NCBI GenBank assembly: GCA_000091205.1
Contig: AP006485.2
DNA: 64,000 bases
Reading direction: 5' to 3' (one strand)
From: Cyanidioschyzon merolae
Lineage: Eukaryota
In this document: one piece after another, positions 1-64,000 of the stretch
Position numbering within the stretch: position 1 is the stretch's first letter
Layout of the letters: the number at the start of each line of letters is the position of its first letter
The notes under the pieces: generated by a model
Told to the model about the DNA's origin: nothing
The model's input: the letters and a program-made list of their open reading frames with translations, nothing else
Databases searched by the model: none
Program-made: the position numbers and the translations under genes

Positions 1-1090
1 AGCGAGCTCCCAACTCGAACGAAGTGCACACGCTGCCACCTGTGCGGAGCAAGAGGTTCGGCGCGCGCTTCAGAGTACTTGTTGGGGGAAAACGTTCGCA
101 TCGCCATTTGGTCTCGCTGCCGGTTTCGATAAGGATGGTGTTGCAGTCGACGCGCTGTTTGATTTGGGGTTTGGCTTCGTAGAGGTGGGCAGCGTCACGC
201 CGCGACCCCAGAGCGGAAACCCCAGACCACGCCTGTTTCGGCTCGAGCCTGACGAAGCGATCATCAATCGAATGGGATTCAACTCAGCAGGATGCGAGGC
301 TGTGCGAGCGCACCTCAAGCGGCTCAGGGATCGCTCGCACGAGGCTGGACAAGTTGCCACGGCCCGGAATTCTGTTGCGAATACAACGCCAACGCAAACA
401 ATGCCGGGTAAGAAGCATCTGGGCATCAATATTGGGAAGAATCGCGAAACGAGCGAGGATGACGCCCTCTCCGACTATATTCAGGTGCTCCGAACTCTTG
501 GAGCTTTTGCGGACTACCTGGTAGTGAACGTCAGCTCACCGAACACGCCTGGTTTACGACTGCTGCAGCGAAAAGAGCGGCTGCGAGACCTCATCCGGCA
601 GCTGAAGCGCGAACGAGACGATCGTGGCCCGCAGTGGCAGCGGCTGCCGCTCTTGGTCAAGGTTGCTCCAGATCTCAGCGATGAGGAAATCCGAGATATT
701 GCGGAGATCGTGGTGAGCGAAGGTGTAGATGGTATTGTGGTCACCAATACAACGGTGCAACGACCAGTAACACTCCAGTCTCCCGTGAATCTCGTGCAGC
801 AGGAGGGCGGCCTGAGCGGCACTCCACTGCGGGACCTAAGCACATACGTCCTTGGTCGTTTCTATCGATACACGCTCGGCAAGGTGCCTCTGATCGGTGT
901 GGGCGGCATCTTCTCCGGCGCTGACGCGTACGCCAAAATCCGGGCTGGAGCATCACTCGTTCAGCTCTATACGGCGTTGATGTACGAGGGACCCTGCCTT
1001 GTTCCACGTCTTGAGCGGGAACTCGTGCAGTGTCTCCAGCGCGACGGTTACCGGAATATCGTCGAGGCGATCGGTGCAGATCATCGATAG
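1..1090 (+). CDS. DHODH: Dihydroorotate dehydrogenase (quinone), class 2, mitochondrial-type. The 5' end is truncated by the window edge.
   Basis: Reading frame is open from nt 2. The translation contains GLAAGFDKDG, GFGFVEVGSVTPRPQSGNPRPRLFRL, NRMGFNS, LVVNVSSPNTPGL, GGLSG-PLRDLST, IGVGGI-SGADAYAKIRAGASLVQLYTAL and a terminal GADHR. It is near-colinear with human DHODH. Stop codon TAG at 1088-1090. Confidence 0.95.
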   Translation, partial: ASSQLERSAHAATCAEQEVRRALQSTCWGKTFASPFGLAAGFDKDGVAVDALFDLGFGFVEVGSVTPRPQSGNPRPRLFRLEPDEAIINRMGFNSAGCEAVRAHLKRLRDRSHEAGQVATARNSVANTTPTQTMPGKKHLGINIGKNRETSEDDALSDYIQVLRTLGAFADYLVVNVSSPNTPGLRLLQRKERLRDLIRQLKRERDDRGPQWQRLPLLVKVAPDLSDEEIRDIAEIVVSEGVDGIVVTNTTVQRPVTLQSPVNLVQQEGGLSGTPLRDLSTYVLGRFYRYTLGKVPLIGVGGIFSGADAYAKIRAGASLVQLYTALMYEGPCLVPRLERELVQCLQRDGYRNIVEAIGADHR

Positions 1091-1184
1091 GACGCATTCG
1101 ACGATGAGGGTCACGAGACTGCAGCGTTTTATGTCATGCACTGAGCACTTTATATAGTTCAGGGATACATCAGATCCGATACTC

Positions 1185-1185
<1 letters not shown>

Positions 1186-1220
<35 letters not shown>
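1186..1220. repeat. (GCT/CTG)n trinucleotide microsatellite, ~11 units, in the 3' flank of DHODH.
   Basis: Perfect GCTGCT... run visible in the sequence. Confidence 0.9.
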
Positions 1221-1222
<2 letters not shown>

Positions 1223-3742
1223 TCGCGACACACGATAAAGCGCGTTGTGGATACGTTGTTGACCTCGGGTGTGTTCGAATCGTTAGGATCTCACACATGC
1301 GCAGGGCGTGATCTAAAGTCCATCGATTTCATTAGCGAATACATATTCATTTGAAAAATCCGATCCAAGTCGACGCATGTTCATCAAACGCGAGGTACCA
1401 GCATCCCTGCACGGTGACTACATTCCATCCATATTAGAATGACATGGAGCTAGTCCACTGATCCAATTCGAGCGAACGAGCCAGAGTTTGGGTCTCTCCC
1501 AACTGTGAAGAATACCAGCCAGCCATGACTGGCTTGTAATGAGACTGCTTCCTTTTCCTGTCTCTGATCTCCGGATTTTGAATACGGAGGTCCCTTTTTA
1601 CCCCTATATCCGTCGTCAGCTGTCGAGGATTGCTGCGTGCAGCGCTCAAGTTCCGACTTTGCTGCTTCCGACTCTTCGCAATCTATTTCATGCGTTGACG
1701 ACAGTTTGGATCCACGCTTCGTTTGCCATGTTCATCCTCTTTGCGTACAGCTTCAATGCGCCAGTCCGTGCATCGAAAATCGGCTGCGATCAGGTATGCC
1801 CATAAGTCCATGAGACCACCTTCGAATGCCGCTCTGTGGTGCATGAGCGCTTTCTTCATCGCTCGGGCGATACCCTCGACGGGCACAGAAGCTTATGCTC
1901 GATTCCTGGGTATGTTTTTGCAACTGGTGCCGGTCCGTAAGATCATCGGTTACAGCTGGGCGATCCCGAAGCCGAGTACGCTGTCTGCGACACACGCAAG
2001 TGCACGCTGTTGCATTTGGTAGAGGACTCGTTGAAAGTGATATTTTCCGTGACGAAACAAGTACAAGAAGCAAAATCCAACCTGGAGAACACGTCGAAAA
2101 ACTTCCACACGACAACGCTCTCTTTATGCGACCCGATGACGCACGCTTCGATGGATGTGATCGCTGTGCTTTCCAAGCGGAGCGCAGCGAATCCTCCTGG
2201 TCCCCGTGACGTAACAAATTCCATCGACAAAGCGTCGAAGGAGCCATTCCGAGAACGCGACCGAGAATCCTAAAAGCACATATGAATCTGAAACCTGATA
2301 TGAACGTTTTCAGAATATGGCGGCTGAACATGCAAAACAAGTATCGATAAAAAAACCGATACCCTGGAACAGACCGACCAGTGCATATTTCCATTTGAAT
2401 CGTACAAGGGTGCAGGCTCGACAACGTCAAAGCGGGATCGATCAGAACACTGGAGCGTCGGGAACTACAGTTGAGAGCGCGATGATGCTGGTCGATAGCC
2501 GCTGGGACCTCGAGGTGTCTGCACAGGCGTAGAGGTCTCTTCCGTAGCCGCTGGAAGCACGCGCGTTTCACTGGGCAGTGCGGATGCATCCGCCCTACCG
2601 AGTGCAGAAAAAAGCCATAGGCAACAAGCACGTCTCTTTCCAAAGCAGCGACGCAGTTGCATATTCCGCTAGGCAGGGTGCCTGTTCCGTTCCAGCGAAT
2701 CAGTGGCTGTAGAGCAGCTGCATGGACTCTGGGCTCATAGGCAGCGGTCGTTCGATACCACCAATGCTCGATTGTCGTGCCGCTCGCCTCCGGTGCGTAG
2801 CGGGACAACAACGACAACGACGACCATAGCAACTGCAATGACGGTATGGTATAGAATAAACCGTCTGCTCTCGCTGGAGCAGGGCATCGTCGACATCGCG
2901 AAGCTCGCCTGACAGAGGAGTGCCCCCGAAGCGGAACGCGTCTGCGTCATGCATTCCTCGTGCAGAGGCTACCACCCTGGAGGCAGTTTCCGCATATCGC
3001 GGGCTCTAGCAGCGAGCCCGCCTTCGAAGCAAGTTCGATACGAACGCATATCGTCCGAGTCGAAGGGCCCAATTTAGTTGAAGACTTCTGCTTGCGGTTC
3101 GCGAGAGGAAAGCGAATACACCATGTGACGATGCATGCGTCGCTGATACGATGGATTCCACGCTGCCGTCTCGAAGCGTTGCGTCAAAAACGCTTGAGAA
3201 GCCTCTAGACACAATCACACATGAAGCCGCTGACTGGTACGTTTTCATCGGCCGTTCGCGCTGCTCCACAGACAATCCGGCATGTCCTCAACGGTCTCGT
3301 TTGCGAGCTGTGGTACAGCCTCGCCTGCAACCAGCGCACGCTTAGGACGGTACCCTGATGCCTTTTTCTCGAATACCATGATGCTGGATACGGTATCAAG
3401 CTGCAGACCGGTATCTGGTGGAGTCGCCTTCAAGTCCGAGGCCGACGCGACGAAGTGTCCCTCTGGGGGTATCCCGTGCAACGCTGGCATCGCCACAAGC
3501 GACCTGAACGAGCTTCGCTGACGCAGGGAACTTTCGTCGCTTGTAAACCGGGAATCGATGCAGTCTCGTGGCGTGCGTCGCCTTTGGTCTTTCGTTTACG
3601 AGAGATGAGCACGCGCTAACGCATTGTGCGCGCGTTATCTTCAGCATGACACTCGACAGCGAGATCGTCTTGCGTATGCATATGCTCCGCGTTTCTCGAT
3701 ACAAGCTGGGCGCAGTAGACGAGCCCCCGCCGAATGGCCTCA

Positions 3743-4834
3743 TCAGTTCACGGCATTGGTGCGGGTGCAGTTCGTTCTACGTGTTTGCAACCTCGCTGGC
3801 CGCTGCATGAGTTGTACTCGGTTGAACATTTTCACGTCTTCCGGATCCGCGAATAGTTTCTCCGCAACTCGGCGATATTGTGAGCCGAATGGCGTGAAAT
3901 AAAAAAGAGCCTGCGATGGTTTCACCTCGTGGTACAAAGGCGCGGATCCATCTGCGCTCAGGGTAGAGTGCTCGAGTAGTCGCAGCATGTCGTTGGCACC
4001 TCGTGGACGTCCGTCGGCGTCACTGAGCTCCAGGACGTAGCAGGCGAGCGCGCCTTGCATCTCTGCATAACGCGGCTGATAGATGGGCAGTGTCACCGAT
4101 ACCATGCGCGTTTTCTCGTCGAACTGGTAGTCTCCTACAGCTGGTACGACCTGGTCGGTACCAGCTCCGGCTCCGGCGTTGTTTTCGTGGTGCCAGCTCT
4201 GGTGCGACGCCTCCCAGCGCGTCGACTGCAGCCGGGCCCGGCTTACAAGCGGGTCCTCGGGGGTCGTCATGCCCACAACTTTTCCACCAGGAAAGAAACG
4301 CAGGTACCGGTAGAACGATATGAAGAATACTCTCCGCGAGCCAGTGCCGTCATCACCGCCAATTCGGAGGTACTGCTGTTTCTGAATATATAGGCCGTGG
4401 AACTGCAGGTGCGCTCGACTGCGGAGCATACGACGCCAGCCACCGTAACCGCAGGCAGCTGCTGTGAGTCTCGTCAGAGACTCTCTGTCACCCCAGGCTT
4501 CAAGACAGTGCCTTCGCCACAGCGCAGGATCAAAAGCGATCGATAAGAACGTACGGCAGACGCGACTCACTGAAGCTAAGTCAGCGGGACTGAGAAGTTC
4601 GAAGACGCTGCGCAAGACGTCCCCAGGAAGTTGTTCCACTGGGGACAGGTTTGTCTTCGCTGGACCCGGTTGTTCGACACGAGCAGTGCTGAGTTTGTTA
4701 TCAGCAGCGTCAGTCGTGCTTTCGCAGTCTTCGCAGTGACGCTCACGGGGAACACGCTGGTGGTACAGTGCGAACCACGGTCGCACCAGTGTTTCACTTA
4801 ATAACCGACCAGCCTCACCCGTATACGACACCAT
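3743..4834 (-). CDS. F-box protein, FBXO9/Hrt3-like.
   Basis: F-box motif LPGDVLRSVFELLSPADLASVSRVCRTFLSIAFDPALWRRHC. It is followed by an FBXO9-like 'YIQKQQYLRIGG ... FISFYRYLRFFPGGKVVG' region. Uninterrupted 363-aa ORF. Confidence 0.65.
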   Translation of the reverse strand: MVSYTGEAGRLLSETLVRPWFALYHQRVPRERHCEDCESTTDAADNKLSTARVEQPGPAKTNLSPVEQLPGDVLRSVFELLSPADLASVSRVCRTFLSIAFDPALWRRHCLEAWGDRESLTRLTAAACGYGGWRRMLRSRAHLQFHGLYIQKQQYLRIGGDDGTGSRRVFFISFYRYLRFFPGGKVVGMTTPEDPLVSRARLQSTRWEASHQSWHHENNAGAGAGTDQVVPAVGDYQFDEKTRMVSVTLPIYQPRYAEMQGALACYVLELSDADGRPRGANDMLRLLEHSTLSADGSAPLYHEVKPSQALFYFTPFGSQYRRVAEKLFADPEDVKMFNRVQLMQRPARLQTRRTNCTRTNAVN

Positions 4835-4960
4835 CGCACCTCTACGAACACAACATTTCGTCTGAGTCGTTTCACGTCAGAATCTGGTCTCTTTCGTAGC
4901 CGTTGTGTGCAGCTGCGTTCACCGAGTCGAGTACCGTTGCCCAGTCAACGAACGATATCG

Positions 4961-4982
4961 GCTGCTGCTGCTGCTGCTGCTG
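4961..4982. repeat. (GCT)n microsatellite.
   Basis: gctgctgctgctgctgctgctg run. Confidence 0.85.
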
Positions 4983-6516
4983 ATGTTGCGCCCTCTGGCG
5001 TTGTGCAGAACGTGCGAGTCAACTTCCTTCTGCTGGACTCGCTCAGGCGATCCATGGACTTGGGGTGTTCTCTATTGAGAGGAAATCACCTGAACAACGT
5101 GTTCTTCTCCAGATGATGGAAAAGCTGCGGTTTTCCTGTGCATGAAGCCCCGAACATGCCATTGATAAGTTTTTAGGAATGCATCGCGCGATATGTTATG
5201 CTGGAGGATTCATTAAGCGAATCAGAATTCCCCGATGTACGATAGCTGTCGGCATCAAGGGGTGAAAGTCTCGCTGTTTGCGGGAGGTATCTAGAGTCCT
5301 GCAACAGTTTTAGACTCATTTGGAGGTCCAGGGTCGGCGTTTGTTCTATCCAGCAACACTGGTACGCCGGGTGCCCGCACTTCTTGTACCGGATGGACCA
5401 ACCCGATCCTCTACAGAAGCAAAACGTCTTGACAGTCGTTATCAAAGCCCCGAATGCATACCGAATGACGGGATGGATTTCTCTGCAGCATGGACGCTTG
5501 GCATCGATCGACCGCAGGTTGCAACGCTTCCAGCGGGAAAGCGTCTGCACGAGATATCGGCTCCTGGGCGACGTAGGCATTGTGGACGACATGGAATCCA
5601 CGACGCTGACCATGCGGACAGAGAGCGCACATAACAGACGCAGTTCAGGCTCAAGCACGCTTCCGGTTTTTTACACGGCAACCGTGGAATGCATCGCACT
5701 AGTGTCATTGTCTCACGCGAAATGCGAGTCCATGTCATGGTAGGCAGTCGTCGCCAGTTCTCTGCCGCACACTGCATACCTAGCGGGCAGCGTTCGATGC
5801 CTGGTAGATGCAGGAGGCACATCCGTACGAAGAAAATCGCTCCCAATGAACGTTCCATCATGCAACGCGTCTGTACCTGTGAAGTGTCCATGCCTCGAGC
5901 CCTGGAGACGTGCACGCAATGAGCCTGCGGAGCGAGGAATGCTCATCCCCGTGGTATCGTGCCGCGTTTCACAGGGTGGAAGGCCCAGACACGTGATCGC
6001 ATGCCCATGCGCATCTAACATGACAACACGTCCAGGGGTTCAACATCTGCGGCACGGCTGGCTCGGCGGGCACCACAGGTCGCCACCGGCTCTGGGTGTC
6101 CATCGAGCCGCGCGGCGGTCGGTAATGGGACTCGGGCTGCATCTCGCGTGCCGTTGGATAGAGCTGTCCATTTAGATTCCTTATTATACCATTTATGACT
6201 ATGATGTCCGGTTCGTGTGTAAACAAGGGATGCAAACCTGATCATCGGATCGGCGCTGCTATCCTAGAAATCGTTTACCTCGAGTCTTCGCAAAACAGAG
6301 TGTGCGTACTGTATTTGTTCGGTGACGAGGTCGACTTGACGTATACGAATCCGTGGACCGCGAGTTAACCATAATAAGTGCATCCAGATTGCGAGCTATT
6401 CGCAGCTAGTTTATAGACGCACCTGAACCGTAACGTCCGCAGTCACTGCTTGGCCGTGCGAGCTGGCGACGAACGTCTACAACGAGGAACTGCGCACGAA
6501 CGCCAGCACCGCGCGT

Positions 6517-8322
6517 GTGCCAGGAACAGCAGGGCACACTTCTCTAGAGGACGTTGGGAGCGAACCCCCGTTTATCTTGGAAGATGGTCAGAAAATGAAA
6601 GCGCACGACTCATTGTGGCCTCTGAGCGAGCAAGGCCCATCGAGTTGTCGTCAACCAGGAGAGCGTGTTCGCCGGCAGCTACCCCAAAGCATGACTTTAG
6701 GCAGAGCCACGGGTATGAAGCGCAAACCCAATGACTCTGGAACGCAAAAGATAGCACCAGGTGCAGCACAAGATTCCAATGAACTGGACACGTTGGAAGC
6801 GGCCTCGCCGTTCACCAGGGCGGGACAGCCCCTGAAACCGACTGTCACTGCGGAGACCGTCGCCTCCGGTGCCACCTGCTCGCAACAGGCAAGTCCTGAC
6901 CCTGAATATTACGGAGAATCGTCACGAGACCGATGGTCGCAAGCGCTGGATGATGCCGTGCGATGGACCAGCAGCGATGCAGCTTGGGGCTCAGAGGCGA
7001 CGCCTGCGCTTCCAGGAGCCAGCTGCGTATCGGATCAATCCGCGCAGACAAAGGAACCGCTACTGCCGTCCGAACGACATCCGTTGTCCTCGCGAGACGT
7101 TTCACCGTCGTCGCTTCTGGAGACCACGGGTAGCGTGTCCGGTGCCGCGCCTCAGCACGATATGGAGCCAGTCACCGTGTACGCTCTCGCAGGTCAGCGA
7201 CTCGATGCAGGTATGGCGGCAGGCACGTCTCTGAGCCACAGCACGGACAGCTCAGCGGGAACAAGCAGCCAATCGTCCGGTAATGCGGCAACAGTGGTGA
7301 CTGGCGTGAAGCTCCAACTCACTTCAAATCAAGCATCCTGGCGAGAATCTGCCGCGGAATCGGCAGAGCTCATCGTATATCCGAGTCAAAATGACGATAC
7401 TCGGCAGCATGCCTCTAGTCGCGGACGCACACTCCAAGAAGAGTCAATGGAGAACAGGGATTCCTGGCCAATTCTCCAGCTGCTCTCGGAGGCTGGCTTT
7501 GGCGCTCGTCTGGATTCGAATACGGAAAACCCGGCAGGGCTGCGCGCTTTTCGGCAGTCACCATTCAACTTCTACGATAGCCCGCTTCGGCAGCACGTTT
7601 TTGTCGAGTGGAACACTGGTCATACTGGATTTACTCCTGAACCTTGCAACGCTTGGCAGCCAATGGTTTCAGATGCAGAAGCGTTTCGAGATTCATCACC
7701 AGCGTCTCGAGTGTTCTCCCCGGGTCTCACGGTCTGGGCCACAGACGGATCTCCAGCCAGTGGTGCAGAGCTCTCCGGACGTGACGTTTTCGAGGCCCCA
7801 GCAGAATCACCGCAACCTCTCACGCGTGCCTACTCTTCGACTGACGCCGAGCCTTCTGTGAAGTCTGCTGAGGCGCTTCGGGGCCCTGATGTCAAGAATG
7901 GCGGCGCTGGCGAATCCATCGGCGAAAGAGAGCTTCGGATTGCTGCGGAAAGAGCGCAGATACCGGTTTCACTCCGCGAGCGCACTTCGGAGAAGGCTCT
8001 GCAAGCAGCCGCAGATGCCACGTCCGATATGGAAGCGCTCGTAGCGGACTTGCGGCAGCGATTGCAGGAACTGCATCCGAGTGACCATTGGACAATATGG
8101 AGTTGTATGCAGGCGCTTGCCGCTGGAGAGTGCAGCGCTTCGACTTGCGCGCCGTGCTCAGCTGCTTCCTCGAAGCGACGAGACGACGCGGACACAAGCA
8201 CGACAGTCCGCAATGCAGCTGAAACGCTAGCCATTCAGTTGCTTTCACGTCGCGATACCGTAGGGCATCGAGACGCGAGCACGCCTCCGGTGTTTGATCC
8301 GCAGGGCTCGACGCTTTTTTAA
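6517..8322 (+). CDS. Hypothetical Ser/Ala/Thr-rich acidic low-complexity protein. Coding status uncertain.
   Basis: Longest ORF (601 aa) in a 4-kb interval that otherwise lacks recognisable genes. No conserved domain recognised. Long antisense ORFs overlap it, as expected in GC-rich DNA. Confidence 0.25.
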   Translation: MPGTAGHTSLEDVGSEPPFILEDGQKMKAHDSLWPLSEQGPSSCRQPGERVRRQLPQSMTLGRATGMKRKPNDSGTQKIAPGAAQDSNELDTLEAASPFTRAGQPLKPTVTAETVASGATCSQQASPDPEYYGESSRDRWSQALDDAVRWTSSDAAWGSEATPALPGASCVSDQSAQTKEPLLPSERHPLSSRDVSPSSLLETTGSVSGAAPQHDMEPVTVYALAGQRLDAGMAAGTSLSHSTDSSAGTSSQSSGNAATVVTGVKLQLTSNQASWRESAAESAELIVYPSQNDDTRQHASSRGRTLQEESMENRDSWPILQLLSEAGFGARLDSNTENPAGLRAFRQSPFNFYDSPLRQHVFVEWNTGHTGFTPEPCNAWQPMVSDAEAFRDSSPASRVFSPGLTVWATDGSPASGAELSGRDVFEAPAESPQPLTRAYSSTDAEPSVKSAEALRGPDVKNGGAGESIGERELRIAAERAQIPVSLRERTSEKALQAAADATSDMEALVADLRQRLQELHPSDHWTIWSCMQALAAGECSASTCAPCSAASSKRRDDADTSTTVRNAAETLAIQLLSRRDTVGHRDASTPPVFDPQGSTLF

Positions 8323-8888
8323 GTCTCTGTTCGAAAGACGTTTCCACTTGCGGTACGTTCTTCTCGGCATTTGAGGAGGTACCGATGCACGGTACAACGT
8401 TGACGCTTTCTAAAGTTTCCATTTGAAAATATTTGGACATTTGATGCATCTTTCGCGCTATTCGAAGCGGTGTGAATGCGGCGAGCGCATGAACACGCCT
8501 GCTCAGATCCACGCACTGGTACTGGTACACTGGTACACTTTCCTGCGCCGATGTGAGCGCATGTTGCAGCTGTAGACAGCCGTCGCTTTCTACGCAACCA
8601 TTCTGGGCATGGGAGGTATGGCGTGGACAGCTGCGTGCAACCGTTGTCGTTGCGTGAATGTACAGGCAGCGTCGCACGGGCGTCATTACCACGGCATGAG
8701 GTTCTCCGAGCGTCCATTTGGAGGCAGCGTTGCCGTGAGATGCTCGCAACGCTATTTCGGAGCTTATCAGTCTAACGATGGTTAGCATCCACGATAGGCG
8801 CGATAGCTCAAGAAGGTCGCTCGATAGAGTATGAGGATCATGCATGGGGTAATCTCTGGCGGGTGCTCGTTGGACCTACTGCCATGTC

Positions 8889-10253
8889 GGATTCAAAGCG
8901 AACGCTGAACAGCTCGTTCCGCTCCTGCTTTGTGATTCTTTTCTGAACGTTTTTATTTGACGCCAACGCTAGCCATTCGAAAAGCATAAACAGGTGTTCG
9001 TGGACTCGTGTATAGTTTTGGGATTCCTGTGAGCGTGCCTCCATCGACGCTTTGCAGATGGGATGCGTTCTCCTCATCGGCATCAGGATGACGCTCGATT
9101 CTGTCCAATATGCTTACCTACATGCATCCCCGCTACTCCTTTCCGTAAACGTACAAGAATCAACAAGTTCGCTCTTCGAGGTCTCCAGCTTACCGTGTTC
9201 ACGGCAACGCGTAGGTACGGCAACTCACGTCGCTGGAGACGCTGGAAAGAGAGCACAACGTCGTCCCTGACCGACTTGCTCGCTAGCTTGTAGTGAGCGC
9301 CCACTGCGCTCGTCACCTCAAAGGTAACCCATGTCGTCCGAAAGCCGTACCCTACGCTCTTCGTTGCCACCGACGAAGAGACACTCGACGAGACCGGCCT
9401 GCTGCCTCTCACGGCATACGCGCACAGGCGCCCCGGGTATCCTCTGTTTGCACTGATAACGGTCTGCGACTCAGACTCGAGTCATCGCAGCAGTCGCTTC
9501 GCGTAGCGCGTACGTCACCGCGTCGGACAGCGTTGCGCGTTGACGGACCAGGATCAACCCCGGAGTGCTTCCCCAGCCTGGAGGCTCTCTCGCTCTCTCC
9601 GGTCCCTGCTTCACCACGATCGGTATCGCGTTCCGGAACTCGTCTATAGAATGGAACAGCGAGCGCTTGTGTATGCAGCAGATAGCCTATTCACCGACAC
9701 GATCGCTCAGAAGGAGCTCGTGATCCCACGGTACTGCACCGAGTGCGGACACCAGGCATGGCAACCCGGAGAGCCCGCTGTACCTTCAAGCGGCGTCTAC
9801 GGACTGACGGAGCAAGCGATCATACGTCACTGCAGACAAGTACGCGGTAACGCATGCGCTGTGGCAGACGTACGTGTATGCGTATCGAACGAGAAGCGAT
9901 TGTGAGTGTATCGACGGGCGACCCGCGGTTGTATCCAAGGACGATCATGGAAATGGGAAGCGCAGTCTAGATGCCAAGCTCCGCCTGTGCATAAAATGCG
10001 TCGATGAGCGTCGGAAATCGCGGAATCGGGACTTGAGCACGACCATCAGAGTGTTGCAACGATCGACACTGGAAGAAGAGGGACCCTGCGGATGTATGTG
10101 GTGACAGTCGGATATCTGATCGAGGAAAAGGAACCCGTCGCATACAAGACCCGCAAATGCTCGTCTTTACGCCAACTGAAACACAAATCCAATATTCATC
10201 CTGAATCTCCGAGTCCTGCAAGTTGACCATTCCACTTTATACGCTGACACGAA
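8889..10253 (+). mobile_element. Copy 1 of a ~1.37-kb dispersed or direct repeat, ~99% identical to 16624..17988. It carries a frameshifted TnpB/Fanzor-like C-terminal remnant (… LVIPRY-CTECGH …) on the + strand. Putative decayed IS605/TnpB-only (Fanzor-like) element.
   Basis: The whole six-frame ORF series (8838-10230) is duplicated with an offset of exactly 7735 bp and only ~10 substitutions. ORF 9540..9905 encodes ALVYAADSLFTDTIAQKELVIPRYCTECGH, which fits the TnpB consensus 'YKAe..G..v.V.PrYTSQ.C..CGh'. The element is a series of + strand ORFs in shifting frames (9052-10104), as expected for a pseudogenised nuclease gene. The size is typical of tnpB-only IS elements. Confidence 0.45.
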
Positions 10254-10382
10254 CGCTAAACGCTCAAGTTCGCTGGAGCGCTACCCTGAGGGCAGCTCGC
10301 GCGCCGCCGATGGCACGAATCCCTCTGAACATGCCGTGGACCTGCTGGATACCGGTATCGTGAACGCTGACATTGTGAACCC

Positions 10383-10841
10383 ATGTTTCGCCTGGGGTTT
10401 TCCATCCAGCGTCATGCTCCAAAGTGCCCGTTTTTGCATATAGAACTGCCAACGCGACAAAGGCGCACAGCGGTGTGCCCAGCGGCGAAAACCGCGGTCA
10501 CTGCCTCTCGTCGCCCGAGGCTTGCTATGGTGATCCCCGGTGACTCGCAAGCAGAGTTTGTTTTTCTCAGCGGAACCGTAACGTTCTTGAACGTCTACCA
10601 AAACCTCTTATTTGCTCGCATTATTTTGAGCTGGTTTCCGGCTGCGAGCCAGTTGAGTCTATTACAGCCGCTGTACGTGGTATGTGACCCGTTCTTGCGC
10701 TTTTTTCAGGGCATCTTACCACCAGTGGCGGGTATCGACTTTTCGCCGATCTTAGGGTTTACACTTTTACAGCTAGGTGCGAGGCTAACGGCGGCGCTCG
10801 GTCAGGAGTGCCCCAGCCGCGACGTTGCCAAGGCACCCTAA
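10383..10841 (+). CDS. YGGT family protein (Ycf19/YlmG-like), probably plastid-targeted.
   Basis: C-terminal YGGT signature ILSWFP ... PLYVVCDPFLRFFQGILPPVAGIDFSPILGFTLLQL. The N-terminal ~60 aa is basic and hydroxylated, consistent with a transit peptide. Confidence 0.65.
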   Translation: MFRLGFSIQRHAPKCPFLHIELPTRQRRTAVCPAAKTAVTASRRPRLAMVIPGDSQAEFVFLSGTVTFLNVYQNLLFARIILSWFPAASQLSLLQPLYVVCDPFLRFFQGILPPVAGIDFSPILGFTLLQLGARLTAALGQECPSRDVAKAP

Positions 10842-11783
10842 GCGCCTAGTGTGTTTGTGGTGTGACGTTATTCGCGCGCCAGTCTCGCCCAGCGGTTGTC
10901 GGTTCGTGCCTAGCAGCGCATCGTATCCAAAGTTGATCGTTCCCTGCTACGAATACGACGGGAGACACTGTTGCGTGTTTTCGCTGGAACGACGGATATC
11001 GGCTGGCTTGGAACGTTGGCGTCGTCGGGGAATCCACCTAGGCTAGCGTGTTATCGAAGAATCGGAACTGAGTACGATGAGTCTTGGCTAATATAGCGAT
11101 CGTGGTAATGCGCTACGGCTTTGGTGAGCAGGTTCCTCGGGAGCGTCGTGCTTGACGTCAGACGTAGCTGCTTGACAGGGAGAGAGCGAACGCGAGTTCG
11201 TGGGAATGTTATCCGATCTGCATTGGAGGCAGCTTTATCGCCCCTGAGCCTCGTCTCTGCAACACTTGTGACGTCGCTGATCCTTGCGGTTGTCTTTGAT
11301 GAATGAATTGCAGCTGGTTATGGTATGAGGCAGTGCTCCGTCGTGCATGCAGTGTGCCTTTCGATGGTCCGAATCGTTCGGTGTCGAGCGCACTTCTCAG
11401 GGTCACGGCGTTGCGCGTGGCCTAATGTCTGCGCTAGCGACGGTAGCGCGGTGATGAAGATGTCGCATCCTGGACCCGCATGACAGCTGCAAATCAAACG
11501 AAGACTCTACGGGAACACAGACTTATATCGTTTCGTAGCCAGCCAAGAAAAAATGTTTGCGGAGAAGGTGCGCTCTAGAGCGACCCTTTGCGTGGAAGCG
11601 ATAGTTGATGTGTTCCGGGCATTTGTCAGGCACCCTGCTACTTGCTTCCTCGCTGATACCACAGCGTATAAAATCCATCATATTCGGGCGGGAATCGCTC
11701 TCGGCTGGAGTCAGGGCACCGAAAGCTGTCCCAGCAACCGCGTACCTACAGATAGCTGGATATGCCGGCACCAGCGACACGAC

Positions 11784-12395
11784 TCAGGTTTCTGCAAATG
11801 CGCTTGCACGTCGTTTGCGGTACCAGTCAAACCAGAAAAAGAAAGCACTCTGGCGGAACTGGTCTGGAAGCTTCCAGGGATCGTCGCCGCGCTGGCTGCC
11901 GCCTTTGCCGGAGCCTTCCCTGCCAGCGCTGGCAGAAGCATCGACGCCAGATGGATTAATGTAACCCGTGCCGTTGCAACGACCACAAGTCACACGCCCG
12001 GTAGCACTGCAACGCAAACAGGCGTGAGGCACGCGTTCGCCTTCTACTTGGAAAAAGGTTTTCCCCTGGCACTGGAAGCACTTGACACGTCCCTCGCCTC
12101 GGCAGTCAGGGCACCGCCGTGGGCCACTTTTTTCAGTCTGTCTCCGTGCCTGAACTATCCGGTAAGCACCAACCGTGATAAACGCTGCTCCAACCGCAAT
12201 GGCAGCCTCCTTCTTCCAGAGTAGAAGCGGCACGGGCGGAGCGAAGTGGAGCACCCCGCTTCCGGCCTTAGGTACTGCCGCAGGACAGTTTTGCAACGCC
12301 AACCGACGACAACAGTGCTGAACACCCGTCACAAGATCAGGCGAAAAGTTCATTTGCGTAGTCGTATATGCGATAGAACCCCGTTCGGAAAGCAA
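11784..12395 (-). CDS. DnaJ-like zinc-finger protein (CxxCxGxG repeats) with one TM helix, of the LQY1/CYO1/BSD2 plastid type.
   Basis: CPDCRGEGRVKCFQCQGKTFF ... CLRCSATGRVTCGRCNGTGY gives four CxxC(x)GxG units. They are preceded by a hydrophobic helix AAIAVGAAFITVGAYRIV. The true start may be an internal Met. Confidence 0.55.
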   Translation of the reverse strand: MLSERGSIAYTTTQMNFSPDLVTGVQHCCRRLALQNCPAAVPKAGSGVLHFAPPVPLLLWKKEAAIAVGAAFITVGAYRIVQARRQTEKSGPRRCPDCRGEGRVKCFQCQGKTFFQVEGERVPHACLRCSATGRVTCGRCNGTGYINPSGVDASASAGREGSGKGGSQRGDDPWKLPDQFRQSAFFFWFDWYRKRRASAFAET

Positions 12396-12705
12396 CTCGC
12401 GATCGACGCTACCAAGTGCAGCGAAACGCGATACGGTGGTGGAAGCGAAACAAACGCTGGCTTCGACGACGCCAGCGATCCCCCGGGGGATGACGCTTCA
12501 CGAACCATTCGCTCCTGTTGCTGCGTTTGGAGGTGTATTCGGGGTTCCTCGGGTTTATCCAATCGACTAGACACAGCAATTCTGCAACAGAGAAGTAGCT
12601 GGGGCCTGTAGAGTACGGAGTCTGGATAGTCCGGACGTTCGGTGCTGACACGCTGGTCTGAGCTGGTGCATACGAAGCGCTGGAAACTCGAGTCGCTCAG
12701 CGGAC

Positions 12706-14694
12706 ATGTTTGCAGTACCGACACTGCAGAGCAGTCGGAAAGGACGCTTTTGGGGAACCACACCCGCTTTCCCAGGGAGACCGCCTGTAGCGCACCTACC
12801 GCTGCCTGTGTGCTGCTGCAGCACAAGGACTGGAACTGGTGACCCCGCGGACCCCCTCGAGTCATTCCTGGGTCGAGTGCAAGCAGCGCCCGCCCTGCGC
12901 GGACTCCAAGCGGCCGATGCGTCCTGGAAACGCCTCCAACAAACCGGGTCGGCCGCAGTCGGTCCACCAGAAGAGGTCGTAACTTGTTGTCGACAACCGG
13001 AGGCGCGACATACGAAGCCGAGTGATTTCGATGTCGTTGTGCTTGGCGGAACGCTCGGCATCCTAATCGGGACGGCTTTACTGCGACGCAACTCGCGTTT
13101 GCGCGTCGTCGTTGTCGAGCGTGGGGCACTCCGCGGCCGCGACCAAGAGTGGAACACCAGTCGGCGAGAGCTGGAAGTGCTCGTTGCAACCGGCGTGCTC
13201 TCGCATGAGACGCTTGAAAAGGTTATCCGTTCGGAGTGGAGGTCCATGCGTGTGGGTGTCGAAGCGGCTGCTTCGAGGAGCTTACCCGACCTTTCCACAT
13301 TCATGGTGCAAGACATTTTGAATATCGGCGTATCACCGCGCGCCCTCATCGACGAAGCGCTTGCACAGTTCACGGAGCTAGGTGGTCAAGTTTGGGAATG
13401 GTGTCAGTTTCAGGGCGCGGAGACCAATGGCAGAAACGTACTTGTGCGTCTCGAGTGCGTTCCGGGTACCGTGCAGCGTCCTGCAGTGGCCCTCGGAGCC
13501 GGTGGCGATCAGGCTATCCTGGCGACTCCACTGTTTCGGACGTCGATGACGGCTGAAAGTCGATCAAGGGAGCGCTCCTCAGAACCGATTCGTAAGCAAA
13601 TCCGGGCATCCTTGGTACTGGATTGCATGGGTAATGCCTCACCGATCGTGCGGCAACAGCGCGAGCTCGTGTATGGTCAGAAACGGCCAGACGCAGTGTG
13701 TATGGTGGTCGGCTCGTGCTGCAGAGCGCATCCCGGGCACGATCCCTTTCCTGATAACACCTCTGGTGACCTGATCTATTCCTTCACAACGGCCTTATCC
13801 TCGAACCGTCTCCAGTATCTGTGGGAGGCGTTCCCGTCGGACGCGGGGAGCAATCGCACAACCTATTTGTTCACGTACTTGGACGCAGATGCACGACGAG
13901 CGATCACTTTGACGGATCTCTATCGAGACTACTTGGGCTTGTTGCCGGTTTATCAAGGAGGGCATGCGTTTCATCGTGGTGATCGCGCTTTCCTAGACCG
14001 CTTGCAGCCACAACGAGCCCTGTTCGGTTTCTTCCCGGCCTACGAGAGGTATGCGCCACTGCCGACTGCATTGGATAACGTCCTTCCAATCGGTGATGCA
14101 AGTGGTGTTCAATCACCGTTGTCTTTCGGGGGTTTTGGTGCAATGCTTCGCCACTTACCGCGTCTGGTCGACGCCATTTGTGAAGCGCTTGCTGCTGAGG
14201 CACTCAGTGCCGAGGATTTGCGTTGCATCCAGCCGTATTTGCCATCTCTGTCGGTGACGTGGTTGTTTCAACGAGCGCTTTCGTATCGAGTTCCTTCACG
14301 AGCTTCACAGACGCTAGACGAACGAGTTGTGAACGAGATTCTGGGATGGAGCCTCCTTACCATGCAGGATGACGAGAGCGCATTGCGGCCGTTTCTCCAG
14401 GATGTCATCCAGTTTCCGGGACTGGTGCGCACGCTAGCTCGAACTACCGTGCGCGTGCCTGCTCTCGTGCCGCGGATCCTGGGTCATATTGGTGGACCCG
14501 TGCCACTCCTCGGCTGGCTGCGGCATTTGATGGCACTTGGTGTCTATGATCAAGCAAGTCGCCTCTTCCATTCGGAAAGCGCGCTGTCTTCTTTCATCGA
14601 TGCTCGTCTGAAGGACCCGAAAAAGCGATTCCGATGGCATCGACAGCTCGAGGCGTGGCGTTACGGAAGCGGCCGTGATCTGCACATCGACTAG
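12706..14694 (+). CDS. FAD-dependent oxidoreductase of the 'lycopene beta/epsilon cyclase family protein' type (At2g32640-like), probably plastid-targeted.
   Basis: Rossmann FAD motif FDVVVLGGTLGILIGTALLRRNSRLRVVVVERGALRGRDQEWNTSRRELEVL matches the characteristic DV.V.GGTLGI..ATAL ... ERN.L.GREQEWNIS pattern. Uninterrupted 662-aa ORF with a basic N-terminal extension. Confidence 0.55.
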   Translation: MFAVPTLQSSRKGRFWGTTPAFPGRPPVAHLPLPVCCCSTRTGTGDPADPLESFLGRVQAAPALRGLQAADASWKRLQQTGSAAVGPPEEVVTCCRQPEARHTKPSDFDVVVLGGTLGILIGTALLRRNSRLRVVVVERGALRGRDQEWNTSRRELEVLVATGVLSHETLEKVIRSEWRSMRVGVEAAASRSLPDLSTFMVQDILNIGVSPRALIDEALAQFTELGGQVWEWCQFQGAETNGRNVLVRLECVPGTVQRPAVALGAGGDQAILATPLFRTSMTAESRSRERSSEPIRKQIRASLVLDCMGNASPIVRQQRELVYGQKRPDAVCMVVGSCCRAHPGHDPFPDNTSGDLIYSFTTALSSNRLQYLWEAFPSDAGSNRTTYLFTYLDADARRAITLTDLYRDYLGLLPVYQGGHAFHRGDRAFLDRLQPQRALFGFFPAYERYAPLPTALDNVLPIGDASGVQSPLSFGGFGAMLRHLPRLVDAICEALAAEALSAEDLRCIQPYLPSLSVTWLFQRALSYRVPSRASQTLDERVVNEILGWSLLTMQDDESALRPFLQDVIQFPGLVRTLARTTVRVPALVPRILGHIGGPVPLLGWLRHLMALGVYDQASRLFHSESALSSFIDARLKDPKKRFRWHRQLEAWRYGSGRDLHID

Positions 14695-15092
14695 GTGACT
14701 CGGGTGGATGCAGCCCCCGGAAGAACTGTTGTATGCAGCAATCACGTGGCAAGCACATTGTGAGGATTCGGCACGACGCTTTCAGCGATATAGCGAAAGC
14801 GGTTCGTTTGAAGGCTTCAGACGAGCCAGCACTTGGATTCGATGTGTGCACGGTAACGCACTGACCCAGTCGTTGGCCAATGGCCGACTGCAAGCGCACG
14901 ATAGTCCGAGGGCATGCGACACCTTCACCCGCTGTGCAGCGTGTTACTCATGAAGCATTGGTATAGGAATATACGAATATGCGGATCCACGCCTAGGACT
15001 GCATCCGTAGATGACTGGAGGCTGGTGGCTCGCCGGCCGGTCCGCCAGCCCATGTTCGAGGTGCAATGATTGCTCTCGGGTGATGGTGCAGG

Positions 15093-15281
15093 TTCACGTG
15101 GAAGCGACCTTGCACTGCAACCACGTATGGTGCCTGATACATATTCCAATGCTGCAGGTTCACGTGGAAGCGACCTTGCACTGCAACCACGTATGGTGCC
15201 TGATACGTATTCCAAGGCTGCAGGTTCACGTGGAAGCGACCTTGCACTGCAACCACGTATGATGCCTGATACGTATTCCAA
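15093..15281. repeat. 63-bp x 3 tandem repeat.
   Basis: The unit 'ggttcacgtggaagcgaccttgcactgcaaccacgtatggtgcctgatacatattccaatgctgca' is repeated three times. The same 21-aa peptide is repeated in ORFs on both strands. Confidence 0.85.
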
Positions 15282-15704
15282 GGAAGCGTGACGCGCGCGT
15301 GCAGCCCAGAAATAACACGGTGCACCTGAAGCTGTCGCAGTCGTATTTCGAGTGGCAGAACAAGGCACGAATGACCTGAACTCGACAGCATTAGGTGCAG
15401 TCGCCGTGAATATGCTTGTACAGGGCGCCGCGCCCGCGTCTAAAGAGCGCTCCATCCTGTGCAGACGCTAGCGTCCAGCTGTTGTGTCTGTGCGTATCAA
15501 GCTGGTGACGTCTCCGATTATGAACCAAGCGTTCCGAGCGATACCTTATCAATATCGCACGCCTGCTGCTACTCATCAGCGACATCGTAGGTGCAACGGT
15601 ACACGCAACCAAGTGCCGATATAGGCACGTCTCAGGCAGGTACCGAGGATTCCCAGGCACAGCAGCAGGGGCGCGAGTTTCGAAGCCAGTTCCGCGATGC
15701 TGTC

Positions 15705-16427
15705 TCATTCGCGGTACCGGGTACGCTCGTCGCCCTCGATCTGGATGGCTTTATAAACGCCGAGCAGTGAAGAGAATCCCAAAAAAGTCAGCATAAGCGG
15801 TGTGAACGCAGGCTCTACGCGCTCCCGCAAAAAGGCTGCCACTGCGGCTGGCAGCGCGGTGCGTCCAGAGGCTGCACTAGCTTCGAATACAACGCCGATT
15901 CCAGCACAGAGTACCAAGGCGAGCATGCTGAGAACGAGACGCTGTAGCCACTGTTCAGCAGAGTCAAGAGCTTCGTAGTTTCCCCCGAATAGAGCTCGCA
16001 GGCCGCGAAACAGCCTTACCGCCAGGCGTTCACCCTCCTCCTTTGACACAGCAGCGGCTTGGTCCAAGTCACGCCCCGCTCGTTCGCGCTGCAAACCAAA
16101 AGCGTCCAGAATTTGTTCCGTGCGATCTTGTTGTCTTTGAGGACCAAATCCACGACCTGCTCGCATATCATCACTGCTGCCACCAGCACGAGCGCCACGA
16201 CGACTGGCTTCGGGATCAGCGGACGCTCTCGAGCGTTGCGTTCGAGAGCTTGTTCGTGAACGACCCTGCTCAGCACGCTTCGCAGTGTCAGGCGAGTCAT
16301 CGCTTGCTAGCGGTTCACATGTTCTGAGATGAAAGACGCCCGGCTTACGACGTTTCAGCGGGTCGACAAACGCTTTCGTGGACGCTGACTTGGGTCGCAA
16401 GCGCCGTCTTATAACCGCGACAAACAT
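15705..16427 (-). CDS. Hypothetical protein with a C-terminal two-helix membrane domain.
   Basis: 240-aa ORF. The hydrophobic segments LVLSMLALVLCAGIGVVF and FTPLMLTFLGFSSLLGVY follow a charged N-terminal half. No family recognised. Confidence 0.3.
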   Translation of the reverse strand: MFVAVIRRRLRPKSASTKAFVDPLKRRKPGVFHLRTCEPLASDDSPDTAKRAEQGRSRTSSRTQRSRASADPEASRRGARAGGSSDDMRAGRGFGPQRQQDRTEQILDAFGLQRERAGRDLDQAAAVSKEEGERLAVRLFRGLRALFGGNYEALDSAEQWLQRLVLSMLALVLCAGIGVVFEASAASGRTALPAAVAAFLRERVEPAFTPLMLTFLGFSSLLGVYKAIQIEGDERTRYRE

Positions 16428-16623
16428 AACCTTGCAGGTTGAAGTTGAACGAGGTACTTCTTCTGCAAAGCAAGTTTACCAGTGCAACGGCCCTTTTCGC
16501 AAGCCTTGCACGAGTAACCAGCAAGAAAAAGGCTGGCGCAAGCGTCCACTATGGAAACAAAGTGAATGCTAGCTGGTTATCAGCAATGGAGGTGCGGATG
16601 CTGTCTGCTCAGAACAGCGTACT

Positions 16624-17988
16624 GGACTCAAAGCGAACGCTGAACAGCTCGTTCCGCTCCTGCTTTGTGATTCTTTTCTGAACGTTTTTATTTGACGCCA
16701 ACGCTAGCCATTCGAAAAGCATAAACAGGTGTTCGTGGACTCGTGTATAGTTTTGGGATTCATGTGAGCGTGCCTCCATCGACGCTTTGCAGATGGGATG
16801 CGTTCTCCTCATCGGCATCAGGATGACGCTCGATGCTGTCCAATATGCTTACCTACATGCATCCCCGCTACTCCTTTCCGTAAACGTACAAGAATCAACA
16901 AGTTCGCTCTTCGAGGTCTCCAGCTTACCGTGTTCACGGCAACGCGTAGGTACGGCAACTCACGTCGCTGGAGACGCTGGAAAGAGAGCACAACGTCGTC
17001 CCTGACCGACTTGCTCGCTAGCTTGTAGTGAGCGCCCACTGCGCTCGTCACGTCAAAGGTAACCCATGTCGTCCGAAAGCCGTACCCTACGCTCTTCGTT
17101 GCCACCGACGAAGAGACACTCGACGAGACCGGCCTGCTGCCTCTCACGGCATACGCGCACAGGCGCCCCGGGTATCCTCTGTTTGCACTGATAACGGTCT
17201 GCGACTCAGACTCGAGTCATCGCAGCAGTCGCTTCGCGTAGCGCGTACGTCACCGCGTCGGACAGCGTTGCGCGTTGACGGACCAGGATCAACCCCGGAG
17301 TGCTTCCCCAGCCTGGAGGCTCTCTCGCTCTCTCCGGTCCCTGCTTCACCACGATCGATATCGCGTTCCGGAACTCGTCTATAGAATGGAACAGCGAGCG
17401 CTTGTGTATGCAGCAGACAGCCTATTCACCGACACGATCGCTCAGAGGGAGCTCGTGATCCCACGGTACTGCACCGAGTGCGGACACCAGGCATGGCAAC
17501 CCGGAGAGCCCGCTGTACCTTCAAGCGGCGTCTACGGACTGACGGAGCAAGCGATCACACGTCACTGCAGACAAGTACGCGGTAACGCATGCGCTGTGGC
17601 AGACGTACGTGTATGCGTATCGAACGAGAAGCGATTGTGAGTGTATCGACGGGCGACCCGCGGTTGTATCCAAGGACGATCATGGAAATGGGAAGCGCAG
17701 TCTAGATGCCAAGCTCCGCCTGTGCATAAAATGCGTCGATGAGCGTCGGAAATCGCGGAATCGGGACTTGAGCACGACCATCAGAGTGTTGCAACGATCG
17801 ACACTGGAAGAAGAGGGACCCTGCGGATGTATGTGGTGACAGTCGGATATCTGATCGAGGAAAAGGAACCCGTCGCATACAAGACCCGCAAATGCTCGTC
17901 TTTACGCCAGCTGAAACACAAATCCAATATTCATCCTGAATCTCCGAGTCCTGCAAGTCGACCATTCCACTTTATACGCTGACACGAG
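16624..17988 (+). mobile_element. Copy 2 of the ~1.37-kb TnpB/Fanzor-like repeat, in direct orientation relative to copy 1.
   Basis: Colinear with 8889..10253 at ~99% identity. The six-frame ORF set is duplicated, including ELVIPRYCTECGH in ORF 17275..17640. Confidence 0.45.
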
Positions 17989-18205
17989 CGTAGCAGCGTC
18001 GCAGCAAGCAGATACCTCGGGACGCTCTTTCCGCTCGTTCGGCATACGCGGCCTCCACAGACCTGTATCTCGAACAGACGCATCCGAGTGTCTGAACTCG
18101 GCTTTTCATTGCTCGTCGAAAGGAGACCGGGTCTGGAGCTTTCGTAACTGCGTTGCGTTTTTATTTGGGGTATTGTACAGATAACTGGAATAGAAGTTGT
18201 GAAGT

Positions 18206-19597
18206 ATGGAGAAGCGCGGTACGTTTAAGGCGTCGGCGGCAGCGCTGCGAACACGGAACCCGATCCGCGAACTCATCGAAGGCCTGGACTTGCGCTCCCA
18301 TCCAAACAAGCAGGTGATTCCTCTATCCATCGGAGACCCGACCATCTTCGGAAACCTTCGAGCAGCTGACGTTGTCAATGAAGCAGTGGTAGACGCTGTT
18401 CGTTCGGGTCGGGCGAACGGCTACCCGCCGGCTGTCGGCACGGAAGTTGCCCGGGAGGCCGTTGCCAAGGCTGCCAATACCGCCATAGAGGAAGCAGCAC
18501 GTGTGGCTCGTCGCTTGAGTTCGCGTCATACCAGTGGCGGGCCTACTCCTGATAAACCCCGAAATGGTACCCACCGCGACTGGGCGCAGACAGCGTTCAC
18601 ATCAGCAGCGCACTACGAGAAGCGCGACGTGATCCTGGCTAGCGGTGCAAGTCATGCGCTGGACCTGTGCTTCTCTGCGCTTTTGGACCCCGAGGACAAT
18701 GTACTGCTTCCGAGTCTCAGCTTTCCGCTCTATGAGACGATATGTGCGTACTTGGGCGCGGAGGTTCGGCGTTACCCGCTGGATCCAGAGCGGGGCTGGC
18801 AGGCGACGGGACTCGAGCCCGGCGGAGCCACCGACCGACTCGTCGACGAGCGTACCGTCTGTATTGTTGTGAATAATCCCATGAATCCAACAGGAAGCGT
18901 CTACGAGCGAAAACATCTGCAAGATATTGTCGAATTCGCTGAGCGGCATCGCCTGGTTATTCTCGCGGACGAGATATACGGCGGCATGGTCTTCCATCGT
19001 CGGCATGCGGACGGGAGTGGCCCAGTGGGGCCACTTGATGCACCACCCATCGGGTGCCTTGCGAGGAATGTTCCGGTCCTCACGGTTGATGGCCTAGCGA
19101 AGCGCTTTCTCGTGCCGGGATGGCGAATGGGGTGGATTCTCATCCATGACCCTACGCCGGATCAACAGTTCTCTGTCATTCGGCGGGCGCTCGAGGGCCT
19201 GTCGATGAAGATTTTGGGGCCGAACTCCCTTGTACAGGCTGCTCTACCGGTTATTTTGTCCAAGACGAGTCGCGAATGGTATGAACACGTGCGGACAACG
19301 CTCGCTCGACAAGCGCAATTTGCCTATGAGAAGCTGTCAAGTATTCGCGGCCTGCACGTACCGTCGCCACCGCACGGAGCCATGTATGTGTTGGTTTGTC
19401 TGCGAAACAACCATATGAGTGGATTGGAATTTGTCCAGCGCCTCATGGCCGAGGAGAGTGTTCTGGTGCTTCCCGGTGAGTGCTTCGGTGCACCACCGGG
19501 CTACTTTCGTGTGACATTCTGTGCACCGATCGACAAGCTATCGGAAGCGTTCAGTCGCATTGCGAACTTTTGCGACCGACATCTGCGTGCCGCCTAG
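18206..19597 (+). CDS. TAT: Tyrosine aminotransferase (class-I PLP aminotransferase).
   Basis: NPIRELIEG ... PNKQVIPLSIGDPTIFGNL, NGYPPAVG, IVVNNPMNPTGSVY, ILADEIYGGMVF, GLAKRFLVPGWRMGWILIHD and SAFSRIANFCDRH are colinear with human TAT. There is one low-complexity insertion. Confidence 0.9.
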   Translation: MEKRGTFKASAAALRTRNPIRELIEGLDLRSHPNKQVIPLSIGDPTIFGNLRAADVVNEAVVDAVRSGRANGYPPAVGTEVAREAVAKAANTAIEEAARVARRLSSRHTSGGPTPDKPRNGTHRDWAQTAFTSAAHYEKRDVILASGASHALDLCFSALLDPEDNVLLPSLSFPLYETICAYLGAEVRRYPLDPERGWQATGLEPGGATDRLVDERTVCIVVNNPMNPTGSVYERKHLQDIVEFAERHRLVILADEIYGGMVFHRRHADGSGPVGPLDAPPIGCLARNVPVLTVDGLAKRFLVPGWRMGWILIHDPTPDQQFSVIRRALEGLSMKILGPNSLVQAALPVILSKTSREWYEHVRTTLARQAQFAYEKLSSIRGLHVPSPPHGAMYVLVCLRNNHMSGLEFVQRLMAEESVLVLPGECFGAPPGYFRVTFCAPIDKLSEAFSRIANFCDRHLRAA

Positions 19598-21519
19598 GTA
19601 TCGGCAGCGATAGCATACAAGGGATGGGAATCGACATGAAGCTCGGATGACACCAAGGTTCATGGATTGGATCACGAGAATTCCGGATGCAGGCCTGCGA
19701 ACGATATGGCCTGAAGGCGCGTGGTCGTGGCAATGGCAGCGTAGCGAGCGCGCTGCCTCTTCTGCGGAAGACAAGATGTCCCTGCAAAGAAGACGACCAT
19801 CAGCATCGTATTAGAATCCGGTGTTGCGTTCTACGTTGCAGGTGGCACGTGTTTCCTGGTTCCCGGATACGCTGTTTGTAGCAGAGATGACGACTCCGGA
19901 ACGCGGTGATCATGAAGCCGGACGCGATCACTTGGATGCCCATAGAGACGCTGGTGATCAGTGCACCACCGACGACTAGAATCGAAGCGCAGCACCAACG
20001 CCATGCACAGTACAACAGCGTCTGTCATGCCGTGTGTTGAGCCTCGTACAGCGCATTCGATAACAGATGAAGTGCATCTGCGATACTTGATGAGACCGGC
20101 GTTGTAGCGTGCGGAAAACTGCTGACAATGCGTACCGGGATCGTCATGTGCGCACCCGTAAACGGAGTCGTTCTCGTTGGTGTTCTTGTGCTCTGTGATG
20201 CTGCGTCTCTTTAGCCCGCTGTCTGCTGACGAGGCCGCTACTTTCGCTTGCCGGGCTCTTGAACGGTTGGAAAACGACCGAACGCGGAATCAAGGGCGTC
20301 GAGAGCCGTATCCGATAGGGTGCACACTCGGGACGACCAACTGGACGGACGTGCAACGCCGTTGCCAGCCGCGGTCGCCAGCGTACAAGATCCAACTCCG
20401 CAGAACGGAACTCTCAGCGTCTGTTTCTGAGCTTCTCGTTTGTCGCGACATACGAGACGCGAGGACTTTGCAGGCACCCCGGTGGGTGTTTACGTACGCG
20501 TTTCGAAAAGTTAAGAGCGACAGGGGTGTTACGCTTGTCAGCGCCGACAAGCGCGAACCTACGGTATTAGTGGTGAGTGCGCGTCACCTGGGCGGGCTCC
20601 TCTGGACGCACATGGTACTTGAGCGAGCGCGCTGCAGTGGACACAGCATTACCTGGCGAACAGTTCGAGGTTTCCATTTTCTGGATGGCGAGGAGAGTTT
20701 CTCTGTAATGCGGGATAAGCATACCAAGCGCCTGGTGTACTGCATATGCTCCGTATCGGCAGCGTCGCATTGGCTCGCTCGTCTGGCTAGCCCGTACGTG
20801 CGTTTATGCCAGGATCGCTTTCAGGTTGAGTCGGTGCGATTTCTGCAGCAGCGCTGGGAGGATCCTCCGGATACGCGCAAACATCGACGCCAGCACCGCG
20901 GGCCCTGATGTTGCAGTTTATCGTGGCGCTGCTCGCTGAGGCGTTGCGAGTCGCTGGTACCCTGCAGTTCCTTGTCCTGCCTTGGATTACCCGTGCGGTG
21001 CAGTCGATAGCACTTGGTTGAATGCTGGAGCGCAGATCAACCTGCATCGGCGGATCGGCATCTGCTACAGCGGATGCAGAAGCGTGAAACCAGGGAAAGG
21101 ATGCCCCATTGAAGTGCTGGGTCACCAATCGTCGCGTCGGGGTGCCAGTATTCGTTGCTCTATGGAATATGCCGGGCGCCACGCTGCGTGACGAAAATGA
21201 ACCGGGCGTATACAAGGGTTGCGAGCAACTGCTTCCACAGACACTGAGAGAAGCTTCACTGCGGTAAGCGTTCGAATGGAACCGACAAGTCTCGCCGTCC
21301 TGGGATATGTCAACAATGACACAGATAGATAGCGCTCTCTGGTCGTGATTTGCTCCCGAAAAGAGACCGCTTCACGCACGAAACACCGGTCGAAAGCACC
21401 TCCTGTGCAATGGTATGAAGATTCGCCTGTTTCACCATGCGTTGGCTTGTTCAGGTCGCAGCGCGCGTTCCAAACTGAAAAAGCAGGCGAGTGCAGGTCG
21501 CGCCAGGCGCGCGCGCGCA

Positions 21520-21536
21520 CACACACACACACACAT
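21520..21536. repeat. (CA)n dinucleotide microsatellite, preceded by (GC)n.
   Basis: gcgcgcgcgcacacacacacacacacat. Confidence 0.8.
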
Positions 21537-22291
21537 CGATGCCATCAAGCAAGGCCCATGTCAGAGACACGTTTCCGCAAAACGCTCTACTGGATGAACA
21601 CCAACGTTGATGACGCTCTTTGGACGCAGCTGCATCGACCGTCAGGCGTTGCGAAACAGCGACGAATCGAAACCTTCGCACTGCAAAGTCGCCCGCTTAC
21701 GCACCAGACTCGCACGACTGCGACACAGATTACGTGCACCTGCTAACGGATCCGCACCGCTGCCAAACTTTCCCCAGCCCACGTACGACATGTGTAACGT
21801 TATTCAACCCAGTCTCTACCTGCGAGACGCCAACGCAAACCGAGTGCATCGTGGCGACGCCTCAGAGCCGGCGCAACAACGGATCACACAAGACCGATGG
21901 TTCACACCTGGCTGCACCCTGGAACACATGCGCAGCGCCCTACGCTCGCTCACTCGCTGGATAGAATGCAGCACTGGCAGGCGTGATCGCACCATTGCAG
22001 CAGGAAATCAAAACGAACACCTGCAGCAACTGCCTTGATGCGATCCACAGCGCTGACGTGAGGCGCTTGCATTCGAGCTGTGCTTTCTGTCGACGTTTTC
22101 GCGCCAAAAGTCCAACCTCACGGGCAGATGCGTGCACAGTCGCTACCGCTCACGATTGCCATCGCGCGATAAACGCGCACGCACCGCACACGCGCACGCA
22201 CTGATCAACGTGATGCGTGTTCTGGTGGCGGCAGATTGTCACGCACTGGCACCCAGTGTGCCACCTGATGCCGTGACGTGCGCCCGCGTCA

Positions 22292-22309
22292 CACACACAC
22301 ACACACAAA
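22292..22309. repeat. (CA)n dinucleotide microsatellite.
   Basis: tcacacacacacacacacaaaa. Confidence 0.8.
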
Positions 22310-22335
22310 AGCTGGGGCTTGCTTCTTTGTGGAGC

Positions 22336-24012
22336 CTATCGGGTATGGCTCAATTTGGTGATGATTTTGGAAGCTGTACGTGGGCGGGCCAATTTCGGGG
22401 GATTTCCCAAGTCACTGAGCTCGGCTTGGGTGATAGTTCCACGTTCGAGCAATTCCAGGCGAGCTATTCGACGCGCTTTCAGAACGGGTGCGAGGATGCG
22501 CATCACTCGATTATCGGATGTGGCCTCACCGGGGCCATCCCATGCTGCGAGACGGATACCACAGGTTGCCTCGATCGCTTGCACAAGTGCAATATCGTAC
22601 TGCGTGACCATGCTTAGCGCTTTACCGGGTCGGCCGGCTCGCGCTGTTCGCCCGACTCGATGTACGTAAACGCTGACATCCCGCGGCACATCGAAATTGA
22701 GCACGAGATGAACTTTGGGAATGTCGAGGCCGCGTGCGGCGAGATCCGTGCAAACAAGGATGCGGTGTCTGCCTGATTTGAAACCCTGCAGGGCCGCTAT
22801 CCTTTCAGGCTGTGATAGTCTACCATGGAGGGCGCCAACCGGCAGCCCGAGTCGATCCAAAATGCTCGCAAAAATCGCACACTGGGCACAAGACGCGGTG
22901 AACACCATGGCAAGCACCATCGAGGCGCTACTCGACTCGATCGTCGGTGATGATCGCGACTCAGACCCGTCGGTTTCGCCATTCGGGAACCTGGTATGCG
23001 CTCCAAGTGCCGTGGCTTCCATTGATCCGTTCGTTTCGTCGCGTCCGACGTGGTCATTGTCAGCGTCGTCGTTGTCTTCGTCAGCGGTGCGGGCCTCGCG
23101 CTGGCGCCGACGGCGTCGCAGCATCTTGAGGACGGCGTCCTCTCCTGAACCGACAACGTGCAGCAAGACGTATGCGGCATATACATCTCGGATCGCGGCC
23201 GGAACGAGAAGGTAGTAATGCTTCAGCGACGCCACTGTCGCGTAGATCCCCTGGTCAGTGAGTCCTCGATTCGCGTCAAATGCAAATACCTGGGATCCGT
23301 CGGTTTCCGCCACGACCAGTTGCTGAATGCGCTCCATCTGTCGCGACATTGTAGCAGAAAATAGGAGCGTACGACGCGTTACGGGTAACGCACCCAACAG
23401 TGTCGCCAGGTCTGCCGCAAAACCCTCTTCCAGGAGACGATCTGCCTCGTCAAGCACCAGGAACCGCAATCTGCAAAAGTAGCGACAGCGCTGACTCCCT
23501 TCTGGCCGTCTACGCGGGAGCAAAGTCTGATCAGCTGCTTGCTGCTGCCGAATAAACGCTGCAAGACGCCCAGGCGTTGCCACGAGAATGTGTGGGCGTT
23601 CTCTTTCCAGTACAGTGGTCTGGTGCACCGCATCGAGGCCGCCTACAACCGTCTCAACTCTGACGCCTACTCGCGACCCCAGTGCGAGGGTTTGTTCCGC
23701 AATCTGCGCTGCTAGCTCCCGCGTTGGCGTCAGAATCACCGCAAATGGCCCGCAGGGATCACGAACCAACAACTGAAGAATTGGCAACACGAAAGCGGCA
23801 GTTTTCCCAGAGCCTGTTTCAGCGGCTCCAATGACAACGCGGTATCGCTCGTTGAGTACTGCTGGAATGCACGCCTGCTGGATAGGGGTAGGTCGTTGCA
23901 ACCGAAGCGCTTGACACGCCTCACACAAGGACGGCAACAGACCCAAACCAGCGAAAGTCTGCGTTTGATCTAGAGCCATCTGAACTGGCAACGCCCGCTG
24001 TTTGGTGCACAA
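22336..24012 (-). CDS. DDX49: ATP-dependent DEAD-box RNA helicase, DDX49/Dbp8-like.
   Basis: Q-motif region TPIQQACIPAVL. Motif I AETGSGKTAAFVLPILQ. TPTRELAAQIAEQ. Motif II VLDEADRLLE. Motif III LFSATMS. Motif VI YVHRVGRTARAGRPGKALSMVTQYDIALVQAIE. Strong colinearity with human DDX49, with one acidic/basic insertion. Confidence 0.9.
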   Translation of the reverse strand: MCTKQRALPVQMALDQTQTFAGLGLLPSLCEACQALRLQRPTPIQQACIPAVLNERYRVVIGAAETGSGKTAAFVLPILQLLVRDPCGPFAVILTPTRELAAQIAEQTLALGSRVGVRVETVVGGLDAVHQTTVLERERPHILVATPGRLAAFIRQQQAADQTLLPRRRPEGSQRCRYFCRLRFLVLDEADRLLEEGFAADLATLLGALPVTRRTLLFSATMSRQMERIQQLVVAETDGSQVFAFDANRGLTDQGIYATVASLKHYYLLVPAAIRDVYAAYVLLHVVGSGEDAVLKMLRRRRRQREARTADEDNDDADNDHVGRDETNGSMEATALGAHTRFPNGETDGSESRSSPTIESSSASMVLAMVFTASCAQCAIFASILDRLGLPVGALHGRLSQPERIAALQGFKSGRHRILVCTDLAARGLDIPKVHLVLNFDVPRDVSVYVHRVGRTARAGRPGKALSMVTQYDIALVQAIEATCGIRLAAWDGPGEATSDNRVMRILAPVLKARRIARLELLERGTITQAELSDLGNPPKLARPRTASKIITKLSHTR

Positions 24013-24177
24013 ACCTTAGACTCGTACCAACCAGTTGCTGTCAGTTGGAGAACTCCACCGCTGAACCTCATATCCGAGAGCGGCACGAATCGCACGCTGC
24101 GCCCCGCTGAACTGGACGCGAAAACAGAGGTGCAGGAGGCGGCATCGTCCGATGACGCTGCCCGATGGCGATGCCAT

Positions 24178-24590
24178 GTCATCGAGCGTCATCATCGTCA
24201 TCGAGCAGCAGCAGAAGCATCATCATCGTCATCATCGTCATCGAGCAGCAGCAGAAGCATCATCATCATCATCATCGTCATCGAGCAGAAGCATCATCAT
24301 CATCATCGTCATCATCGAGCAGCAGCAGAAGCATCATCATCGTCGTCGTCATCATCGAGCAGCAGCAGAAGCATCGTAATCATCGTAATCATCATCATCA
24401 TCATCATCGAGCAGCAGCAGAAGCATCATCATCATCATCATCATCGAGCAGCAGCAGAAGCATCATCATCGTCGTCGTCATCATCGAGCAGCAGCAGAAG
24501 CATCATCATCATCATCATCATCGAGCAGCATCATCATCGTAATCATCGTCATCATCATCATCGAGCAGCAGCAGAAGCAGCGGTGCGATC
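24178..24590. repeat. Imperfect minisatellite of ~33-42-bp units, (CAT/CGT)n-CGAGCAGCAGCAGAAG, about 10 units.
   Basis: Units are readable directly in the sequence. All three + frames give His-, Ser- or Ile-rich homopolymer ORFs (24130..24717 and others), a typical repeat artefact. It lies in the intergenic region between the divergently transcribed DDX49 and GARS. Confidence 0.9.
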
Positions 24591-24883
24591 AGCGCAGCCG
24601 CCGGGACACAGTACCGGTCAACGCATGCGATACGTCGCCTTTCCTAGTACGCGACTCGTGAAGAGCGTTCCGTGTGTCTCTGTTCAGCAAAGCGGTGTGT
24701 GCGTTTGTGCTCGCTAGGCGTCCTGGTAGACCGTTATAGCTTTATTGAGCCAGTTGCTGACGTGGGCGGCATTAAGTGACAAACGGAGCATTCTGCCCTA
24801 GATCGCGTCCAGCGGCGACAAAGCAACGCACACGAGACGTTCCGGCTTACCTCCTGAGTCCATAAACAGCGCGTGGACTTGCG

Positions 24884-26830
24884 ATGCAGCGCCGCTTCGA
24901 TCGTAAGTCTTTTGATAGGGACGCTTTTGAGACGGTGCTGCGACGCCGGTTTTTTCTTGCGCCCGCGTTTGAAATCTATGGCGGTGTTGCGGGTTTGTTT
25001 GACTACGGGCCCCCGGGGTGCGCCATGAAGAACCATCTCATCCAGTTATGGCGGGATCATTTTGTTGTGGAGGAGGGCATGCTGGAGATCGACGGACCGA
25101 CGCTGACACCTGATCCGGTTTTGCGAGCCTCTGGTCACGTTGATCGTTTCCAGGACTACATGGTTCGCGATCTCGACACGGGCGCCTGTTACCGAGCTGA
25201 CCACCTGCTGCGGGAGACCCTGGAGAACCGCATAGCCGCGATGGATCGGAAGCGCACCGATGTACAGGAAGACAGGCTGCGATCAGCAATGGAGACCTGC
25301 TTGCAGAGGATAGACGAAATGAATCAGGAGCAAATCGCTGCTGCATACCAGCAGTTCGATATCCGTGCACCAGAGTCAGATGCACCACTTTCTGCTCCAT
25401 ATCCATTTAATCTCATGTTTCAAACACAGATAGGACCGACGGGAACGATACCAGCATATTTACGGCCAGAAACAGCCCAAGGCATCTTTGTGAACTTTCG
25501 TCGCCTCCTGGACTACAACAACGGACGCATGCCGTTCGCGTGTGCGCAGATCGGTCTCTCCTTCCGGAACGAGATATCTCCGCGAGCAGGTATTCTGCGC
25601 GTGCGAGAGTTCGCTCAGGCTGAAATCGAACATTTCGTTCATCCGGATCGGAAGGACCATCCAAAGTTCAACCTTATCGCTGACCTGGAGCTGATTCTGC
25701 TCCCACGGAAGGAGCAGCACGCCGCTCGCTCTCGAGAACAGATGACAACCGTGCTTCTTCGTGCGGCGGAAGCAGTTCGCCAAGGCATTGTCGACAACGA
25801 GACGCTGGCCTACTTCATCGCGCGAACGCAACAATATGCCCAAATGATTGGGATTCTGCCCAATCATATGCGTTTTCGACAACATCTGGAGAGTGAAATG
25901 GCCCACTATGCCCGGGATTGCTGGGATCTCGAAGTGGAGACCTCGTACGGCTGGGTGGAGTGCGTTGGCCTCGCGGATCGTGCCTGCTATGACCTGCAGG
26001 CGCATTCCGCGGCTTCCAAGGTGGATCTGGTCGCCTATGAAAAGTTCGACGAGCCACGTGACGAGACGTTCCTCCAAATCACACCGCTCAAACGGGTTAT
26101 TGGAACGAAGTTTCGCGGTGAAACACCGCAGGTTTTGGAAGCCATCGAGAAACTGGGCGAAACCGAGCGTGCACAGCTTCAGCAACAGCTCACTGACCAG
26201 GACCAAGTTCAGCTGGGACCCTACGTCATCACACGGGAAATGGTGACGATCGAACGGGTGAATCGCAAGATTCACGGCCGCAGTTACTGTCCCAGCGTCA
26301 TTGAGCCCTCGTTCGGCATCGGGCGACTGTTGTACTGTGTTCTGGAGCATGCGTTCTACAATCGAACCGGTGGCGATGAATTGCGCACCGTGTTAGCCTT
26401 GAAACCGGCAATTGCACCGGTGAAATCCGTCGTCCTGCCGTTGAGCAAAAATGAGGTATTCGAACCCGTGATACAGGCCGTCTTGCATGCGCTCGCAAAA
26501 TGCCGTCTGACGGTGCGCCTCGACGAAAGCAACGTGTCCATCGGGAGGCGATACGCACGCGCCGATGAAATCGGGGTGCCCTTCTGCGTCACCATCGATT
26601 TTGATTCGCTGGTGGATCACAGCGTCACGCTGCGTGAACGGGATTCCATGGAGCAGGTACGCGGCTCCGTTGGGGATGTGGTGCGCGTGCTTGTCGAGCT
26701 GGTCACTGGAGAGCGGAGCTGGACGGAGCTGGTCTCCACGGATCCGAGCCTGAAACCGTTCACCGGTCAACAGAGTACGAGTGCTGTCGAGGATGGCACG
26801 GTTTGCGAGAAACCTACGCAATCGGCTTGA
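24884..26830 (+). CDS. GARS: Glycyl-tRNA synthetase, eukaryotic/archaeal alpha2 type (cytosolic).
   Basis: RRFFLAPAFEIYGGVAGLFDYGPPGCAMKNHLIQLWRDHFVVEEGMLEIDGPTLTPDPVLRASGHVDRFQDYMVRD ... CYRADHLL is nearly colinear with human GARS1. Class-II motifs are present. Uninterrupted 648-aa ORF. Confidence 0.92.
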   Translation: MQRRFDRKSFDRDAFETVLRRRFFLAPAFEIYGGVAGLFDYGPPGCAMKNHLIQLWRDHFVVEEGMLEIDGPTLTPDPVLRASGHVDRFQDYMVRDLDTGACYRADHLLRETLENRIAAMDRKRTDVQEDRLRSAMETCLQRIDEMNQEQIAAAYQQFDIRAPESDAPLSAPYPFNLMFQTQIGPTGTIPAYLRPETAQGIFVNFRRLLDYNNGRMPFACAQIGLSFRNEISPRAGILRVREFAQAEIEHFVHPDRKDHPKFNLIADLELILLPRKEQHAARSREQMTTVLLRAAEAVRQGIVDNETLAYFIARTQQYAQMIGILPNHMRFRQHLESEMAHYARDCWDLEVETSYGWVECVGLADRACYDLQAHSAASKVDLVAYEKFDEPRDETFLQITPLKRVIGTKFRGETPQVLEAIEKLGETERAQLQQQLTDQDQVQLGPYVITREMVTIERVNRKIHGRSYCPSVIEPSFGIGRLLYCVLEHAFYNRTGGDELRTVLALKPAIAPVKSVVLPLSKNEVFEPVIQAVLHALAKCRLTVRLDESNVSIGRRYARADEIGVPFCVTIDFDSLVDHSVTLRERDSMEQVRGSVGDVVRVLVELVTGERSWTELVSTDPSLKPFTGQQSTSAVEDGTVCEKPTQSA

Positions 26831-28134
26831 GTCTTTCGCTTTCCGAGTGTGCTCTGGGCTAGCATCGAAGCGTCGCAGGAGCGAATCGTTGCTGCTGCGT
26901 AGGCGCCGACGCTCATCGCTCGGGAGGTCTGGGATGAGGCGCGCAACCAGGCAGCGATGCCCGGGGTAAGCGCACGGCCCGGAGGCGTGGCGGTCACGGC
27001 TTGCACGCCACTGGGTCAGCTGGCGGCTTCTGTGCGGAGCGTGCGCCTACCACAGGCCACGGTGAGCGCTCATGGAAGCTTTTACGGTGCCGAGGGGATA
27101 GCGAACGGGTCGGTGACCTTGAATCGGGTGCGCGTCCGTCGTTTGGATGACCATTTTTTTGAATCCTGTTAAAAGCAGCAGCGTAGATCGGAGTTTGACC
27201 TGCTTCCGTTCCATGCCATGCCAGAGAAAGAGGCCGCAACAAGCGCGAATGATGCGATTGCTAGGCGTCGGCAAGCACCGTACAGCCGAAAAGCACCAAA
27301 TATTGGTTCGGTCGGACGCTGCGGGTGTCTCGACGACGCATGTCAGGCGTTGCACGCGCGTTACACGTCCCTGCGGAAGCTCGCTTCACCAGCAGCTGCA
27401 TCCGCTGGAGGTGGCAGCCACTGCACCCAGGTTCGATTCACACGGCACGCTGTCCTGCTCTCGCTGTTCCTACCTTGCTATCTTTCTCCGCGCACGTTTT
27501 CTTAGATGCACGGGGTCGACGTTCGAAGTGCAGCAGTAACGGCGTATGCATTCATGCGAAGTTTGAGGATTCATATCGGTCTTGACGGGGTAGCGTCTTC
27601 CACGCTTGCGACTGGTATGCTTTCCGCCTCGGAAATCAAGATGATTGGCGACAACCTCAAGCGAGGGTTTGTAAAATACCCAATGTCATGATCGAACACA
27701 AGCGCACCAGCCTTCATGCTTCTGCATCCCGTACGTACATCTGGGTTGACGAGGGAAAACCTCGACCAGATCTCTTTACGATTCCACGCTCATGCAGAAC
27801 GTTCACTCGACACGTCAAGCCAGATAATCGAATCTGCGCGAAAGGCAAACGCTCCTCTCTGGGTCGCCAACGGCACAACGACATTCGACAGTGACACGAA
27901 GCCTTTCGGGGGATGCGCTGCCAACGGCTTCCGTCGCTTTTGTTTGCGTGGAATAGAGTCTTGGACTCAGGGCTTGATTCATCGCAACGATCGCTTCCAG
28001 TGCGCATTGCCTGACCGCTACACAGGAAAGGGGCAACTCGGATTGACGTTTGTCGATTTTCTCTCAAGCCTGGAATCTCATTTCGGTACTTTTTTCATCA
28101 CGGGTAATATCGTGTCCCACAAAACCCCTCTCCG

Positions 28135-28658
28135 ATGGAAGAGCGAGCTCTTGCGCATGCAGCAGACAGCGTGCTCGCTGAGCGGATCACCAGAAAGATG
28201 CTCGTGATCGTTGGGCTCGGTACCGGGCGTCGAAACCGACGCGGACATCGAAGAGAGCCCTCTATACCCGTCAAGGGCATATGCCAAGCGATATACGAAG
28301 CACAAAGCGTCCATGGATGACCCTCGCAGAAGGAGTAGGTTTCGTTACGATGCATACTCGCAAACACCTGACCACCTCCATGTGCCACTCTTACGAAGGG
28401 CGCACTGACCCTGTATACAAAGCAGATGAAAAGGCAAAAGAGGGGCGGATCACGACTTGCCTGCTAAGCATCAAACGGTACAATACTAGCCAGAAGCTGC
28501 GAAATAGGGACGTGAACGCTGCCGTCAACCTCGCCTGCTGGTTCAAACGGAGCTCGAGGTACATGTGCAACCGGTGTCTTGAAAACGGGAGACACGAGAG
28601 AGGAAACAAAACCTGCCCTAGACAAGCCCTGAATGGCTTGCATTGGCGGCCGAGATAA
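28135..28658 (+). pseudogene. Degenerate TnpB/Fanzor-like (IS605 OrfB) remnant that retains the RuvC-III motif. Frameshifted, with the zinc finger lost.
   Basis: ORF 28281..28658 encodes PVYKADEKAKEGRI ... YNTSQKLRNRDVNAAVNLA. The YKA ... TSQ and RDVNAA.N(I/L) motifs are TnpB hallmarks, and RDVNAAVNL is at nt 28506-28532. Upstream at 28135-28210 there is clear nucleotide similarity to 9651-9725 of the 1.37-kb repeat (MEERALAHAADSVLAERITRKMLVIV versus MEQRALVYAADSLFTDTIAQKELVI). Three frames are needed to read it, so it is a pseudogene. Confidence 0.45.
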
Positions 28659-30089
28659 CCAGCCCTAGTTGTGTTGGGTGAACACCCAAAATAGGTGCGT
28701 GTGCCTCGTCCATGACATGCCGACATGAGTGCAGCGACGTGCATGCGAGCGTCCGTTTCGCCACCTCCTGTCTGTGTCACGCACGAATCGCACCGCGTTC
28801 GTTCCTATCATGAACGACGTTCGATACCACATGTGTACAGCCTATTCATGAATGCTCTTCGACTGAGCGCAGCTCACTTGAACCTTGCAGCGTAGCGAGG
28901 TATACGCGTTAGACGAGGCGTTTCGGAACGAAACGAATCCGAGGCGTCGCGCTGCACGACACGTGCCGTCGTGCACGTGTCCTTGAATCGGAACCTCCCT
29001 CGTGCAGATATTCTCGATGGCGATCACAAGTTGTTGGTATGGAAAATCGCTTGACGAGAATGCTCTCCTTATTTTTTTTGCCAGAGACGCTGACCAGAAA
29101 TGGCGAGGCCTCCGACTACGACGATGCTGCGACAGTAAAACGCAGCCACTAGTCTCGGTTACTTGTTTTGTATTGCGAGACACCCGGGATTCGCGCGACA
29201 CCTGCACGGGTGTCGAGGCAAAGAACGTGTTTCGGTTAGAGGGTCGCAATTCTTGGCGCTCCGTCGACATGTTGTGGATCATCACAGGGCCCGGACAACG
29301 CTGATGCGCACCATGCACGCTGCCAGAACGCTACCCTCATCGCTCAGGGCGGCACGCGGTTTTGCCGTCGGGGTATGACGTATCCGCTGAGCGGTTCCTG
29401 CTGACGTAGTTCAGAGTGTTGCAAAGAGGACCCTCAATGTTACGGAAAATCCAGGTGCGCCCCAAGCCAAGCGGTAAGCTACCTGCTGTTGCCATGCCGG
29501 TCCCAAGAACCAGGTGTTTCATTCGATGACATGGGAGAACCCCATGGAAGCCTCGATGCAACCCAGGGTCTCGTTCGTGCGCGTCTACGATAAGCGATTC
29601 AGCTCGAGCGGTGGATAACAGGCCGCCTGGACGTATGGCAGACTGAGAACGACAAGGAGTTCCGCTCCTTTTTTTTGCTACGGGCGAAGCGCACACCATC
29701 CCTATCACGAACAGAGAAGTCGTTTTCCAGAGTCCCCCAGACGCCCCAGTGCTGTCACCAGCAGAGGAAGCGACCTCAGCGCATCAGTAGCTGATTGCGC
29801 ACGCCACCAGGCATAGCCCACAGCTCCGAAACGAGAAAGCGGTATGGCGAAATACTGGATTCTGGAAGCACTCGATCTTCATTTGATCATGGATAAATAG
29901 CGAGTCAAGTTAGCGTCTCCAATGAACACGAACAGTTCCAGTAACAACGAGAGAAATCTCAACGCGTCGGCAGATACTTGCATATGCCACCGAGTCGATT
30001 CGTCAAGTCTCCCTCACAGCACCGCCTAGAGACTCGCGCGGAAACAATGTTCCGCGTTCCGCGCATCCCGCCAGCCTATGCCTCTGGAC

Positions 30090-30475
30090 AGTAGCCAGCG
30101 TATCCGGCGGGTATCACTATACAAATTCCTAGTGACAAAATGCTAACAGTAGCCAGCGTATCCGGCAGTCGTTATCATACAATATCCTAATGACAAAATG
30201 CTAACAGTAGCCAGCGTATCCGGCAGGTACCACCATACAATATCCTAATGACAAAATGCTAACAGTAGCCAGCGTATCCGGCAGTCGTTATCATACAATA
30301 TCCTAATTACAAAATGCTAACAGTAGCCAGCGTATCCCGCAGTCGTTATCATACAGTATCCTCATGACAAAATGCTAACAGTAGCCAGCGTATCCCGCAG
30401 TCGTTATCATACAGTATCCTCATGACAAAATGCTAACAGTAGCCAGCGTATCCGGCAGGTACCACCATACCAATG
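30090..30475. repeat. 58-bp tandem repeat, ~6.6 units, immediately 5' of the peroxiredoxin start codon.
   Basis: The unit 'agtagccagcgtatccggcagtcgttatcatacaatatcctaatgacaaaatgctaac' recurs at 30090, 30148, 30206, 30264, 30322, 30380 and 30438, an exact 58-bp period, with minor variants (ggtaccaccat or gtcgttatcat). Confidence 0.9.
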
Positions 30476-30600
30476 AGGACGCTGCCCATTCGCACTGCGA
30501 TGACGCAGCGCCTCGATACAGGGCAGCGCTGCATCTCCAGCTTTTGGGCGCTTCGCTGTTGCTCTGCGCTTCGCGAAACGCCTTCGTACCCACGGAGCAA

Positions 30601-31269
30601 ATGTCGCGTGCTCTCTTAATCAACGATGTTGCACCCGACTTTGAGGCAGAAACTCAGCTTGGGCCGATAAAGTTCAGCGAATACGCCAAAGATAGCTGGG
30701 TGATCCTCTTCTCACACCCGCGCGACTTTACACCGGTGTGCACGACGGAGCTGGCGCGCGCTGCGCAGCTCCAGGAAGAGTTTGCGCGTCGCGGTGTGAA
30801 AATGCTAGCGCTTAGCTGTGATGATGTCGAGTCTCACAACTCCTGGGTGCAAGATGTTGGTGCATATGGGAAAACTGAGGTTAAGTACCCGATCATTGCA
30901 GACCCAGAGCGCAAAATCGCCAAACTCTACAACATGTTACCGGCAGCGGATCCGGGTCGCGACAACATGCCGTTTACCGTTCGTTCGGTGTTCATCATTG
31001 ACAGTTCGAGGCGCATACGGGCTATGGTGACGTATCCAGCGCCGATCGGCCGCAACTTTGATGAGCTTTTGCGCGTCGTGGACGCACTGCAGACCAGCGA
31101 TCGTTTGCACTGTGCGACGCCCGTGGACTGGAAGCCCGGGTCTAGGGTTATAGTTCCATCAAACGTTCCCGATGCGCTGGTGCAGAAGCACTTTGCCGAT
31201 GGACTTGAAGTTGTAGATCTGCCATCGAAAAAGTCGTACCTGCGGTACGGCTCTACGAGTCCATCGTAA
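30601..31269 (+). CDS. PRDX6: 1-Cys peroxiredoxin (Prx6 type).
   Basis: MSRALLINDVAPDFEAETQLGPIKFSEYAKDSWVILFSHPRDFTPVCTTELARAAQL ... PVDWKPGSRVIV ... KKSYLRYGS is colinear with human PRDX6 and has the peroxidatic Cys in the PVCTTE motif. The ORF track extends upstream through the tandem repeat, but the Met at 30601 matches homologue N-termini. Confidence 0.9.
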   Translation: MSRALLINDVAPDFEAETQLGPIKFSEYAKDSWVILFSHPRDFTPVCTTELARAAQLQEEFARRGVKMLALSCDDVESHNSWVQDVGAYGKTEVKYPIIADPERKIAKLYNMLPAADPGRDNMPFTVRSVFIIDSSRRIRAMVTYPAPIGRNFDELLRVVDALQTSDRLHCATPVDWKPGSRVIVPSNVPDALVQKHFADGLEVVDLPSKKSYLRYGSTSPS

Positions 31270-31768
31270 CGCGTCGGGCATCCAATGCATCGATACGGAC
31301 GATACGTCAAGGGATATGATAGAATCCGACGATGGCGACCAGTGCGCCTCTATTCAGACCAAGACAGGTACCGATGTTCGGCGACAGCTGATGGCTCTGT
31401 GCTTGCAGGAACGTTTATGCATGGCGGGTTGCAGGAATTCCAGTTTTCTAGGGCGTGTGCGTCGGCGCCTGTGGACGTATTGCATCGGGATTCGCTACGC
31501 TTCGGAAAGCGCACCATTGTGACCTTCCGCCGTTCCCGGGGAACCTAAAAGGAAAGCACCGTCCCTGTGACGTTGCATGGCGATGCCCGACCACTCAGTT
31601 GCCACGTTCTTGGTGGCATCCACAGCCAAACGCACGCGGGTGATCGCCGTTCGCGAGTCGATGAGCGCGGCGTGAACGCGACAGATGCTTGTTTCTGCGC
31701 CCGATCGTCGCGCAACTTGATGGACACCAAAGTGCAGTCATCAGCGATCAGTGTGCCGGCTTGTCTAT

Positions 31769-32911
31769 CTAATTTCTCTGACGTGGAGGTCCCGGCAGCG
31801 GCGTCGGTCGAAACCCGAATAGCGCGAACGGAGCGAGTGACTCGGTGGGGTTCTGGTGAGGCTCACGTCCGATCGCAGCGTGCCCTGTGCTGCTGCTATC
31901 CGCTTGGGAAGACAGCGCATTGAGGCGGTCGCGCTTTGCAGCATCACCAGCGCTAGCACCATCATCAGCAGCGGCAGTTGAAGCACCATTTGCGCTGTCG
32001 TTGTCTGGTGTGTCTGGTGTAGGTGTTCGTGTCGCGCCCCGTTCGGGGTTCAGGTTGCTCTGGCCAACGGCTTGCTTCAGCGTATCCGGGAGTACAGTTG
32101 CCGTCTCCCGACGACAAGTGATGAGTTTCAGTTCCACAATCAACGGATCCTCACTTATTTTTCGCAGTTCGTGTCGAATACCCGAACCAAAGAATCTATC
32201 GATTCGATCCTCTACAGCTTGAAAGGCCTCAAACGGCGTCTCGCGGCATTCGAAAACGAGTGCAAGCCCGTATTCTTCACCCGGCTCGCGAGACTCTCGC
32301 AGGCGAAGCAGCACTGGTGCCGGGTCGCCTCTCTTAATGACGCCCAGCACCCGAAGCGCGCCCGATAAATGCGCCTCGTCGCCATACCTATGGCGCGTGA
32401 CATCACGAATGATCTGCTTGAGCGTCGTTGTCGCCTTTCGTTCCCGAAGGACTACCAGATCGTCCGTTGTCGAGATCGGCACAGGTTCGAGTTCTGCGTA
32501 CCACAGTGCCAGACCGAGAAGCAAGATAGGCATCCCGTAAATGAGCGTCAGAGATGTTTCTGATGCCGAGCCTGCACTCTTGAAATACACATAGAGTGAA
32601 TAGACGGTGAGCAGTGCACCGATCCCGGTCACGACCTTGGCTAGCGAGAAGCCGCGAAGCTCAAACGGGACCTGCGGCGGCGGCGTCGACGAGGGTTCCC
32701 CTTGTGCACGCAGGTTTCGAATGCCTGCATGCTGGTGGCGCGTATGGCGACCCCCGACAACCGTCTGACGAAACAAAGGTGCATAATGCTTGCCCTGGCG
32801 ACTACGGCATCGGAACCCGATCGCAAATCCTTCGCGTCTCACAGCCGAGCGCCTCGAGCTGCTACGCTGGTACGACGTTCCCTGGTGCGCAGGTACCACA
32901 AAAAGCCACAT
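31769..32911 (-). CDS. Hypothetical membrane protein, possibly of the cyanobacterial/plastid DUF2854-like type.
   Basis: Two predicted TM helices (LAKVVTGIGALLTVYSLYVYF; LTLIYGMPILLLGLALWYAELEPVP) are followed by a conserved-looking soluble region and a disordered tail. The basic N-terminus is transit-peptide-like. The family assignment is tentative. Confidence 0.3.
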   Translation of the reverse strand: MWLFVVPAHQGTSYQRSSSRRSAVRREGFAIGFRCRSRQGKHYAPLFRQTVVGGRHTRHQHAGIRNLRAQGEPSSTPPPQVPFELRGFSLAKVVTGIGALLTVYSLYVYFKSAGSASETSLTLIYGMPILLLGLALWYAELEPVPISTTDDLVVLRERKATTTLKQIIRDVTRHRYGDEAHLSGALRVLGVIKRGDPAPVLLRLRESREPGEEYGLALVFECRETPFEAFQAVEDRIDRFFGSGIRHELRKISEDPLIVELKLITCRRETATVLPDTLKQAVGQSNLNPERGATRTPTPDTPDNDSANGASTAAADDGASAGDAAKRDRLNALSSQADSSSTGHAAIGREPHQNPTESLAPFALFGFRPTPLPGPPRQRN

Positions 32912-33515
32912 GCCAAGCGTTTAGAGGACTTTGCTTCTTTCGTTTTGAGTGCTACGAACCACGACCCCGTGACTTGGGTGTTTTTATTCAAGTGGTAAAG
33001 CGCACTGCTACACAAACTCGTGCTCCACACTGGAACTCGGTGTGTACAACGCTACACAAGTACGTGGGGTGTTCTGGCTGCTTTCCGGTAACAGAGCGGT
33101 GCGCGTCGTTTGCGCAACCAATTTTGTAGCGCAGAAAGTACTATCTGGAACACACGACACAAGTGCTCGGGTACACACACACCAAAGACGTACACGCAAC
33201 GAGCGCCAACGTGCTCGCAACACCACACAAACTGGTCGCTGGACTGCAGGCTCCGTGGCGTTCACAAGGTGCCTCGCGCCGCACCACACAAGGCACGCGC
33301 CGCATCGCTCGGGGTCGATCGCGAACACACCCGTGTGTCCCTTTTAGGTATGTTTATACCTACCAACTGCGCAGCGCCCACTGCAGCATGTCGCCTCGTC
33401 CATCGTTCCGTTCAGCGAAGCGTACGCAAATCCTGCTTGCTTTCGTCGTCAGCTGACCTCTTGACGTAATCTTGATTCTGGCCCGGCTATTCATTGGGTA
33501 CTGTCTTGTATTGGA

Positions 33516-36500
33516 ATGCGGACATATGTGAGGCGTTCGTTTGTGGCGGTGCAGCTTGCGCTTGGCTACTTTCTGACGACGCTGATGGTCGTGATCAACC
33601 CAACCCGGGTCTACATGGCGTGCTGGGCGCCAATTCAATTCGCACTATTGGCCGGTGTTGTCAGTGAGTTTGAATATGTGGGATCACTGCAGCAGGCGGC
33701 AAGCGCGGCTATCGTTGGTCCCTCGTTCGGGGCGACGCTGGCACTCATTATTCAGCTTGCTGCAGGGCACTTGCTTTGGCTTCGCATCATACTCAATGTG
33801 GTGTTTATGGCAATACTGGTGGCGCCTCGGCTCTGTCCTCCCGCCGTAGGCTCTGTGAGCCTTTCACTGATTGCGTTTGGCGTTGTGGAAAACTATTTGC
33901 AGCTGAGCCTGGACTCAGGACCCGGACACCACGCCTTCATGTACTCGCACTACATCCTTTCAACCTGCTTTGCAGCCTTTGTGGGATTTTTTGTTGCTTT
34001 GCTTGTGTTTCCTGTGTCCGTACGTAGCCTTTTTCATGACAGCGTCGAAAACGTGCTACGCGAGAGTGCTAAGCGCCTGAGTCGTTTGGCGTCGCTTCTC
34101 CTGGCTGATGTGTTCCAGGCGACTCAGATCGAGAATGAGTTGCAGGAGCGGCAGAAGGAACAGATCGCCAACACCTTCGATGGATACCATTCAGCCTCGC
34201 CACGAACCTCAGTGGAAATAATAATGGAGCAGCGCTTGTCTTCGTATGCTCGTATGGAGACGCTGGGCCGCAGTGAGTCGTCATTCAGTGCGGAGGCGAC
34301 GATTTTTGGCTTCGCGGAAGAGTCCGCGTTACTACAAGGAGGCTCGCTCTATCTCCATGGGAGCCTAGTGGCGTTGCAGCGATTGTTACCGCTAGGCGCC
34401 AACGAGCTCACGTACCCGGCACTCTTTTATCATGCGCCGATAACGGACTGGTCGAAAATCATCTACAAGTCACGAGACCTGGTCGCACGTATCGGCGGAC
34501 TCGAGAGCGTTATTCTGCATCGCCGTGGTACCGAGTACCGCGCGGTAGCGATGCACAGACTGTATCGAAGTGCCCTTGCAGATGTAACCAGATTATGGGC
34601 AAGGCTTGCGAGTGCATGCAATTTGCTCGGCTTGCTCGTTCGAGAGAAGGAGGTGCGTTGGTTCCACTGGCCGGAAAACTCACCCCATGCCCTTACGATA
34701 TTTCGCAACGAGAAGATTCGAAAGTACCTCGATGAGGTCATTGACGAGAAAGAAATCGAGGCGCTCTGGCGGCGCGTCACAGAGAGTGGCCTCAGTGGCT
34801 ATCAGGAGTTTTGGCGTGATATGGCGATTGCAACACACGTCGAGGACTTTAACCGCGAAGTCGATGTGACCAAGCTCGTCCGCGTCTCGGCGATTGTGCC
34901 CGTCGAGTCGGTACGTGTTGCCTGGTTCAGCACCGTGCTAGTGCATCGGGTTCTCGACTCTGTCTACGAGTTGCGCGAATCCGTGTATCAGTTATTGGAA
35001 CGACAGGCGCCGATGAGCCGGCAATCGTCGCCCTGGTGGCACTGGGCGCTGAACCGTCTCCGAGATGCCAGTTGGAATGTGTTTATGGCGGTCACGTTCT
35101 CGACTCGTGCGATGTATAGTTTCTGGAGCGACGTCCTCCGTAATGTGCTGCAGTACCGCGCTGCGGACTATCGACGGTTCTGGAAAAATAATCAATGGCA
35201 ACTCATATTTCTCATCAAGTACTATATTATCAGCACTGCTGCGATCATTACTGTGGTTTGTATTCCGGCGTCGTCGAATATTCGACAACAATGGGAGCCG
35301 ATTCTCGGGTACCTGTCGGTGGTGGTGTCCGCTCGACCGACAACGGAATCGGCTGTGAGTGTGGCGCTCTCCCGAGCAGCCGGGGGCATCGTTGGTGCGG
35401 CTCTCGGCTACCTGGTGCTGGTGAAACCCGCCCTAGCTGTGAACGCTTTTTTTGTGGATGGTATTACGGTTGCGATTGTTTTCGTCATGTTTTACTGCAA
35501 CCTTGTCGATTCCATGAAATGGCTACAGTACACAGCTGGCATTGCTATTTTCATCTTCACCGTGGTCTGCATGTGCCAGTACAGTGCGCCGGTCGATCAC
35601 GCTGTCTGGCAAGCCGCTGTAGGCGCAATGGTATGCACTGCGATAGGGGTTGGCGTGATCATCCTGTTCACAACGGCCCTGTCACCTCGTATGGCGAGTC
35701 GTGAATCACGCCGCACCCTTCTCCGCGGATTTGCTGCCAGCGTCGACGGTGCGATTGCATGCTGGGAGGAGAACCTCCGTCGCCACAACTGCGACGAGTT
35801 TCTGGATCGCTTTCATCAGGCGCTCCATAATATCGAGGCAGCGCCAGCCAATCCGGCCGTTGAAACGACCACCGAAGAACGAGACAAGGAGGCGGAGGAG
35901 GTGCAAAACGTGCGTGTACACGCACACCCGTGGCAAGAGACCATGGCTATCAACAAGCACATTGAGGCGCTGGCGACAAGTGTAGCGATATTGAGCAACG
36001 CCCTGTCACCGAGTTTCGGCGGCGTGAATCAGTTCGCCTTGTGGAAAAGAGGCTTCTTTCGACCACCACAGTTTATCGTTGACGGGAACGTTGCGCTTTG
36101 TGTTGTGCTGCTACGACTGGAGGTGCTCAATAGTATAGTGAACCGTCCACCCATTTACGGTGTGCGCTTCTCTGGGGCGATGTATCGCCTTTTCCTGCTG
36201 GCACTCGAGCCTGAATTCAGTGCAATTTTCCGCTCGTTGATTGAGCTCACAGACGCCCTGCGAGGATGCCTCGAATCTCGCGGTATTCTGGAGGATCTCT
36301 TCGGATCCGCCGAAGCGCTGCATAGTGATGCAATGCGCCGTTTCGAGAACCGGAAATGGCTTTTGCAGCTGTGCCTTTCGCGAAAACGAGCCGCTCAAAT
36401 GCAATCCAAGCTGAACGCTTACGAAGGGAATGGCGTCGAAGTTGCCGACGGAGGTCAGGGCTTCTGCATCATGGAGCCCAGTGTGGGTTTGGCACTGCTC

Positions 36501-37262
36501 AACTTTCGTCGACGACGCGCAGAGCTCTGGTTCCGAATGCGGCGTCGGGCGCTCCAGATTGTGCACTACATTCGTGATCGTTATCCCGAGCTCGAAAGTC
36601 GACTGGCAGCTCATATTGCAAAAATGGCGCTAGACGAGAGTAGCAGCGCATCGTTCGCTGAGATCTACGAACAACTCCTCGAAAACGAGGACTTGGACCG
36701 GGGTCCGCAGCTTGCCGCTGTGTTTCCGCTCCTTCGCCGCCTCATGCAGTTACGGAATCCGCACTATCACCGCCACGTGCGCACTCGGGAACCGAGGCTG
36801 TCGATTGCGAGGGAGGCACAATCCGCGAGTGAAGAGCTTTTACGGAGCTCGCTACAAGAGGATGACCGCCGCAGCACCTCGCCGCGAGGGAGCACGTCGC
36901 CATCCAGAGCGTCTTTCGCCCATGCAAGTGAATCCGTGGCAGCGGAGGAGGCACGCAGCTGCGCACCGGACGCAGAATTCGCGCAAACAGTGGACCATGA
37001 ACTGGAGAAAGAGTTGATCATTCTCAACTTTCGGCAGGTCGTCGAGACAAAACTGCTGCGCAGTGCGGATGCGTCCGCCAGCACTGCGACGCTGCCGATT
37101 GCGGGCGTCCCCATCGATGACTTTGTGCACTTCTCGACCTTCATGTACGGGCTGCGGGAACTTTTTGGGAGCATTGATTACGCTGCTCGAGCCATTGGGT
37201 CCTGGACCAGACCGCATCATGCAGAAAAGCTGTCGTTGAAACGTGGAAGGCCTTTTTATTGA
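33516..37262 (+). CDS. Large (1248-aa) integral membrane protein with two separated TM clusters, resembling FUSC/ArAE (aromatic-acid exporter, ALMT-like) architecture.
   Basis: One hydrophobic cluster is at aa ~10-170 and a second at aa ~560-720. Each is followed by a long soluble charged region. Uninterrupted ORF. The family call is based on architecture only. Confidence 0.3.
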   Translation: MRTYVRRSFVAVQLALGYFLTTLMVVINPTRVYMACWAPIQFALLAGVVSEFEYVGSLQQAASAAIVGPSFGATLALIIQLAAGHLLWLRIILNVVFMAILVAPRLCPPAVGSVSLSLIAFGVVENYLQLSLDSGPGHHAFMYSHYILSTCFAAFVGFFVALLVFPVSVRSLFHDSVENVLRESAKRLSRLASLLLADVFQATQIENELQERQKEQIANTFDGYHSASPRTSVEIIMEQRLSSYARMETLGRSESSFSAEATIFGFAEESALLQGGSLYLHGSLVALQRLLPLGANELTYPALFYHAPITDWSKIIYKSRDLVARIGGLESVILHRRGTEYRAVAMHRLYRSALADVTRLWARLASACNLLGLLVREKEVRWFHWPENSPHALTIFRNEKIRKYLDEVIDEKEIEALWRRVTESGLSGYQEFWRDMAIATHVEDFNREVDVTKLVRVSAIVPVESVRVAWFSTVLVHRVLDSVYELRESVYQLLERQAPMSRQSSPWWHWALNRLRDASWNVFMAVTFSTRAMYSFWSDVLRNVLQYRAADYRRFWKNNQWQLIFLIKYYIISTAAIITVVCIPASSNIRQQWEPILGYLSVVVSARPTTESAVSVALSRAAGGIVGAALGYLVLVKPALAVNAFFVDGITVAIVFVMFYCNLVDSMKWLQYTAGIAIFIFTVVCMCQYSAPVDHAVWQAAVGAMVCTAIGVGVIILFTTALSPRMASRESRRTLLRGFAASVDGAIACWEENLRRHNCDEFLDRFHQALHNIEAAPANPAVETTTEERDKEAEEVQNVRVHAHPWQETMAINKHIEALATSVAILSNALSPSFGGVNQFALWKRGFFRPPQFIVDGNVALCVVLLRLEVLNSIVNRPPIYGVRFSGAMYRLFLLALEPEFSAIFRSLIELTDALRGCLESRGILEDLFGSAEALHSDAMRRFENRKWLLQLCLSRKRAAQMQSKLNAYEGNGVEVADGGQGFCIMEPSVGLALLNFRRRRAELWFRMRRRALQIVHYIRDRYPELESRLAAHIAKMALDESSSASFAEIYEQLLENEDLDRGPQLAAVFPLLRRLMQLRNPHYHRHVRTREPRLSIAREAQSASEELLRSSLQEDDRRSTSPRGSTSPSRASFAHASESVAAEEARSCAPDAEFAQTVDHELEKELIILNFRQVVETKLLRSADASASTATLPIAGVPIDDFVHFSTFMYGLRELFGSIDYAARAIGSWTRPHHAEKLSLKRGRPFY

Positions 37263-38830
37263 GCGCATCGCGGCTGCGCATTTTGACGTGTCATCGTGGA
37301 TGAGACGTAGAAAGAGGCGGCGAGGGAGTCGCTTCTATTCCTTGCGCTATTCTCTGGTACAGAGAACTGCTTACTTGAACCTAAAAAGTACACGAAGATG
37401 ATGACGGAAGCATCGGTTTTGCAAAATATGGCTTGTACGCAGAGCAGTGCGTGCTCGAACACCCGTACCAGCACGCCGTTGTTGTTTCTAGTTGTTTTTC
37501 CCACTGGTATTCAACAGAACGAATATGGCCCATGGGTTGGGGAAACATCGAGGTAGGGGCTTTACCCTGTCCCTGATTTGTCATGAGCGAAACGCCAAGT
37601 TGGCCATTGTACGTTCAGCAAGTGGATGAACCGTCCTACACCTCGTCCTTGTGCTGAATATCATGCACTTGATCCAGAGCTTGTCGGGATTCATCTTCAA
37701 CATTGCCTTGTCGTGAATCCATGCAGCTCCACACGTTCTGGGGCAAAGCTCACAAAAAGACAGGGAATCTGTGGAATCTTCGCACCGCTCATATAAATCG
37801 TGATGGAGCGACGCGAATGGACAACAAGAAAAAAACGCCCCTACGGGAGAACGTCGAGTGTTTAACAGCATACTCCCGGTTGCGCACTCGAACGTAAACG
37901 CTCATTCCAGGATGCAAAGATATTCCTCTCAATAGATCAGACCGTATTCGGGAGTATTGGTCCACCCGGCTGTGGCTACTCAAACAGAGCTCATTTGCTG
38001 TTCGTAGATACTTGACAAGCTGGCATGCCGACAACACAAGCCCTAGCAGCAATACGATCGTGCCGTCGCCGGGATACCGCCAGGTGGACAGGGTAGGTTC
38101 GTACGGTATCCTTGAGAGAAACAAGTTGTGACTTCTCCTTCCCCCAAATTCTCTCGCATGCTGGTTGACTACGTCGCTTGCCATGAGGCAAGGGCGGTCC
38201 AGGAGTGTGCGGCTGAGACTGGCGGGATGCAAATCTTCGTGCGAAACTAGGCTCCCTGGTTCAGTCCAGTCGAAGGCGTCTGCTCAGTAGTCAGCCATGA
38301 AATATAGGCTCACGAATCTATATACGAATCGTGCTCGATCTTTACCGACGCTGGACTGCTCTGTCGCACCAGTCCTCGTGTGCCGTTGATTCCGAAAAGG
38401 CACACCTGGTTCATAGACACGCTCACAATCGTAGAGATAATGAGAATGCAGTAAAGGAATAGTGCATCCATAAATGCAGAGGGCGAGCTTCAGTCACAAG
38501 TAGTAACCAGTGCATAGGAGTCCCGCGGAGAAATCGAGAATGGAGTATAGTGACGACATATTTGCCAGCCCACGCTGGAAAGGTAAAGGCAGAGATGGCG
38601 CTTGTGGCGGTGAGAAGCTCCAAAGCATTTGAACAACGCGACGAGGAGCAATGGGGCACCTCATCCCAAGCCGCTGTTTTTCCGGGCGAGAGTGGATCAT
38701 CAGTTTCAGAATCAGTACAGATCGACGGCATACGCTTCTGCGTGCTTTTTGTGAAACCCAGACCTGCTTCGAGCAGCGACACTCATTTTCAAACATTCGC
38801 GCTAGATCAAGAGAAAGACTTGATGGTGTC

Positions 38831-38856
38831 TGTGTCTGTGTGTGTGTGTGTGTGTC
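38831..38856. repeat. (TG)n dinucleotide microsatellite.
   Basis: tgtgtctgtgtgtgtgtgtgtgtgtc. Confidence 0.85.
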
Positions 38857-41003
38857 GATCCCCGGTTGCCGGACGTCATGGATATCGCGACACCTGCAAA
38901 TCAAGCGGATGCAGCCATTGAGCGGTAAGGAAAGCGCGCGAAGCTGCTCAAGTTTTCCAGCACCCGTTATCACCGACATTCGGGTATATCAGACGCCAAC
39001 AGGCATGCCAGTGCGCTCAACGACAGCATCAGAATCCATGGCGGTGCACTGAGAACCGTATCGATGAGCCCAGGATACCTCGCAAAAGCTCGGTTTCAGC
39101 GAAAGCTCACGAGCGTCCCCCGGTCGCATGGAGTCAATCTTTGGCAAGAGTGCGTGGCAGACTTTTGTCGGAATCGCCAACGACCTCCGTTGTACGTAGG
39201 CAAGAATCGTTCCTGCGCTAACGCGTTCAATGAGTCTCAAAATGAACTGTGCAAAGCATCGTGTCGTTTGGGGATTCTCTCGGGCGATAGACGTGCTGGA
39301 GCGCGCACTAGCTGCACTCCTGCTTATTCAAACAGAGCTTTCCATGAAACAGGAATCGACTTTGTCTGACGCCCGTTGATGCTCTAAAGACAACATACAC
39401 CAAAGAGAAACGCGTTGTCCGCTGGAACTCGTAATGAAGAAGCGCGTGCACAAGACGGTGTGCAATATACACTTCGAGTGTCAGATATCGAGACAGTTCA
39501 AGGTCCGAAGCATTTCGTCGTGAGAGGCTACCAGCATCCATGAGAACGTGCACTTTCTGAACTGAACCATCAAAACCTCGCTCCAGGTCAGCAACGTTTG
39601 TCGTGCTTCCGCCGGGTCCAAGGCCTATGTTTCGAACGGAGATTCGAGGGAATTCTAGGCCAGTCAGCTTATGTATTGTGCTGCGACGCTGAGGATTTCG
39701 ATGAAGAAAAACCAGTAGCCAGGAGAGACGGCAGGGTATGCTCGCCCGCACCAAGGCACTGGTTTGATACAGTTCAGCAGTCCACAAAGCCTGGTGCACC
39801 ATGTTTAACCATTCAATGGGAGCGACTCCCCCGTTCGGCTATTCAGCAACGATCATGCAGTTCCATAACTCGATATGACTGAGTGTACGTGATAAGCGAC
39901 GTCAACGCTGTCACGGATGCTTCGTACTCCTAGCACCTCGATACCACTGCTGTTCAGCCCAAAACCCGAGCGTCCACGGATCCGCTGACTCGCCAGACAT
40001 CGAGTGAGCACAGTTCGGATTATAGTGAGTTGCCCTCAACGATTTCAGATCGCGCTTGTGTAACCTAGTGTGTCTCCCGGGGGCCCGTCCTGGCCCTATG
40101 CACCCCCAGCTGGTACACGAAGGCCTGCCACCAGCGTCGACCAAAGCGTTAGAGGAATCCGGCGTTGAGCGCGACCTCCGAACGCAGAGCGCTCCCGTCG
40201 CAGGTGAAGCCCCTTGATGCAGCTCCACGGAAAACTAGAAATGCTGGAGCGCTCCATGATCGGTGTACCTTAAGGACACCCTCATCCTATATCGACCAGC
40301 ACGTGGAGCCGGACGCGGTCATGCACCGCTGTAGGCTTTGACGCTGCGCGGTCGGTAACGCTGCTCGATGGGCGATGTGCTTGAGAGGCGCACCTCATGA
40401 CTGCTTGGTTGTGGCGACAACGACGATACAGCCTTGAGGTCATGCGACATTGACAGCTGCGCGCTGGTCAAACGAACAGGCATACATGTGTCGCTTGTTT
40501 GAGACGATTGTTCGTCCTAGTTGCGCACGATGTTCATAGAGCTGACGGATGCGTAGAACAACGAGAACGTCATCGAGCACTCGAATGCAACGAGGCATGG
40601 TTACCCTCTTCATCCAGTATCCAAGTGCTGGCAGGCGGCCCCAGGTGTCTGGTTTCTCAAGTGGTGTTCGCGCTCCTCGCATTGTCCAAAAAGATCCACA
40701 CGCGCCTCGTTGACGTTTCGATTTACCGCGATTTGGTTACTGGCTGACCATCCAGTCGATGCTCGTGAATTTATTGTCTGGGAAACTTGGCATTCATCAG
40801 GCGTAAAGAGCGAACACCTCGCGATGGAGTGAAGCACACGCGCGCGAAGCAAAGACTCGAAGATGCAAGCGCGTTGGAATGTAACGCTGCAAACCAGTCG
40901 AGCTTCCTCGCTCCGTCCGAGCACTGCTCTAGCTCGTTCCGCAAACAGGAAAATGCATGCACTCGTAGCGCTATCAGTGCCCATTTCCGTTCCAGAAAGA
41001 ACC

Positions 41004-42827
41004 TCACTTTCCGTCTGAGACTTTCTCCCGCATCGTTACGAGTTCCTCGGCGCTCGTCGGATGCACACCAATCACATTATCGAAATCTGCTTTGGTGGCG
41101 CCCATCTTGAGCGCAATCGCTACCGACTGGATGATTTCCGGAGCGGCGTCATCGACCAGGTGGCAGCCAAGCACGCGTTGCGTCCGACGATCAACCACAA
41201 GTTTCATGAGCGTCTGGCGATCTCGCTTCGTGAGCGTATGCTTCAACGGGCGGAACATCGATCGATAGATATCGATACCCGTGCCGCCTTGTTCAGCGTC
41301 CAGCTCCCGGGCGCGCGCTTCCGTCAGGCCTACCATTCCAATAGGGGGCACGCTGAACACCGCCGTCGGCACCATGTCGTAGCCCGGTGCCCGTGCTTTG
41401 CCGCCAAAAACCGTATCCGCAAAACAGTGACCTTCGGCGATGGCTACTGGCGTCAAGTTCATTCGATTCGTGACATCGCCGACCGCATAGATCGTCTCCA
41501 CATTGGTTCGAGAGTATTCATCCACGAGAATATGCCCCCGGTGTTGATCGGTTTTAATACCTGCTCGCTCCAATCCGAGGCCCTCGGTGTTCGGGTGCCG
41601 TCCAACAGCGAGCAGCACCTGGTCAACGATCAGTGTAGAGCCGTCTGTGAGATGCGCTTTCAAAACGCGCCCTTCAGGTGCGCTCGCATCCGGAATAGCC
41701 TCCACTGCTTTCAGGTTACACCCAAAGCGCAAATCGATACCGTCTTTGCGCATCTGCTCGGCGAGAAAGTGGCGAACATCATCATCAAACCCGCGCAAGA
41801 AAAGCTTCCCCCGGTGGACCTGCGTCACCTTAGATCCGTATCCATGGAATATGCATGCAAATTCTGTGCCGATGTAGCCTCCGCCCAGGACCAAGATAGA
41901 TCGAGGAAGATGTTTCAGGTAAAAGCAGTCATCGGAATGGATGCAGAGCGCAGCACCCGGCAGATCTGCTATGAGGTTGGAGCGGCCGCCCACGGCAACG
42001 AGGATGTACTTGGCGGAAAACGTTTCGCCACTCGCAAGGCGAATCTTGTGTGCGTCGACGAACTCGGCTCGTTCGTGAAAGATGCGCACATTTGCCTTTT
42101 CCAGGATGCGTTGATACACGCCATTCAATCGCTCTATTTCTGCGTCCTTGTTGTGAATGAGTCGCTCCCAGTCGACAGGATCTAGCTCGCTTTTGGTCGG
42201 AAGATCCCAGCCATACGCACGTGCGTCTTCAAACTCGTGCAAATAATGGGACCCGTACGAGAAAAGCTTCTTCGGAATGCAGCCTACGTTCACACAGGTG
42301 CCTCCCAGCCGACTGCTCTCAGCTAGTGCTACGCGAGCGCCGTGATTCGCGGAGACTCGCGCGGCGCGAACGCCCCCAGAACCCCCGCCGATCACAAACA
42401 GATCAAAGTCGAAGCTGGTATCCGGTTGATAATGCATCGCAAGCGCTCTCTTAACCTTCGACCCGAAGCCTAAGCGCAGGTCGTCTCCAACGTGGTTGCG
42501 AACGTTTCGATGAGCGCTGAACGAGCACAGCTGCGCACCGCAAAACTTTCCCCTGTGCTTGTAGGTTCGTCCGATCGCCTCCGACAGGTAAGCAGAACAA
42601 CTTGCTTTGAAGTAACTGATCGATGGAAGTGTCGCAAAGGAGACTTCCGCTGTTCTCACAAGCCGCTGAGACGAACGCATAACGACAAGCGTTCTTCGGG
42701 GAGTGCAGGCTGGCCACGAGCGGCCGCCACACACCCACTGGACCCCGACGAGCGCATACGCATGCAACGGCGGGCGGTGGCCCGTACGAGTCTCTGGAAC
42801 CCTGCCTTCGGCGGGGCGGTGTTCCAA
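41004..42827 (-). CDS. GSR: Glutathione reductase (class-I pyridine nucleotide-disulfide oxidoreductase) with a ~120-aa N-terminal extension.
   Basis: FDLFVIGGGSGGVRAARVSANHGARVALAE ... LGGTCVNVGCIPKKLF gives the redox-active CxxxxC. The NADPH-binding GGGYIGTEFA is present, and the C-terminal HPTSAEELVTMR is glutathione-reductase-specific. The extension upstream of MHYQPDTSFDFD may be an organellar presequence or an alternative start. Confidence 0.88.
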   Translation of the reverse strand: MEHRPAEGRVPETRTGHRPPLHAYALVGVQWVCGGRSWPACTPRRTLVVMRSSQRLVRTAEVSFATLPSISYFKASCSAYLSEAIGRTYKHRGKFCGAQLCSFSAHRNVRNHVGDDLRLGFGSKVKRALAMHYQPDTSFDFDLFVIGGGSGGVRAARVSANHGARVALAESSRLGGTCVNVGCIPKKLFSYGSHYLHEFEDARAYGWDLPTKSELDPVDWERLIHNKDAEIERLNGVYQRILEKANVRIFHERAEFVDAHKIRLASGETFSAKYILVAVGGRSNLIADLPGAALCIHSDDCFYLKHLPRSILVLGGGYIGTEFACIFHGYGSKVTQVHRGKLFLRGFDDDVRHFLAEQMRKDGIDLRFGCNLKAVEAIPDASAPEGRVLKAHLTDGSTLIVDQVLLAVGRHPNTEGLGLERAGIKTDQHRGHILVDEYSRTNVETIYAVGDVTNRMNLTPVAIAEGHCFADTVFGGKARAPGYDMVPTAVFSVPPIGMVGLTEARARELDAEQGGTGIDIYRSMFRPLKHTLTKRDRQTLMKLVVDRRTQRVLGCHLVDDAAPEIIQSVAIALKMGATKADFDNVIGVHPTSAEELVTMREKVSDGK

Positions 42828-43062
42828 TCTGGAGCCTTTCTTGCAACACCGTGCGACCCGAGGAGTGGTTTACGATCGGGAAAAGCTGAGCTATGCGGTG
42901 CGAGCCGTCCGAAACAGCTCTTCTAGAACCAGGACCAGCATGTCCATACGTATGTTTAGGTAAGCGTCTAGAGCCATTTCGCGAACGCTACAACACAATA
43001 ATGTTTTGAACAGACGCACGTTCGATAACGGCATCGAAAACGAAATCGAGACGGGAATGCAA

Positions 43063-43377
43063 CTAGAAAGCAGGTCCACCTTTCGTCTTCTGGACGTCGC
43101 TGAGCTCAAAGTGCTTGCAGCGTTTCAGAACGCGCTGAACGATGCGTTTGCACTCGACGCACTGCATTTTCACAACAATCTTCTTCGTCGTCTTTGCCTT
43201 TTTGCGGAAAACAGGTTTTGTCTGCCCGCCGTAACCGCTCTGCTTTCGATCATACCGCCGTTTCCCCTGTGCGTACAATGAGTCCTTTCCCTTCTTGTAC
43301 TGGACCTGCTTGTGCAGGGTGTGCTTCTTACAAGCACCTGGACAGAAAGTCCGCCGCGACTTGGGACATATGACCAT
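43063..43377 (-). CDS. RPL36A: 60S ribosomal protein eL42 (L44e / L36a).
   Basis: [43 protein letters not shown] ... KRCKHFEL is near-identical to the eukaryotic eL42 consensus. Intronless. Confidence 0.93.
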
Positions 43378-44094
<717 letters not shown>

Positions 44095-44333
44095 AGACAC
44101 TCAGTGTTCAAAAAATTCGTGTCGGTGGACGTGGGATGTGCGGTGTACCAGCCAGGACGCCGTGGAAAGCAGCCTCGTTGCGTGTATGTGCACAAGTGCC
44201 CGTGCGCCGAGTTGCCCGCGCGTGGGCACGAAGCGCGCACCTTGCTCTGCAGCTTGCTGACCATCGCTAGCTAGTTGGTGTAAAATGCTTCGTTTGGCCT
44301 CCATTTTTTGTACATCAAGTAGGAACCCTTCGT

Positions 44334-45743
44334 TTACGCGGGAAAGTGCACTTGCTTGCCATCGAGCAGGAAGCTCACGCGAGCTCGCGACTTTCCCGCG
44401 CGCTGCGTTATTGGTGCCGGGCACCGCCCAGTATTCTCATGGGCTTCCGAACGACGCCTGGATTCCAAACTACGCCGAGCAAGTGCCGTTTGCCATGCCA
44501 GCTTTTGCAGCTTCCTTGTTTTCCGCTCTTGCGCTTTTGCAGCCAACGCGGCGGCGTGCGCGAACTCCTTCTCGCGAGCATCGCTGATGCTCTGCTCGAG
44601 CATGCTCGCCACGCGATGTGCAACTGTTTGCTCGGTGTGCTTGTCGACCCATTTGCGATCAGCGCGCTGATGACTTTCATCTTTCACGACGCCACTCTTT
44701 GCTCGTTTGATCAGGGCAGCAAGCCGCTGTTTGCGTCTAATTTCTTGGCCCGTACCCTGCAGAACGACTGCGTGCATCATTTCCCGTAACAGTGTGCGAG
44801 CGTATGTAGCGTTGTTTCTCGCCGTCGCTATTCTACGCCAGAGAGCGCCGGGATCTGCTGTACGACTTAGATAGAGCCGACGCACTTGTCTGAGTGCCCG
44901 TAGGATTTGCGGGTGCGAAGCGTGTTCGAGAAAATCAGCGAGACCCGGAACCAGCTCGCTGGAACCGTGGCTGGCCACATCCGATGATGTGTCCCCGGAA
45001 GAGGCCAGTTCGGATGTGTTTTTCGTCAATGGTGGAAAGTTGGCTGCAAGTTCCGCAAAATCCTGTTGGTTGCTGGGCTCATGAGCCGGCGTTGCTGGCC
45101 ATGGGGATGCTGCGGACCCCGCCTGAGCACCCTCTACAGCTGGTTTCGGTGTCGAGGAACCTAAACGCGTTCGCTTCGGTTCCGGCACCTCGCAACTGGA
45201 GTGGCAAGTCTCGTCTTTGGTAGAACCGGCGGACTGCGACTCGGGTCCAGTGTCCTCTGCTGCGGTGTGCAACGTCACCAGTGACTCAGAAAGCGTCTTG
45301 GGGTTCGCTTTCCTCGACTCAGGCGTTTGCTCGACTGTGTTCGCTAAGCTTTGCTGACTCGCTGGTGCCGAGCGTTCACAGCGCCCGGCTGTTTCCTGAG
45401 AGGTCTCGTTCGGTGCCGCGCGCTTTGCCGGGCCCACCGACGCAGCACGGCGGAAGTGGAGCCACAAAGTTCCCGTGCGCGACTTGTAAAACACATCGGC
45501 ACTTTGCGGCTCGATGCGTACATGATTGGGTAAGATAATATCTGTCGGTGGACGATCCTTATTCCCAGCAACGCTGACGCTCACTCGCGTTCGTGTGGCC
45601 TGGATCTCGAGTCGTTGCTCGGGCGTTCGCCGAGGTACACTCACTCGAAGCCGAACCTGGTCCTCTTGGACTTGTAGTGACCAGGGGTTCCCGGCTGCCA
45701 TCGTCATCAGAGACAATGGAACAGGCAGCGCCCCGTAAAACAC
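44334..45743 (-). CDS. Hypothetical protein with an N-terminal CS (p23/HSP20-like) beta-sandwich domain and a C-terminal charged coiled-coil.
   Basis: The N-terminus NPWSLQVQEDQVRLRVSVP ... RVSVSVAGN ... TDIILPNHVRIEPQSADVFYKSRTGTLWLHFRRA fits the CS-domain alternating pattern. The remainder is Ser/Ala-rich and K/R/E-rich. 469-aa ORF. Confidence 0.3.
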   Translation of the reverse strand: MFYGALPVPLSLMTMAAGNPWSLQVQEDQVRLRVSVPRRTPEQRLEIQATRTRVSVSVAGNKDRPPTDIILPNHVRIEPQSADVFYKSRTGTLWLHFRRAASVGPAKRAAPNETSQETAGRCERSAPASQQSLANTVEQTPESRKANPKTLSESLVTLHTAAEDTGPESQSAGSTKDETCHSSCEVPEPKRTRLGSSTPKPAVEGAQAGSAASPWPATPAHEPSNQQDFAELAANFPPLTKNTSELASSGDTSSDVASHGSSELVPGLADFLEHASHPQILRALRQVRRLYLSRTADPGALWRRIATARNNATYARTLLREMMHAVVLQGTGQEIRRKQRLAALIKRAKSGVVKDESHQRADRKWVDKHTEQTVAHRVASMLEQSISDAREKEFAHAAALAAKAQERKTRKLQKLAWQTALARRSLESRRRSEAHENTGRCPAPITQRAGKSRARVSFLLDGKQVHFPA

Positions 45744-46585
45744 GCTCCTGCTTTAGCGAAACGTCTGCTTGCAGGCGGCACGGCACTCAAGGAGGTCGAA
45801 ACTCCGGAAGCAAAAGAGCACCAGGTTCTGTATTGGCCGCCACGCTCCTGCCTGTGGACGCTACTGAAATCGGCAGCGTGCGAGACTCGATTCAGTCCAA
45901 GTGTTGATTATGGATGAGATTTCATCATCTCTAGCAGCACAAATGGAGAGGTATCGCGCACATCAGGCGCAAGCGGGACTATACAGCGACCTTTGGCAGT
46001 GGTAAGATTCCAGGGCGCTCTCGGCGTCGTTCGTGGAACGCGTGTCCCTCCATTCGTTGTTTCTTTCTATGACTCTTTTACGATCGCCTTTTCTGGTAGA
46101 TTCACAGTCGGCTGGAATCTAGGCTCGGCTCGGCTCGGAGGGAGCGGTGTTGCCTGGAGGTCAACAACCGCAGCACATTGTCTGCTGCATGCCGAGAAGC
46201 GCGTAGGTGACGGCAACGGCACGGCGCTTGTGACTCACACATCCGGCCGGGAGTCAGACTGCGTAGCCTCGAAGCGTGACCCAATCTCGATACTTCTCGT
46301 TGACCTGGAATATCTTGATGGCTGCAAACCGAACCGCGAGGTATCGAGCATTGAGCAAGCAGCGCTGGGCTCTGCATTCTGAAGAATACGACCTCCTACG
46401 AAACGTTACACATCAGTCAGTTGAAACGGGGACGAACACGCAGTTGCTGCTCTCAGTCTCTCTCTCTCTACGGTAGCTGGCGCAGCAGCACGTGAAATAT
46501 GTGCATTGGGGGAAAAGATCAGTTTGTGCCAGCACGCTGGACGGACGGCATCCAGTCGTCTAGGCGAACGTGACCGTCTCTATGG

Positions 46586-46609
46586 AGCAGCAGCAGCAGC
46601 AGCAGCAGC
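46586..46609. repeat. (CAG)n trinucleotide microsatellite.
   Basis: gcagcagcagcagcagcagcagcg. Confidence 0.85.
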
Positions 46610-47325
46610 GCCTTCATGCTGCGCGGGTTTGAGGAACGTTCGCTAAAAGCCACAAACATCGCCAAAGAGGTTTCTCCAGCCCGCGACGATCGATATCTCT
46701 AACCGGGGATGCTCTTACGCATATTCCAGGCTCCTGTAAACTATAGGTAAGGATTCACTCCACGTAGTACCGGGATGACTTCTCCGTAACGCTAACGCAT
46801 CATGTATCTGTCAAGACATGCATACTTGCGTGCTTGCATATGTGGATACGCTGGCCCGTGCTCGCCATGGCGATAACCGGCCGTGGTCCCGTTCCTCTCC
46901 TACAAATCGCGTAGCATCCAAAGCACAGAGACAGCGAGTATGTCGTTGGTGCAGCCGCTAATGAACTTGCTCGACCTCTACGTCGTGGCTTCAGTGCATC
47001 GCGGCTTTTGCGGTCGATGCCCCGGGGCTCGTGTCCGTTTTCGCGCACCAAAGCGTCCGAACAGAGCGGTTTGAAAAGCTTCGCTGCAAACGAGTCCGGT
47101 AATCAGTCACTTGTGGGTTTCGACGATCGATTCGGCAGCTTCTGCCAGGAAACCAAGACGATTCAGAACACGCTCTGATCTTCGTTCCATGCTGCGAGGG
47201 CGCGCCCATAGACCAGGGATGCACGCAATCCCAGCGAATTCAGGGATCCGATCATCATCAGCATCAATAATAATAATAACGGCAGCGGAAGGCGTCCTCG
47301 CTGAACCTCCCAGGTACGGCACCTC

Positions 47326-48342
47326 CTAGTCGACGCTGAATACGGACGCCGATGTCGAGGGAGAGGGACGTTCTCCGAGCTCGGCGCCAAGGTGGGTCGA
47401 TGGTGCTGTCGCCAAGTCGACCGAACGGAGCACATCCGCCCAGGCGATCAGCTGCTGGCACCTTGCACAATGCACCGACTCTGGGAGCAAGCGCTCTGCA
47501 CATGCATACTGTACAATGCACTGCAAATGAAACGATGCGGTACAGTGGAGGCAGTAGCCGGTCGCCTGCGGATACCGCTTACGACGGCCTTTTTCAACAA
47601 ACTGCTCACGAGTAAAGCAGACGCAACAAAGCGTTGACAAGTCTCGGCGGCGATGAAGACTGCCGATGCCGTCCGGCTGCTTCGCCACGGCCTCCACCAC
47701 GGACACATCGCGGAGGATCCGTACCGAAAGGGGCAGTGCAGCAAGCCACCGCTCACTCACGATACGTGGCTTTTGTTGATCACTCGTTCGGTGTCGGTCT
47801 GGCACCACGACACGCAAAGCGATGCAACACCACGGGCGCATGGCCAACAACCGCGCTAGCACCTGCAACCGGCCGGCTATACCATACGGCTGCTTGATGC
47901 TTGTTTCTGAACCAAGCCCAGCTTGGTGTTGTCGCTGCGTTCGACTGTTCCGAGGGTGCTGCCACTGCCACTCGAACTGCAGTGCCTGTACCTGCGAGCG
48001 GAAACCCTCGACGAAAATCAGTAATCGCCAGGGCCTAAACGCCCGAGTCCGATGCGCACCAGCCCCCTTCAGTTCTCCGTTGTGTTGACGTAAACGTCGC
48101 GACGGGTCGGTCGTGAAACCAATGTACGTCCTGTTACGCGCCCTTTTATCCGTTGACTCAGAAACAAGCAGGTAGCAGCAGTATCGCTCCGTGCTCGACG
48201 CCTCGACTTGCGTACCGCCCTCGCCTGAATCGTCGTCAGCAAACGTGCAACTGCTGAACTCGTCATGGAGACCGTAGTCCGCTTCTGTACCAGAAAATCG
48301 AGCAACAGGGTCTAGTATCATGGACCATGAGATCAATCTCAA
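47326..48342 (-). CDS. SLX1: Structure-specific endonuclease subunit SLX1 (GIY-YIG nuclease plus C-terminal PHD/RING-like zinc finger).
   Basis: GIY-YIG motif: YCCYLLVSESTDKRARNRTYIGFTTDPSRRLRQHNGELKGAGAHRTRAFRPWRLLIFVEGFRSQVQALQFEWQWQHP. C-terminal CLHCTASFHLQCIVQYA ... CARCQQ is a zinc-finger pattern. Confidence 0.75.
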   Translation of the reverse strand: MRLISWSMILDPVARFSGTEADYGLHDEFSSCTFADDDSGEGGTQVEASSTERYCCYLLVSESTDKRARNRTYIGFTTDPSRRLRQHNGELKGAGAHRTRAFRPWRLLIFVEGFRSQVQALQFEWQWQHPRNSRTQRQHQAGLGSETSIKQPYGIAGRLQVLARLLAMRPWCCIALRVVVPDRHRTSDQQKPRIVSERWLAALPLSVRILRDVSVVEAVAKQPDGIGSLHRRRDLSTLCCVCFTREQFVEKGRRKRYPQATGYCLHCTASFHLQCIVQYACAERLLPESVHCARCQQLIAWADVLRSVDLATAPSTHLGAELGERPSPSTSASVFSVD

Positions 48343-48495
48343 ACGTCCGTCACGTTCGATTCGTCAGTTTTCCCACGAAGATACCAGCGAGACGCCCCCG
48401 AGAGCGAACCCATTCCCCTCGTATCGATCGATCGATCCGTACCGCACATCCAGTGCGCAGATCGGCGCGAATCCGCAACGGCCGGAACACCGCCG

Positions 48496-48990
48496 GTGTC
48501 CTTGGCGCGAACGCACGCAACCACACGCGATGATGCACGCATCGCGTACGTTGCCTTGGATGCTGCTGCAGTCGTGCGTTTGCAGCGCGTGATGGAGCTC
48601 GACCTCGCCCAAGAGACGCTAGAGCGGAAGCGGGTGAGCACGCTCGTGCGCTGCGCTCTTCAACGACTGGAAGCAGAGCTGCGAGCTGGAACAGACACCG
48701 TCGCTGGAAGAGACGGACGATTCCCGAAGCTCACGCCGACTGCTTCGCGTGCTTTAACCTATTACGTTCGTTTGTTCACTTTAGAGTGCCTGCAGCGCTC
48801 TATTTTGGAAGCGGAGATAGAAGCTGGTGTCGGTGATCGAGCAGAGGAGTCGCTGGTGAACCTTGCAACAACCGAGACACCCGAGGACGTCGGCAGCAGG
48901 CACGTGTCGGCGGTGGAAAGCTCGAGGGTAGTCCGGGTTCAGCCCGAGCACGTGTTGCGCGTTATTCCCCAGCTACTGCTGGACTTTTAG
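48496..48990 (+). CDS. Hypothetical small helical protein, divergently oriented to SLX1.
   Basis: 164-aa ORF with amphipathic helical segments (LVRCALQRLEAELRAG; YYVRLFTLECLQRSILEAE). No family recognised. Confidence 0.2.
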   Translation: MSLARTHATTRDDARIAYVALDAAAVVRLQRVMELDLAQETLERKRVSTLVRCALQRLEAELRAGTDTVAGRDGRFPKLTPTASRALTYYVRLFTLECLQRSILEAEIEAGVGDRAEESLVNLATTETPEDVGSRHVSAVESSRVVRVQPEHVLRVIPQLLLDF

Positions 48991-49230
48991 TGTTGGAAGA
49001 ATTGCAACTTCAGGTGACAGAACTCGCAAAGTACCCCATGATACCAGATCCGCGAGCGTTCCAGCTACGCCACTGCCGAACACCGGTACGACTCGATGAT
49101 GCTGGCGCGATGCACGACGCTCTTTGTCTGCTAAAGCGTCCGATGACTGAATACTGCAGCGATCAACGATAGCGCCAATACCTGCACCTGGGTTGAAATT
49201 GATCTGCGCGTCCGCTGCACGTACACCCTG

Positions 49231-50358
49231 TCACTGGAGGTACTCGAAGATACTGCGTAGCCGCGTACGCGTCACCAATCCGGTCTCAGCCATCGAAGTG
49301 ACGTCCATGGTCAGATCTAAAGGCCGCCGCAGACCGCTCTCCGCTGAAAGGCCGGGCGTGATTCGCCCGGCTGCCCGATGACGGTACTCGCTCCATCGTG
49401 TCGATAAGAGACGCTGGGCGAGCGCAAAGCGATTCGTTGTTTCCGGGCACGCCAGATGAATGACGGTGGCTGTATCACCATCCATCGTGACGCGCTCGCA
49501 TCGAATAGCAGTGGCGACCTCGACAAGTGCCTCGGCCAAGTCATTCGACCATGACATATTTCGAATCTCATCGGTGAAGAGAACCAACGGCTTTTCGTGC
49601 GTTTCGATGAGAGCCGAGCGCAGAAACGCGATCGCTTTTCCATCTTCATGCGGTTGCATACCGAGCGTTAGAATAAGTGATGTACGGGCAATAACAAGAT
49701 CAGGGTGGTGTATGTTTTGCAAGGTATCCTCCATTTCTACTTTGTAGTGACCATACGGATTGAGCGGTCGGCGTGGGGCATCCGTGGTATACGGCGGGTG
49801 CGGCGGCACGCCATCGAACACCTGGTCCGTCGATATCGCGACAAAGCGGCACGAACTGCGCTCCGCACCCTCTACCATGCCTGCGAGCTTGGTTGCCTCT
49901 GCTGCGTAGAGAACATGGTCAACGATTCCAGAGCGAATGTCGTCTCCGCCTGGGCCTGCGGCACCACCGTGTTTCGGAACAGCGCAAAAAACCACCGTGA
50001 GCAACGGTCCGATTTCCGTGCTTGCTCGCTGAATCAGGTCTGAAGTAGCACGTCTATCAGCGGTGTCTAGGTAAAACCATCGTACGGAAGGAGCTTTTGA
50101 TCCAACCGGTGTGCACACTGACGGTCTTCGAGTGCGGTAGGTCGCCCAGACGGCACGAACGCCACTTACAGTTGGCGTTTCCGCAGCTTCGGCTGCCGCC
50201 CGCACAAGAGCGGAGCCGAGTTCACCGCTACCGCCGATCACGAGCAGACCACGCTGGCTCTCAGCGCTGCCATCATATGGGCGATAAACAGCACGAGCTC
50301 GCGAACCGTTCATACCAGAAACCGCAAGCGTGCTGCTGCTGCTGCTGCTGCGGGTCAA
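49231..50358 (-). CDS. NAD(P)-dependent epimerase/reductase of the RmlD (dTDP-4-dehydrorhamnose reductase) / MAT2B-like family.
   Basis: Gly-rich Rossmann motif LLVIGGSGELGSALV. Substrate-binding segment ISTDQVFDG ... PYTTDAPRRPLNPYGHYKVEME matches the RmlD YxxxK region. Confidence 0.5.
   Translation of the reverse strand: MTRSSSSSSTLAVSGMNGSRARAVYRPYDGSAESQRGLLVIGGSGELGSALVRAAAEAAETPTVSGVRAVWATYRTRRPSVCTPVGSKAPSVRWFYLDTADRRATSDLIQRASTEIGPLLTVVFCAVPKHGGAAGPGGDDIRSGIVDHVLYAAEATKLAGMVEGAERSSCRFVAISTDQVFDGVPPHPPYTTDAPRRPLNPYGHYKVEMEDTLQNIHHPDLVIARTSLILTLGMQPHEDGKAIAFLRSALIETHEKPLVLFTDEIRNMSWSNDLAEALVEVATAIRCERVTMDGDTATVIHLACPETTNRFALAQRLLSTRWSEYRHRAAGRITPGLSAESGLRRPLDLTMDVTSMAETGLVTRTRLRSIFEYLQ
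50331..50351. repeat. (GCT)n microsatellite inside the 5' end of the RmlD-like gene, where it encodes the polySer stretch.
   Basis: tgctgctgctgctgctgctgc. Confidence 0.8.
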
Positions 50359-51199
50359 TGGGGCTTCGCTTGTGCGTTGCTGTTCGCGAGCGCTCGCATC
50401 AACGACGAGTGCTGTGCCAGGTGTCGCTAGTAATCGTGCTACCGGTGTTTTCTGGTGCGTGTAAACGCTCCTCAGCCTCCAGAAGGACTATACGTTGGTA
50501 TCTGCTCCACAGGCGCGCGACAGCTCCACCGCAGCCTCGCGATATCGTATGCGGTATCGACGGCAGCGATCGTGTCGGTGCCCAGGCGGCAACGCTCCGT
50601 AAACCTGCAGTACGCGCTCGACTGCACCGTGGTGTATTCGTCTTTGGCAATATTCTCTAACGACGAGGCATGTATCGATGTGGTGCAGGTGCCGTCAACC
50701 AGCGGGACACCTAACTCGCTGGGCAGCTCAACCAGTGCGTTCTCCATGCTCGCGACTCACCGATGCCCAGTGAGCCGACGCAGTTCGCAGACATCCCTCG
50801 GGTCCGGTCGTGCGTTTCAAACAAAAGTCACCGAACGATGCGCTGCTGTGCGTCGCGGGCGGTCAAGCGTAACGACGCGATGCCATGTGATGCGAAAGCA
50901 GTCGGAGGACGAGCTAGAGCCGGGTTGCGCTCGCCATGAAGATCCTCCGATATGCGAGGAATGTTTCCCAGGTCGTTGTAACGCACCGGATGCCTGTCTT
51001 CAATAGGAGAGTATTGGCCATGAGCAAATCCGTGCGACGGTCACGAAGAAACCGGCTCGATGTTTTGAGCTGGGCTCGAATCGATGCACATCGAGGGTTG
51101 CTCATGGTCTCGCATCAATGACGCCGAACTGACTTTCGGAAAGTGGCACTGACGTCCAACAGCGTCGCAAACTTTGCCCCCAGTGTAGCATGCGTAACA

Positions 51200-54100
51200 T
51201 CGAAAAGGTTTCTCCGCAAGCACGAATCACTCCCAGGGGCATTTCAACCGATTTTCCTGGAGTATCGCGAATGCCTTTCAAAAGTTGAAAGCAGTCGCCA
51301 GCAGTTTACAGAAGTGGCGAGTGACCCGCCCTGGACAGAACGTCTCCACCTGACGTGCAGGCGCCATCCAGATCATTTGGACCGGCTATCCACTACTGGT
51401 TTCAAATTCTCTTGTACAAATCCACTGTAAAAGGTTGCCGCACAAAAATCTGTCTCGTCAACTCCGAAAGTCTCTTCTCCATCACCGCGCATCTCGTTAT
51501 GTTGATTGCTGCGTTCAAGTCCTGGTTCACGAATTCCACACGTTTCTTGTCGTTGGTTTTACTTACTAATGCAAGTAGCCCGAACTTTCGCCCTTCTTTC
51601 TATTTGCTCTTCCGTCAGCGCTCCATACTTTGCTGTATCCTCAGGGCTCCGATGGCACTTTTGTATCTCGACCCTCTGGAGTCTACACACCGGTTCTTGG
51701 TGAATGTATGACGCTCGGAACTCATATATCGATATTGTGACAAAACGCCGTGCGCACGCCGTGTACGTTCTCGTCGTTGGAGCTGGCGTATATCCTTTTC
51801 TGGGTCATCCAGCGCCCTGCTCCGTACGCCATTATGAGTATTTGACTCTCGTCCTCCTGCAAGGCGCTCAACTGATTGAAAAGTTGGCGAATGCACGCTG
51901 CTTCCCACATTCCAAGTTCGAACGCAGACGAGCCCACTGGGGCTTTGTATACTCTTTCCACAGCGCGCCTCCCAATGAGCAGCGCGAAATTTCGTGAATT
52001 TCAGAACAGCTTGAAAGTCCGCCCCGCGGGTAGTCACCTGGCTGATCGCTTTCAGTTGCTCTCTCACTCCTGCATTCCATTTCTCAGTTTTCTTCCTCGC
52101 ATTCATTTTTCCCGATTCTCGGTTCTATCTAGCACTTGAGAGCGTTAACAGACGCACGTTTTTCTGACGAAAGTTAGCGTCAATGCCATCTTCCGCACGC
52201 TTGGGTACTGCAATGGTTATGATATTCGTGTTCCAAGGGTCCGCGCCAACGACCAAATCGTTCTCATGCACTCTCTGCGTCGCAAGGTCCGCCTCCTTCT
52301 TTTCTTCATGCTTCGCCACGCCAACGACAAGGTCGTTATCCTCCACTTACTTCGTCGCTGGATCCGCCTCCTTCTTTTCTTCAACCGCCGATAGTGTAGA
52401 CACAAGGTTACTCCATCAGTTTCGATCATCCCAGTGAATACCTTTTGTTTGCTCACTTTGAGACGTTTGAAATTGAAGATATTCTTCTTACTGTACGTCT
52501 CCCGGTTCTCACGGGTGAAGTCCTCCCTGCTAACATTGAACTCCGGACTGATCTCCCTCATGATGCCGTAAAGGACACCGGAGTCGATAGTCCCAAAATG
52601 TGACTTGATGTTGCACAACGGGACGACCTTGAAGCGCTTTCCCATCAGGGCAGCCTTCCGTCTCACCCATTCTTCATTTTCCCGCTGCTCAGCTCCTTTT
52701 CGGCCTTGCGTTCGAGCTCTCGGTCCAAAAACACGAAATATTGCAGGATGAGGCGATAGCACCTATCGTTATCTTTTTTCATGTCTGATACCTTTTCTTT
52801 TGTGTTGACGAGCCCCAAGACTGAACGATGCTCTTTCATAGTCGCATGGATTACAGAAGCTTCATTCGTTCGCTTTCGTGACGTCTTCTCGTCGACGAAT
52901 TCGATATCTTCTTCATTCTTACGATCGTTCCTGACGCCATTGATGATGGCCCATATTCCCTGGCGGACGAAGTCCGGGTAGGGTGCAATGATGGAGTGTT
53001 TCATGAAGCTTTTGAGGTTCGTAGTCATGAGGTTCTTCATGTTCGTGAGGTACATTCTCGCCTCGTATTCGTAAATATACCCATCATCATTGTACCGAGT
53101 ACCTTCGAAGCGGTATTCGTCGTGATTTTCGTGGACGGCATGCACTCACTCATTTTTCGTCGACGTTTTGCCCTGTACCAAGCATCAGGTGGCGAATGAA
53201 TGTCATAATGAAAAATTCCTTCATACCTCGACTGTTCCCGTGTGCGTCACTTCGTCGTACACCTCCTCCACCGAATGCATTAGCCCAGACGAGGCCTCTA
53301 TAATACTCATGGAGCACGAATCGACACGGTTTCTGATGGCCTCTTGGAACTTTTGGTTCTACGGATCCTTGATATATCCAAGAAGGCAGGCTTTCACTAC
53401 CATGTCGTCGTAGTGCAGTCTTTCATGCGGGAATTGACGTTGCGACTCCCCCGTTGTTTCTTCGTCTTTTCCAATTCTTCTTTTCTCAGTACTGTTTTTC
53501 GGTTTTCTCCATCAGCCGGCGACATCAGGCTTCCGGGTTCCTTTACTTCCACTTCCATGACTTTCCTTTTTTTGAAAACGAACACACTTTAAACGTTTCT
53601 GGTATAAACCGCGAAAAATAACTTGAATATACAAACGTGAAATTTGAAAAGTAATTGAAATGAAAAACTGTATTTTTAGACGTCTTCTGCGCCAGTACAA
53701 CTTGTAGGTTAGAGCAACAAGTCAACGAATGGCCAGGCTCGCGCTTCCCTTCATTGGCGAGATACACGTCGAGTCTCATGCCTGCCAGACAAGGCGGTGC
53801 CAGTTTTCGACCGTACTATATAGAAAACAGACCAGAGACTATCCACGAACTAGCAACGAGATAAGAATTTCTTTCGCCCTCTACGATTAACGTTACAAGA
53901 GGCAAAACTTGTTCCGCATTGCCAAAAATGTACCTTATGGGAGCAACGTCCCGTTATCCAAACGAGTCCTCCAGGCTCGAGCTCTCTGCGCTCCCAGTGA
54001 CGGGTGCTCTGGTGAGAGGCCTGAGCAACTCGTCCACAACGCAGTTTACGCTGGAACTAGGAGCAGGATGCTGCGTCAGGGCATCGTCCTGGTCGCAGTG

Positions 54101-54450
54101 GACTACTAGTAGATCCCTTCGCGCTTTCGCAAACAGTACGCCTGTCTGCGCAGCTTGCTGGCTCCCAGAACGATAACTAGCCGTGTTCGCGTATCAGATG
54201 TAGCGTTCCTCAAGCCGATGCCTTCAGTGGGACTGCCAACACAGTTCTGTCTTCGTGATGCATCTGAACCAACGGTAAAGGCGCAATCGCGGACGATCAT
54301 GCCGTGCGCACGACCCACGATAGAACGTACAATTCAACCAGTATGCCCGGGTCTACGTATGGGTAATGGAACTGAAAAGTAGGGCGTGGATCGATGGATG
54401 CTTTACTGCGCGCTGAAAACAACCAAAAAAGAAACGAGAAGAAAGTAGAG
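51200..54450 (-). other. AT-rich compositional island (~35-45% GC against ~57% for the rest of the window). It carries a series of frameshifted, K/R/E-rich minus-strand ORFs. Possibly a degenerate mobile element or a foreign-derived insertion.
   Basis: There is a marked drop in GC, for example around 53560-53700. Minus-strand ORFs 53543..53779, 53397..53585, 52663..53145, 52217..52762 and 51615..52106 lie in shifting frames with 100-bp overlaps. ORF 52217..52762 has motifs '[27 protein letters not shown]' and '[16 protein letters not shown]', which are reminiscent of a DDE-transposase catalytic region but unassigned. There is a 2-copy ~72-bp tandem repeat at 52247-52390. Confidence 0.35.
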
Positions 54451-54660
54451 AAAAAGCGGACAGCCGAAGAGCGCCGGCCTATGTGAGATCGATTTGTCTA
54501 TTTAAGAAAAATCGACAGCCAGCAGCGACACATCGAGAGGCGTTGGACACGCGCGCCTTGCGAACCTCCGCAGACCTGCGCAGATACCGCACACAGACGC
54601 TTTCGCACGCGTATATGGATACGTTGCTGTGACCTGCGCTGTGCGCGACCTCGGGACCCG

Positions 54661-57174
54661 TTGACAGGCCACATAATGCGGACAGTTAGGGTACCGAAAA
54701 AGTCGACAGAGCGTATTCCAGTACTTGAATCGGTTGTTTTGAGATCGCTGTTCGAGTTTCGAGGAGCTGTAACGCCAGCTCGGCGCGAGGGGGTCACGCA
54801 GCGCTACGAGCACGCGTGCAAGCACCTGAAAGCGTTGCGCGAACGAGTGTCGGTCATCAGCTCTGCTCCGGACGTTGAACGAGCTGGTGATGCCGTCCAA
54901 GTCATTCGAGACTACTACCGGGCGTTGCGTTTTCTGGAGACGCGCTTTGTTTTCAGGCGTGCGGTTGCACCTGCGTCAGTGCGGCGAGGTCTACTACAGC
55001 GCCAGAACGGTACGAGTACGGGGCAACAGAAGACGGGCGCAGGACACGTAGACGCTCCTAATGTAACGCTAACTTTCACTTGGATGGATGCGTTTCAAAC
55101 TAGACAGCGCTGTTCGAGCTCTAGCACACAGCTGGAGAAAGCCGGTCTGCTATTCAATCTGGCGGTGTGCTATTGCACGCGGGCCCATGACCTGGTACTG
55201 CCGGAGCCGCTGACCGAGGCCGCACTCAGAGAAGCGTTACAAGGTTTTCAGTGTGCTGCTGGTCTTTTCGCACTCATTCAGCACATGTCGCTGGACAGTA
55301 TTGGAGCGGACCTCACTCAGGATCTGCACCAAACGTCGCTGGATACGCTGAAACTAGTCATGCTTGGCAATGCACAACTTTGCACCGTCGATTTCGCGAT
55401 TGCCGAGAATCGATCGAGTTCGACGGTGAGCTGCCTGGCAGGTGGTGCTGTCGAGCTGTACGGGCGGGCAGTAGCGAATGCCGGGACTCGTTACTTCCCC
55501 GCCGACTTTATCGTTGAATTAGAGCTGCTCCGAGATTACGCTGAGGCGGTTGCCATGCAGTACGCTGCAATGGAACTTGATGCAGACGGCACCGGGGATA
55601 TCCAACGGCTCATGGCGATGCAGGAGGAGGATTTAGTAGAAAGAGCGCGGCGGTATTCCGAAGCGGTCGTCATCGCGGAAAGGCTACTCAAGAGTGAGCT
55701 CGTCCGGCGCGATACACCGTTGCAACGACGCATCGAAGCTCTTCGCGATCGATGTCGTTCCGCCCGCGAGCGCTGTGAACGTGAAAATGCGGTTGTTTTT
55801 CAAGTCGATTTCAGCAAAAGACGCGCGGATGACAGAAATCGTCACTCAGCGCCGTCGCAACTGCGTAGACGCATCCTGGCAACGACACCTGATCTACGAG
55901 AACTGGCGGCGTCGCTGGGCGATGGCCAGGCAGCGGAACGCATGGCCGCCCTGAGTCCCGCTGCGTTTCTTCCGCCGAGTTCACCGCTCTTGGCCCTACA
56001 GAATCTGGTGCCACTCGAATTCATCCCAATGCGAAATGATTACGACAAACGGGTCCGCGCTCTGGTCGAGCGAGCAGTAGAGCGGCTGCGGGAAGCGAAT
56101 CGCGTTTCAGGCAGCCTGCGAAGAGAGCTGAATCTCGAAGCGATCCTCGCGAGTATTCCGAGAAAATTCTCTGACCTGCGCGAGACCGAGACACCGGAAG
56201 AACTTAACCGTGGAACGGTTGTGCGATTCAAGGAGTTGCACGCAGATCTCAACGCGGAAGAAGGTTCCGACCGACTCGCTTCAGAGCTGATCCGCCAAGC
56301 CAAGGAGAAAGTGCGGCGGGCGGAAATCCTTCTGAGCGCAGAGGCAGCGGAAGACGCGGAGTGGCGCGCTAAACTCCGAGGCCGTGCGCATCGGCCGGAA
56401 TCCGCGGAAGCCCAACAGTCATACCACGCCGAACTGCATCTTATCCAAATTGAGCTGCAAGCTTGCACAGCCGCGAGGCGCAGTGTGAGCACGCGAGCCC
56501 AACATTGTCAGGAGTCGAGTGTTCGCGACGCCTTGTCCATTTTGGAACAAAACGGATCCAACGGGGAGACCACCAGTGCCGCCACTAGTACTGCAACCAT
56601 CACCACCAGTGCCCCGGCTCAGTGTGGGTCCATTTTCGACCATCGGTCGCGGGTAATCACCACTGAGCACCCAGTGGCTGTGCAGTTGCACCATGCTGCA
56701 GCGCGACTGGTTGACATGGAGACACGCAGGGACGCGGTCGCGCGCGAACTAGAACAGCAGCGCTTTTCGGACGACTTTGGGTGCACCCTGCTCGAAGATC
56801 CGCTGCCGGATGATGATTTCCACGCAAGCGCAACCGAAATTATCGAGCGAATCATCGAACGGCGTTATGGGGCCCTCATTCGACGCGCGGAAGATCTCCT
56901 AGGGAGCGTGGCTTCCAGTGCGCGCCACGAACTCATCAAGGCGGTCGAAGATCTCAAAAGTCTGCGGGCGGAGAGGGATCGCGAGCTGGCCGCAGCTGCA
57001 GATTTGGCCGGGCGGGTGCATCGAGCCATTGAGGATATGCAGGCGCTCATTCAGGAAAGAAACCGCGTGCGAGAGCGCTGTTCCCGTCTTCTCGAACGAT
57101 CCGAAGCATTACTCGGGAGCGTCGAGGGGTTCTGTGAAGCGCGTCGACTTGAAGTTTCGCTAGGGTCGTCATGA
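54661..57174 (+). CDS. BRO1-domain protein (ALIX/Bro1 family, ESCRT-associated).
   Basis: N-terminal BRO1 signature: ... YYRALRFLETRF ... FTWMDAF ... SSSTQLEKAGLLFNLAVCYCTRA ... LQGFQCAAGLFALI. It is followed by a long helical V-domain-like region. Uninterrupted 837-aa ORF. Confidence 0.65.
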   Translation: MTGHIMRTVRVPKKSTERIPVLESVVLRSLFEFRGAVTPARREGVTQRYEHACKHLKALRERVSVISSAPDVERAGDAVQVIRDYYRALRFLETRFVFRRAVAPASVRRGLLQRQNGTSTGQQKTGAGHVDAPNVTLTFTWMDAFQTRQRCSSSSTQLEKAGLLFNLAVCYCTRAHDLVLPEPLTEAALREALQGFQCAAGLFALIQHMSLDSIGADLTQDLHQTSLDTLKLVMLGNAQLCTVDFAIAENRSSSTVSCLAGGAVELYGRAVANAGTRYFPADFIVELELLRDYAEAVAMQYAAMELDADGTGDIQRLMAMQEEDLVERARRYSEAVVIAERLLKSELVRRDTPLQRRIEALRDRCRSARERCERENAVVFQVDFSKRRADDRNRHSAPSQLRRRILATTPDLRELAASLGDGQAAERMAALSPAAFLPPSSPLLALQNLVPLEFIPMRNDYDKRVRALVERAVERLREANRVSGSLRRELNLEAILASIPRKFSDLRETETPEELNRGTVVRFKELHADLNAEEGSDRLASELIRQAKEKVRRAEILLSAEAAEDAEWRAKLRGRAHRPESAEAQQSYHAELHLIQIELQACTAARRSVSTRAQHCQESSVRDALSILEQNGSNGETTSAATSTATITTSAPAQCGSIFDHRSRVITTEHPVAVQLHHAAARLVDMETRRDAVARELEQQRFSDDFGCTLLEDPLPDDDFHASATEIIERIIERRYGALIRRAEDLLGSVASSARHELIKAVEDLKSLRAERDRELAAAADLAGRVHRAIEDMQALIQERNRVRERCSRLLERSEALLGSVEGFCEARRLEVSLGSS

Positions 57175-57857
57175 GGCCGTCGTTGTCGCTCGCGTGCCCA
57201 TCATCCGCTAGGCCCGCTTCACGAGCCGGCCAATGTCTATACTCGATACGCATCGGGCAATACGCAGCTTGCCGACTCGCAGTCGAGTGTAGGCGCTCTA
57301 TTGCTTCTTGGTCACATTGACCTGCATTTCGCATGCATTGTCTATGGGTGCTTTTTGGATCAGGGCCTGGCGCTGACCTACTGTATGGACGCGTCCATGA
57401 GCGGTTCCATATTCGCAGGTCGAAATGCTCCGCACGTTTGGTAGTTGTCCTTGCGTGTGGTGTTCATTTCTTGGTTCCGTAACCACTGCACGATTGTGTT
57501 GAGGTCAAGCGTAGCGCTCGTCATTGCAGCACAGTGAACTGAGCAGTCTTCTGTACGCTTATTGCAAACAAAACGAGAAGATGTCATTGTTTCTGAAGCC
57601 ATATTCGTGCCAAAAGACATTTGCGCTTTGATTCGGTACAAAACTCGTCTTCGTCCGAGTCGTGAAGCGATCATCACCAGCACCGCGAGCGTCGGCTCTG
57701 ACGTCGGGCGCACCACAAAGCGCGAGCCGCGAGTGCTCGTCCTTAGCGCGTGCGCTGACAGTCACCAGAAGACAACAGAGTCACGCCGAGCACAAGTACG
57801 TCAAATCTCTTCCCCAAAAAACCCTTGTTATATATACATAAAGAGCGTTCGCAGTCT

Positions 57858-58403
57858 CTAGGAGACAGCTGCCTCCGAGGCGCTAGCGTCGGCGGTGGGT
57901 ACCGGCTGCGAGTCATCCGGGGAAGCGTCGAGCTCGAGGACGTTTGCCCAGTCGCAGCAACGCTTCATACCTCTTTTGACGACGTGAACTTCCGGATCTT
58001 CACCCTCTAACATCAAGAGAAGCGAAAATAGCGCCTGCATGACGTAAGCGGCAGCGAGACGCTGACCAGCAGCCTGCCGCAACCGCCGAACCGAATCGCC
58101 ATCGTTTCGTTGCTGCAACCGCTTTTGCCAAGCAGCCAGCTTCCGCAATCTTCTTTCCATCAAGCGAACACGTAGCTCGGCATCGGCTAAGAACTGATCC
58201 AGTTCAGACGCACCAAAACTTGTAGAGGTCATGTTGCGACTGCTGCACGCTGTTACCAGCGGCGGCAGCGCGACATGCATGTCGCGTTTGTTGCGGCTGC
58301 ATGCATGGGCGCCCAGCCTCAGCGTCAGCCTCAGCGCCCAGCCTCTGCAGTGGAAAAGGGGCGCTGCAGCAGCGGTCGATACGCTTGCATATCTTTGACA
58401 CAT
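57858..58403 (-). CDS. Hypothetical small coiled-coil protein. The likely start is the internal Met of MTSTSF.
   Basis: ORF divergent from RPL35. The segment ELDQFLADAELRVRLMERRLRKLAAWQKRLQQ looks helical. No family recognised. Confidence 0.2.
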   Translation of the reverse strand: MCQRYASVSTAAAAPLFHCRGWALRLTLRLGAHACSRNKRDMHVALPPLVTACSSRNMTSTSFGASELDQFLADAELRVRLMERRLRKLAAWQKRLQQRNDGDSVRRLRQAAGQRLAAAYVMQALFSLLLMLEGEDPEVHVVKRGMKRCCDWANVLELDASPDDSQPVPTADASASEAAVS

Positions 58404-58626
58404 TATAGTACATCCTAGTACATAGTATTATATCAGAGGACAGATCTTCGGATGCTGCGCCTGGTGGTGTCACACGTGACATGCAATCGTCGCCGATACC
58501 ATGGACGCGGCCGCGAACCACGCTCCACAAACTGGAACGCTGCCTCGTTCTCTTAGGCTATCGTGTGTGCTATACGGCCGTGGTGTGAAGCGCAGCGCAG
58601 CAAGTATTCACGAGCAGCACCATAAA

Positions 58627-58762
58627 TATGGTTTTGAAAGCACATGAACTTCGAGGAAAGTCCAGACAAGAGTTGGAGCAGCAGTTACAAGCGCTGAAGA
58701 CGGAACTTCAGCAGCTGCGTGTGCTGCAGGTAAGCGGTGGCGGCGCTGGCAAGCTCGGGAAG
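58627..58762 (+). CDS. RPL35: 60S ribosomal protein uL29 (L35), exon 1.
   Basis: MVLKAHELRGKSRQELEQQLQALKTELQQLRVLQVSGGGAGKLGK matches eukaryotic L35 (MAKIKARDLRGKKKEEL ... LRVAKVTGGAASKLSKI). The exon ends in phase 2 at a GTAAGT donor at 58763. Confidence 0.8.
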
Positions 58763-58933
58763 ATGTAAGTTGTTGTTCGCCTGCTGTGCGTGTGTTTATG
58801 TAGATGTTCGTGATGAACACTAGAGCTTTGATAGGGACATTTGAGGGTGCAGCAAGGGATTCTTGCGGGCGCTCTTTGAAACTTGCTCTTTCTGATGGGG
58901 CGCGGCTCGGGAACCAGAACTAACCACTTGTAG

Positions 58934-59195
58934 TAAGGAGGTGCGCAAGTCTATTGCTAGGGTATTGACGGTTATGTCTCAGGCGAGGAGAAAAGCGTTG
59001 CGAGAAGAATACATGAATAAGAAGTTTAAGCCGTTGGATCTGCGGCCGAAGCTTACGCGAGCGATGCGGCGGAAGTTGTCGAAGACGGACGCCGCACGCA
59101 AGACCCTCCGTCAACAGAAGCGCGAGCAGAACTTTCCAAAACGGCGTTTTGCGATCTTGCCCGTACCGCGTGATTCTCTCATGCAATCAGAATAA
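58934..59195 (+). CDS. RPL35: 60S ribosomal protein uL29 (L35), exon 2, after a 171-nt GT-AG intron (58763..58933).
   Basis: Acceptor is TAG at 58931-58933. Exon 2 encodes (I)[62 protein letters not shown] ... The junction restores exact colinearity with human RPL35 (... [18 protein letters not shown] ...). Confidence 0.8.
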
Positions 59196-59345
59196 GTGGT
59201 CTACGGAACCAGTGAAAACGGCGTTTTGCGATCTTGCCGGTACTGCGTGATCCTCGCATGTTCTCAGACTAGTTCGTCCACTGACCTGACCGCATCGATA
59301 CGTGACGAGGTGCGAGCGCGTTACCGTCCACAACGATGCCTGCCT

Positions 59346-59381
59346 GCATGTCTCTCTCTCTCTGTATGTGTGTGTGTGTGT
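59346..59381. repeat. Compound (TC)n(TG)n microsatellite.
   Basis: tctctctctctgtatgtgtgtgtgtgtgtgtgtgtc. Confidence 0.85.
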
Positions 59382-59900
59382 GTGTGTCGAGAACGTGCTC
59401 TTTTACCAACCGCACGCAACGTCTGGTGAACAGCCTTGCTAAAGGTACACGCGCTACACCTGCACGACCATGGAGGCGGCAACCGAAGCGCCGTACACAC
59501 CGCATTCGCTCCATTATGGTGTGCCACTGCCAAGTCGTGCAAACGCGACCAACGATGATCTCGCTTCGCTCGACTTGCGCGATGAGCACTCAAACATCGA
59601 GGCCGGCAACCGGGCATCATCTCTAGCTGCGGCAAAAGCACAGGACACGTCACTTCGCGTCCAGCATGAAATCACCCTCACCGGTACCACGCGATATCGC
59701 CTGCAAGGCAACGCGTCCTTGCTCCTCGAACGAACCCATCTCCGAGCTGGACACTAACCAGACCATTAAAGCATTTGCATAACGCCATCGCTTTACGCCA
59801 GTTTGCCAGTTCCGCGCATTGTCCTGGCGAGTTCCCCGTTTCCACCACCACAAGCCTAGGATGCATCGTCAACGTTGCCAGCATCAGACGCTGATCGGTT

Positions 59901-62900
59901 CTAGAACCAACCCTGTAATTGTTCCATATCGAGGACACTGGCTGGTATGCGGGCGATGCGAGCACACAAGTTCAGACGATTCCGTCGAAGCGCTGGCTCA
60001 TCCACCATGACCATGACGCCGTCCAGAAACGCATCTACGCTCGGTCGAAGCGTACGTAACGCCTGTACCATGCCCAGCACGTCGTCGTTGGTGAACGGTG
60101 GCTGATCGGCATCGAAGCCGCCCCGACGAAGCGCCTCCCACAACGCTACTTCCACTTGATCCTGGAAAAGCGCGGGATCGACGCTACCGTCCAGGTCCGG
60201 TTGGCCTCGAACCAGGCGCGCGGGTCGCAGGTAGCAGGTAACTGCATCACGAAAGCGCTCTTCTGCCATGAGTGGATAGAGTTGCTGCAGGACACGATAC
60301 GCTCGAGCGGGTCTCCGTCGATGGCACTGAAGCACAGCACGCACAGCGCTCACATGGAGACCTGTCGCCGACGCCTGGGACTGGTCCGCGCCCCGAGCAA
60401 CATCGAGTGCAGGTAGACTGGAATCCGGATCCAGGAGCCACTGTTCAAAGCGCTTGTCCATAAAGTCAAGCAAATCGGCGAGCGTTTCCTCGCGAATCGA
60501 CATGTGCTGCTTGGCATACACCGCGGCCGCTGCCTCAGCGAGCGCACTGAGCTCAACGCCGTCAAAGGCGCCACGGCAGAGGATTTGGACGACGCCAAGC
60601 GCCGCTCGACGGAGCCCAAAAGGATCCGAGTTGGCCTTGGGTGCGAGACCAATACCAAAAAGGCCCACCAGCGAGTCCATGCGATCACTCAGGGCGAGCG
60701 CGACCCCGGCTGGGGTGCGCGGTACCTGGTCACCCGCACTGCGGGGTAGCACAATCTCAAAGAGTGCCCGCGCGACATCGTCGCGATAGCCCTGCTTCCG
60801 TGCGTAGTGCTCACCCATGATGCCCGCCAGTGAGGTAAACTCCACAACAAGCTGGGTTGCTAGATCGGCTTTGCAGAGCGCAGCGGCTTCTGTAGCAACC
60901 TGGCGTACCTGCTCCCAGTCTGGCGTTGGACTTTGTGCGCGCATCCGCGGTGAAGCAGTGTCCACTGGAGAATCGCATGGCGAAGGTACCGGTGCCGGTA
61001 CGCCTGCGTCCTCGTGATGCCTGTAGTGCCGCTGTGCAAGCGCATCCACGACGAACGGTACCAGCGCTTCGATGCGTCTCGTCTTGTCCAGCATGGAGCC
61101 GAGGCGCTCCTCGAAGATCAATCCCTCGAGCTTGGGCACAAAGGAAGCTAACGGCCGTTTCAGATCCGCTTCGTAGAAGAACTTGGCATCCGCGAAACGT
61201 GCCTGGATCACGGCTTCGTTCCCGCGACGCACTAGGTCAGCGTTTCGTAAGCGTCCATTGGCAACAATCACAAACGCATTCCGTAGTCGCAAATCATTCG
61301 AGTCTTGCTCGGTCGATGTCGACATCGAGCCAGACGCCTCAATGGGGAAGTAACGCTGGTGCTTCTGCATCACCGTGATCAGTACTGGAGATGGAAGCGC
61401 CAGGTACGCCTCATCAAACGATCCAAGAAGCACTTGCGGAGACTCAATGAGCCGCGCGACCTCATGGAGCATTGTCCGTTCTGGGTCGTAGATGACACCG
61501 TCTTGTTGGAGCGCCAGCGCGTTTGCCTGCCGCAGGATGGACTGCTCGCGAGCCGACACCTCAGCGACAATGTTCGCTCGCTCCAGGACCCGGTCGTAGA
61601 GCTGCGCATGCGATACAGGCAGCTGGGGTGCAATCCCGGATGCCCGCAATCCCCAGGTCACCGGGGCCGACACCACACCACCAAAGGCCACTGGAATCAC
61701 TTGGTCATCGAGCATGGCCAGCAACCAGCGCACCGGACGTGAATACAAGACACCCGACTCGTTCCAGCGCATACTCCGACGGAACTGAATCTTTGCTAGA
61801 ACCGAGTCGACCAGGCGCTCATGGAGCAGAGGTAAGGCACGCTGGCCTTGAATGGTGCGATTCAGAAAGATATACTCACCCTGTTTGGTCGCTTTTCGTT
61901 CAGTCTCAGCCTCCCAGTTCCGGATTTGATGACGCTGGGCGAAGGCCTGACCCACAGCCGTCAGTTTCCCGGTCTGAGCATCTATCGCAACTCGAGACGG
62001 TGGGCCACGGATCTGGGTCCACTGGTCTGGCTGCTTGTGAGCAACACCCTCGACGAGAATCGCATGGCGTCGTGGTGTCGCTCGCACGTGCACTTTCACT
62101 CGACCAGCGTCTGGGAGCAAGCGACTTGAGTGTAGAAGTTGCAACAGGTGTTCACGTAGCTGCTCCACGGCAGCATCAAGATCTGCTGGCGGCAATTCCT
62201 CGGTCCCTATCTCGATTAGCAACGTGGCGCCCTCACCGGATGTCTGTCGTCCTGGAGCGGCGACGGTATCCGCAGCATCGCGCTGCACCTGCTCAGTGTG
62301 CACAGCTTCATTGGCGTGGCTCGTGGGTGCAGCGCTAGCCGCAACAATCGCTGGCTGCTGTCCGAGTGGAAAGCACAGCTCCGCTCGGCGTTCCAGCCAC
62401 AAGGCGGCTACCTCGCGCGCCAGCGAACGCATACGACGAAAGTAGGCCGCACGCTCGGCAACACCAACGGCGCCACGAGCATCCAGGATGTTAAAGGTGT
62501 GACTTGTTCGCAAAACGTAATGATACGCTGGAATCGGTAATCGCTTTTGGAGCAGCTCACGTGCTTCGGCCTCAGAGAGGTCGAACAGGTGGCGCTGTCG
62601 CTCGACATCAGCCTCTTCGAGATTGTAGCGACTCATTTCGATTTCGTTCTGGAGGAACACCTCGCCGTAGGTAATGCCCGGCGCATACAGAATATCCTTG
62701 AAGTGGCTCTTTCCTTGAACGGTCATCAAGATACGCTCCATCCCATAGGTAATCTCCAGTGCAATGGGATCCAGGGAGAAGCCGCCAACCTGTTGAAAGT
62801 ACGTGTACTGGGTGATCTCGCAGCCGTCCATCCACACCTCGTAGCCGAGCCCCCAGGCGCCGAGTGCTGGTGATTCCCAGTTATCTTCCACGAAACGAAT

Positions 62901-63653
62901 ATCATGGGCGTCAATGTCGATGCCCAAGGCAGCGTACGAGCCAAGCAGTAGCTCCTGACTATTCGGTGGCGCTGGTTTCAGGATAACTTGGAACTGCGTA
63001 TGTTGCTGGATACGGTTCGGGTTCTCGCCATAGCGCGAGTCGTCAGGGCGCACCGAGGGTTCCTCGTAGGCCACGTTCCAGGGCTCTGGTCCCAGCGCAC
63101 GGAGGAACGTTGCTGGATTCATGGTGCCGGCCCCAACTTCGGCGTTATAGGGTCGCCAGAGTAAGCAGCCACGTTCGGCCCAGTAGATCTGAAGTCGCAG
63201 AATAGCCTCTTGAAAAGTCAGTGCCCCGGTGCCGTTTGCTCCAACAGCTCCACGCGGACGCGTCTCTACGTTTGTCTTTGCAGTGGTGCGCGTACCGGTG
63301 CCCGCAGGCGCTGCTGACTCTGCGGCCATACCGTCGCTCGCGCGAACGTTCTCTGTTGAACCGGGCGCCCTGAGCGTTTCTCCGGACGAAGGCGGCGTTG
63401 CACTCGCCGAATGTGTGCAAAGAGGGCCTGAATGGCGACGTCGTGGAACCGACCAGCTCAGCCGCTGACTGGCAACACGCCCGCAAGGCGACCAGCGCAC
63501 GCCGTGTCCCGTGCCTCGCCAAACAGTGCGCACACACGCCCGAACCTGAAGCGCAGCTGCGCTGAACAACATGGTCGGTGTACCTGATCGATGCTCATGT
63601 GCCAACCTCTTCACCATCGAACGCACACCGATGAAACAATTGAGCGTCCTCAC
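59901..63653 (-). CDS. glyQS: Bacterial-type glycyl-tRNA synthetase, a fused alpha (GlyQ) and beta (GlyS) polypeptide with an N-terminal organellar presequence. This is the plant EDD1-like plastid/mitochondrial GlyRS.
   Basis: The GlyQ core is nearly identical to the bacterial alpha subunit: [17 protein letters not shown] ... [56 protein letters not shown] ... [42 protein letters not shown]. About 900 aa of GlyS-like sequence follow. Aa 1-~120 are basic and Ser/Arg-rich. Uninterrupted 1250-aa ORF. Confidence 0.88.
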
Positions 63654-64000
63654 TGATATCGGCTAGCTAGTCGCCCTGCTACGCAGCTAGCAAAGTACCA
63701 AGCCTACCGAGCAGACTGCGTTGACCAGTGCACCCGCAGCCAAGCCTCTGTCGCAACGGAGACACACACGTTCGGTGACGGCAACACAGTGCCGACGACA
63801 CCGCTTCCTACACGCCTGTACCTGTCGAGTTGGTATCGAACTGTATGAACCTGAACTAAATAATATTAAATGGTATTAGAATGGAAGAAACGCACTAGCC
63901 TCGAAATGATCCATGCGCGCAGCGCTGCGCACGGTGCCTGCACCGTCCGCGATGCACCCCCGTGGTGCTGGTGCATGCCGCACGCCCTGCGTGCAACGGC

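Follow-up and report, generated by a model that had tools for sequence, protein, structure and literature searches.

Mariner-type transposons that carry a Fanzor1 gene have been described in Pythium ultimum, namely PUl-1 and PUl-2 (Bao & Jurka 2013, PMC3627910). A further Fanzor1 element, CMe-1A, is present in Cyanidioschyzon merolae itself in about 150 copies, has a 3169-bp consensus and was reported to have no terminal inverted repeats (TIRs) (Bao & Jurka 2013, PMC3627910). Our analysis of 64,000 nucleotides of C. merolae DNA (GCA_000091205.1 AP006485.2; hereafter the window) concerns two repeats, copies A and B, which combine features of these systems. The window belongs to strain 10D, as exact matches to proteins of C. 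merolae 10D show. The most probable reading, at about 0.65, is that each repeat is a complete, long-dead ~1.38-kb non-autonomous copy of a Tc1/mariner/IS630 transposon and that the pair is kept alike by gene conversion.

The family of A and B resembles the PUl elements in joining a DDE (IS630/Tc1/mariner-type) transposase and Fanzor1 within one TIR element, whose target sites are TA in the PUl elements and putatively so here. PUl-1 Fanzor1 aligns with the family consensus over 143 aa (E 7e-7), including the blocks IxYG, PVKG, DEYRTSxxCxxC and NRDxNAAxN, while the PUl-1 transposase is weakly similar to the transposase part of the family (E 0.04). However, the PUl elements measure 3.6-3.8 kb and the C. 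merolae element only ~1.38 kb. Unlike them, the C. merolae family is internally deleted, its transposase being cut past the second D motif and its Fanzor reduced to the last ~150-190 aa, and none of the copies found is intact. Among intact proteins, the nearest relatives of the Fanzor part are P0165, P0166 and P0167, encoded on giant-virus-like metagenome contigs (39-43% identity, E 1e-35 to 1e-37), with which the family has the block QRALARAADxLV..KPVIIGYGTG..GEPSVPVKAMYRA in common. These proteins differ from the family in their long ORFs (418-610 aa). Their contigs also carry Rpb2, RNA ligase and Peptidase_S74 neighbours, and the genes called on them include no listed DDE_3 family.

CMe-1A belongs to the same genome and the same protein superfamily, and its copies are ~80% identical to the 3169-bp consensus. 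A blastn search of that consensus against the window found only a decayed, nearly full-length copy at 51273-54404 (minus strand), with no match to the repeats at E<=0.01, and a sensitive tblastn between the repeated unit and CMe-1A gave only noise, with no match at E<=0.1. With the CMe-1 protein the family consensus shares no more than 23% identity (E 8e-4), and the A/B family has TIRs, reported as missing from CMe-1A, and a DDE_3 remnant. Membership of the unit in the CMe-1A family was rejected for want of DNA similarity to its consensus. Bacterial IS200/IS605 elements have neither TIRs nor target duplication, and possess subterminal hairpins, a Y1 TnpA partner and a full-length TnpB. The first-pass annotation had regarded the repeats as decayed tnpB-only units of this type. 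They do share with such units a similar length (~1.3-1.4 kb) and a TnpB-type TNB/RuvC-III region, but the A/B family has TIRs, TA beside several copies and the remnant of a DDE_3 transposase, and of the TnpB-like protein it retains just the C-terminal third. The TnpB/Fanzor reading was thus partly right: a Fanzor1 C-terminus is present, the RuvC-I/N-terminal half is missing, and no guide RNA signal was seen.

The description of two near-identical 1.37-kb direct repeats was accurate. Compared base by base, the two tracts, offset by 7735 bp, proved colinear: they show 10 mismatches (copy A positions 8892, 9027, 9100, 9317, 9623, 9683, 9712, 9823, 10175 and 10224), 0 indels and 99.3% identity, and a repeat search of the window also recovered the pair with this 7735-bp spacing (Table 1). 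The copies have the same orientation and lie 7.7 kb apart. Beyond the tract limits the comparison falls to 35-40 mismatches per 50 bp, the random level, and the similarity of the pair is far beyond chance. At the right edge, position 10253 is mismatched and 10254-10255 match again; the element itself extends slightly beyond the tract on either side.

Table 1. Coordinates of the two repeats, their component remnants, related copies and neighbouring genes in the window.
Feature	Position	Strand	Remarks
Copy A, ~1377-bp non-autonomous TIR element, left to right TIR	8879..10255	+	TA at 8877-8878, immediately left
Copy B, same TIR element family as copy A	16615..17990	+	TA at 17991-17992, immediately right
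Near-identical tract, copy A	8889..10252	+	Partner 16624-17987; repeat search and base-by-base comparison
Near-identical tract, copy B	16624..17987	+	Repeat search and base-by-base comparison
Left TIR, copy A (CTGCCATGTCGGATTCAAAGCGAAC)	8879..8903	+	20/25 positions as in family consensus left TIR
Right TIR, copy A (TTCCACTTTATACGCTGACACGAACG)	10230..10255	+	Family right end ...CTGAYAYGGGTG stops exactly here
Putative transposase N-terminal helix-turn-helix remnant	9014..9061	+	By eye only; consensus SFRILGRLFGVAPSTLCRW, unit ...VPPSTLCRW
DDE_3 (IS630/Tc1/mariner-type) transposase remnant, frameshifted	9363..9708	+	PF13358 match of consensus, mapped to window
Fanzor1 C-terminal remnant, two frames	9645..10104	+	Stop codon 10102-10104
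'KQRAL' helix and VVxGYG strand of Fanzor1 remnant	9645-9743	+	
PVKG block of Fanzor1 remnant	9771-9794	+	
YAYRTRSDCEC of Fanzor1 remnant	9877-9918	+	Counterpart of DExxTSxxCxxC
LCIKC of Fanzor1 remnant	9982-10005	+	Second CxxC
NRDLSTTIRVL	10024-10056	+	Decayed RuvC-III motif
c28, old diverged copy of same family	27424..28731	+	Keeps NRDVNAAVNL
c2, old diverged copy of same family	1426..2412	-	Internal deletion
Unique host DNA between A and B	10256..16614		Four genes
YggT/CCB3	10383-10841	+	
BSD2-type zinc-finger protein	11784-12395	-	
CruP-like lycopene-cyclase-family protein	12706-14694	+	
LPA2-like protein	15705-16427	-	

The termini were read from a multi-copy alignment together with a TIR search. 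Family conservation sets in at ~8871-8910 and drops after ~10270, that is, at the boundaries of the unit, and the right terminus ...CTGAYAYGGGTG is conserved in 10 copies. The ends of the consensus built from 12 copies, CAGCCGTGTCGGATTAAAATGGAAC and GTTCCATTTTATGCTGACATGGGTG, constitute 25-bp TIRs with 19/25 complementary positions (counted by hand), and locus L039 has ends of its own that are complementary at 16/25; the decayed TIRs of the unit were not reported by a generic inverted-repeat scan. In a four-way alignment, 7 of the 10 outermost left-TIR positions differ between copy A and copy B (in the latter CAGCGTACT...), each copy still being similar to the family TIR. TA is found on both sides of L039 and L036. 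At both A (TA/CT) and B (AA/TA) the TA flanks are incomplete, with TA on one side only, an observation against the preferred explanation, and the flanks of c28 are TG/CA, without TA; the family copies are old. The TIRs and the DDE_3-type transposase domain place the family in the Tc1/mariner/IS630 superfamily.

Two separately built consensuses were searched against Pfam. Both matched DDE_3 (PF13358; E 6.9e-8, 32.9 bits and E 1.8e-7, 31.6 bits; gathering score 28.6) over profile positions 3-117 of 146, and since the domain is truncated the third catalytic residue is not secured. The first D motif, PTLFVATDEETL, lies near 9351-9386 and the second, CFTTIGIAFRNS, at 9607-9642; in copy A the second motif no longer has its D. 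The true DDE_3 domain probably extends no further than about 9643, beyond which the Pfam match overlaps the Fanzor part. No HTH family was matched by the consensus at E<=1.

In addition, the two consensuses matched Cas12f1-like_TNB (PF07282; E 1.4e-6, 28.8 bits and E 4.2e-7, 30.5 bits; gathering score 26.3). The TNB zinc ribbon is recognizable in the 12-copy consensus, while in the unit it is decayed (CEC...CIKC); the RuvC-III motif reads NRDLNAAINIL in the consensus and NRDVNAAVNL in c28. The profile search that the first-pass annotation had proposed was positive for the consensus, above the gathering score, and negative for the unit, whose ORFs, six frames and frame-corrected chain matched no OrfB/TnpB family even at E<=10. 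This lack of a significant Pfam match by the unit alone is a second observation against the preferred explanation. In BLASTP the consensus matched CRe-4 (E 3e-8), CRe-2 (E 7e-8), PUl-1 (E 7e-7) and CMe-1 (E 8e-4), with Fanzor2 ACa-1 at E 6. For the remnant at 9645-10104, hhalign against eight Fanzor1 C-termini gave E 3.7e-6 and a score of 46.6 (shuffles 12.5 +/- 2.1, maximum 18). Furthermore, YRMEQRAL...RH of the unit itself (9648-9842) shares 39% identity with the intact Fanzor1-like P0165 across 62 aa (pairwise E 2e-7), and the presence of TnpB/Fanzor-derived sequence in the repeats, as originally proposed, is upheld. The alignments indicate that the TnpB-like part is Fanzor1 rather than Fanzor2, an assignment made among Fanzor1 proteins and Fanzor2 ACa-1.

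The shifting plus-strand ORFs and the peptide 'LVYAADSLFTDTIAQKELVIPRYCTECGH' noticed earlier were found (ORF 9540-9905). The motif cited from them, 'LVIPRY-CTECGH', had been equated with 'YTSxxCxxCG', but it aligns to Fanzor1 '...KPVIIGYGTG'; the real counterpart is 'YAYRTRSDCEC' in the next frame (Table 1). Every copy lacks both RuvC-I and the N-terminal WED/REC half of Fanzor: nothing aligns upstream of 'LYRMEQRAL', where the DDE_3 remnant stands in place of the RuvC-I half. In intact P0165, about 110 aa separate the upstream GLDPGRVN from the shared block. No family copy has an intact ORF, and the unit, in which frames shift, has none of about 400 aa or more, the longest being 121 aa. Because RuvC-I and the N-terminal half are missing and the frames are broken, no copy is able to encode a nuclease.

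In Cyanidioschyzon metagenome contigs, 33 loci corresponded to A, B, c28, c2 and about 8, at the minimum 8, further paralogous loci; members other than A and B are ~30% diverged from each other. A and B are each joined to their own flanks in many environmental assemblies and occupy the same sites in every strain sampled, the flanking DNA of the environmental strains differing by ~1% from 10D. The unique flank allows reads to be phased at the left edge; there, positions 8892/8894/8898/8899 are TCTA in environmental A and CGGC in environmental B, and TCGC and CCGC in A and B of 10D. The two 10D copies differ from one another at 10 sites and from any environmental copy at 18-34. Since short-read metagenome assemblies do not allow the repeat interior to be phased between A and B, the strain comparison can be trusted fully only close to the edges and at sites on which every environmental contig agrees. 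At 8928, 9118, 9639 and 10242 both 10D copies have a base that is different in every environmental copy, and such substitutions, common to the pair and absent from other strains, point to concerted evolution. Against conversion, the identity stops no more than 2 bp short of the right terminus, leaving almost no homologous anchor there for a conversion tract.

It has also been considered that B, or both copies, inserted lately by means of a still-active DDE_3 transposase acting in trans, for instance by jumping locally from A, so that the near-identity would be a matter of youth. Cut-and-paste elements frequently land close to the site they left, each copy extends in full from one TIR to the other with identity up to the exact right terminus, and TA adjoins one end of each. 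We nevertheless consider recent transposition unlikely, since every environmental strain sampled, with flanks ~1% different from 10D, has the same two sites occupied, and no third young copy exists among the family loci of the window and the metagenomes, other members being ~30% diverged. Moreover, the 7 differences at the outer edge of the left TIR (10 bp) are unexpected in a fresh copy, the four derived sites common to both 10D copies are absent from all other strains, and a search of 5.8 billion proteins yielded no related transposase in intact form. Of the two processes first suggested, recent mobility or gene conversion, the latter is thus favoured. It is still more doubtful that the pair is young and belongs to a non-autonomous family which is still mobilised, with an active DDE_3 transposase supplied by C. 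merolae or its virus and with the DDE-Fanzor junction marking a deletion derivative selected for efficient mobilisation. In a weaker variant, the direct repeats might mediate real excision or amplification of the 6.4-kb plastid-related gene block, something at which contigs of circular and deletion type might hint.

That the repeats are kept alike as host recombination substrates, serving excision, circularisation or amplification of this block with its four plastid-related genes, appears very improbable. Metagenome contigs L003-L006 are circular permutations of the unit plus 6.4 kb, and L011 and L017 join the left flank of A to the right flank of B via a single unit; however, these are exactly the paths that a short-read assembler takes from a collapsed 1.36-kb repeat, the normal arrangement is also present in contigs of the same samples (L001, L013, L016), and there is no sequence conservation beyond neutral expectation. 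Equally little credence can be given to the view that replication or repair simply duplicated a segment of unique host sequence, with no mobile element involved. The near-identical copies are indeed only two and close together, but both boundaries of the unit fall within 0-10 bp of the termini of a multi-copy TIR family, and the unit carries transposase and Fanzor domain remnants. The first-pass annotation had named as the contrary outcome a duplication with neither profile match nor further copies; Pfam matches on the consensus and at least 10 further diverged loci were found. Segmental duplication was rejected on the metagenome loci, the boundary conservation and the common right terminus.

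Guide RNAs of characterised Fanzor systems are encoded by the 3' end of the gene together with the right end of the transposon, and an omega-RNA had been anticipated at the 3' end of the repeats. No sign of it was seen: the 3' 200-300 nt of the unit are less stably folded than shuffled controls (z +1.7 and +2.4), with copies too diverged for covariation, and an Rfam search of the unit gave no match. It is thus scarcely credible that the unit is a still-functional RNA-guided system, based on a 3' omega/fRNA or a shortened Fanzor-like protein and a nuclease from elsewhere such as the CMe-1A family, whose copies are abundant in the C. merolae genome (PMC3627910), given also that it diverges between strains by 1.5-2.5%, at least as fast as its flanks (~1%), has a longest ORF of 121 aa without RuvC-I, and lacks DNA similarity to CMe-1A.

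We return to the preferred reading, dead transposons kept alike by gene conversion. The family may have originated from a larger mariner-type element with DDE_3 transposase and Fanzor1 genes, in which an internal deletion would have joined the transposase, just past the second catalytic-D motif, to the last ~150-190 Fanzor1 codons. The junction is common to all copies and, as read from the consensus only, appears to be a deletion rather than another rearrangement. The full-length parent was not found, the search among 5.8 billion proteins giving one decayed paralogue and otherwise nothing but virus-like Fanzor1 proteins. The shortened element would have spread long ago via transposase supplied in trans, leaving a dozen or so copies now ~30% different from each other.

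C. merolae is known for efficient homologous recombination (gene targeting). Such recombination would repeatedly copy A onto B or the reverse, maintaining their identity, while the ~10-20 bp at the outer edge of the left TIR alone would be free to diverge. It appears, then, that A and B look young because neighbouring copies overwrite each other by gene conversion and not because of recent movement. As in known cases of concerted evolution between nearby dispersed repeats, paralogues within a lineage are closer than orthologues between lineages and divergence is concentrated at the repeat edges. In this respect the pair shows nothing unusual, the substrate being dead transposons 7.7 kb apart.

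The ~99%-identical repeat pair reported by the first-pass annotation is real. A repeat search and a self-comparison of the window revealed that 8889-10252 and 16624-17987 (copies A and B of a ~1.37-kb unit) are colinear at an offset of 7735 bp, with 10 mismatches (seven of them transitions) and no indels, and the ORFs and the peptide quoted in that annotation were found in the unit. In the self-comparison at this offset, identity drops abruptly to random level at both edges, and alignment of the flanks of A to those of B showed no significant similarity outside the element. The surroundings are ordinary host DNA (table below), with exact protein matches in the window to GlyRS (BAM78982), tyrosine aminotransferase (BAM78979) and YggT (BAM78975), among others, while no tRNA was found in the window. 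The protein accessions of the neighbouring genes are consecutive and leave no number free for copy B, which suggests that this copy at least carries no gene annotation. The window also contains three tandem arrays. The one downstream of the CruP-like gene is read as repeats by ORFs on both strands (e.g., AAGSRGSDLALQPRMVPDTYS), and its copy number varies between strains, extra units being present in the metagenome contigs L002-L004 and L006.

Features discussed in the text (window coordinates unless a metagenome contig, L, is named)
Feature	Location	Strand	Remarks
Unit, copy A	8879-10255	+	
Unit, copy B	16615-17990	+	
Old family copy	27424-28731	+	
Old family copy	2412-1426	-	
CMe-1A copy, decayed, nearly full-length	51273-54404	-	80% identity to 3169-bp consensus
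Diverged Fanzor1-like remnant	38857-39378	+	32% identity to CMe-1 residues 431-601
Loci of intact relatives	L045 5569-7224; L046 6001-7833 (and L047-L049)		closest to Fanzor part of the family
Host genes between copies A and B			four ordinary genes: YggT/CCB3; BSD2-type zinc-finger protein; CruP-like protein; LPA2-like protein
Tandem repeat	15083-15283		66-bp unit
Tandem array	24149-24619		~40-bp period, irregular spacing
Tandem array	30030-30493		six registers of a 174-nt reference in 58-bp steps, i.e., about eight 58-bp units

When the unit was compared with the whole window by BLAST, two old relatives emerged, both partial: one at ~27.4-28.7 kb (+), the other at 1.4-2.4 kb (-). One of them still has '...NRDVNAAVNL', a typical RuvC-III motif. 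In the majority consensus of a three-way DNA alignment, a single frame stays open over a long stretch, and metagenome contigs scanned for the pattern of this three-copy alignment gave 33 loci from Cyanidioschyzon-like genomes, namely orthologues of the A/B pair and of the two old copies, plus about eight further paralogous loci. Another family locus lies outside the window on its left side, ~3 kb past the minus-strand old copy (L024 6362-6452 = L042). A 361-aa ORF runs across the same old copy (1753-2838, - strand; 397 aa in a related strain, L024 2220-3410); it had no Pfam match, its frame is unrelated to transposase or Fanzor, and it seems to be open by accident. Such long ORFs in paralogous loci were rejected as preserved genes and are accidental out-of-frame ORFs. 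Likewise, the database protein P0164 (258 aa, L011 1414-2190), which covers copy B, is not a preserved ORF, since the gene caller took TGA as tryptophan.

No OrfB/TnpB family of Pfam was matched at E<=10 by the unit's ORFs, by all six frames or by the frame-corrected chain of the first-pass annotation, and the TnpB-family Pfam signal became visible only once a multi-copy consensus had been built. A crude 10-sequence Fanzor HMM run against the six-frame ORFs found the unit at E~3 only. When the unit's translation was compared with a protein database, the sole match was the same locus of another strain, with TGA misread as Trp, and a PDB sequence search with the three-copy profile gave only chance matches to ribosomal protein uL24. 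In the 12-copy consensus, the 3' half in one frame matches PF07282 (Cas12f1-like_TNB; E 1.4e-6 and 4.2e-7) and the middle part in another frame matches, at E 6.9e-8 and 1.8e-7, the DDE_3 domain (PF13358) of IS630/Tc1/mariner transposases; these results agree across two separately built consensuses, and all are above gathering scores.

The Fanzor part of the 12-copy consensus reads ...LYRMEQRALAYAADSVLAEGIAQKKPMIVGYGTG..GEPSVPVKGMYRAMKQAF..EHLTTxKCHRCEG...FRLCMKCVD..RNRDLNAAINIL... and was matched by BLASTP, with E-values between 3e-8 and 7e-7, to Fanzor1 of Chlamydomonas and Pythium, weakly to CMe-1 (8e-4) and not to Fanzor2. In addition, the frame-corrected translation of the three-copy consensus aligned with eight Fanzor1 C-termini (hhalign E 3.7e-6 over 142 columns), with a score of 46.6 vs 10-18 for reversed and column-shuffled controls. 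Nothing Fanzor-like was found upstream of 'LYRMEQRAL', and RuvC-I and the N-terminal half are thus missing in every copy. The peptide singled out by the first-pass annotation is indeed Fanzor-derived, the unbroken YRMEQRAL...RH of the unit being 39% identical over 62 aa (E 2e-7) to the intact database protein P0165. It had been equated with 'YTSxxCxxCG', which proved incorrect: it is the helix and strand preceding the zinc ribbon, and the true counterpart is 'YAYRTRSDCEC' (9877-9918) in the next frame. If 'TAYSPRGSP' in frame 2 were the YSPxLNPxE motif of the transposase, the 'MEQRAL' block would be non-Fanzor; this reading was rejected because P0165 shows the block to be genuinely Fanzor1. 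The transposase-to-Fanzor junction is therefore placed near 9643, and it is common to all family members. The consensus Fanzor frame is open for ~370 codons (window-equivalent ~9150-10200), ~180 of which overlap the region coding DDE_3 in another frame; this long open frame is probably due to chance or a consensus artefact.

Concerning the termini, conservation across the family (in copy-A coordinates) climbs from background at ~8871-8910 and falls back after ~10270. The right end ...GTTCCATTTTATxCTGAYAYGGGTG is common to ten copies, with divergence directly beyond it, and lies at 10255 and 17990 in the pair. The left end of the consensus is CAGCCGTGTCGGATTAAAATGGAAC, and by our own count 19 of its 25 positions are reverse-complementary to the right end; a generic inverted-repeat scan of single copies did not reveal these TIRs. 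TA is found on both sides of two copies and on one side only of A and of B, and element lengths are 1370-1383 bp. The repeats are thus whole elements. Around 20 bp of apparent extra family homology in the left flank of A would fit copy B being secondary to A and truncated at its 5' end; this reading was rejected, as the left TIR is complete in both and the outer 10 bp alone differ. The family thus consists of TIR/TA, DDE_3-type elements, and the pair are dead, non-autonomous mariner-type transposons with a Fanzor1 tail. Accordingly, the initial assignment to TnpB/Fanzor stands as regards protein family (PF07282, BLASTP to Fanzor1), while the proposed tnpB-only IS605-type element gives way before the TIRs, TA flanks and DDE_3 domain.

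Mariner-type elements that carry Fanzor1 have been described from Pythium (Bao and Jurka, 2013, PMC3627910), and the C. merolae family is of the same mariner type as these oomycete elements. It appears to be an internal-deletion derivative of an element with that architecture; the full-length parent was not found. Protein database searches revealed intact relatives of the Fanzor part at ~40% identity, P0165 (551 aa, carrying the GLDPG RuvC-I motif) and P0167 (610 aa). The N-terminal part of P0167 is unrelated and of low complexity, and meets the Fanzor sequence at '...GVLQKRPVIIGYGTG'. The contigs encoding both proteins have many small ORFs and, as neighbours, RNA polymerase Rpb2, RNA ligase, 2H-SAK and Peptidase_S74, and judging from this gene content they look like giant-virus genomes.

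The near-identity of A and B had been taken to suggest recent mobility or gene conversion. Each copy with its own flanks was recovered in contigs from many environmental Cyanidioschyzon assemblies (L001, L010, L013, L015, L016 and junction fragments), whose flanking DNA is about 1% different from that of strain 10D. Both insertions are therefore older than the strain split, and no third near-identical copy was found among the metagenome contigs compared. The 10D copies differ from each other at 10 sites and each from any environmental copy at 18-34, and at 8928, 9118, 9639 and 10242 they share a base present in no environmental copy. At the left edge (8892/8894/8898/8899), where bases were assigned to A or B via unique flank, environmental copies read TCTA in A and CGGC in B and the 10D copies TCGC and CCGC, which implies at least one B-to-A conversion ending between 8892 and 8898. 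Furthermore, A and B differ at seven of the ten outermost positions of the left TIR, each still being family-TIR-like. Taken together, the age of the insertions, the missing third copy, the greater likeness of paralogues than orthologues, the shared substitutions, the left edge and the outer TIR indicate that A and B are old neighbours that evolve in concert through gene conversion. Local transposition in the comparatively recent past is an unlikely explanation, which stays a rival because the repeat interior cannot be phased between A and B in short-read assemblies and because their identity continues right up to the right terminus, a difficulty for a conversion tract. Homologous recombination is very efficient in C. 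merolae.

Four whole contigs (L003-L006) are circular permutations of the unit plus a 6.4-kb gene block (7872 bp, 4-bp end overlap), and in L011 and L017 the left flank of A is joined to the right flank of B via a single unit. Such contigs most likely reflect the routes an assembler takes through a collapsed repeat, although they may be real pop-out or circle products of direct-repeat recombination. Recombination and assembly artefacts are to be expected at the repeats when the region is engineered or assembled from short reads.

A Fanzor1 element of C. merolae, CMe-1A, has been described; it lacks TIRs, its consensus is 3169 bp long, and ~150 copies are reported (Bao and Jurka, 2013, PMC3627910). 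The published consensus and its 734-aa protein (supplement, PMC3627910) were searched against the window. They did not match the unit, and the unit was thus rejected as a CMe-1A fragment. The decayed CMe-1A copy identified has its ORF in pieces and matches a low-GC dip (47%) at 52-54 kb. The diverged Fanzor1-like remnant was matched by CMe-1 at E 6e-13 (tblastn) and 1e-11 (phmmer), and showed no detectable relation to the unit family. In total, six Fanzor-related remnants of three lineages lie within 64 kb of a 'repeat-poor' genome, and C. merolae has at least one Fanzor1-bearing transposon lineage beyond CMe-1A. Fanzor1 in C. merolae and in mariner-type elements has already been published, and the unit family is a further diverged member.

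Nothing in the sequence supports the omega-RNA scaffold previously proposed for the 3' end of the unit. Folding z-scores of the last 200-300 nt were +1.7 and +2.4, so that these stretches are less stable than their shuffled controls, no Rfam family was matched in the window, and the extreme 3' part outside the TIR has diverged too much among copies for a covariation test. The repeats are no candidate RNA-guided nuclease locus and need not be screened as such, so that the practical value of the finding, which is real but ordinary, is mostly negative. The A/B pair represents a clean small case of concerted evolution between dispersed repeats, and a modest gain is a further Fanzor1 transposon lineage in C. 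merolae, with its closest intact relatives in contigs that look like those of giant viruses.

Follow-up and report, generated by a model that had tools for sequence, protein, structure and literature searches.

Locus 3, at 27424..28731 on the plus strand of the window (the whole stretch of Cyanidioschyzon merolae DNA that was analysed, 64,000 nucleotides), belongs to a family of non-autonomous DNA transposons of about 1.36 kb in C. merolae. The element unit is a composite transposon, non-autonomous and apparently internally deleted, that ends in terminal inverted repeats and is flanked by TA. It is not a bare Fanzor relic, because its upstream half is, on its profile matches, the relic of an IS630/Tc1-mariner DDE_3 transposase. 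The preliminary description had read the locus as a Fanzor-like relic; this holds for the 3′ part, in which the RD of RuvC-III is kept, and it overlooked the transposase. Locus 3 is a dead copy that encodes neither a nuclease nor a transposase, because the RD..NAA..N motif of RuvC-III alone survives. The locus is very probably a decayed full-length copy of a non-autonomous family derived by internal deletion from a composite of a mariner element and a Fanzor1 gene.

The C. merolae genome is among the most streamlined and repeat-poor of eukaryotes. The window is part of chromosome 3 of strain 10D and encodes GlyRS and CMC041C, both exact matches to 10D proteins. Four copies of the family are present in the window. 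Two of these form the 1.37-kb repeat, both on the plus strand: rep1 at 8882..10256, followed by TA at 10257-10258, and rep2 at 16624..17990, followed by TA at 17991-17992. Their cores, 8889-10252 and 16624-17987, are 99.3% identical over 1364 bp. Locus 3 matches positions 2-1342 of the family HMM at 27435-28728 (nhmmer), its ends having been refined by terminal alignments with 13 paralogs. The fourth copy, at 1430..2606 on the minus strand, matches HMM positions 95-1341 (nhmmer E 2e-274). It was missed in the preliminary description, and its RuvC-III Asp has changed to Asn (QSRNLSAARSN). The expectation of a multi-copy family is borne out beyond the window by at least 13 clusters of full-length paralogs, the source of which is Cyanidioschyzon-like metagenome contigs and not the reference genome.

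Locus 3 had been linked to the 1.37-kb repeat through 75 bp, and an alignment with both repeat copies had been proposed. The pairing of 28136-28210 with 9651-9725 gives 8 matches in 75 as written, but the similarity is real after a shift of one base, with which 28136 pairs with 9652. The link itself is correct, and the homology covers the whole element. Smith-Waterman alignment of 27806-28275 with 9309-9790 gives 64% identity over 461 columns and a score of 73, compared with 14.2 +/- 1.05 for shuffled sequences. In nhmmer, 27433-28750 aligns end to end with 16623-18009 (E 6e-49).

Terminal inverted repeats and TA flanks belong to the family. The repeats measure about 26-28 bp and show conservation across the family; in locus 3 they are weak. 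Reverse-complementing the 3′ end gives the consensus terminus YACCCGTGTCAG..AAATGGAACG. A copy-by-copy search for terminal repeats was convincing in two copies only, L014 with about 38 bp and also L044, where they are clear; a terminal alignment of the family was used. On the plus strand of locus 3 the 5′ remnant, CACCCAGGTTCGATTCACACGGCACG, lies at 27424..27449, where conservation among the paralogs begins, and the terminal alignment of paralogs places the 3′ remnant, ...CCGACATGAGTG, at 28704..28731. TA adjoins the 5′ end in five of 13 copies and the 3′ end in four of 13, against a background of 3.1%, and three copies have TA at both termini. Locus 3 is flanked by TG on one side and CA on the other, and each differs from TA by a single transition.

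The region from 27506 to about 28128 is assigned, by profile comparison of the family consensus, to an IS630/Tc1-mariner DDE_3 transposase. The consensus of the 13 paralogs matches Pfam DDE_3 (PF13358) with 38.5 bits (cutoff 28.6) and NCBIfam IS630 with 60 bits (E 2e-16, profile positions 20-237 of 299). The match stops at position 237, which keeps the latter score below the equivalog cutoff of 100. Pfam HTH_33 and HTH_Tnp_Tc3_2 match the consensus weakly. In locus 3, the N-terminal helix-turn-helix part (27506..27691, plus strand) keeps its ATG and a 61-aa ORF that aligns with MYSLDIRSAAIRAYGF... of the consensus, and the DDE_3 catalytic core, mapped on the 13-paralog consensus, lies at 27716..28128 on the same strand. 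The transposase ORF of locus 3 alone matches neither DDE_3 nor any other Pfam family. Its first Asp has become Asn (ANGTTTF, 27866-27886) and its second Gly (ITGNIVS, 28097-28117). The consensus keeps both (DET and MDN) and is without the region of the third catalytic residue, and an intact DD(E/D) triad is found in neither locus 3 nor the consensus. Two other readings were rejected because the region is the transposase relic: RuvC-I at WVDEGKPRPDLFTI (near 27736), and a match of LRFHAHAERS to CMe-1.

The junction between the transposase-derived and the Fanzor1-derived parts lies at approximately 28129..28134 (plus strand), and Fanzor1 homology begins at (Y)RMEQRALA. The counterpart of this motif in the longer relative L054/P0078 is YRLGQRALARAAD, upstream of which the two are unrelated. 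The exact breakpoint is uncertain because the DDE_3 alignment on the consensus overruns the proposed junction by about 25 codons, through an out-of-frame YSP. In locus 3 the ORF at 27716-28207 (163 aa) continues beyond the junction in the transposase frame.

Derivation of the 3′ part of locus 3 from a TnpB/Fanzor1 gene is supported by profile matches and by residual motifs. When 2150 six-frame ORFs were searched with a Fanzor1 C-terminal profile (hmmsearch), two segments on the plus strand were matched colinearly. Part A (28135..28297, frame 1, MEERALAHAADSVLAERITRKMLVIVGLGTGRRNRRGHRREPSIPVKGICQAIYE) is the counterpart of the VVAYGAG..KG..P.P segment in Fanzor1 and covers HMM positions 133-184 (E 1.4e-3). 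Part B (28298..28545, frame 0) follows a frameshift near 28297, lies inside ORF 28281-28658 and covers positions 183-257 (E 1.7e-4). Only two other Fanzor1 loci of the window match the profile better. A profile search of the stitched translation, suggested in the preliminary description, gave 29.4 bits with frames picked by hand, compared with at most 8.6 bits in 2000 shuffles. Comparison of locus 3 with Fanzor1 by hhalign gave a probability of 90% (E 1.5e-6), which fell to 78% once the fourth copy had joined the query. Locus 3 is 44% identical over 86 aa to L054 (BLASTP, E 3e-8), which keeps RuvC-I (GLDPGRVN), the Glu, the zinc finger and the RD.

The majority consensus of the 13 paralogs, 1355 bp long, contains one ORF of 213 codons, ...VIVGYGTG...DIREHLTTAKCHRC...CMKC...RNRDLNAAINI. 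This was the consensus used for scoring, that of three copies being too ambiguous. The ORF matches Pfam PF07282 with 32.7 bits (cutoff 26.3) and the Fanzor1 profile with 87 bits (E 1e-25). Locus 3 alone fails PF07282 (E 7.6), and its ORFs and stitched translation have no significant match in Pfam, NCBIfam or PDB in single-sequence searches. P0027, a bona fide Fanzor1 of the CMe-1 type, also fails Pfam (E 0.23), therefore the Pfam result for locus 3 says little. The consensus ORF and the L054 protein, each alone, have no PDB match by phmmer, and a search for homologous proteins with stitched locus 3 returned the ORF itself only.

ORF 28281..28658 (125 aa) is present as first described, with its RuvC-III-like motif, and contains PVYKADEKAKEGRITTCLLSIKRYNTSQKLRNRDVNAAVNLA. 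The motif had been placed at 28506-28532. It is real, but RNRDVNAAVNL spans 28500-28532; the RuvC-III Asp is kept and the RD..NAA..N pattern is matched. The NTSQ that had been read as the TS motif of TnpB aligns with DNSR in the consensus, just past the degenerate second CxxC. The counterpart of the TS motif is instead the TTS within HLTTSMC (28368-28388), where TTSM occupies 28374-28385. The Glu before the TS motif (DEFxTS in Fanzor1), which we take to be the relocated catalytic Glu, is present in the consensus (REHLTT) and is Lys in locus 3 (RKHLTTS); in RKHLTTSMCHSY, at 28359-28394, this change is accompanied by that of the first CxxC to CxxY. The zinc finger had been described as missing, but its segment is present with three of its four cysteines substituted (CHSY at 28383-28394 and SIKR at 28467-28478). 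The consensus has CHRC ... CMKC, and rep1 keeps CIKC. Judged by these alignments, the C4 zinc finger was ancestrally present in the family and has been lost in locus 3. A RuvC-I aspartate of the DPG type is absent from both locus 3 and the consensus, in which homology begins at HMM position 128 of 285.

The Fanzor1 profile directly matches solved Fanzor1 structures (8GKH, E 1e-24) and TnpB (E 0.012); for locus 3 the homology to solved nucleases comes from profile-profile comparison. The region from RuvC-II to RuvC-III of SpuFz1 (8GKH), the Parasitella and Guillardia Fanzor1 proteins and ISDra2 TnpB is homologous to locus 3. Compared with these proteins, locus 3 is without RuvC-I, REC and WED and has lost the Glu and the zinc ligands. 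It is predicted from these losses that locus 3 cannot be a nuclease.

Fanzor1 genes are found in Tc/mariner elements with TA target-site duplications (PUl-1, PUl-2 and PGv-1), of which PUl-4 is a Fanzor-only relative (Bao and Jurka 2013, PMC3627910). TnpB and Fanzor1 share the motif D-X(125,275)-[TS]-[TS]-X-X-[C4 zinc finger]-X(5,50)-RD (PMC3627910). PUl-1 and PGv-1 carry, on one strand, a mariner/IS630-type DDE transposase and downstream of it Fanzor1, and are bounded by terminal inverted repeats and TA duplications. The locus 3 family shares with the PUl-1 type its gene order, the DDE_3/IS630 transposase, the TS-C4-RD tail, the presence of terminal repeats and an enrichment of TA at the flanks; the likeness is drawn from the published architecture and not from sequence. 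The family is smaller, at about 1.36 kb compared with 3.4-3.8 kb for published elements of the PUl-1 type. Unlike these it is without the C-terminus of the transposase and about three quarters of Fanzor1, every copy is pseudogenised, and the host is a red alga. Deletion derivatives of Tc1/mariner elements in general have the same kept termini, coding capacity destroyed by internal deletion and multi-copy amplification, but the interior of locus 3 fuses two genes, transposase and Fanzor1.

We infer that the ancestor was a Tc1/mariner (IS630-like) composite in which a captured Fanzor1 gene lay downstream of a DDE transposase gene. In the founder copy an internal deletion would have fused the last 170 or so codons of Fanzor1 to the transposase, at a point about 10 codons past the second catalytic Asp of the latter. 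The deletion would have removed the third catalytic residue of the transposase and the N-terminal three quarters, approximately, of Fanzor1 with RuvC-I, and kept the RuvC-II region, the TS motif, the C4 zinc finger and RuvC-III. The derivative would have retained both terminal inverted repeats, and was presumably mobilised by full-length transposase acting in trans, by cut-and-paste into TA sites. The inserted copies would then have decayed neutrally. No full-length progenitor with transposase and complete Fanzor1 was recovered, and a single deletion is therefore deduced from the shared junction and the analogy with PUl-1.

The chimera may alternatively have been formed by capture of a Fanzor1 fragment in a non-autonomous mariner-type element, or by nested insertion and rearrangement, and then amplified. 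The missing progenitor is compatible with such an origin, as is L054, the closest relative that keeps RuvC-I, which has no recognisable transposase directly upstream (three-frame reading by eye). However, the order of transposase, Fanzor1 and 3′ terminal repeat on one strand is that of the PUl-1 and PGv-1 composites, and all 13 paralogs align through the junction, pointing to one founding event. Non-autonomous Tc1/mariner elements also usually arise by internal deletion. We consider fusion by capture or rearrangement unlikely, and prefer internal deletion of a composite.

Family copies decay neutrally. Differences from the consensus are distributed flatly across codon positions in both the Fanzor part (p=0.14) and the transposase part (p=0.88), and in-frame stops occur in 13 of 13 paralogs. 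Intact members had been put forward as candidate active nucleases, but none was found among the 13 paralogs on metagenome contigs or in the protein searches. With the family consensus as query, a word-indexed search over 5.8 billion proteins gave only fragments of 124-361 aa. The locus ORF was compared exhaustively with 1.84 billion representative proteins in HMMER, and the only matches were the ORF itself and one spurious protein. P0070, an ARM-repeat ROCO kinase, was rejected as a homologue, the match being an artefact that sums many weak repeat matches.

The region that encodes the guide (omega) RNAs of TnpB and Fanzor comprises the end of the gene and the downstream terminus. Every non-autonomous copy retains this 3′ region of Fanzor1, and a putative omega-RNA-like output is therefore conceivable. 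Such transcripts could serve in trans a Fanzor1 nuclease encoded elsewhere, or a full-length mariner-Fanzor1 progenitor of this lineage could survive in Cyanidiales as an active RNA-guided nuclease; we regard this as very unlikely. In the 64-kb window Rfam gave nothing at gathering thresholds.

It is also very unlikely that an exapted small protein is expressed from the 125-aa ORF at 28281-28658, or more generally from the family's truncated Fanzor tails. In favour of such a protein are the open frame, an identical 113-aa product (P0026) called on related metagenome contigs, and the ORFs of 124-361 aa that several paralogs retain. The identity of P0026 is attributable to near-identical strains and not to constraint. 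The first codons of the ORF lie outside the ancestral frame and its Glu and zinc-finger cysteines are lost, and the paralogs combine substitutions without codon-position bias with stops in every copy.

That RDVNAAVNL is a chance motif in a locus unrelated to TnpB/Fanzor, the outcome named in the preliminary description as refuting its reading, would agree with the null single-sequence results in Pfam, NCBIfam and PDB. It would also agree with the exhaustive phmmer search, in which an ARM-repeat protein was the sole match besides the ORF itself. It is refuted, however, by the colinear profile matches in two frames, the hhalign result and the similarity of locus 3 to L054, and most strongly by the consensus of 13 copies, with a PF07282 match above the cutoff and 87 bits on the Fanzor1 profile.

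Fanzor1 in the red alga C. merolae has already been published, CMe-1A being the only one listed for this species and present in about 150 copies in its genome (PMC3627910). One copy, at 51273-54404, lies inside the window and is 80% identical to the CMe-1A consensus (3169 bp), and locus 3 could accordingly be a strongly diverged member of the same family. This identity is refuted at the level of the DNA family and is extremely improbable; the homology is at the level of the Fanzor1 superfamily only. When compared with the CMe-1A consensus by blastn and tblastx, neither locus 3 nor the repeat had a significant match, and tblastn with CMe-1 gave a match of 10 residues (E 5.5). The ORF of the family consensus is 24% identical to CMe-1 in amino acids, in a common C-terminal region. 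As read off the sequences, CMe-1 is without the C4 zinc finger of the family consensus; it also has no transposase (DDE_3) part, terminal inverted repeats or defined target-site duplication.

Both the mariner-borne Fanzor1 type and a Fanzor1 of C. merolae were thus known (PMC3627910), and the lineage described here is distinct from CMe-1A. Neither a new mechanism nor a candidate for an active nuclease comes with it. C. merolae holds, beside CMe-1A, a second Fanzor1 lineage that is mariner-associated and of which only neutrally decaying copies, apparently deletion derivatives, are left. This is one more data point for the capture of Fanzor1 by Tc1/mariner elements, and it improves the repeat annotation of a model alga. 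The two lineages share a genome and a superfamily, and both are old and mostly degenerate; the locus 3 family has no long intact ORF, whereas CMe-1 retains such ORFs, for instance the 752-aa P0027.

Locus 3 (27424-28731, plus strand, flanked by TG and CA) is an ordinary transposon relic, and the preliminary description was correct, if incomplete, in identifying one here. ORF 28281-28658 and its peptide were found as described there, as was the 1.37-kb repeat (8889-10252 against 16624-17987, 99.3% identity). Locus 3 belongs to the family of this repeat, as had been proposed; nhmmer matches 27433-28750 to the whole repeat (E 6e-49), and a local alignment pairs 27806-28275 with 9309-9790 across 461 columns at 64% identity, for a score of 73, whereas shuffled sequence scores 14.2 +/- 1.05. 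The 75-bp alignment quoted originally is homologous, being part of a far larger match, and its register was one base off. A fourth copy was found with nhmmer at about 1430-2606 on the minus strand; its RuvC-III Asp is replaced by Asn, and a mechanical 361-aa ORF (1753-2838, minus strand) overlaps it.

The suggestion of a multi-member family is borne out: when JGI metagenome contigs were scanned with a degenerate pattern, 53 loci were found on Cyanidioschyzon-like contigs. Nearly all match the 1.36-kb unit end to end, and they fall into 13 distinct clusters of full-length paralogs, with some partial copies besides. The paralogs have a mean pairwise identity of 56%, and each is 62-77% identical to their majority consensus (1355 bp). 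The two repeats in the window (8882-10256 and 16624-17990) are 99.3% identical to each other, against that 56% average, yet at the outer edge of the 5' terminal repeat one reads CCATGTCGGATTC and the other GCGTACTGGACTC, a pattern that suggests gene conversion between two insertions that are both old and lie 7.7 kb apart, and not recent transposition.

Single-sequence searches with locus 3 gave no significant match, and Pfam also fails on a genuine 752-aa CMe-1-type Fanzor1 (P0027). A Fanzor1 profile was made by combining CMe-1-like proteins and green-algal Fanzor1s, each represented by its C-terminal half, and was run on the complete set of 2150 six-frame ORFs from the window. After a CMe-1A copy and a CMe-1-like relic, its best matches are the neighbouring ORFs 28108-28317 (E 1.4e-3, HMM positions 133-184) and 28182-28655 (E 1.7e-4, HMM positions 183-257), which lie in different frames and match the profile colinearly. 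The stitched translation reaches 29.4 bits, and none of 2000 shuffles exceeds 8.6 bits. With hhalign, locus 3 and the repeat match the Fanzor1 alignment at 90% probability (E 1.5e-6); this alignment in turn matches TnpB as well as Fanzor1 proteins of known structure (8GKH, E 1e-24). These results uphold the Fanzor origin first proposed for the locus.

The majority consensus is decisive. In one frame it restores a 213-codon ORF (...YRMEQRALAYAADSVLAEGIAQKKPVIVGYGTGRGNGGGHRGEPSVPVKGMYRAMKQAF...VVDIREHLTTAKCHRCEGR...RLCMKCVDNSRKQRNRDLNAAINIL...), which passes the Pfam cutoff for PF07282 (Cas12f1-like TNB; 32.7 bits, cutoff 26.3) and scores 87 bits against the Fanzor1 profile (E 1e-25). The 5' 60%, in a different frame, passes that for DDE_3 (38.5 bits, cutoff 28.6), has weak Pfam helix-turn-helix matches, and matches the NCBIfam IS630 transposase over profile positions 20-237 of 299 (E 2e-16). 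The family is non-autonomous and most probably derives, by internal deletion, from a composite mariner/IS630 and Fanzor1 transposon. PUl-1 and PGv-1 have such a composite architecture (Bao and Jurka, PMC3627910), which the proposed progenitor shares.

Searches with the consensus brought up relatives, among them P0078/L054 and P0073, which carry GLDPGRVN (RuvC-I), ...YRLGQRALARAAD...VIIGYGTGRGNGGGHKGEPSVPVKAMYRAL..., WEHYTTQKCHRC, CEHC and RNRDFNAAINIL. They fix the predicted start of Fanzor-derived sequence at 'YRMEQRALA', about 10 codons past the second Asp of the transposase. Locus 3 and L054 are 44% identical over 86 aa (E 3e-8). The L054 gene (6031-7150 of JGI 3300031217, contig Ga0307940_1001143; also P0078 and P0073/L060) is a short Fanzor1-like gene on a eukaryotic metagenome contig that also bears Skp1 and peptidase M16 genes. 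It is intact for RuvC-I (GLDPGRVN), the Glu, both CxxC pairs and RNRDFNAAINIL, has one frameshift, and seems to be without the long N-terminal region. Among better-preserved relatives of the lineage it is the closest, and it scores 130 bits against the Fanzor1 HMM.

Paralog conservation is bounded by inverted termini, each about 26-28 bp long; one terminus reads YACCCGTGTCAG..AAATGGAACG and the opposite one is its reverse complement. In locus 3 remnants of these lie at 27424-27449 and 28704-28731. TA directly adjoins the 5' terminus in 5/13 copies and the 3' terminus in 4/13 (TA makes up 3.1% of background dinucleotides), which agrees with Tc1/mariner TA target-site duplication.

In locus 3 the transposase ATG is kept (27506), while both catalytic Asp residues are lost, the first to Asn (ANGTTTF, 27866-27886) and the second to Gly (ITGNIVS, 28097-28117). 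Beyond the junction (about 28129-28134) lie VIVGLGTG (28204-28227) and a frameshift (about 28297). The zinc finger had been reported missing; it is instead degraded, with CxxC changed to CxxY in RKHLTTSMCHSY (28359-28394), where the Glu is also changed to Lys, and SIKR (28467-28478) where the second CxxC was. 'NTSQ', read before as the TS motif, is a different segment: it aligns to 'DNSR' of the consensus, past the second CxxC. RNRDVNAAVNL (28500-28532) is kept.

The three codon positions depart from the consensus about equally often, both in the Fanzor part (27.1%, 25.2% and 28.3%, p=0.14) and in the transposase part (27.3%, 26.9% and 27.5%, p=0.88). Locus 3 is one old copy that has decayed neutrally. 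Intact members had been put forward as candidate active nucleases; none was found in an exhaustive HMMER search of the locus ORF against 1.84 billion representative proteins, or in a word-indexed search of the consensus against 5.8 billion proteins, in which the matches were fragments of 124-361 aa. In-frame stops are present in 13/13 copies and frameshifts in most.

Fanzor1 was already known in C. merolae from CMe-1A, a family of about 150 copies whose consensus is 3169 bp long and whose protein has 734 aa (Bao and Jurka, PMC3627910). The window was searched with the supplementary sequences of that paper. A nearly full-length, pseudogenised CMe-1A copy occupies minus-strand positions 51273-54404 (80.4% identity over 3152 of 3169 bp); it has multiple stops and frameshifts and overlaps a low-GC stretch at 52-54 kb. 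A separate, older CMe-1-like relic lies at about 38463-39431 on the plus strand (32% aa identity with residues 431-609 of CMe-1 at tblastn E 4e-13; HMM positions 449-582, E 6e-18), with no DNA-level kinship to CMe-1A or the 1.36-kb family. Neither of these is matched by locus 3 or by the 1.37-kb repeats at the DNA or tblastx level; locus 3 and the repeats belong to another family. Because the Fanzor tail of the consensus is only 24% identical to CMe-1, the locus 3 family is a second Fanzor1 lineage in C. merolae, unlisted for that alga in PMC3627910. Metagenome contigs carry intact ORFs for CMe-1-type Fanzor1, 662-752 aa in length (P0027, P0066-P0069); in a live scan all of them stay below the gathering threshold of every TnpB-related Pfam family, and many carry a precomputed PF26935 label.

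A 648-aa ORF (24884-26830) and a 1248-aa ORF (33516-37262) exactly match the glycine-tRNA ligase (GlyRS) and CYME_CMC041C of C. merolae 10D, therefore the window is from chromosome 3 of this red alga, with few introns and about 55% G+C. Locus 3 sits downstream of the GlyRS gene, in space without a long ORF. Immediately upstream of that gene, within a 195-aa ORF (24130-24717), is a degenerate triplet-based tandem array (24149-24619; units CATCATCGTC / GAGCAGCAGCAGAAG, super-period about 40 nt). Two further tandem repeats are present, one at 30030-30493 (58-bp unit, about 8 copies, 80-91% identity), which reaches into ORF 30430-31269 at its start, and one at 15083-15280 (66-bp unit, 3 copies, 94-97% identity).

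Follow-up and report, generated by a model that had tools for sequence, protein, structure and literature searches.

In the Fanzor1 systems that have been characterised, it is established that the protein, a TnpB-like RuvC endonuclease, binds an omega-RNA transcribed from the 3' end of the element that carries its gene. It is also established there that about 15 nt of flanking sequence act as the guide and that matching DNA is cut next to a TAM. A proposal in the literature is that this cutting may aid the persistence or spread of the element through cut-and-copy repair. The catalytic residues of SpuFz1 are D383, E541 and D606 (PMC10432273, PMC11423790). The family closest to the locus described here is CMe-1A of Cyanidioschyzon merolae, for which about 150 copies without terminal inverted repeats (TIRs) have been described, with identities of about 80% to the consensus (Bao & Jurka 2013, Mob DNA 4:12; PMC3627910). 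The same paper classified CMe-1 as Fanzor1, and it noted that the 5' non-coding region of CMe-1A is 95% identical to a separate short element, TE-N2_CMe (PMC3627910).

The window in this study is the whole 64-kb stretch of DNA that was analysed, and the island of interest lies on its minus strand at 51272-54404. The island is almost certainly one ancient, inactivated copy of CMe-1A, an element of about 3.2 kb that has no TIRs and whose only gene is a Fanzor1. No observation conflicts with this identification. The consensus was taken from supplementary file 2 of Bao & Jurka 2013 (3169 bp; Repbase), and by blastn it matches the window at this island only. By blastn and global alignment, the island is collinear with positions 64-3169 of the 3169 in the consensus, at 80.4% identity over 3152 columns, with 512 substitutions and 49 indel events. 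Divergence of this size is usual for copies of the CMe-1A family. The island and the consensus have in common the single ORF, the AT-rich leader, the 3' tail, the host species and the lack of TIRs. They differ in that about 17 codons just upstream of a tandem repeat are missing from the island, and in that the island has become non-coding through frameshifts and stop codons. Nor can consensus positions 1-63 be recognised in the island, and its 5' boundary is therefore approximate. A repeat finder detected no inverted repeats pairing the two boundaries of the island, and no clear target-site duplication was seen across the CMe-1A paralogues. The flanks of those paralogues carry a T-run on the 5' side and begin with TTYG on the 3' side. 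The initial annotation had suspected a decayed gene derived from a mobile element rather than a host gene, and this proves right: the island belongs to a transposable element that is present in many copies, and nothing is annotated there. It is a transposon fossil that had been catalogued previously.

The relic of the 734-aa Fanzor1 ORF of CMe-1 occupies 51331-53558 on the minus strand and was delimited by tblastn with an intact paralogue, P0004, and the consensus protein. Overlapping minus-strand ORFs at this position had been read as a single broken gene, and tblastn with relatives and the consensus protein does join them into one of roughly 2.2 kb, from 53558 down to 51331. Both of the peptides quoted from these ORFs are present in them, and the richness in K, R and E is genuine, these residues making up 30% of the consensus protein. 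At least five frame changes are detected by tblastn, and frame changes fall at 1-2 bp indels relative to the CMe-1A consensus. There are also three nonsense codons in the consensus register, or more if each frame is read literally, and the stop codons lie within well-aligned segments of the protein. In that register the relic is 70% identical in amino acids to the consensus protein, with 17 codons hit by indels, and its own stop codon has changed from TAG to CAG. No intact ORF is present in the island copy. Because of the frame changes and the several stop codons, this copy cannot make the Fanzor1 protein and is a pseudogene. At least one CMe-1A paralogue retains a near-full ORF with the catalytic D/E/D residues intact.

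The locus resides in the C. merolae genome. All 8 of the flanking ORFs, once started at their first ATG, match C. merolae 10D proteins in the range BAM78973-BAM78993 exactly. The island has BAM78992.1 and BAM78993.1 as its immediate neighbours; one of the two flanking genes resembles dTDP-4-dehydrorhamnose reductase and the other, 271 bp from the island, ALIX/BRO1. Since these are consecutive accessions, nothing is annotated between them. The same insertion with the same spacing occurs in seven other C. merolae-like assemblies at 99.2-99.6% identity, compared with 99.5-99.8% for the coding sequences on either side. The orthologous site thus carries the island in all C. merolae-like assemblies examined. 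Divergence between strains is 0.4-0.8% in the island versus 0.2-0.5% in the neighbouring coding sequences, about two to three times higher, as is expected of unconstrained DNA. Among the paralogous loci retrieved, none shares the flanks of the island.

The relic derives from a gene for a Fanzor1, one of the TnpB-like RuvC nucleases of eukaryotes. When a profile built from 47 diverse relatives (alignment A3, from a representative search) was compared with the PDB, it matched PpFz1 (9cf0) at 2.6e-21, SpuFz1 (8gkh) at 3.4e-14 and GtFz1 (9cer) at 3e-8. The PDB search with a profile of 72 close paralogues returned noise only, because that alignment was too shallow. The Pfam family Cas12f1-like_TNB is matched by 19 of the 47 distant relatives; the stitched protein and its close paralogues matched nothing in Pfam or NCBIfam. 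The fold was examined in an AF2 model of the intact paralogue P0004, not of the dead island copy, and with the diverse alignment this model reached a pLDDT of 79.1 and a pTM of 0.77. An earlier AlphaFold model built from a shallow alignment (pLDDT 45.7) was left out of the fold search. With the P0004 model, the top seven Foldseek hits in the PDB are all Fanzor1 (E from 6e-16 to 2.5e-13), and SpuFz1 is matched at E = 6e-16 with a target-normalised TM of 0.71. The paralogue thus shows the Fanzor1 fold of WED, REC and RuvC.

The similarities to the solved Fanzor1 structures, SpuFz1 (8GKH), PpFz1 (9CF0) and GtFz1 (9CER), extend over the fold and the N-terminal helical REC region, at a sequence identity of only 12-15%. 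The order of motifs is also shared: TDG, DPG (RuvC-I), DEFRTS (RuvC-II) and NRD.NAA.N (RuvC-III), with the catalytic D/E/D residues aligned. These residues, D484, E656 and D725 (D431, E603 and D672 when numbered by the consensus), are invariant in the 47-sequence family alignment, and in the profile alignment they fall on D383, E541 and D606 of SpuFz1 with a constant offset due to a fusion tag. All three codons have been kept in the island copy, though the ORF around them is broken. On the minus strand, the RuvC-I D codon is at 52239-52241 (GADPWNT in the island, GADPGNT in the consensus), the RuvC-II E codon is at 51721-51723 (IYEFRA versus VDEFRTS) and the RuvC-III D codon is at 51519-51521 (VNQDLNAAINI versus VNRDFNAAINI).

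CMe-1 departs from the three solved proteins in several ways. First, its segment from RuvC-II to RuvC-III lacks a CxxC...CxxC zinc ribbon and contains, in the consensus as in the paralogues, two isolated cysteines only. This loss is a clade-level departure, and the Fanzor1 homology stands. Second, a 25-aa tandem repeat, both variable and disordered, is inserted before RuvC-I in CMe-1. Finally, there are no inverted repeats in CMe-1A, in contrast to the 30-nt inverted repeats of Spu-1. The relationship to prokaryotic TnpB (IS200/IS605, IS607) and Cas12f is more remote. CMe-1 has the RuvC core in common with them, as well as the NAA.N helix at the C-terminus, and its relatives give a weak Pfam signal for Cas12f1-like_TNB; CMe-1 differs in its eukaryotic host, in its much larger N-terminal region and in having no TnpA transposase in the element. 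TnpB and Cas12 structures rank below Fanzor1 in the fold search as far weaker matches, at E of about 1e-2. Proteins of the CMe-1 type carry the JGI/Pfam label DUF8286, and this label corresponds to Fanzor1; a literature search for 'DUF8286' gave no result.

The tandem repeat lies at 52244-52383 on the minus strand, with a 75-bp period, 1.9 copies and an 81% match (TRF and repeat finder). It encodes a 25-aa unit, KHEEKKEAD.ATQ.V..NDLVVG., directly before RuvC-I. The initial annotation had recognised a two-copy tandem repeat here, and its existence is upheld, with the period corrected from 72 bp to 75 bp and the limits corrected from 52247-52390. The 'poly-R/K tail' reported alongside it is this same repeat read in the wrong frame; the true frame gives KKEADPATK*VEDNDLVVGVAKHEEKKEADLATQRVHENDLVVGADP. 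The number of repeat units is one in the CMe-1A consensus, two in the island and two to five in the paralogues. The region is disordered in the P0004 model, with pLDDT <50 over residues 374-470.

The remaining parts of the element are non-coding. The 5' non-coding part, equivalent to consensus positions 64-635, was placed by the alignment coordinate map at 53828-54404 on the minus strand and is 77.6% identical to the consensus. Between it and the Fanzor1 start codon is an AT-rich leader at 53559-53827 on the same strand, with a GC of 0.405 (0.433 in the consensus), where the GC of the island is at its lowest. The A/T runs noticed at 53560-53700 belong to this leader, immediately 5' of the CMe-1A ATG, and those at 54400-54500 are immediately beyond the recognisable 5' end of the copy. 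At the opposite end is a 3' non-coding tail at 51272-51330 on the minus strand, which ends in a terminal hairpin, UUUCAA-CUU-UUGAAA. This tail is a candidate for the right end of the transposon or for an omega-RNA scaffold. The terminal hairpin is predicted in 7 of the 8 CMe-1A copies folded, and terminal hairpins are retained across different sequence variants of the 3' end. When the named stems are scored, 76.5% of cells are paired, versus 38-55% when the stems are slid. In 28 cells both sides have changed, versus 16.9 in shuffles, and none of 500 shuffles reached 28. The covariation in these stems is modest. RNAalifold applied to 44 copies of the CMe-1A 3' end found no consensus structure, single-sequence folding of 3' tails gave z-scores from -2.0 to +1.3, and Rfam and tRNA scans of the 64-kb window were empty. 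Taken at this strength, the hairpin weakly suggests a 3' omega-RNA in CMe-1A.

An alternative that has to be weighed here is that the locus, its protein gene being dead, is still functional as non-coding DNA, either as a 'ghost' donor of omega-RNA or as a promoter or insulator for the ALIX-like gene. There is a precedent in S. punctatus, where ORF-less Spu-1 loci supply working omega-RNAs (PMC10432273), and the paralogue with a near-full ORF and intact D/E/D speaks for the same idea. So does the 3' hairpin of the island, which relative to the commonest variant has been kept through two double (compensatory) changes. However, the tail of the island is 74.6% identical to the consensus, as diverged as the remaining element, and its folding energy equals that of shuffles (z = 0.02). 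The failure of RNAalifold to find a consensus structure also counts against it. We consider a functional non-coding role improbable, and an inactivated CMe-1A copy remains the preferred reading.

The composition of the island bears on its origin. Its GC is 0.490; in the 64-kb window, GC is 0.574 in ORFs of at least 250 aa and 0.551 in the remainder. It is the GC-poorest 3.1-kb stretch of the 64 kb, the runner-up outside it standing at 0.521, and its minimum in 300-bp windows is 0.417 at 53350-53650. The earlier claim of a decrease against the flanks is therefore correct, but the decrease is moderate rather than sharp. The CMe-1A consensus has a GC of 0.524, and from it the island differs by 245 GC->AT and 137 AT->GC changes. 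The low GC arises because CMe-1A is GC-poorer than the host and because the decay has been biased to AT. In terms of process, the copy would have accumulated about 20% of neutral divergence with a bias to A/T.

A GC below that of the host had also raised the thought of an integrated piece of giant-virus DNA or some other recent horizontal acquisition, and large dsDNA viruses are among the carriers of Fanzor genes (PMC3627910). However, the GC is accounted for by the composition of CMe-1A and its AT-biased decay, and the island aligns over its full length to the consensus of an endogenous family with about 150 members. Searches found no close relative in IMG/VR and no match in PHROGs. A copy that is about 20% diverged from its consensus and common to all the C. 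merolae-like assemblies examined is also not what a recent arrival predicts. There is no evidence for a recent horizontal or viral origin, and we regard it as very improbable.

The initial annotation had favoured a decayed gene for a DDE-type transposase (Harbinger/PIF, MULE, ISL2EU, KDZ or similar), taking a G-x-I-x-x-D-G block for the first catalytic Asp region. All that favours this reading is that superficial likeness and the basic composition. The block is encoded by the IETDGV codons at 52409-52426 on the minus strand, upstream of RuvC-I, and it is a conserved Fanzor1 motif; its D359 (P0004 numbering) is invariant in 47 sequences. It aligns to FQGTLETDGV in PpFz1, FEGSITTDGA in SpuFz1 and FDNAVVTDGV in GtFz1. 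Profile searches found no DDE family of Pfam in the stitched protein, the intact paralogues or the 47 distant relatives, the ends of the island are without TIRs, and the fold search with the P0004 model yields Fanzor, TnpB and Cas12 structures only. A Fanzor serves its transposon as an accessory RNA-guided nuclease and does not act as the transposase; CMe-1A is not known to have one. The DDE-transposase reading is refuted by the Fanzor1 matches in sequence and fold, and we give it next to no credence. We give as little to the idea that a normal, intron-containing host gene merely appears frameshifted: it was a general possibility only, C. merolae has very few introns, and against it stand the frame changes at 1-2 bp indels, the stop codons inside well-aligned segments, the lack of an annotated gene and the elevated divergence between strains.

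With the island taken as a dead CMe-1A copy, what can be said of the living family is more tentative. By homology, intact CMe-1A copies would work like other Fanzor1. The T-runs upstream of CMe-1A copies could be a T-rich TAM, and we note them as a candidate. The terminal hairpin of CMe-1A appears as a structure preserved via compensatory changes. One could picture the CMe-1 lineage as a still-active Fanzor1 system without a zinc ribbon in a thermoacidophilic alga, with dead copies as possible 'ghost' omega-RNA loci, but we think this unlikely.

For this locus itself, the identification has little significance beyond the advice that the DDE-transposase lead be dropped. It does serve as a calibration of reading from sequence alone. 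A moderate GC dip with overlapping, frameshifted, basic ORFs flagged a genuine mobile-element relic, and the 'catalytic' motif and the 'poly-R/K tail' were both misread. Of minor value are the correspondence of DUF8286 to Fanzor1 and several features of the CMe-1 clade, namely the lost zinc ribbon, the variable 25-aa repeat, the terminal hairpin and the T-rich 5' flanks. If the lineage were still active, it would offer a putative RNA-guided nuclease that tolerates heat and whose TNB domain is unusual.

The low-GC stretch at 51272-54404 on the minus strand is a decayed copy of the transposable element CMe-1A. The CMe-1A consensus, taken from the supplementary file of Bao & Jurka 2013 (PMC3627910), aligns from its position 64 to 3168 with 54404-51273 (-) at 80.4% identity over 3152 columns, and this is the sole such match within the window. 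In Cyanidioschyzon merolae, those authors describe a 3169-bp consensus with ~150 copies, each ~80% identical to it and a few of them still intact. The element encodes a 734-aa Fanzor1 ORF, lacks TIRs, has TSDs that the authors give as undetermined, and over its 5' 635 bp is 95% identical to a separate element, TE-N2_CMe (PMC3627910). The terminal inverted repeats that the initial annotation suggested looking for were not recovered, in that the repeat search found no inverted repeat joining the two element boundaries. All eight flanking ORFs match C. merolae 10D proteins exactly. The neighbors, BAM78992.1 (dTDP-4-dehydrorhamnose-reductase-like, RmlD-like; 49231-50313, minus strand) and BAM78993.1 (ALIX/BRO1-like; 54676-57174, plus strand), are consecutive accessions, so there is no annotated gene between them. 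Several metagenome assemblies have a gene call for a 183-aa ORF at 50455-51006 (plus strand), lying between the element and the RmlD-like gene; this ORF is probably spurious, since it has no Pfam match and is not found among the 10D proteins. The CMe-1A family has been published before, and the locus brings nothing categorically new.

The consensus alignment divides the copy, all on the minus strand, into a 5' non-coding part (54404-53828), an AT-rich leader (53827-53559; GC 0.405, 0.433 in the consensus), the ORF relic (53558-51331) and a 3' tail (51330-51272); consensus nt 1-63 have no recognizable counterpart in it. Compared with the consensus, the copy carries 512 substitutions and 49 indel events. 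The minus-strand ORFs and both peptides quoted in the initial annotation are present, and its suspicion of a single frameshifted gene is borne out by the three-frame translation, which reads as one gene hopping between frames. By tblastn, the reading frame of the relic shifts at least five times. Read in the consensus register, the relic keeps 70% amino-acid identity, 3 of its codons are nonsense and 17 are hit by indels, and its own stop codon has changed from TAG to CAG. The codons for D431 (52239-52241), E603 (51721-51723) and D672 (51519-51521; consensus numbering, all minus strand) are kept, but they are without effect, the ORF being broken. The window copy is a pseudogene.

The compositional island is likewise real. 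GC is 0.42-0.50 over ~51250-53950 versus about 0.56-0.60 in the flanks, and 0.490 over the element versus 0.574 in ORFs of at least 250 aa and 0.551 in the remaining window. The element is the GC minimum among 3.1-kb stretches of the 64 kb, the next lowest elsewhere being 0.521. It is AT-rich because the consensus GC, at 0.524, is already under the host coding and non-coding levels and the window copy has drifted further; its 245 GC->AT versus 137 AT->GC substitutions imply an equilibrium GC of ~0.38 for unconstrained sequence. The GC and AT skews of the plus strand are both negative because the minus strand is the purine-rich coding strand of a K/R/E-rich protein (K+R+E = 30% in CMe-1, the consensus protein). 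The A/T runs at 53560-53700 are due to the AT-rich leader, and an A-rich run at 54400-54500 adjoins the element just outside its recognizable end.

The stitched translation of the relic has no Pfam match. A search with it gave 72 homologues, with E values as low as 1e-187; all come from a small set of JGI metagenomes and carry the pre-computed JGI annotation PF26935 (DUF8286), as at locus L001. Intact homologues contain GADPGNTNII, VDEFRTS and FVNRDFNAAINI, which suggested a RuvC triad. A profile built from the close paralogues had no match in the PDB. An exhaustive representative search gave 1460 relatives at E <= 1e-3, and 47 diverse full-length ones, 27-39% identical to the intact paralogue P0004, were aligned. 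D484, E656 and D725 (P0004 numbering) are invariant columns. The 47-relative profile matches the solved Fanzor1 chains PpFz1 (9cf0; 2.6e-21), SpuFz1 (8gkh; 3.4e-14) and GtFz1 (9cer; 3e-8), and places the three residues at 8gkh chain positions 777, 935 and 1000. Allowing for a constant offset of 394 (the fusion tag), these are D383, E541 and D606, the catalytic residues of SpuFz1 in both structural papers (PMC10432273, PMC11423790). Pfam Cas12f1-like_TNB is matched by 19 of the 47. The AlphaFold model from the diverse alignment (pLDDT 79.1, pTM 0.77) has Fanzor1 proteins as its best seven PDB fold matches (E = 6e-16 to 2.5e-13), with a target-normalized TM of 0.71-0.72 to SpuFz1; Cas12, Fanzor2 and TnpB rank below, at E about 1e-2. 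Together, sequence and predicted fold identify the DUF8286-labelled proteins as Fanzor1. The block read initially as DDE-like is a Fanzor1 motif, aligning to FQGTLETDGV, FEGSITTDGA and FDNAVVTDGV of the three solved Fanzor1 proteins. A DDE transposase is rejected, as no DDE family was detected by Pfam in the stitched protein, paralogues or 47 relatives, or by the PDB fold search.

The CMe-1 clade departs from characterized Fanzor1 in three respects, which leave this verdict unchanged. First, SpuFz1 and PpFz1 have a CxxC...C(x)nC zinc ribbon between RuvC-II and RuvC-III, whereas this region (consensus residues 603-672; homologues P0001-P0008) has just two isolated cysteines; judging from these sequences, the TNB-domain zinc ribbon appears to have been lost. 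Second, there is a variable repeat ahead of RuvC-I. The reported ~72-bp two-copy tandem repeat exists, only with a period of 75 bp (52244-52383; 1.9 copies, 81% match), and the supposed poly-R/K tail is this repeat in the wrong reading frame. The correct frame gives a 25-aa unit, KHEEKKEAD.ATQ.V..NDLVVG (also KHEEKKEAD.ATQKVQDNDLVV..); there is one in the consensus, two in the window copy and up to five in paralogues (P0001-P0008). It lies between the TDG beta-hairpin and RuvC-I (P0004 residues 374-470), where disorder is predicted (pLDDT <50). Third, the element lacks IRs.

In other Fanzor1 systems, the RuvC site cleaves dsDNA in a TAM-dependent manner, guided by an omega-RNA that derives from the element 3' end and continues through ~14-15 nt of flanking sequence, and cut-and-copy repair via this cutting is proposed in the discussion to maintain the transposon (PMC10432273). 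Intact CMe-1 proteins would presumably cleave in the same way. RNAalifold, run on the final ~220 nt of 44 copies, predicted no structure. Three named stems, including a terminal hairpin at the last conserved bases, are paired in 76.5% of cells versus 38-55% with partners slid, and 28 cells are changed on both sides versus 16.9 in shuffles (none of 500 reached 28); their covariation score was equalled or exceeded by 25 of 500 shuffles. The terminal hairpin (in the tail at 51272-51330, minus strand; 3' ends of L002-L081, columns 194-224 of the 3'-end alignment) has double, compensatory changes and G-U pairs, and at least three versions, GUUCGA/UCGAAC, GUUCUA/UAGAAC and, in the window copy, UUUCAA/UUGAAA. 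The stem evidence for an omega-RNA-like structure is suggestive only, because the stems were derived from the same sequences as tested and single-sequence folding energies are ordinary. Because the alignment extends 10-15 weakly conserved nt (TTYGNTG...) past the published end, the element may in fact continue 3' of position 3169. CMe-1A 5' ends (L005-L081) are in most cases directly preceded by a T-run whose last base is C, e.g., GATTTTTTTC|CGATGAC, which could be a target preference or TAM-like motif; in the window (about 54425-54460), the A-run noted at 54400-54500 is this feature seen from the plus strand.

A second Fanzor1-like relic lies at 38592-39519 (plus strand) within a low-GC intergenic block (37263-41003, GC 0.527). 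Its protein is 30-38% identical to CMe-1 relatives from RuvC-I ('DPRLPDVMDIATP...') on and is interrupted by stop codons. The family HMM matches it at i-E = 4e-9 and also picks up a weak segment further upstream in a different frame. This relic is much older than the CMe-1A copy and, having no DNA similarity to CMe-1A, is probably from a different, extinct Fanzor family.

The CMe-1A insertion is present with the same spacing in seven other assemblies (JGI metagenomes 3300005573, 3300005861, 3300051093 and 3300050359 and three ENA assemblies), that is, in every assembly examined, and is old within the species complex. Its identity is 99.2-99.6% versus 99.5-99.8% for neighboring coding sequences, and it appears unconstrained. 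Since C. merolae-like assemblies share it, the metagenomic "homologues" are mostly paralogous CMe-1A copies of C. merolae-like populations. Whole paralogous copies are 72-74% identical to the window copy; against the consensus, the 3' ends of these paralogues show 80-92% identity. Among 62 distinct copies retrieved, only one still has an almost complete ORF containing all three motifs, in agreement with the published remark on intact copies. In two metagenome paralogues (L025 and L026), an 801-aa ORF starts within the Fanzor1 C-terminus (MERMSKVRGLLALVS...) and continues past the element downstream, probably as an artefact of ORF finding ahead of a host gene. Samples 3300005573, 3300005861 and ENA ERZ272472xx/ERZ27249350 (L090-L095) hold C. 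merolae-like populations >99% identical to 10D across the locus, on contigs reaching 160 kb, and are a ready resource for the study of CMe-1A at the population level.
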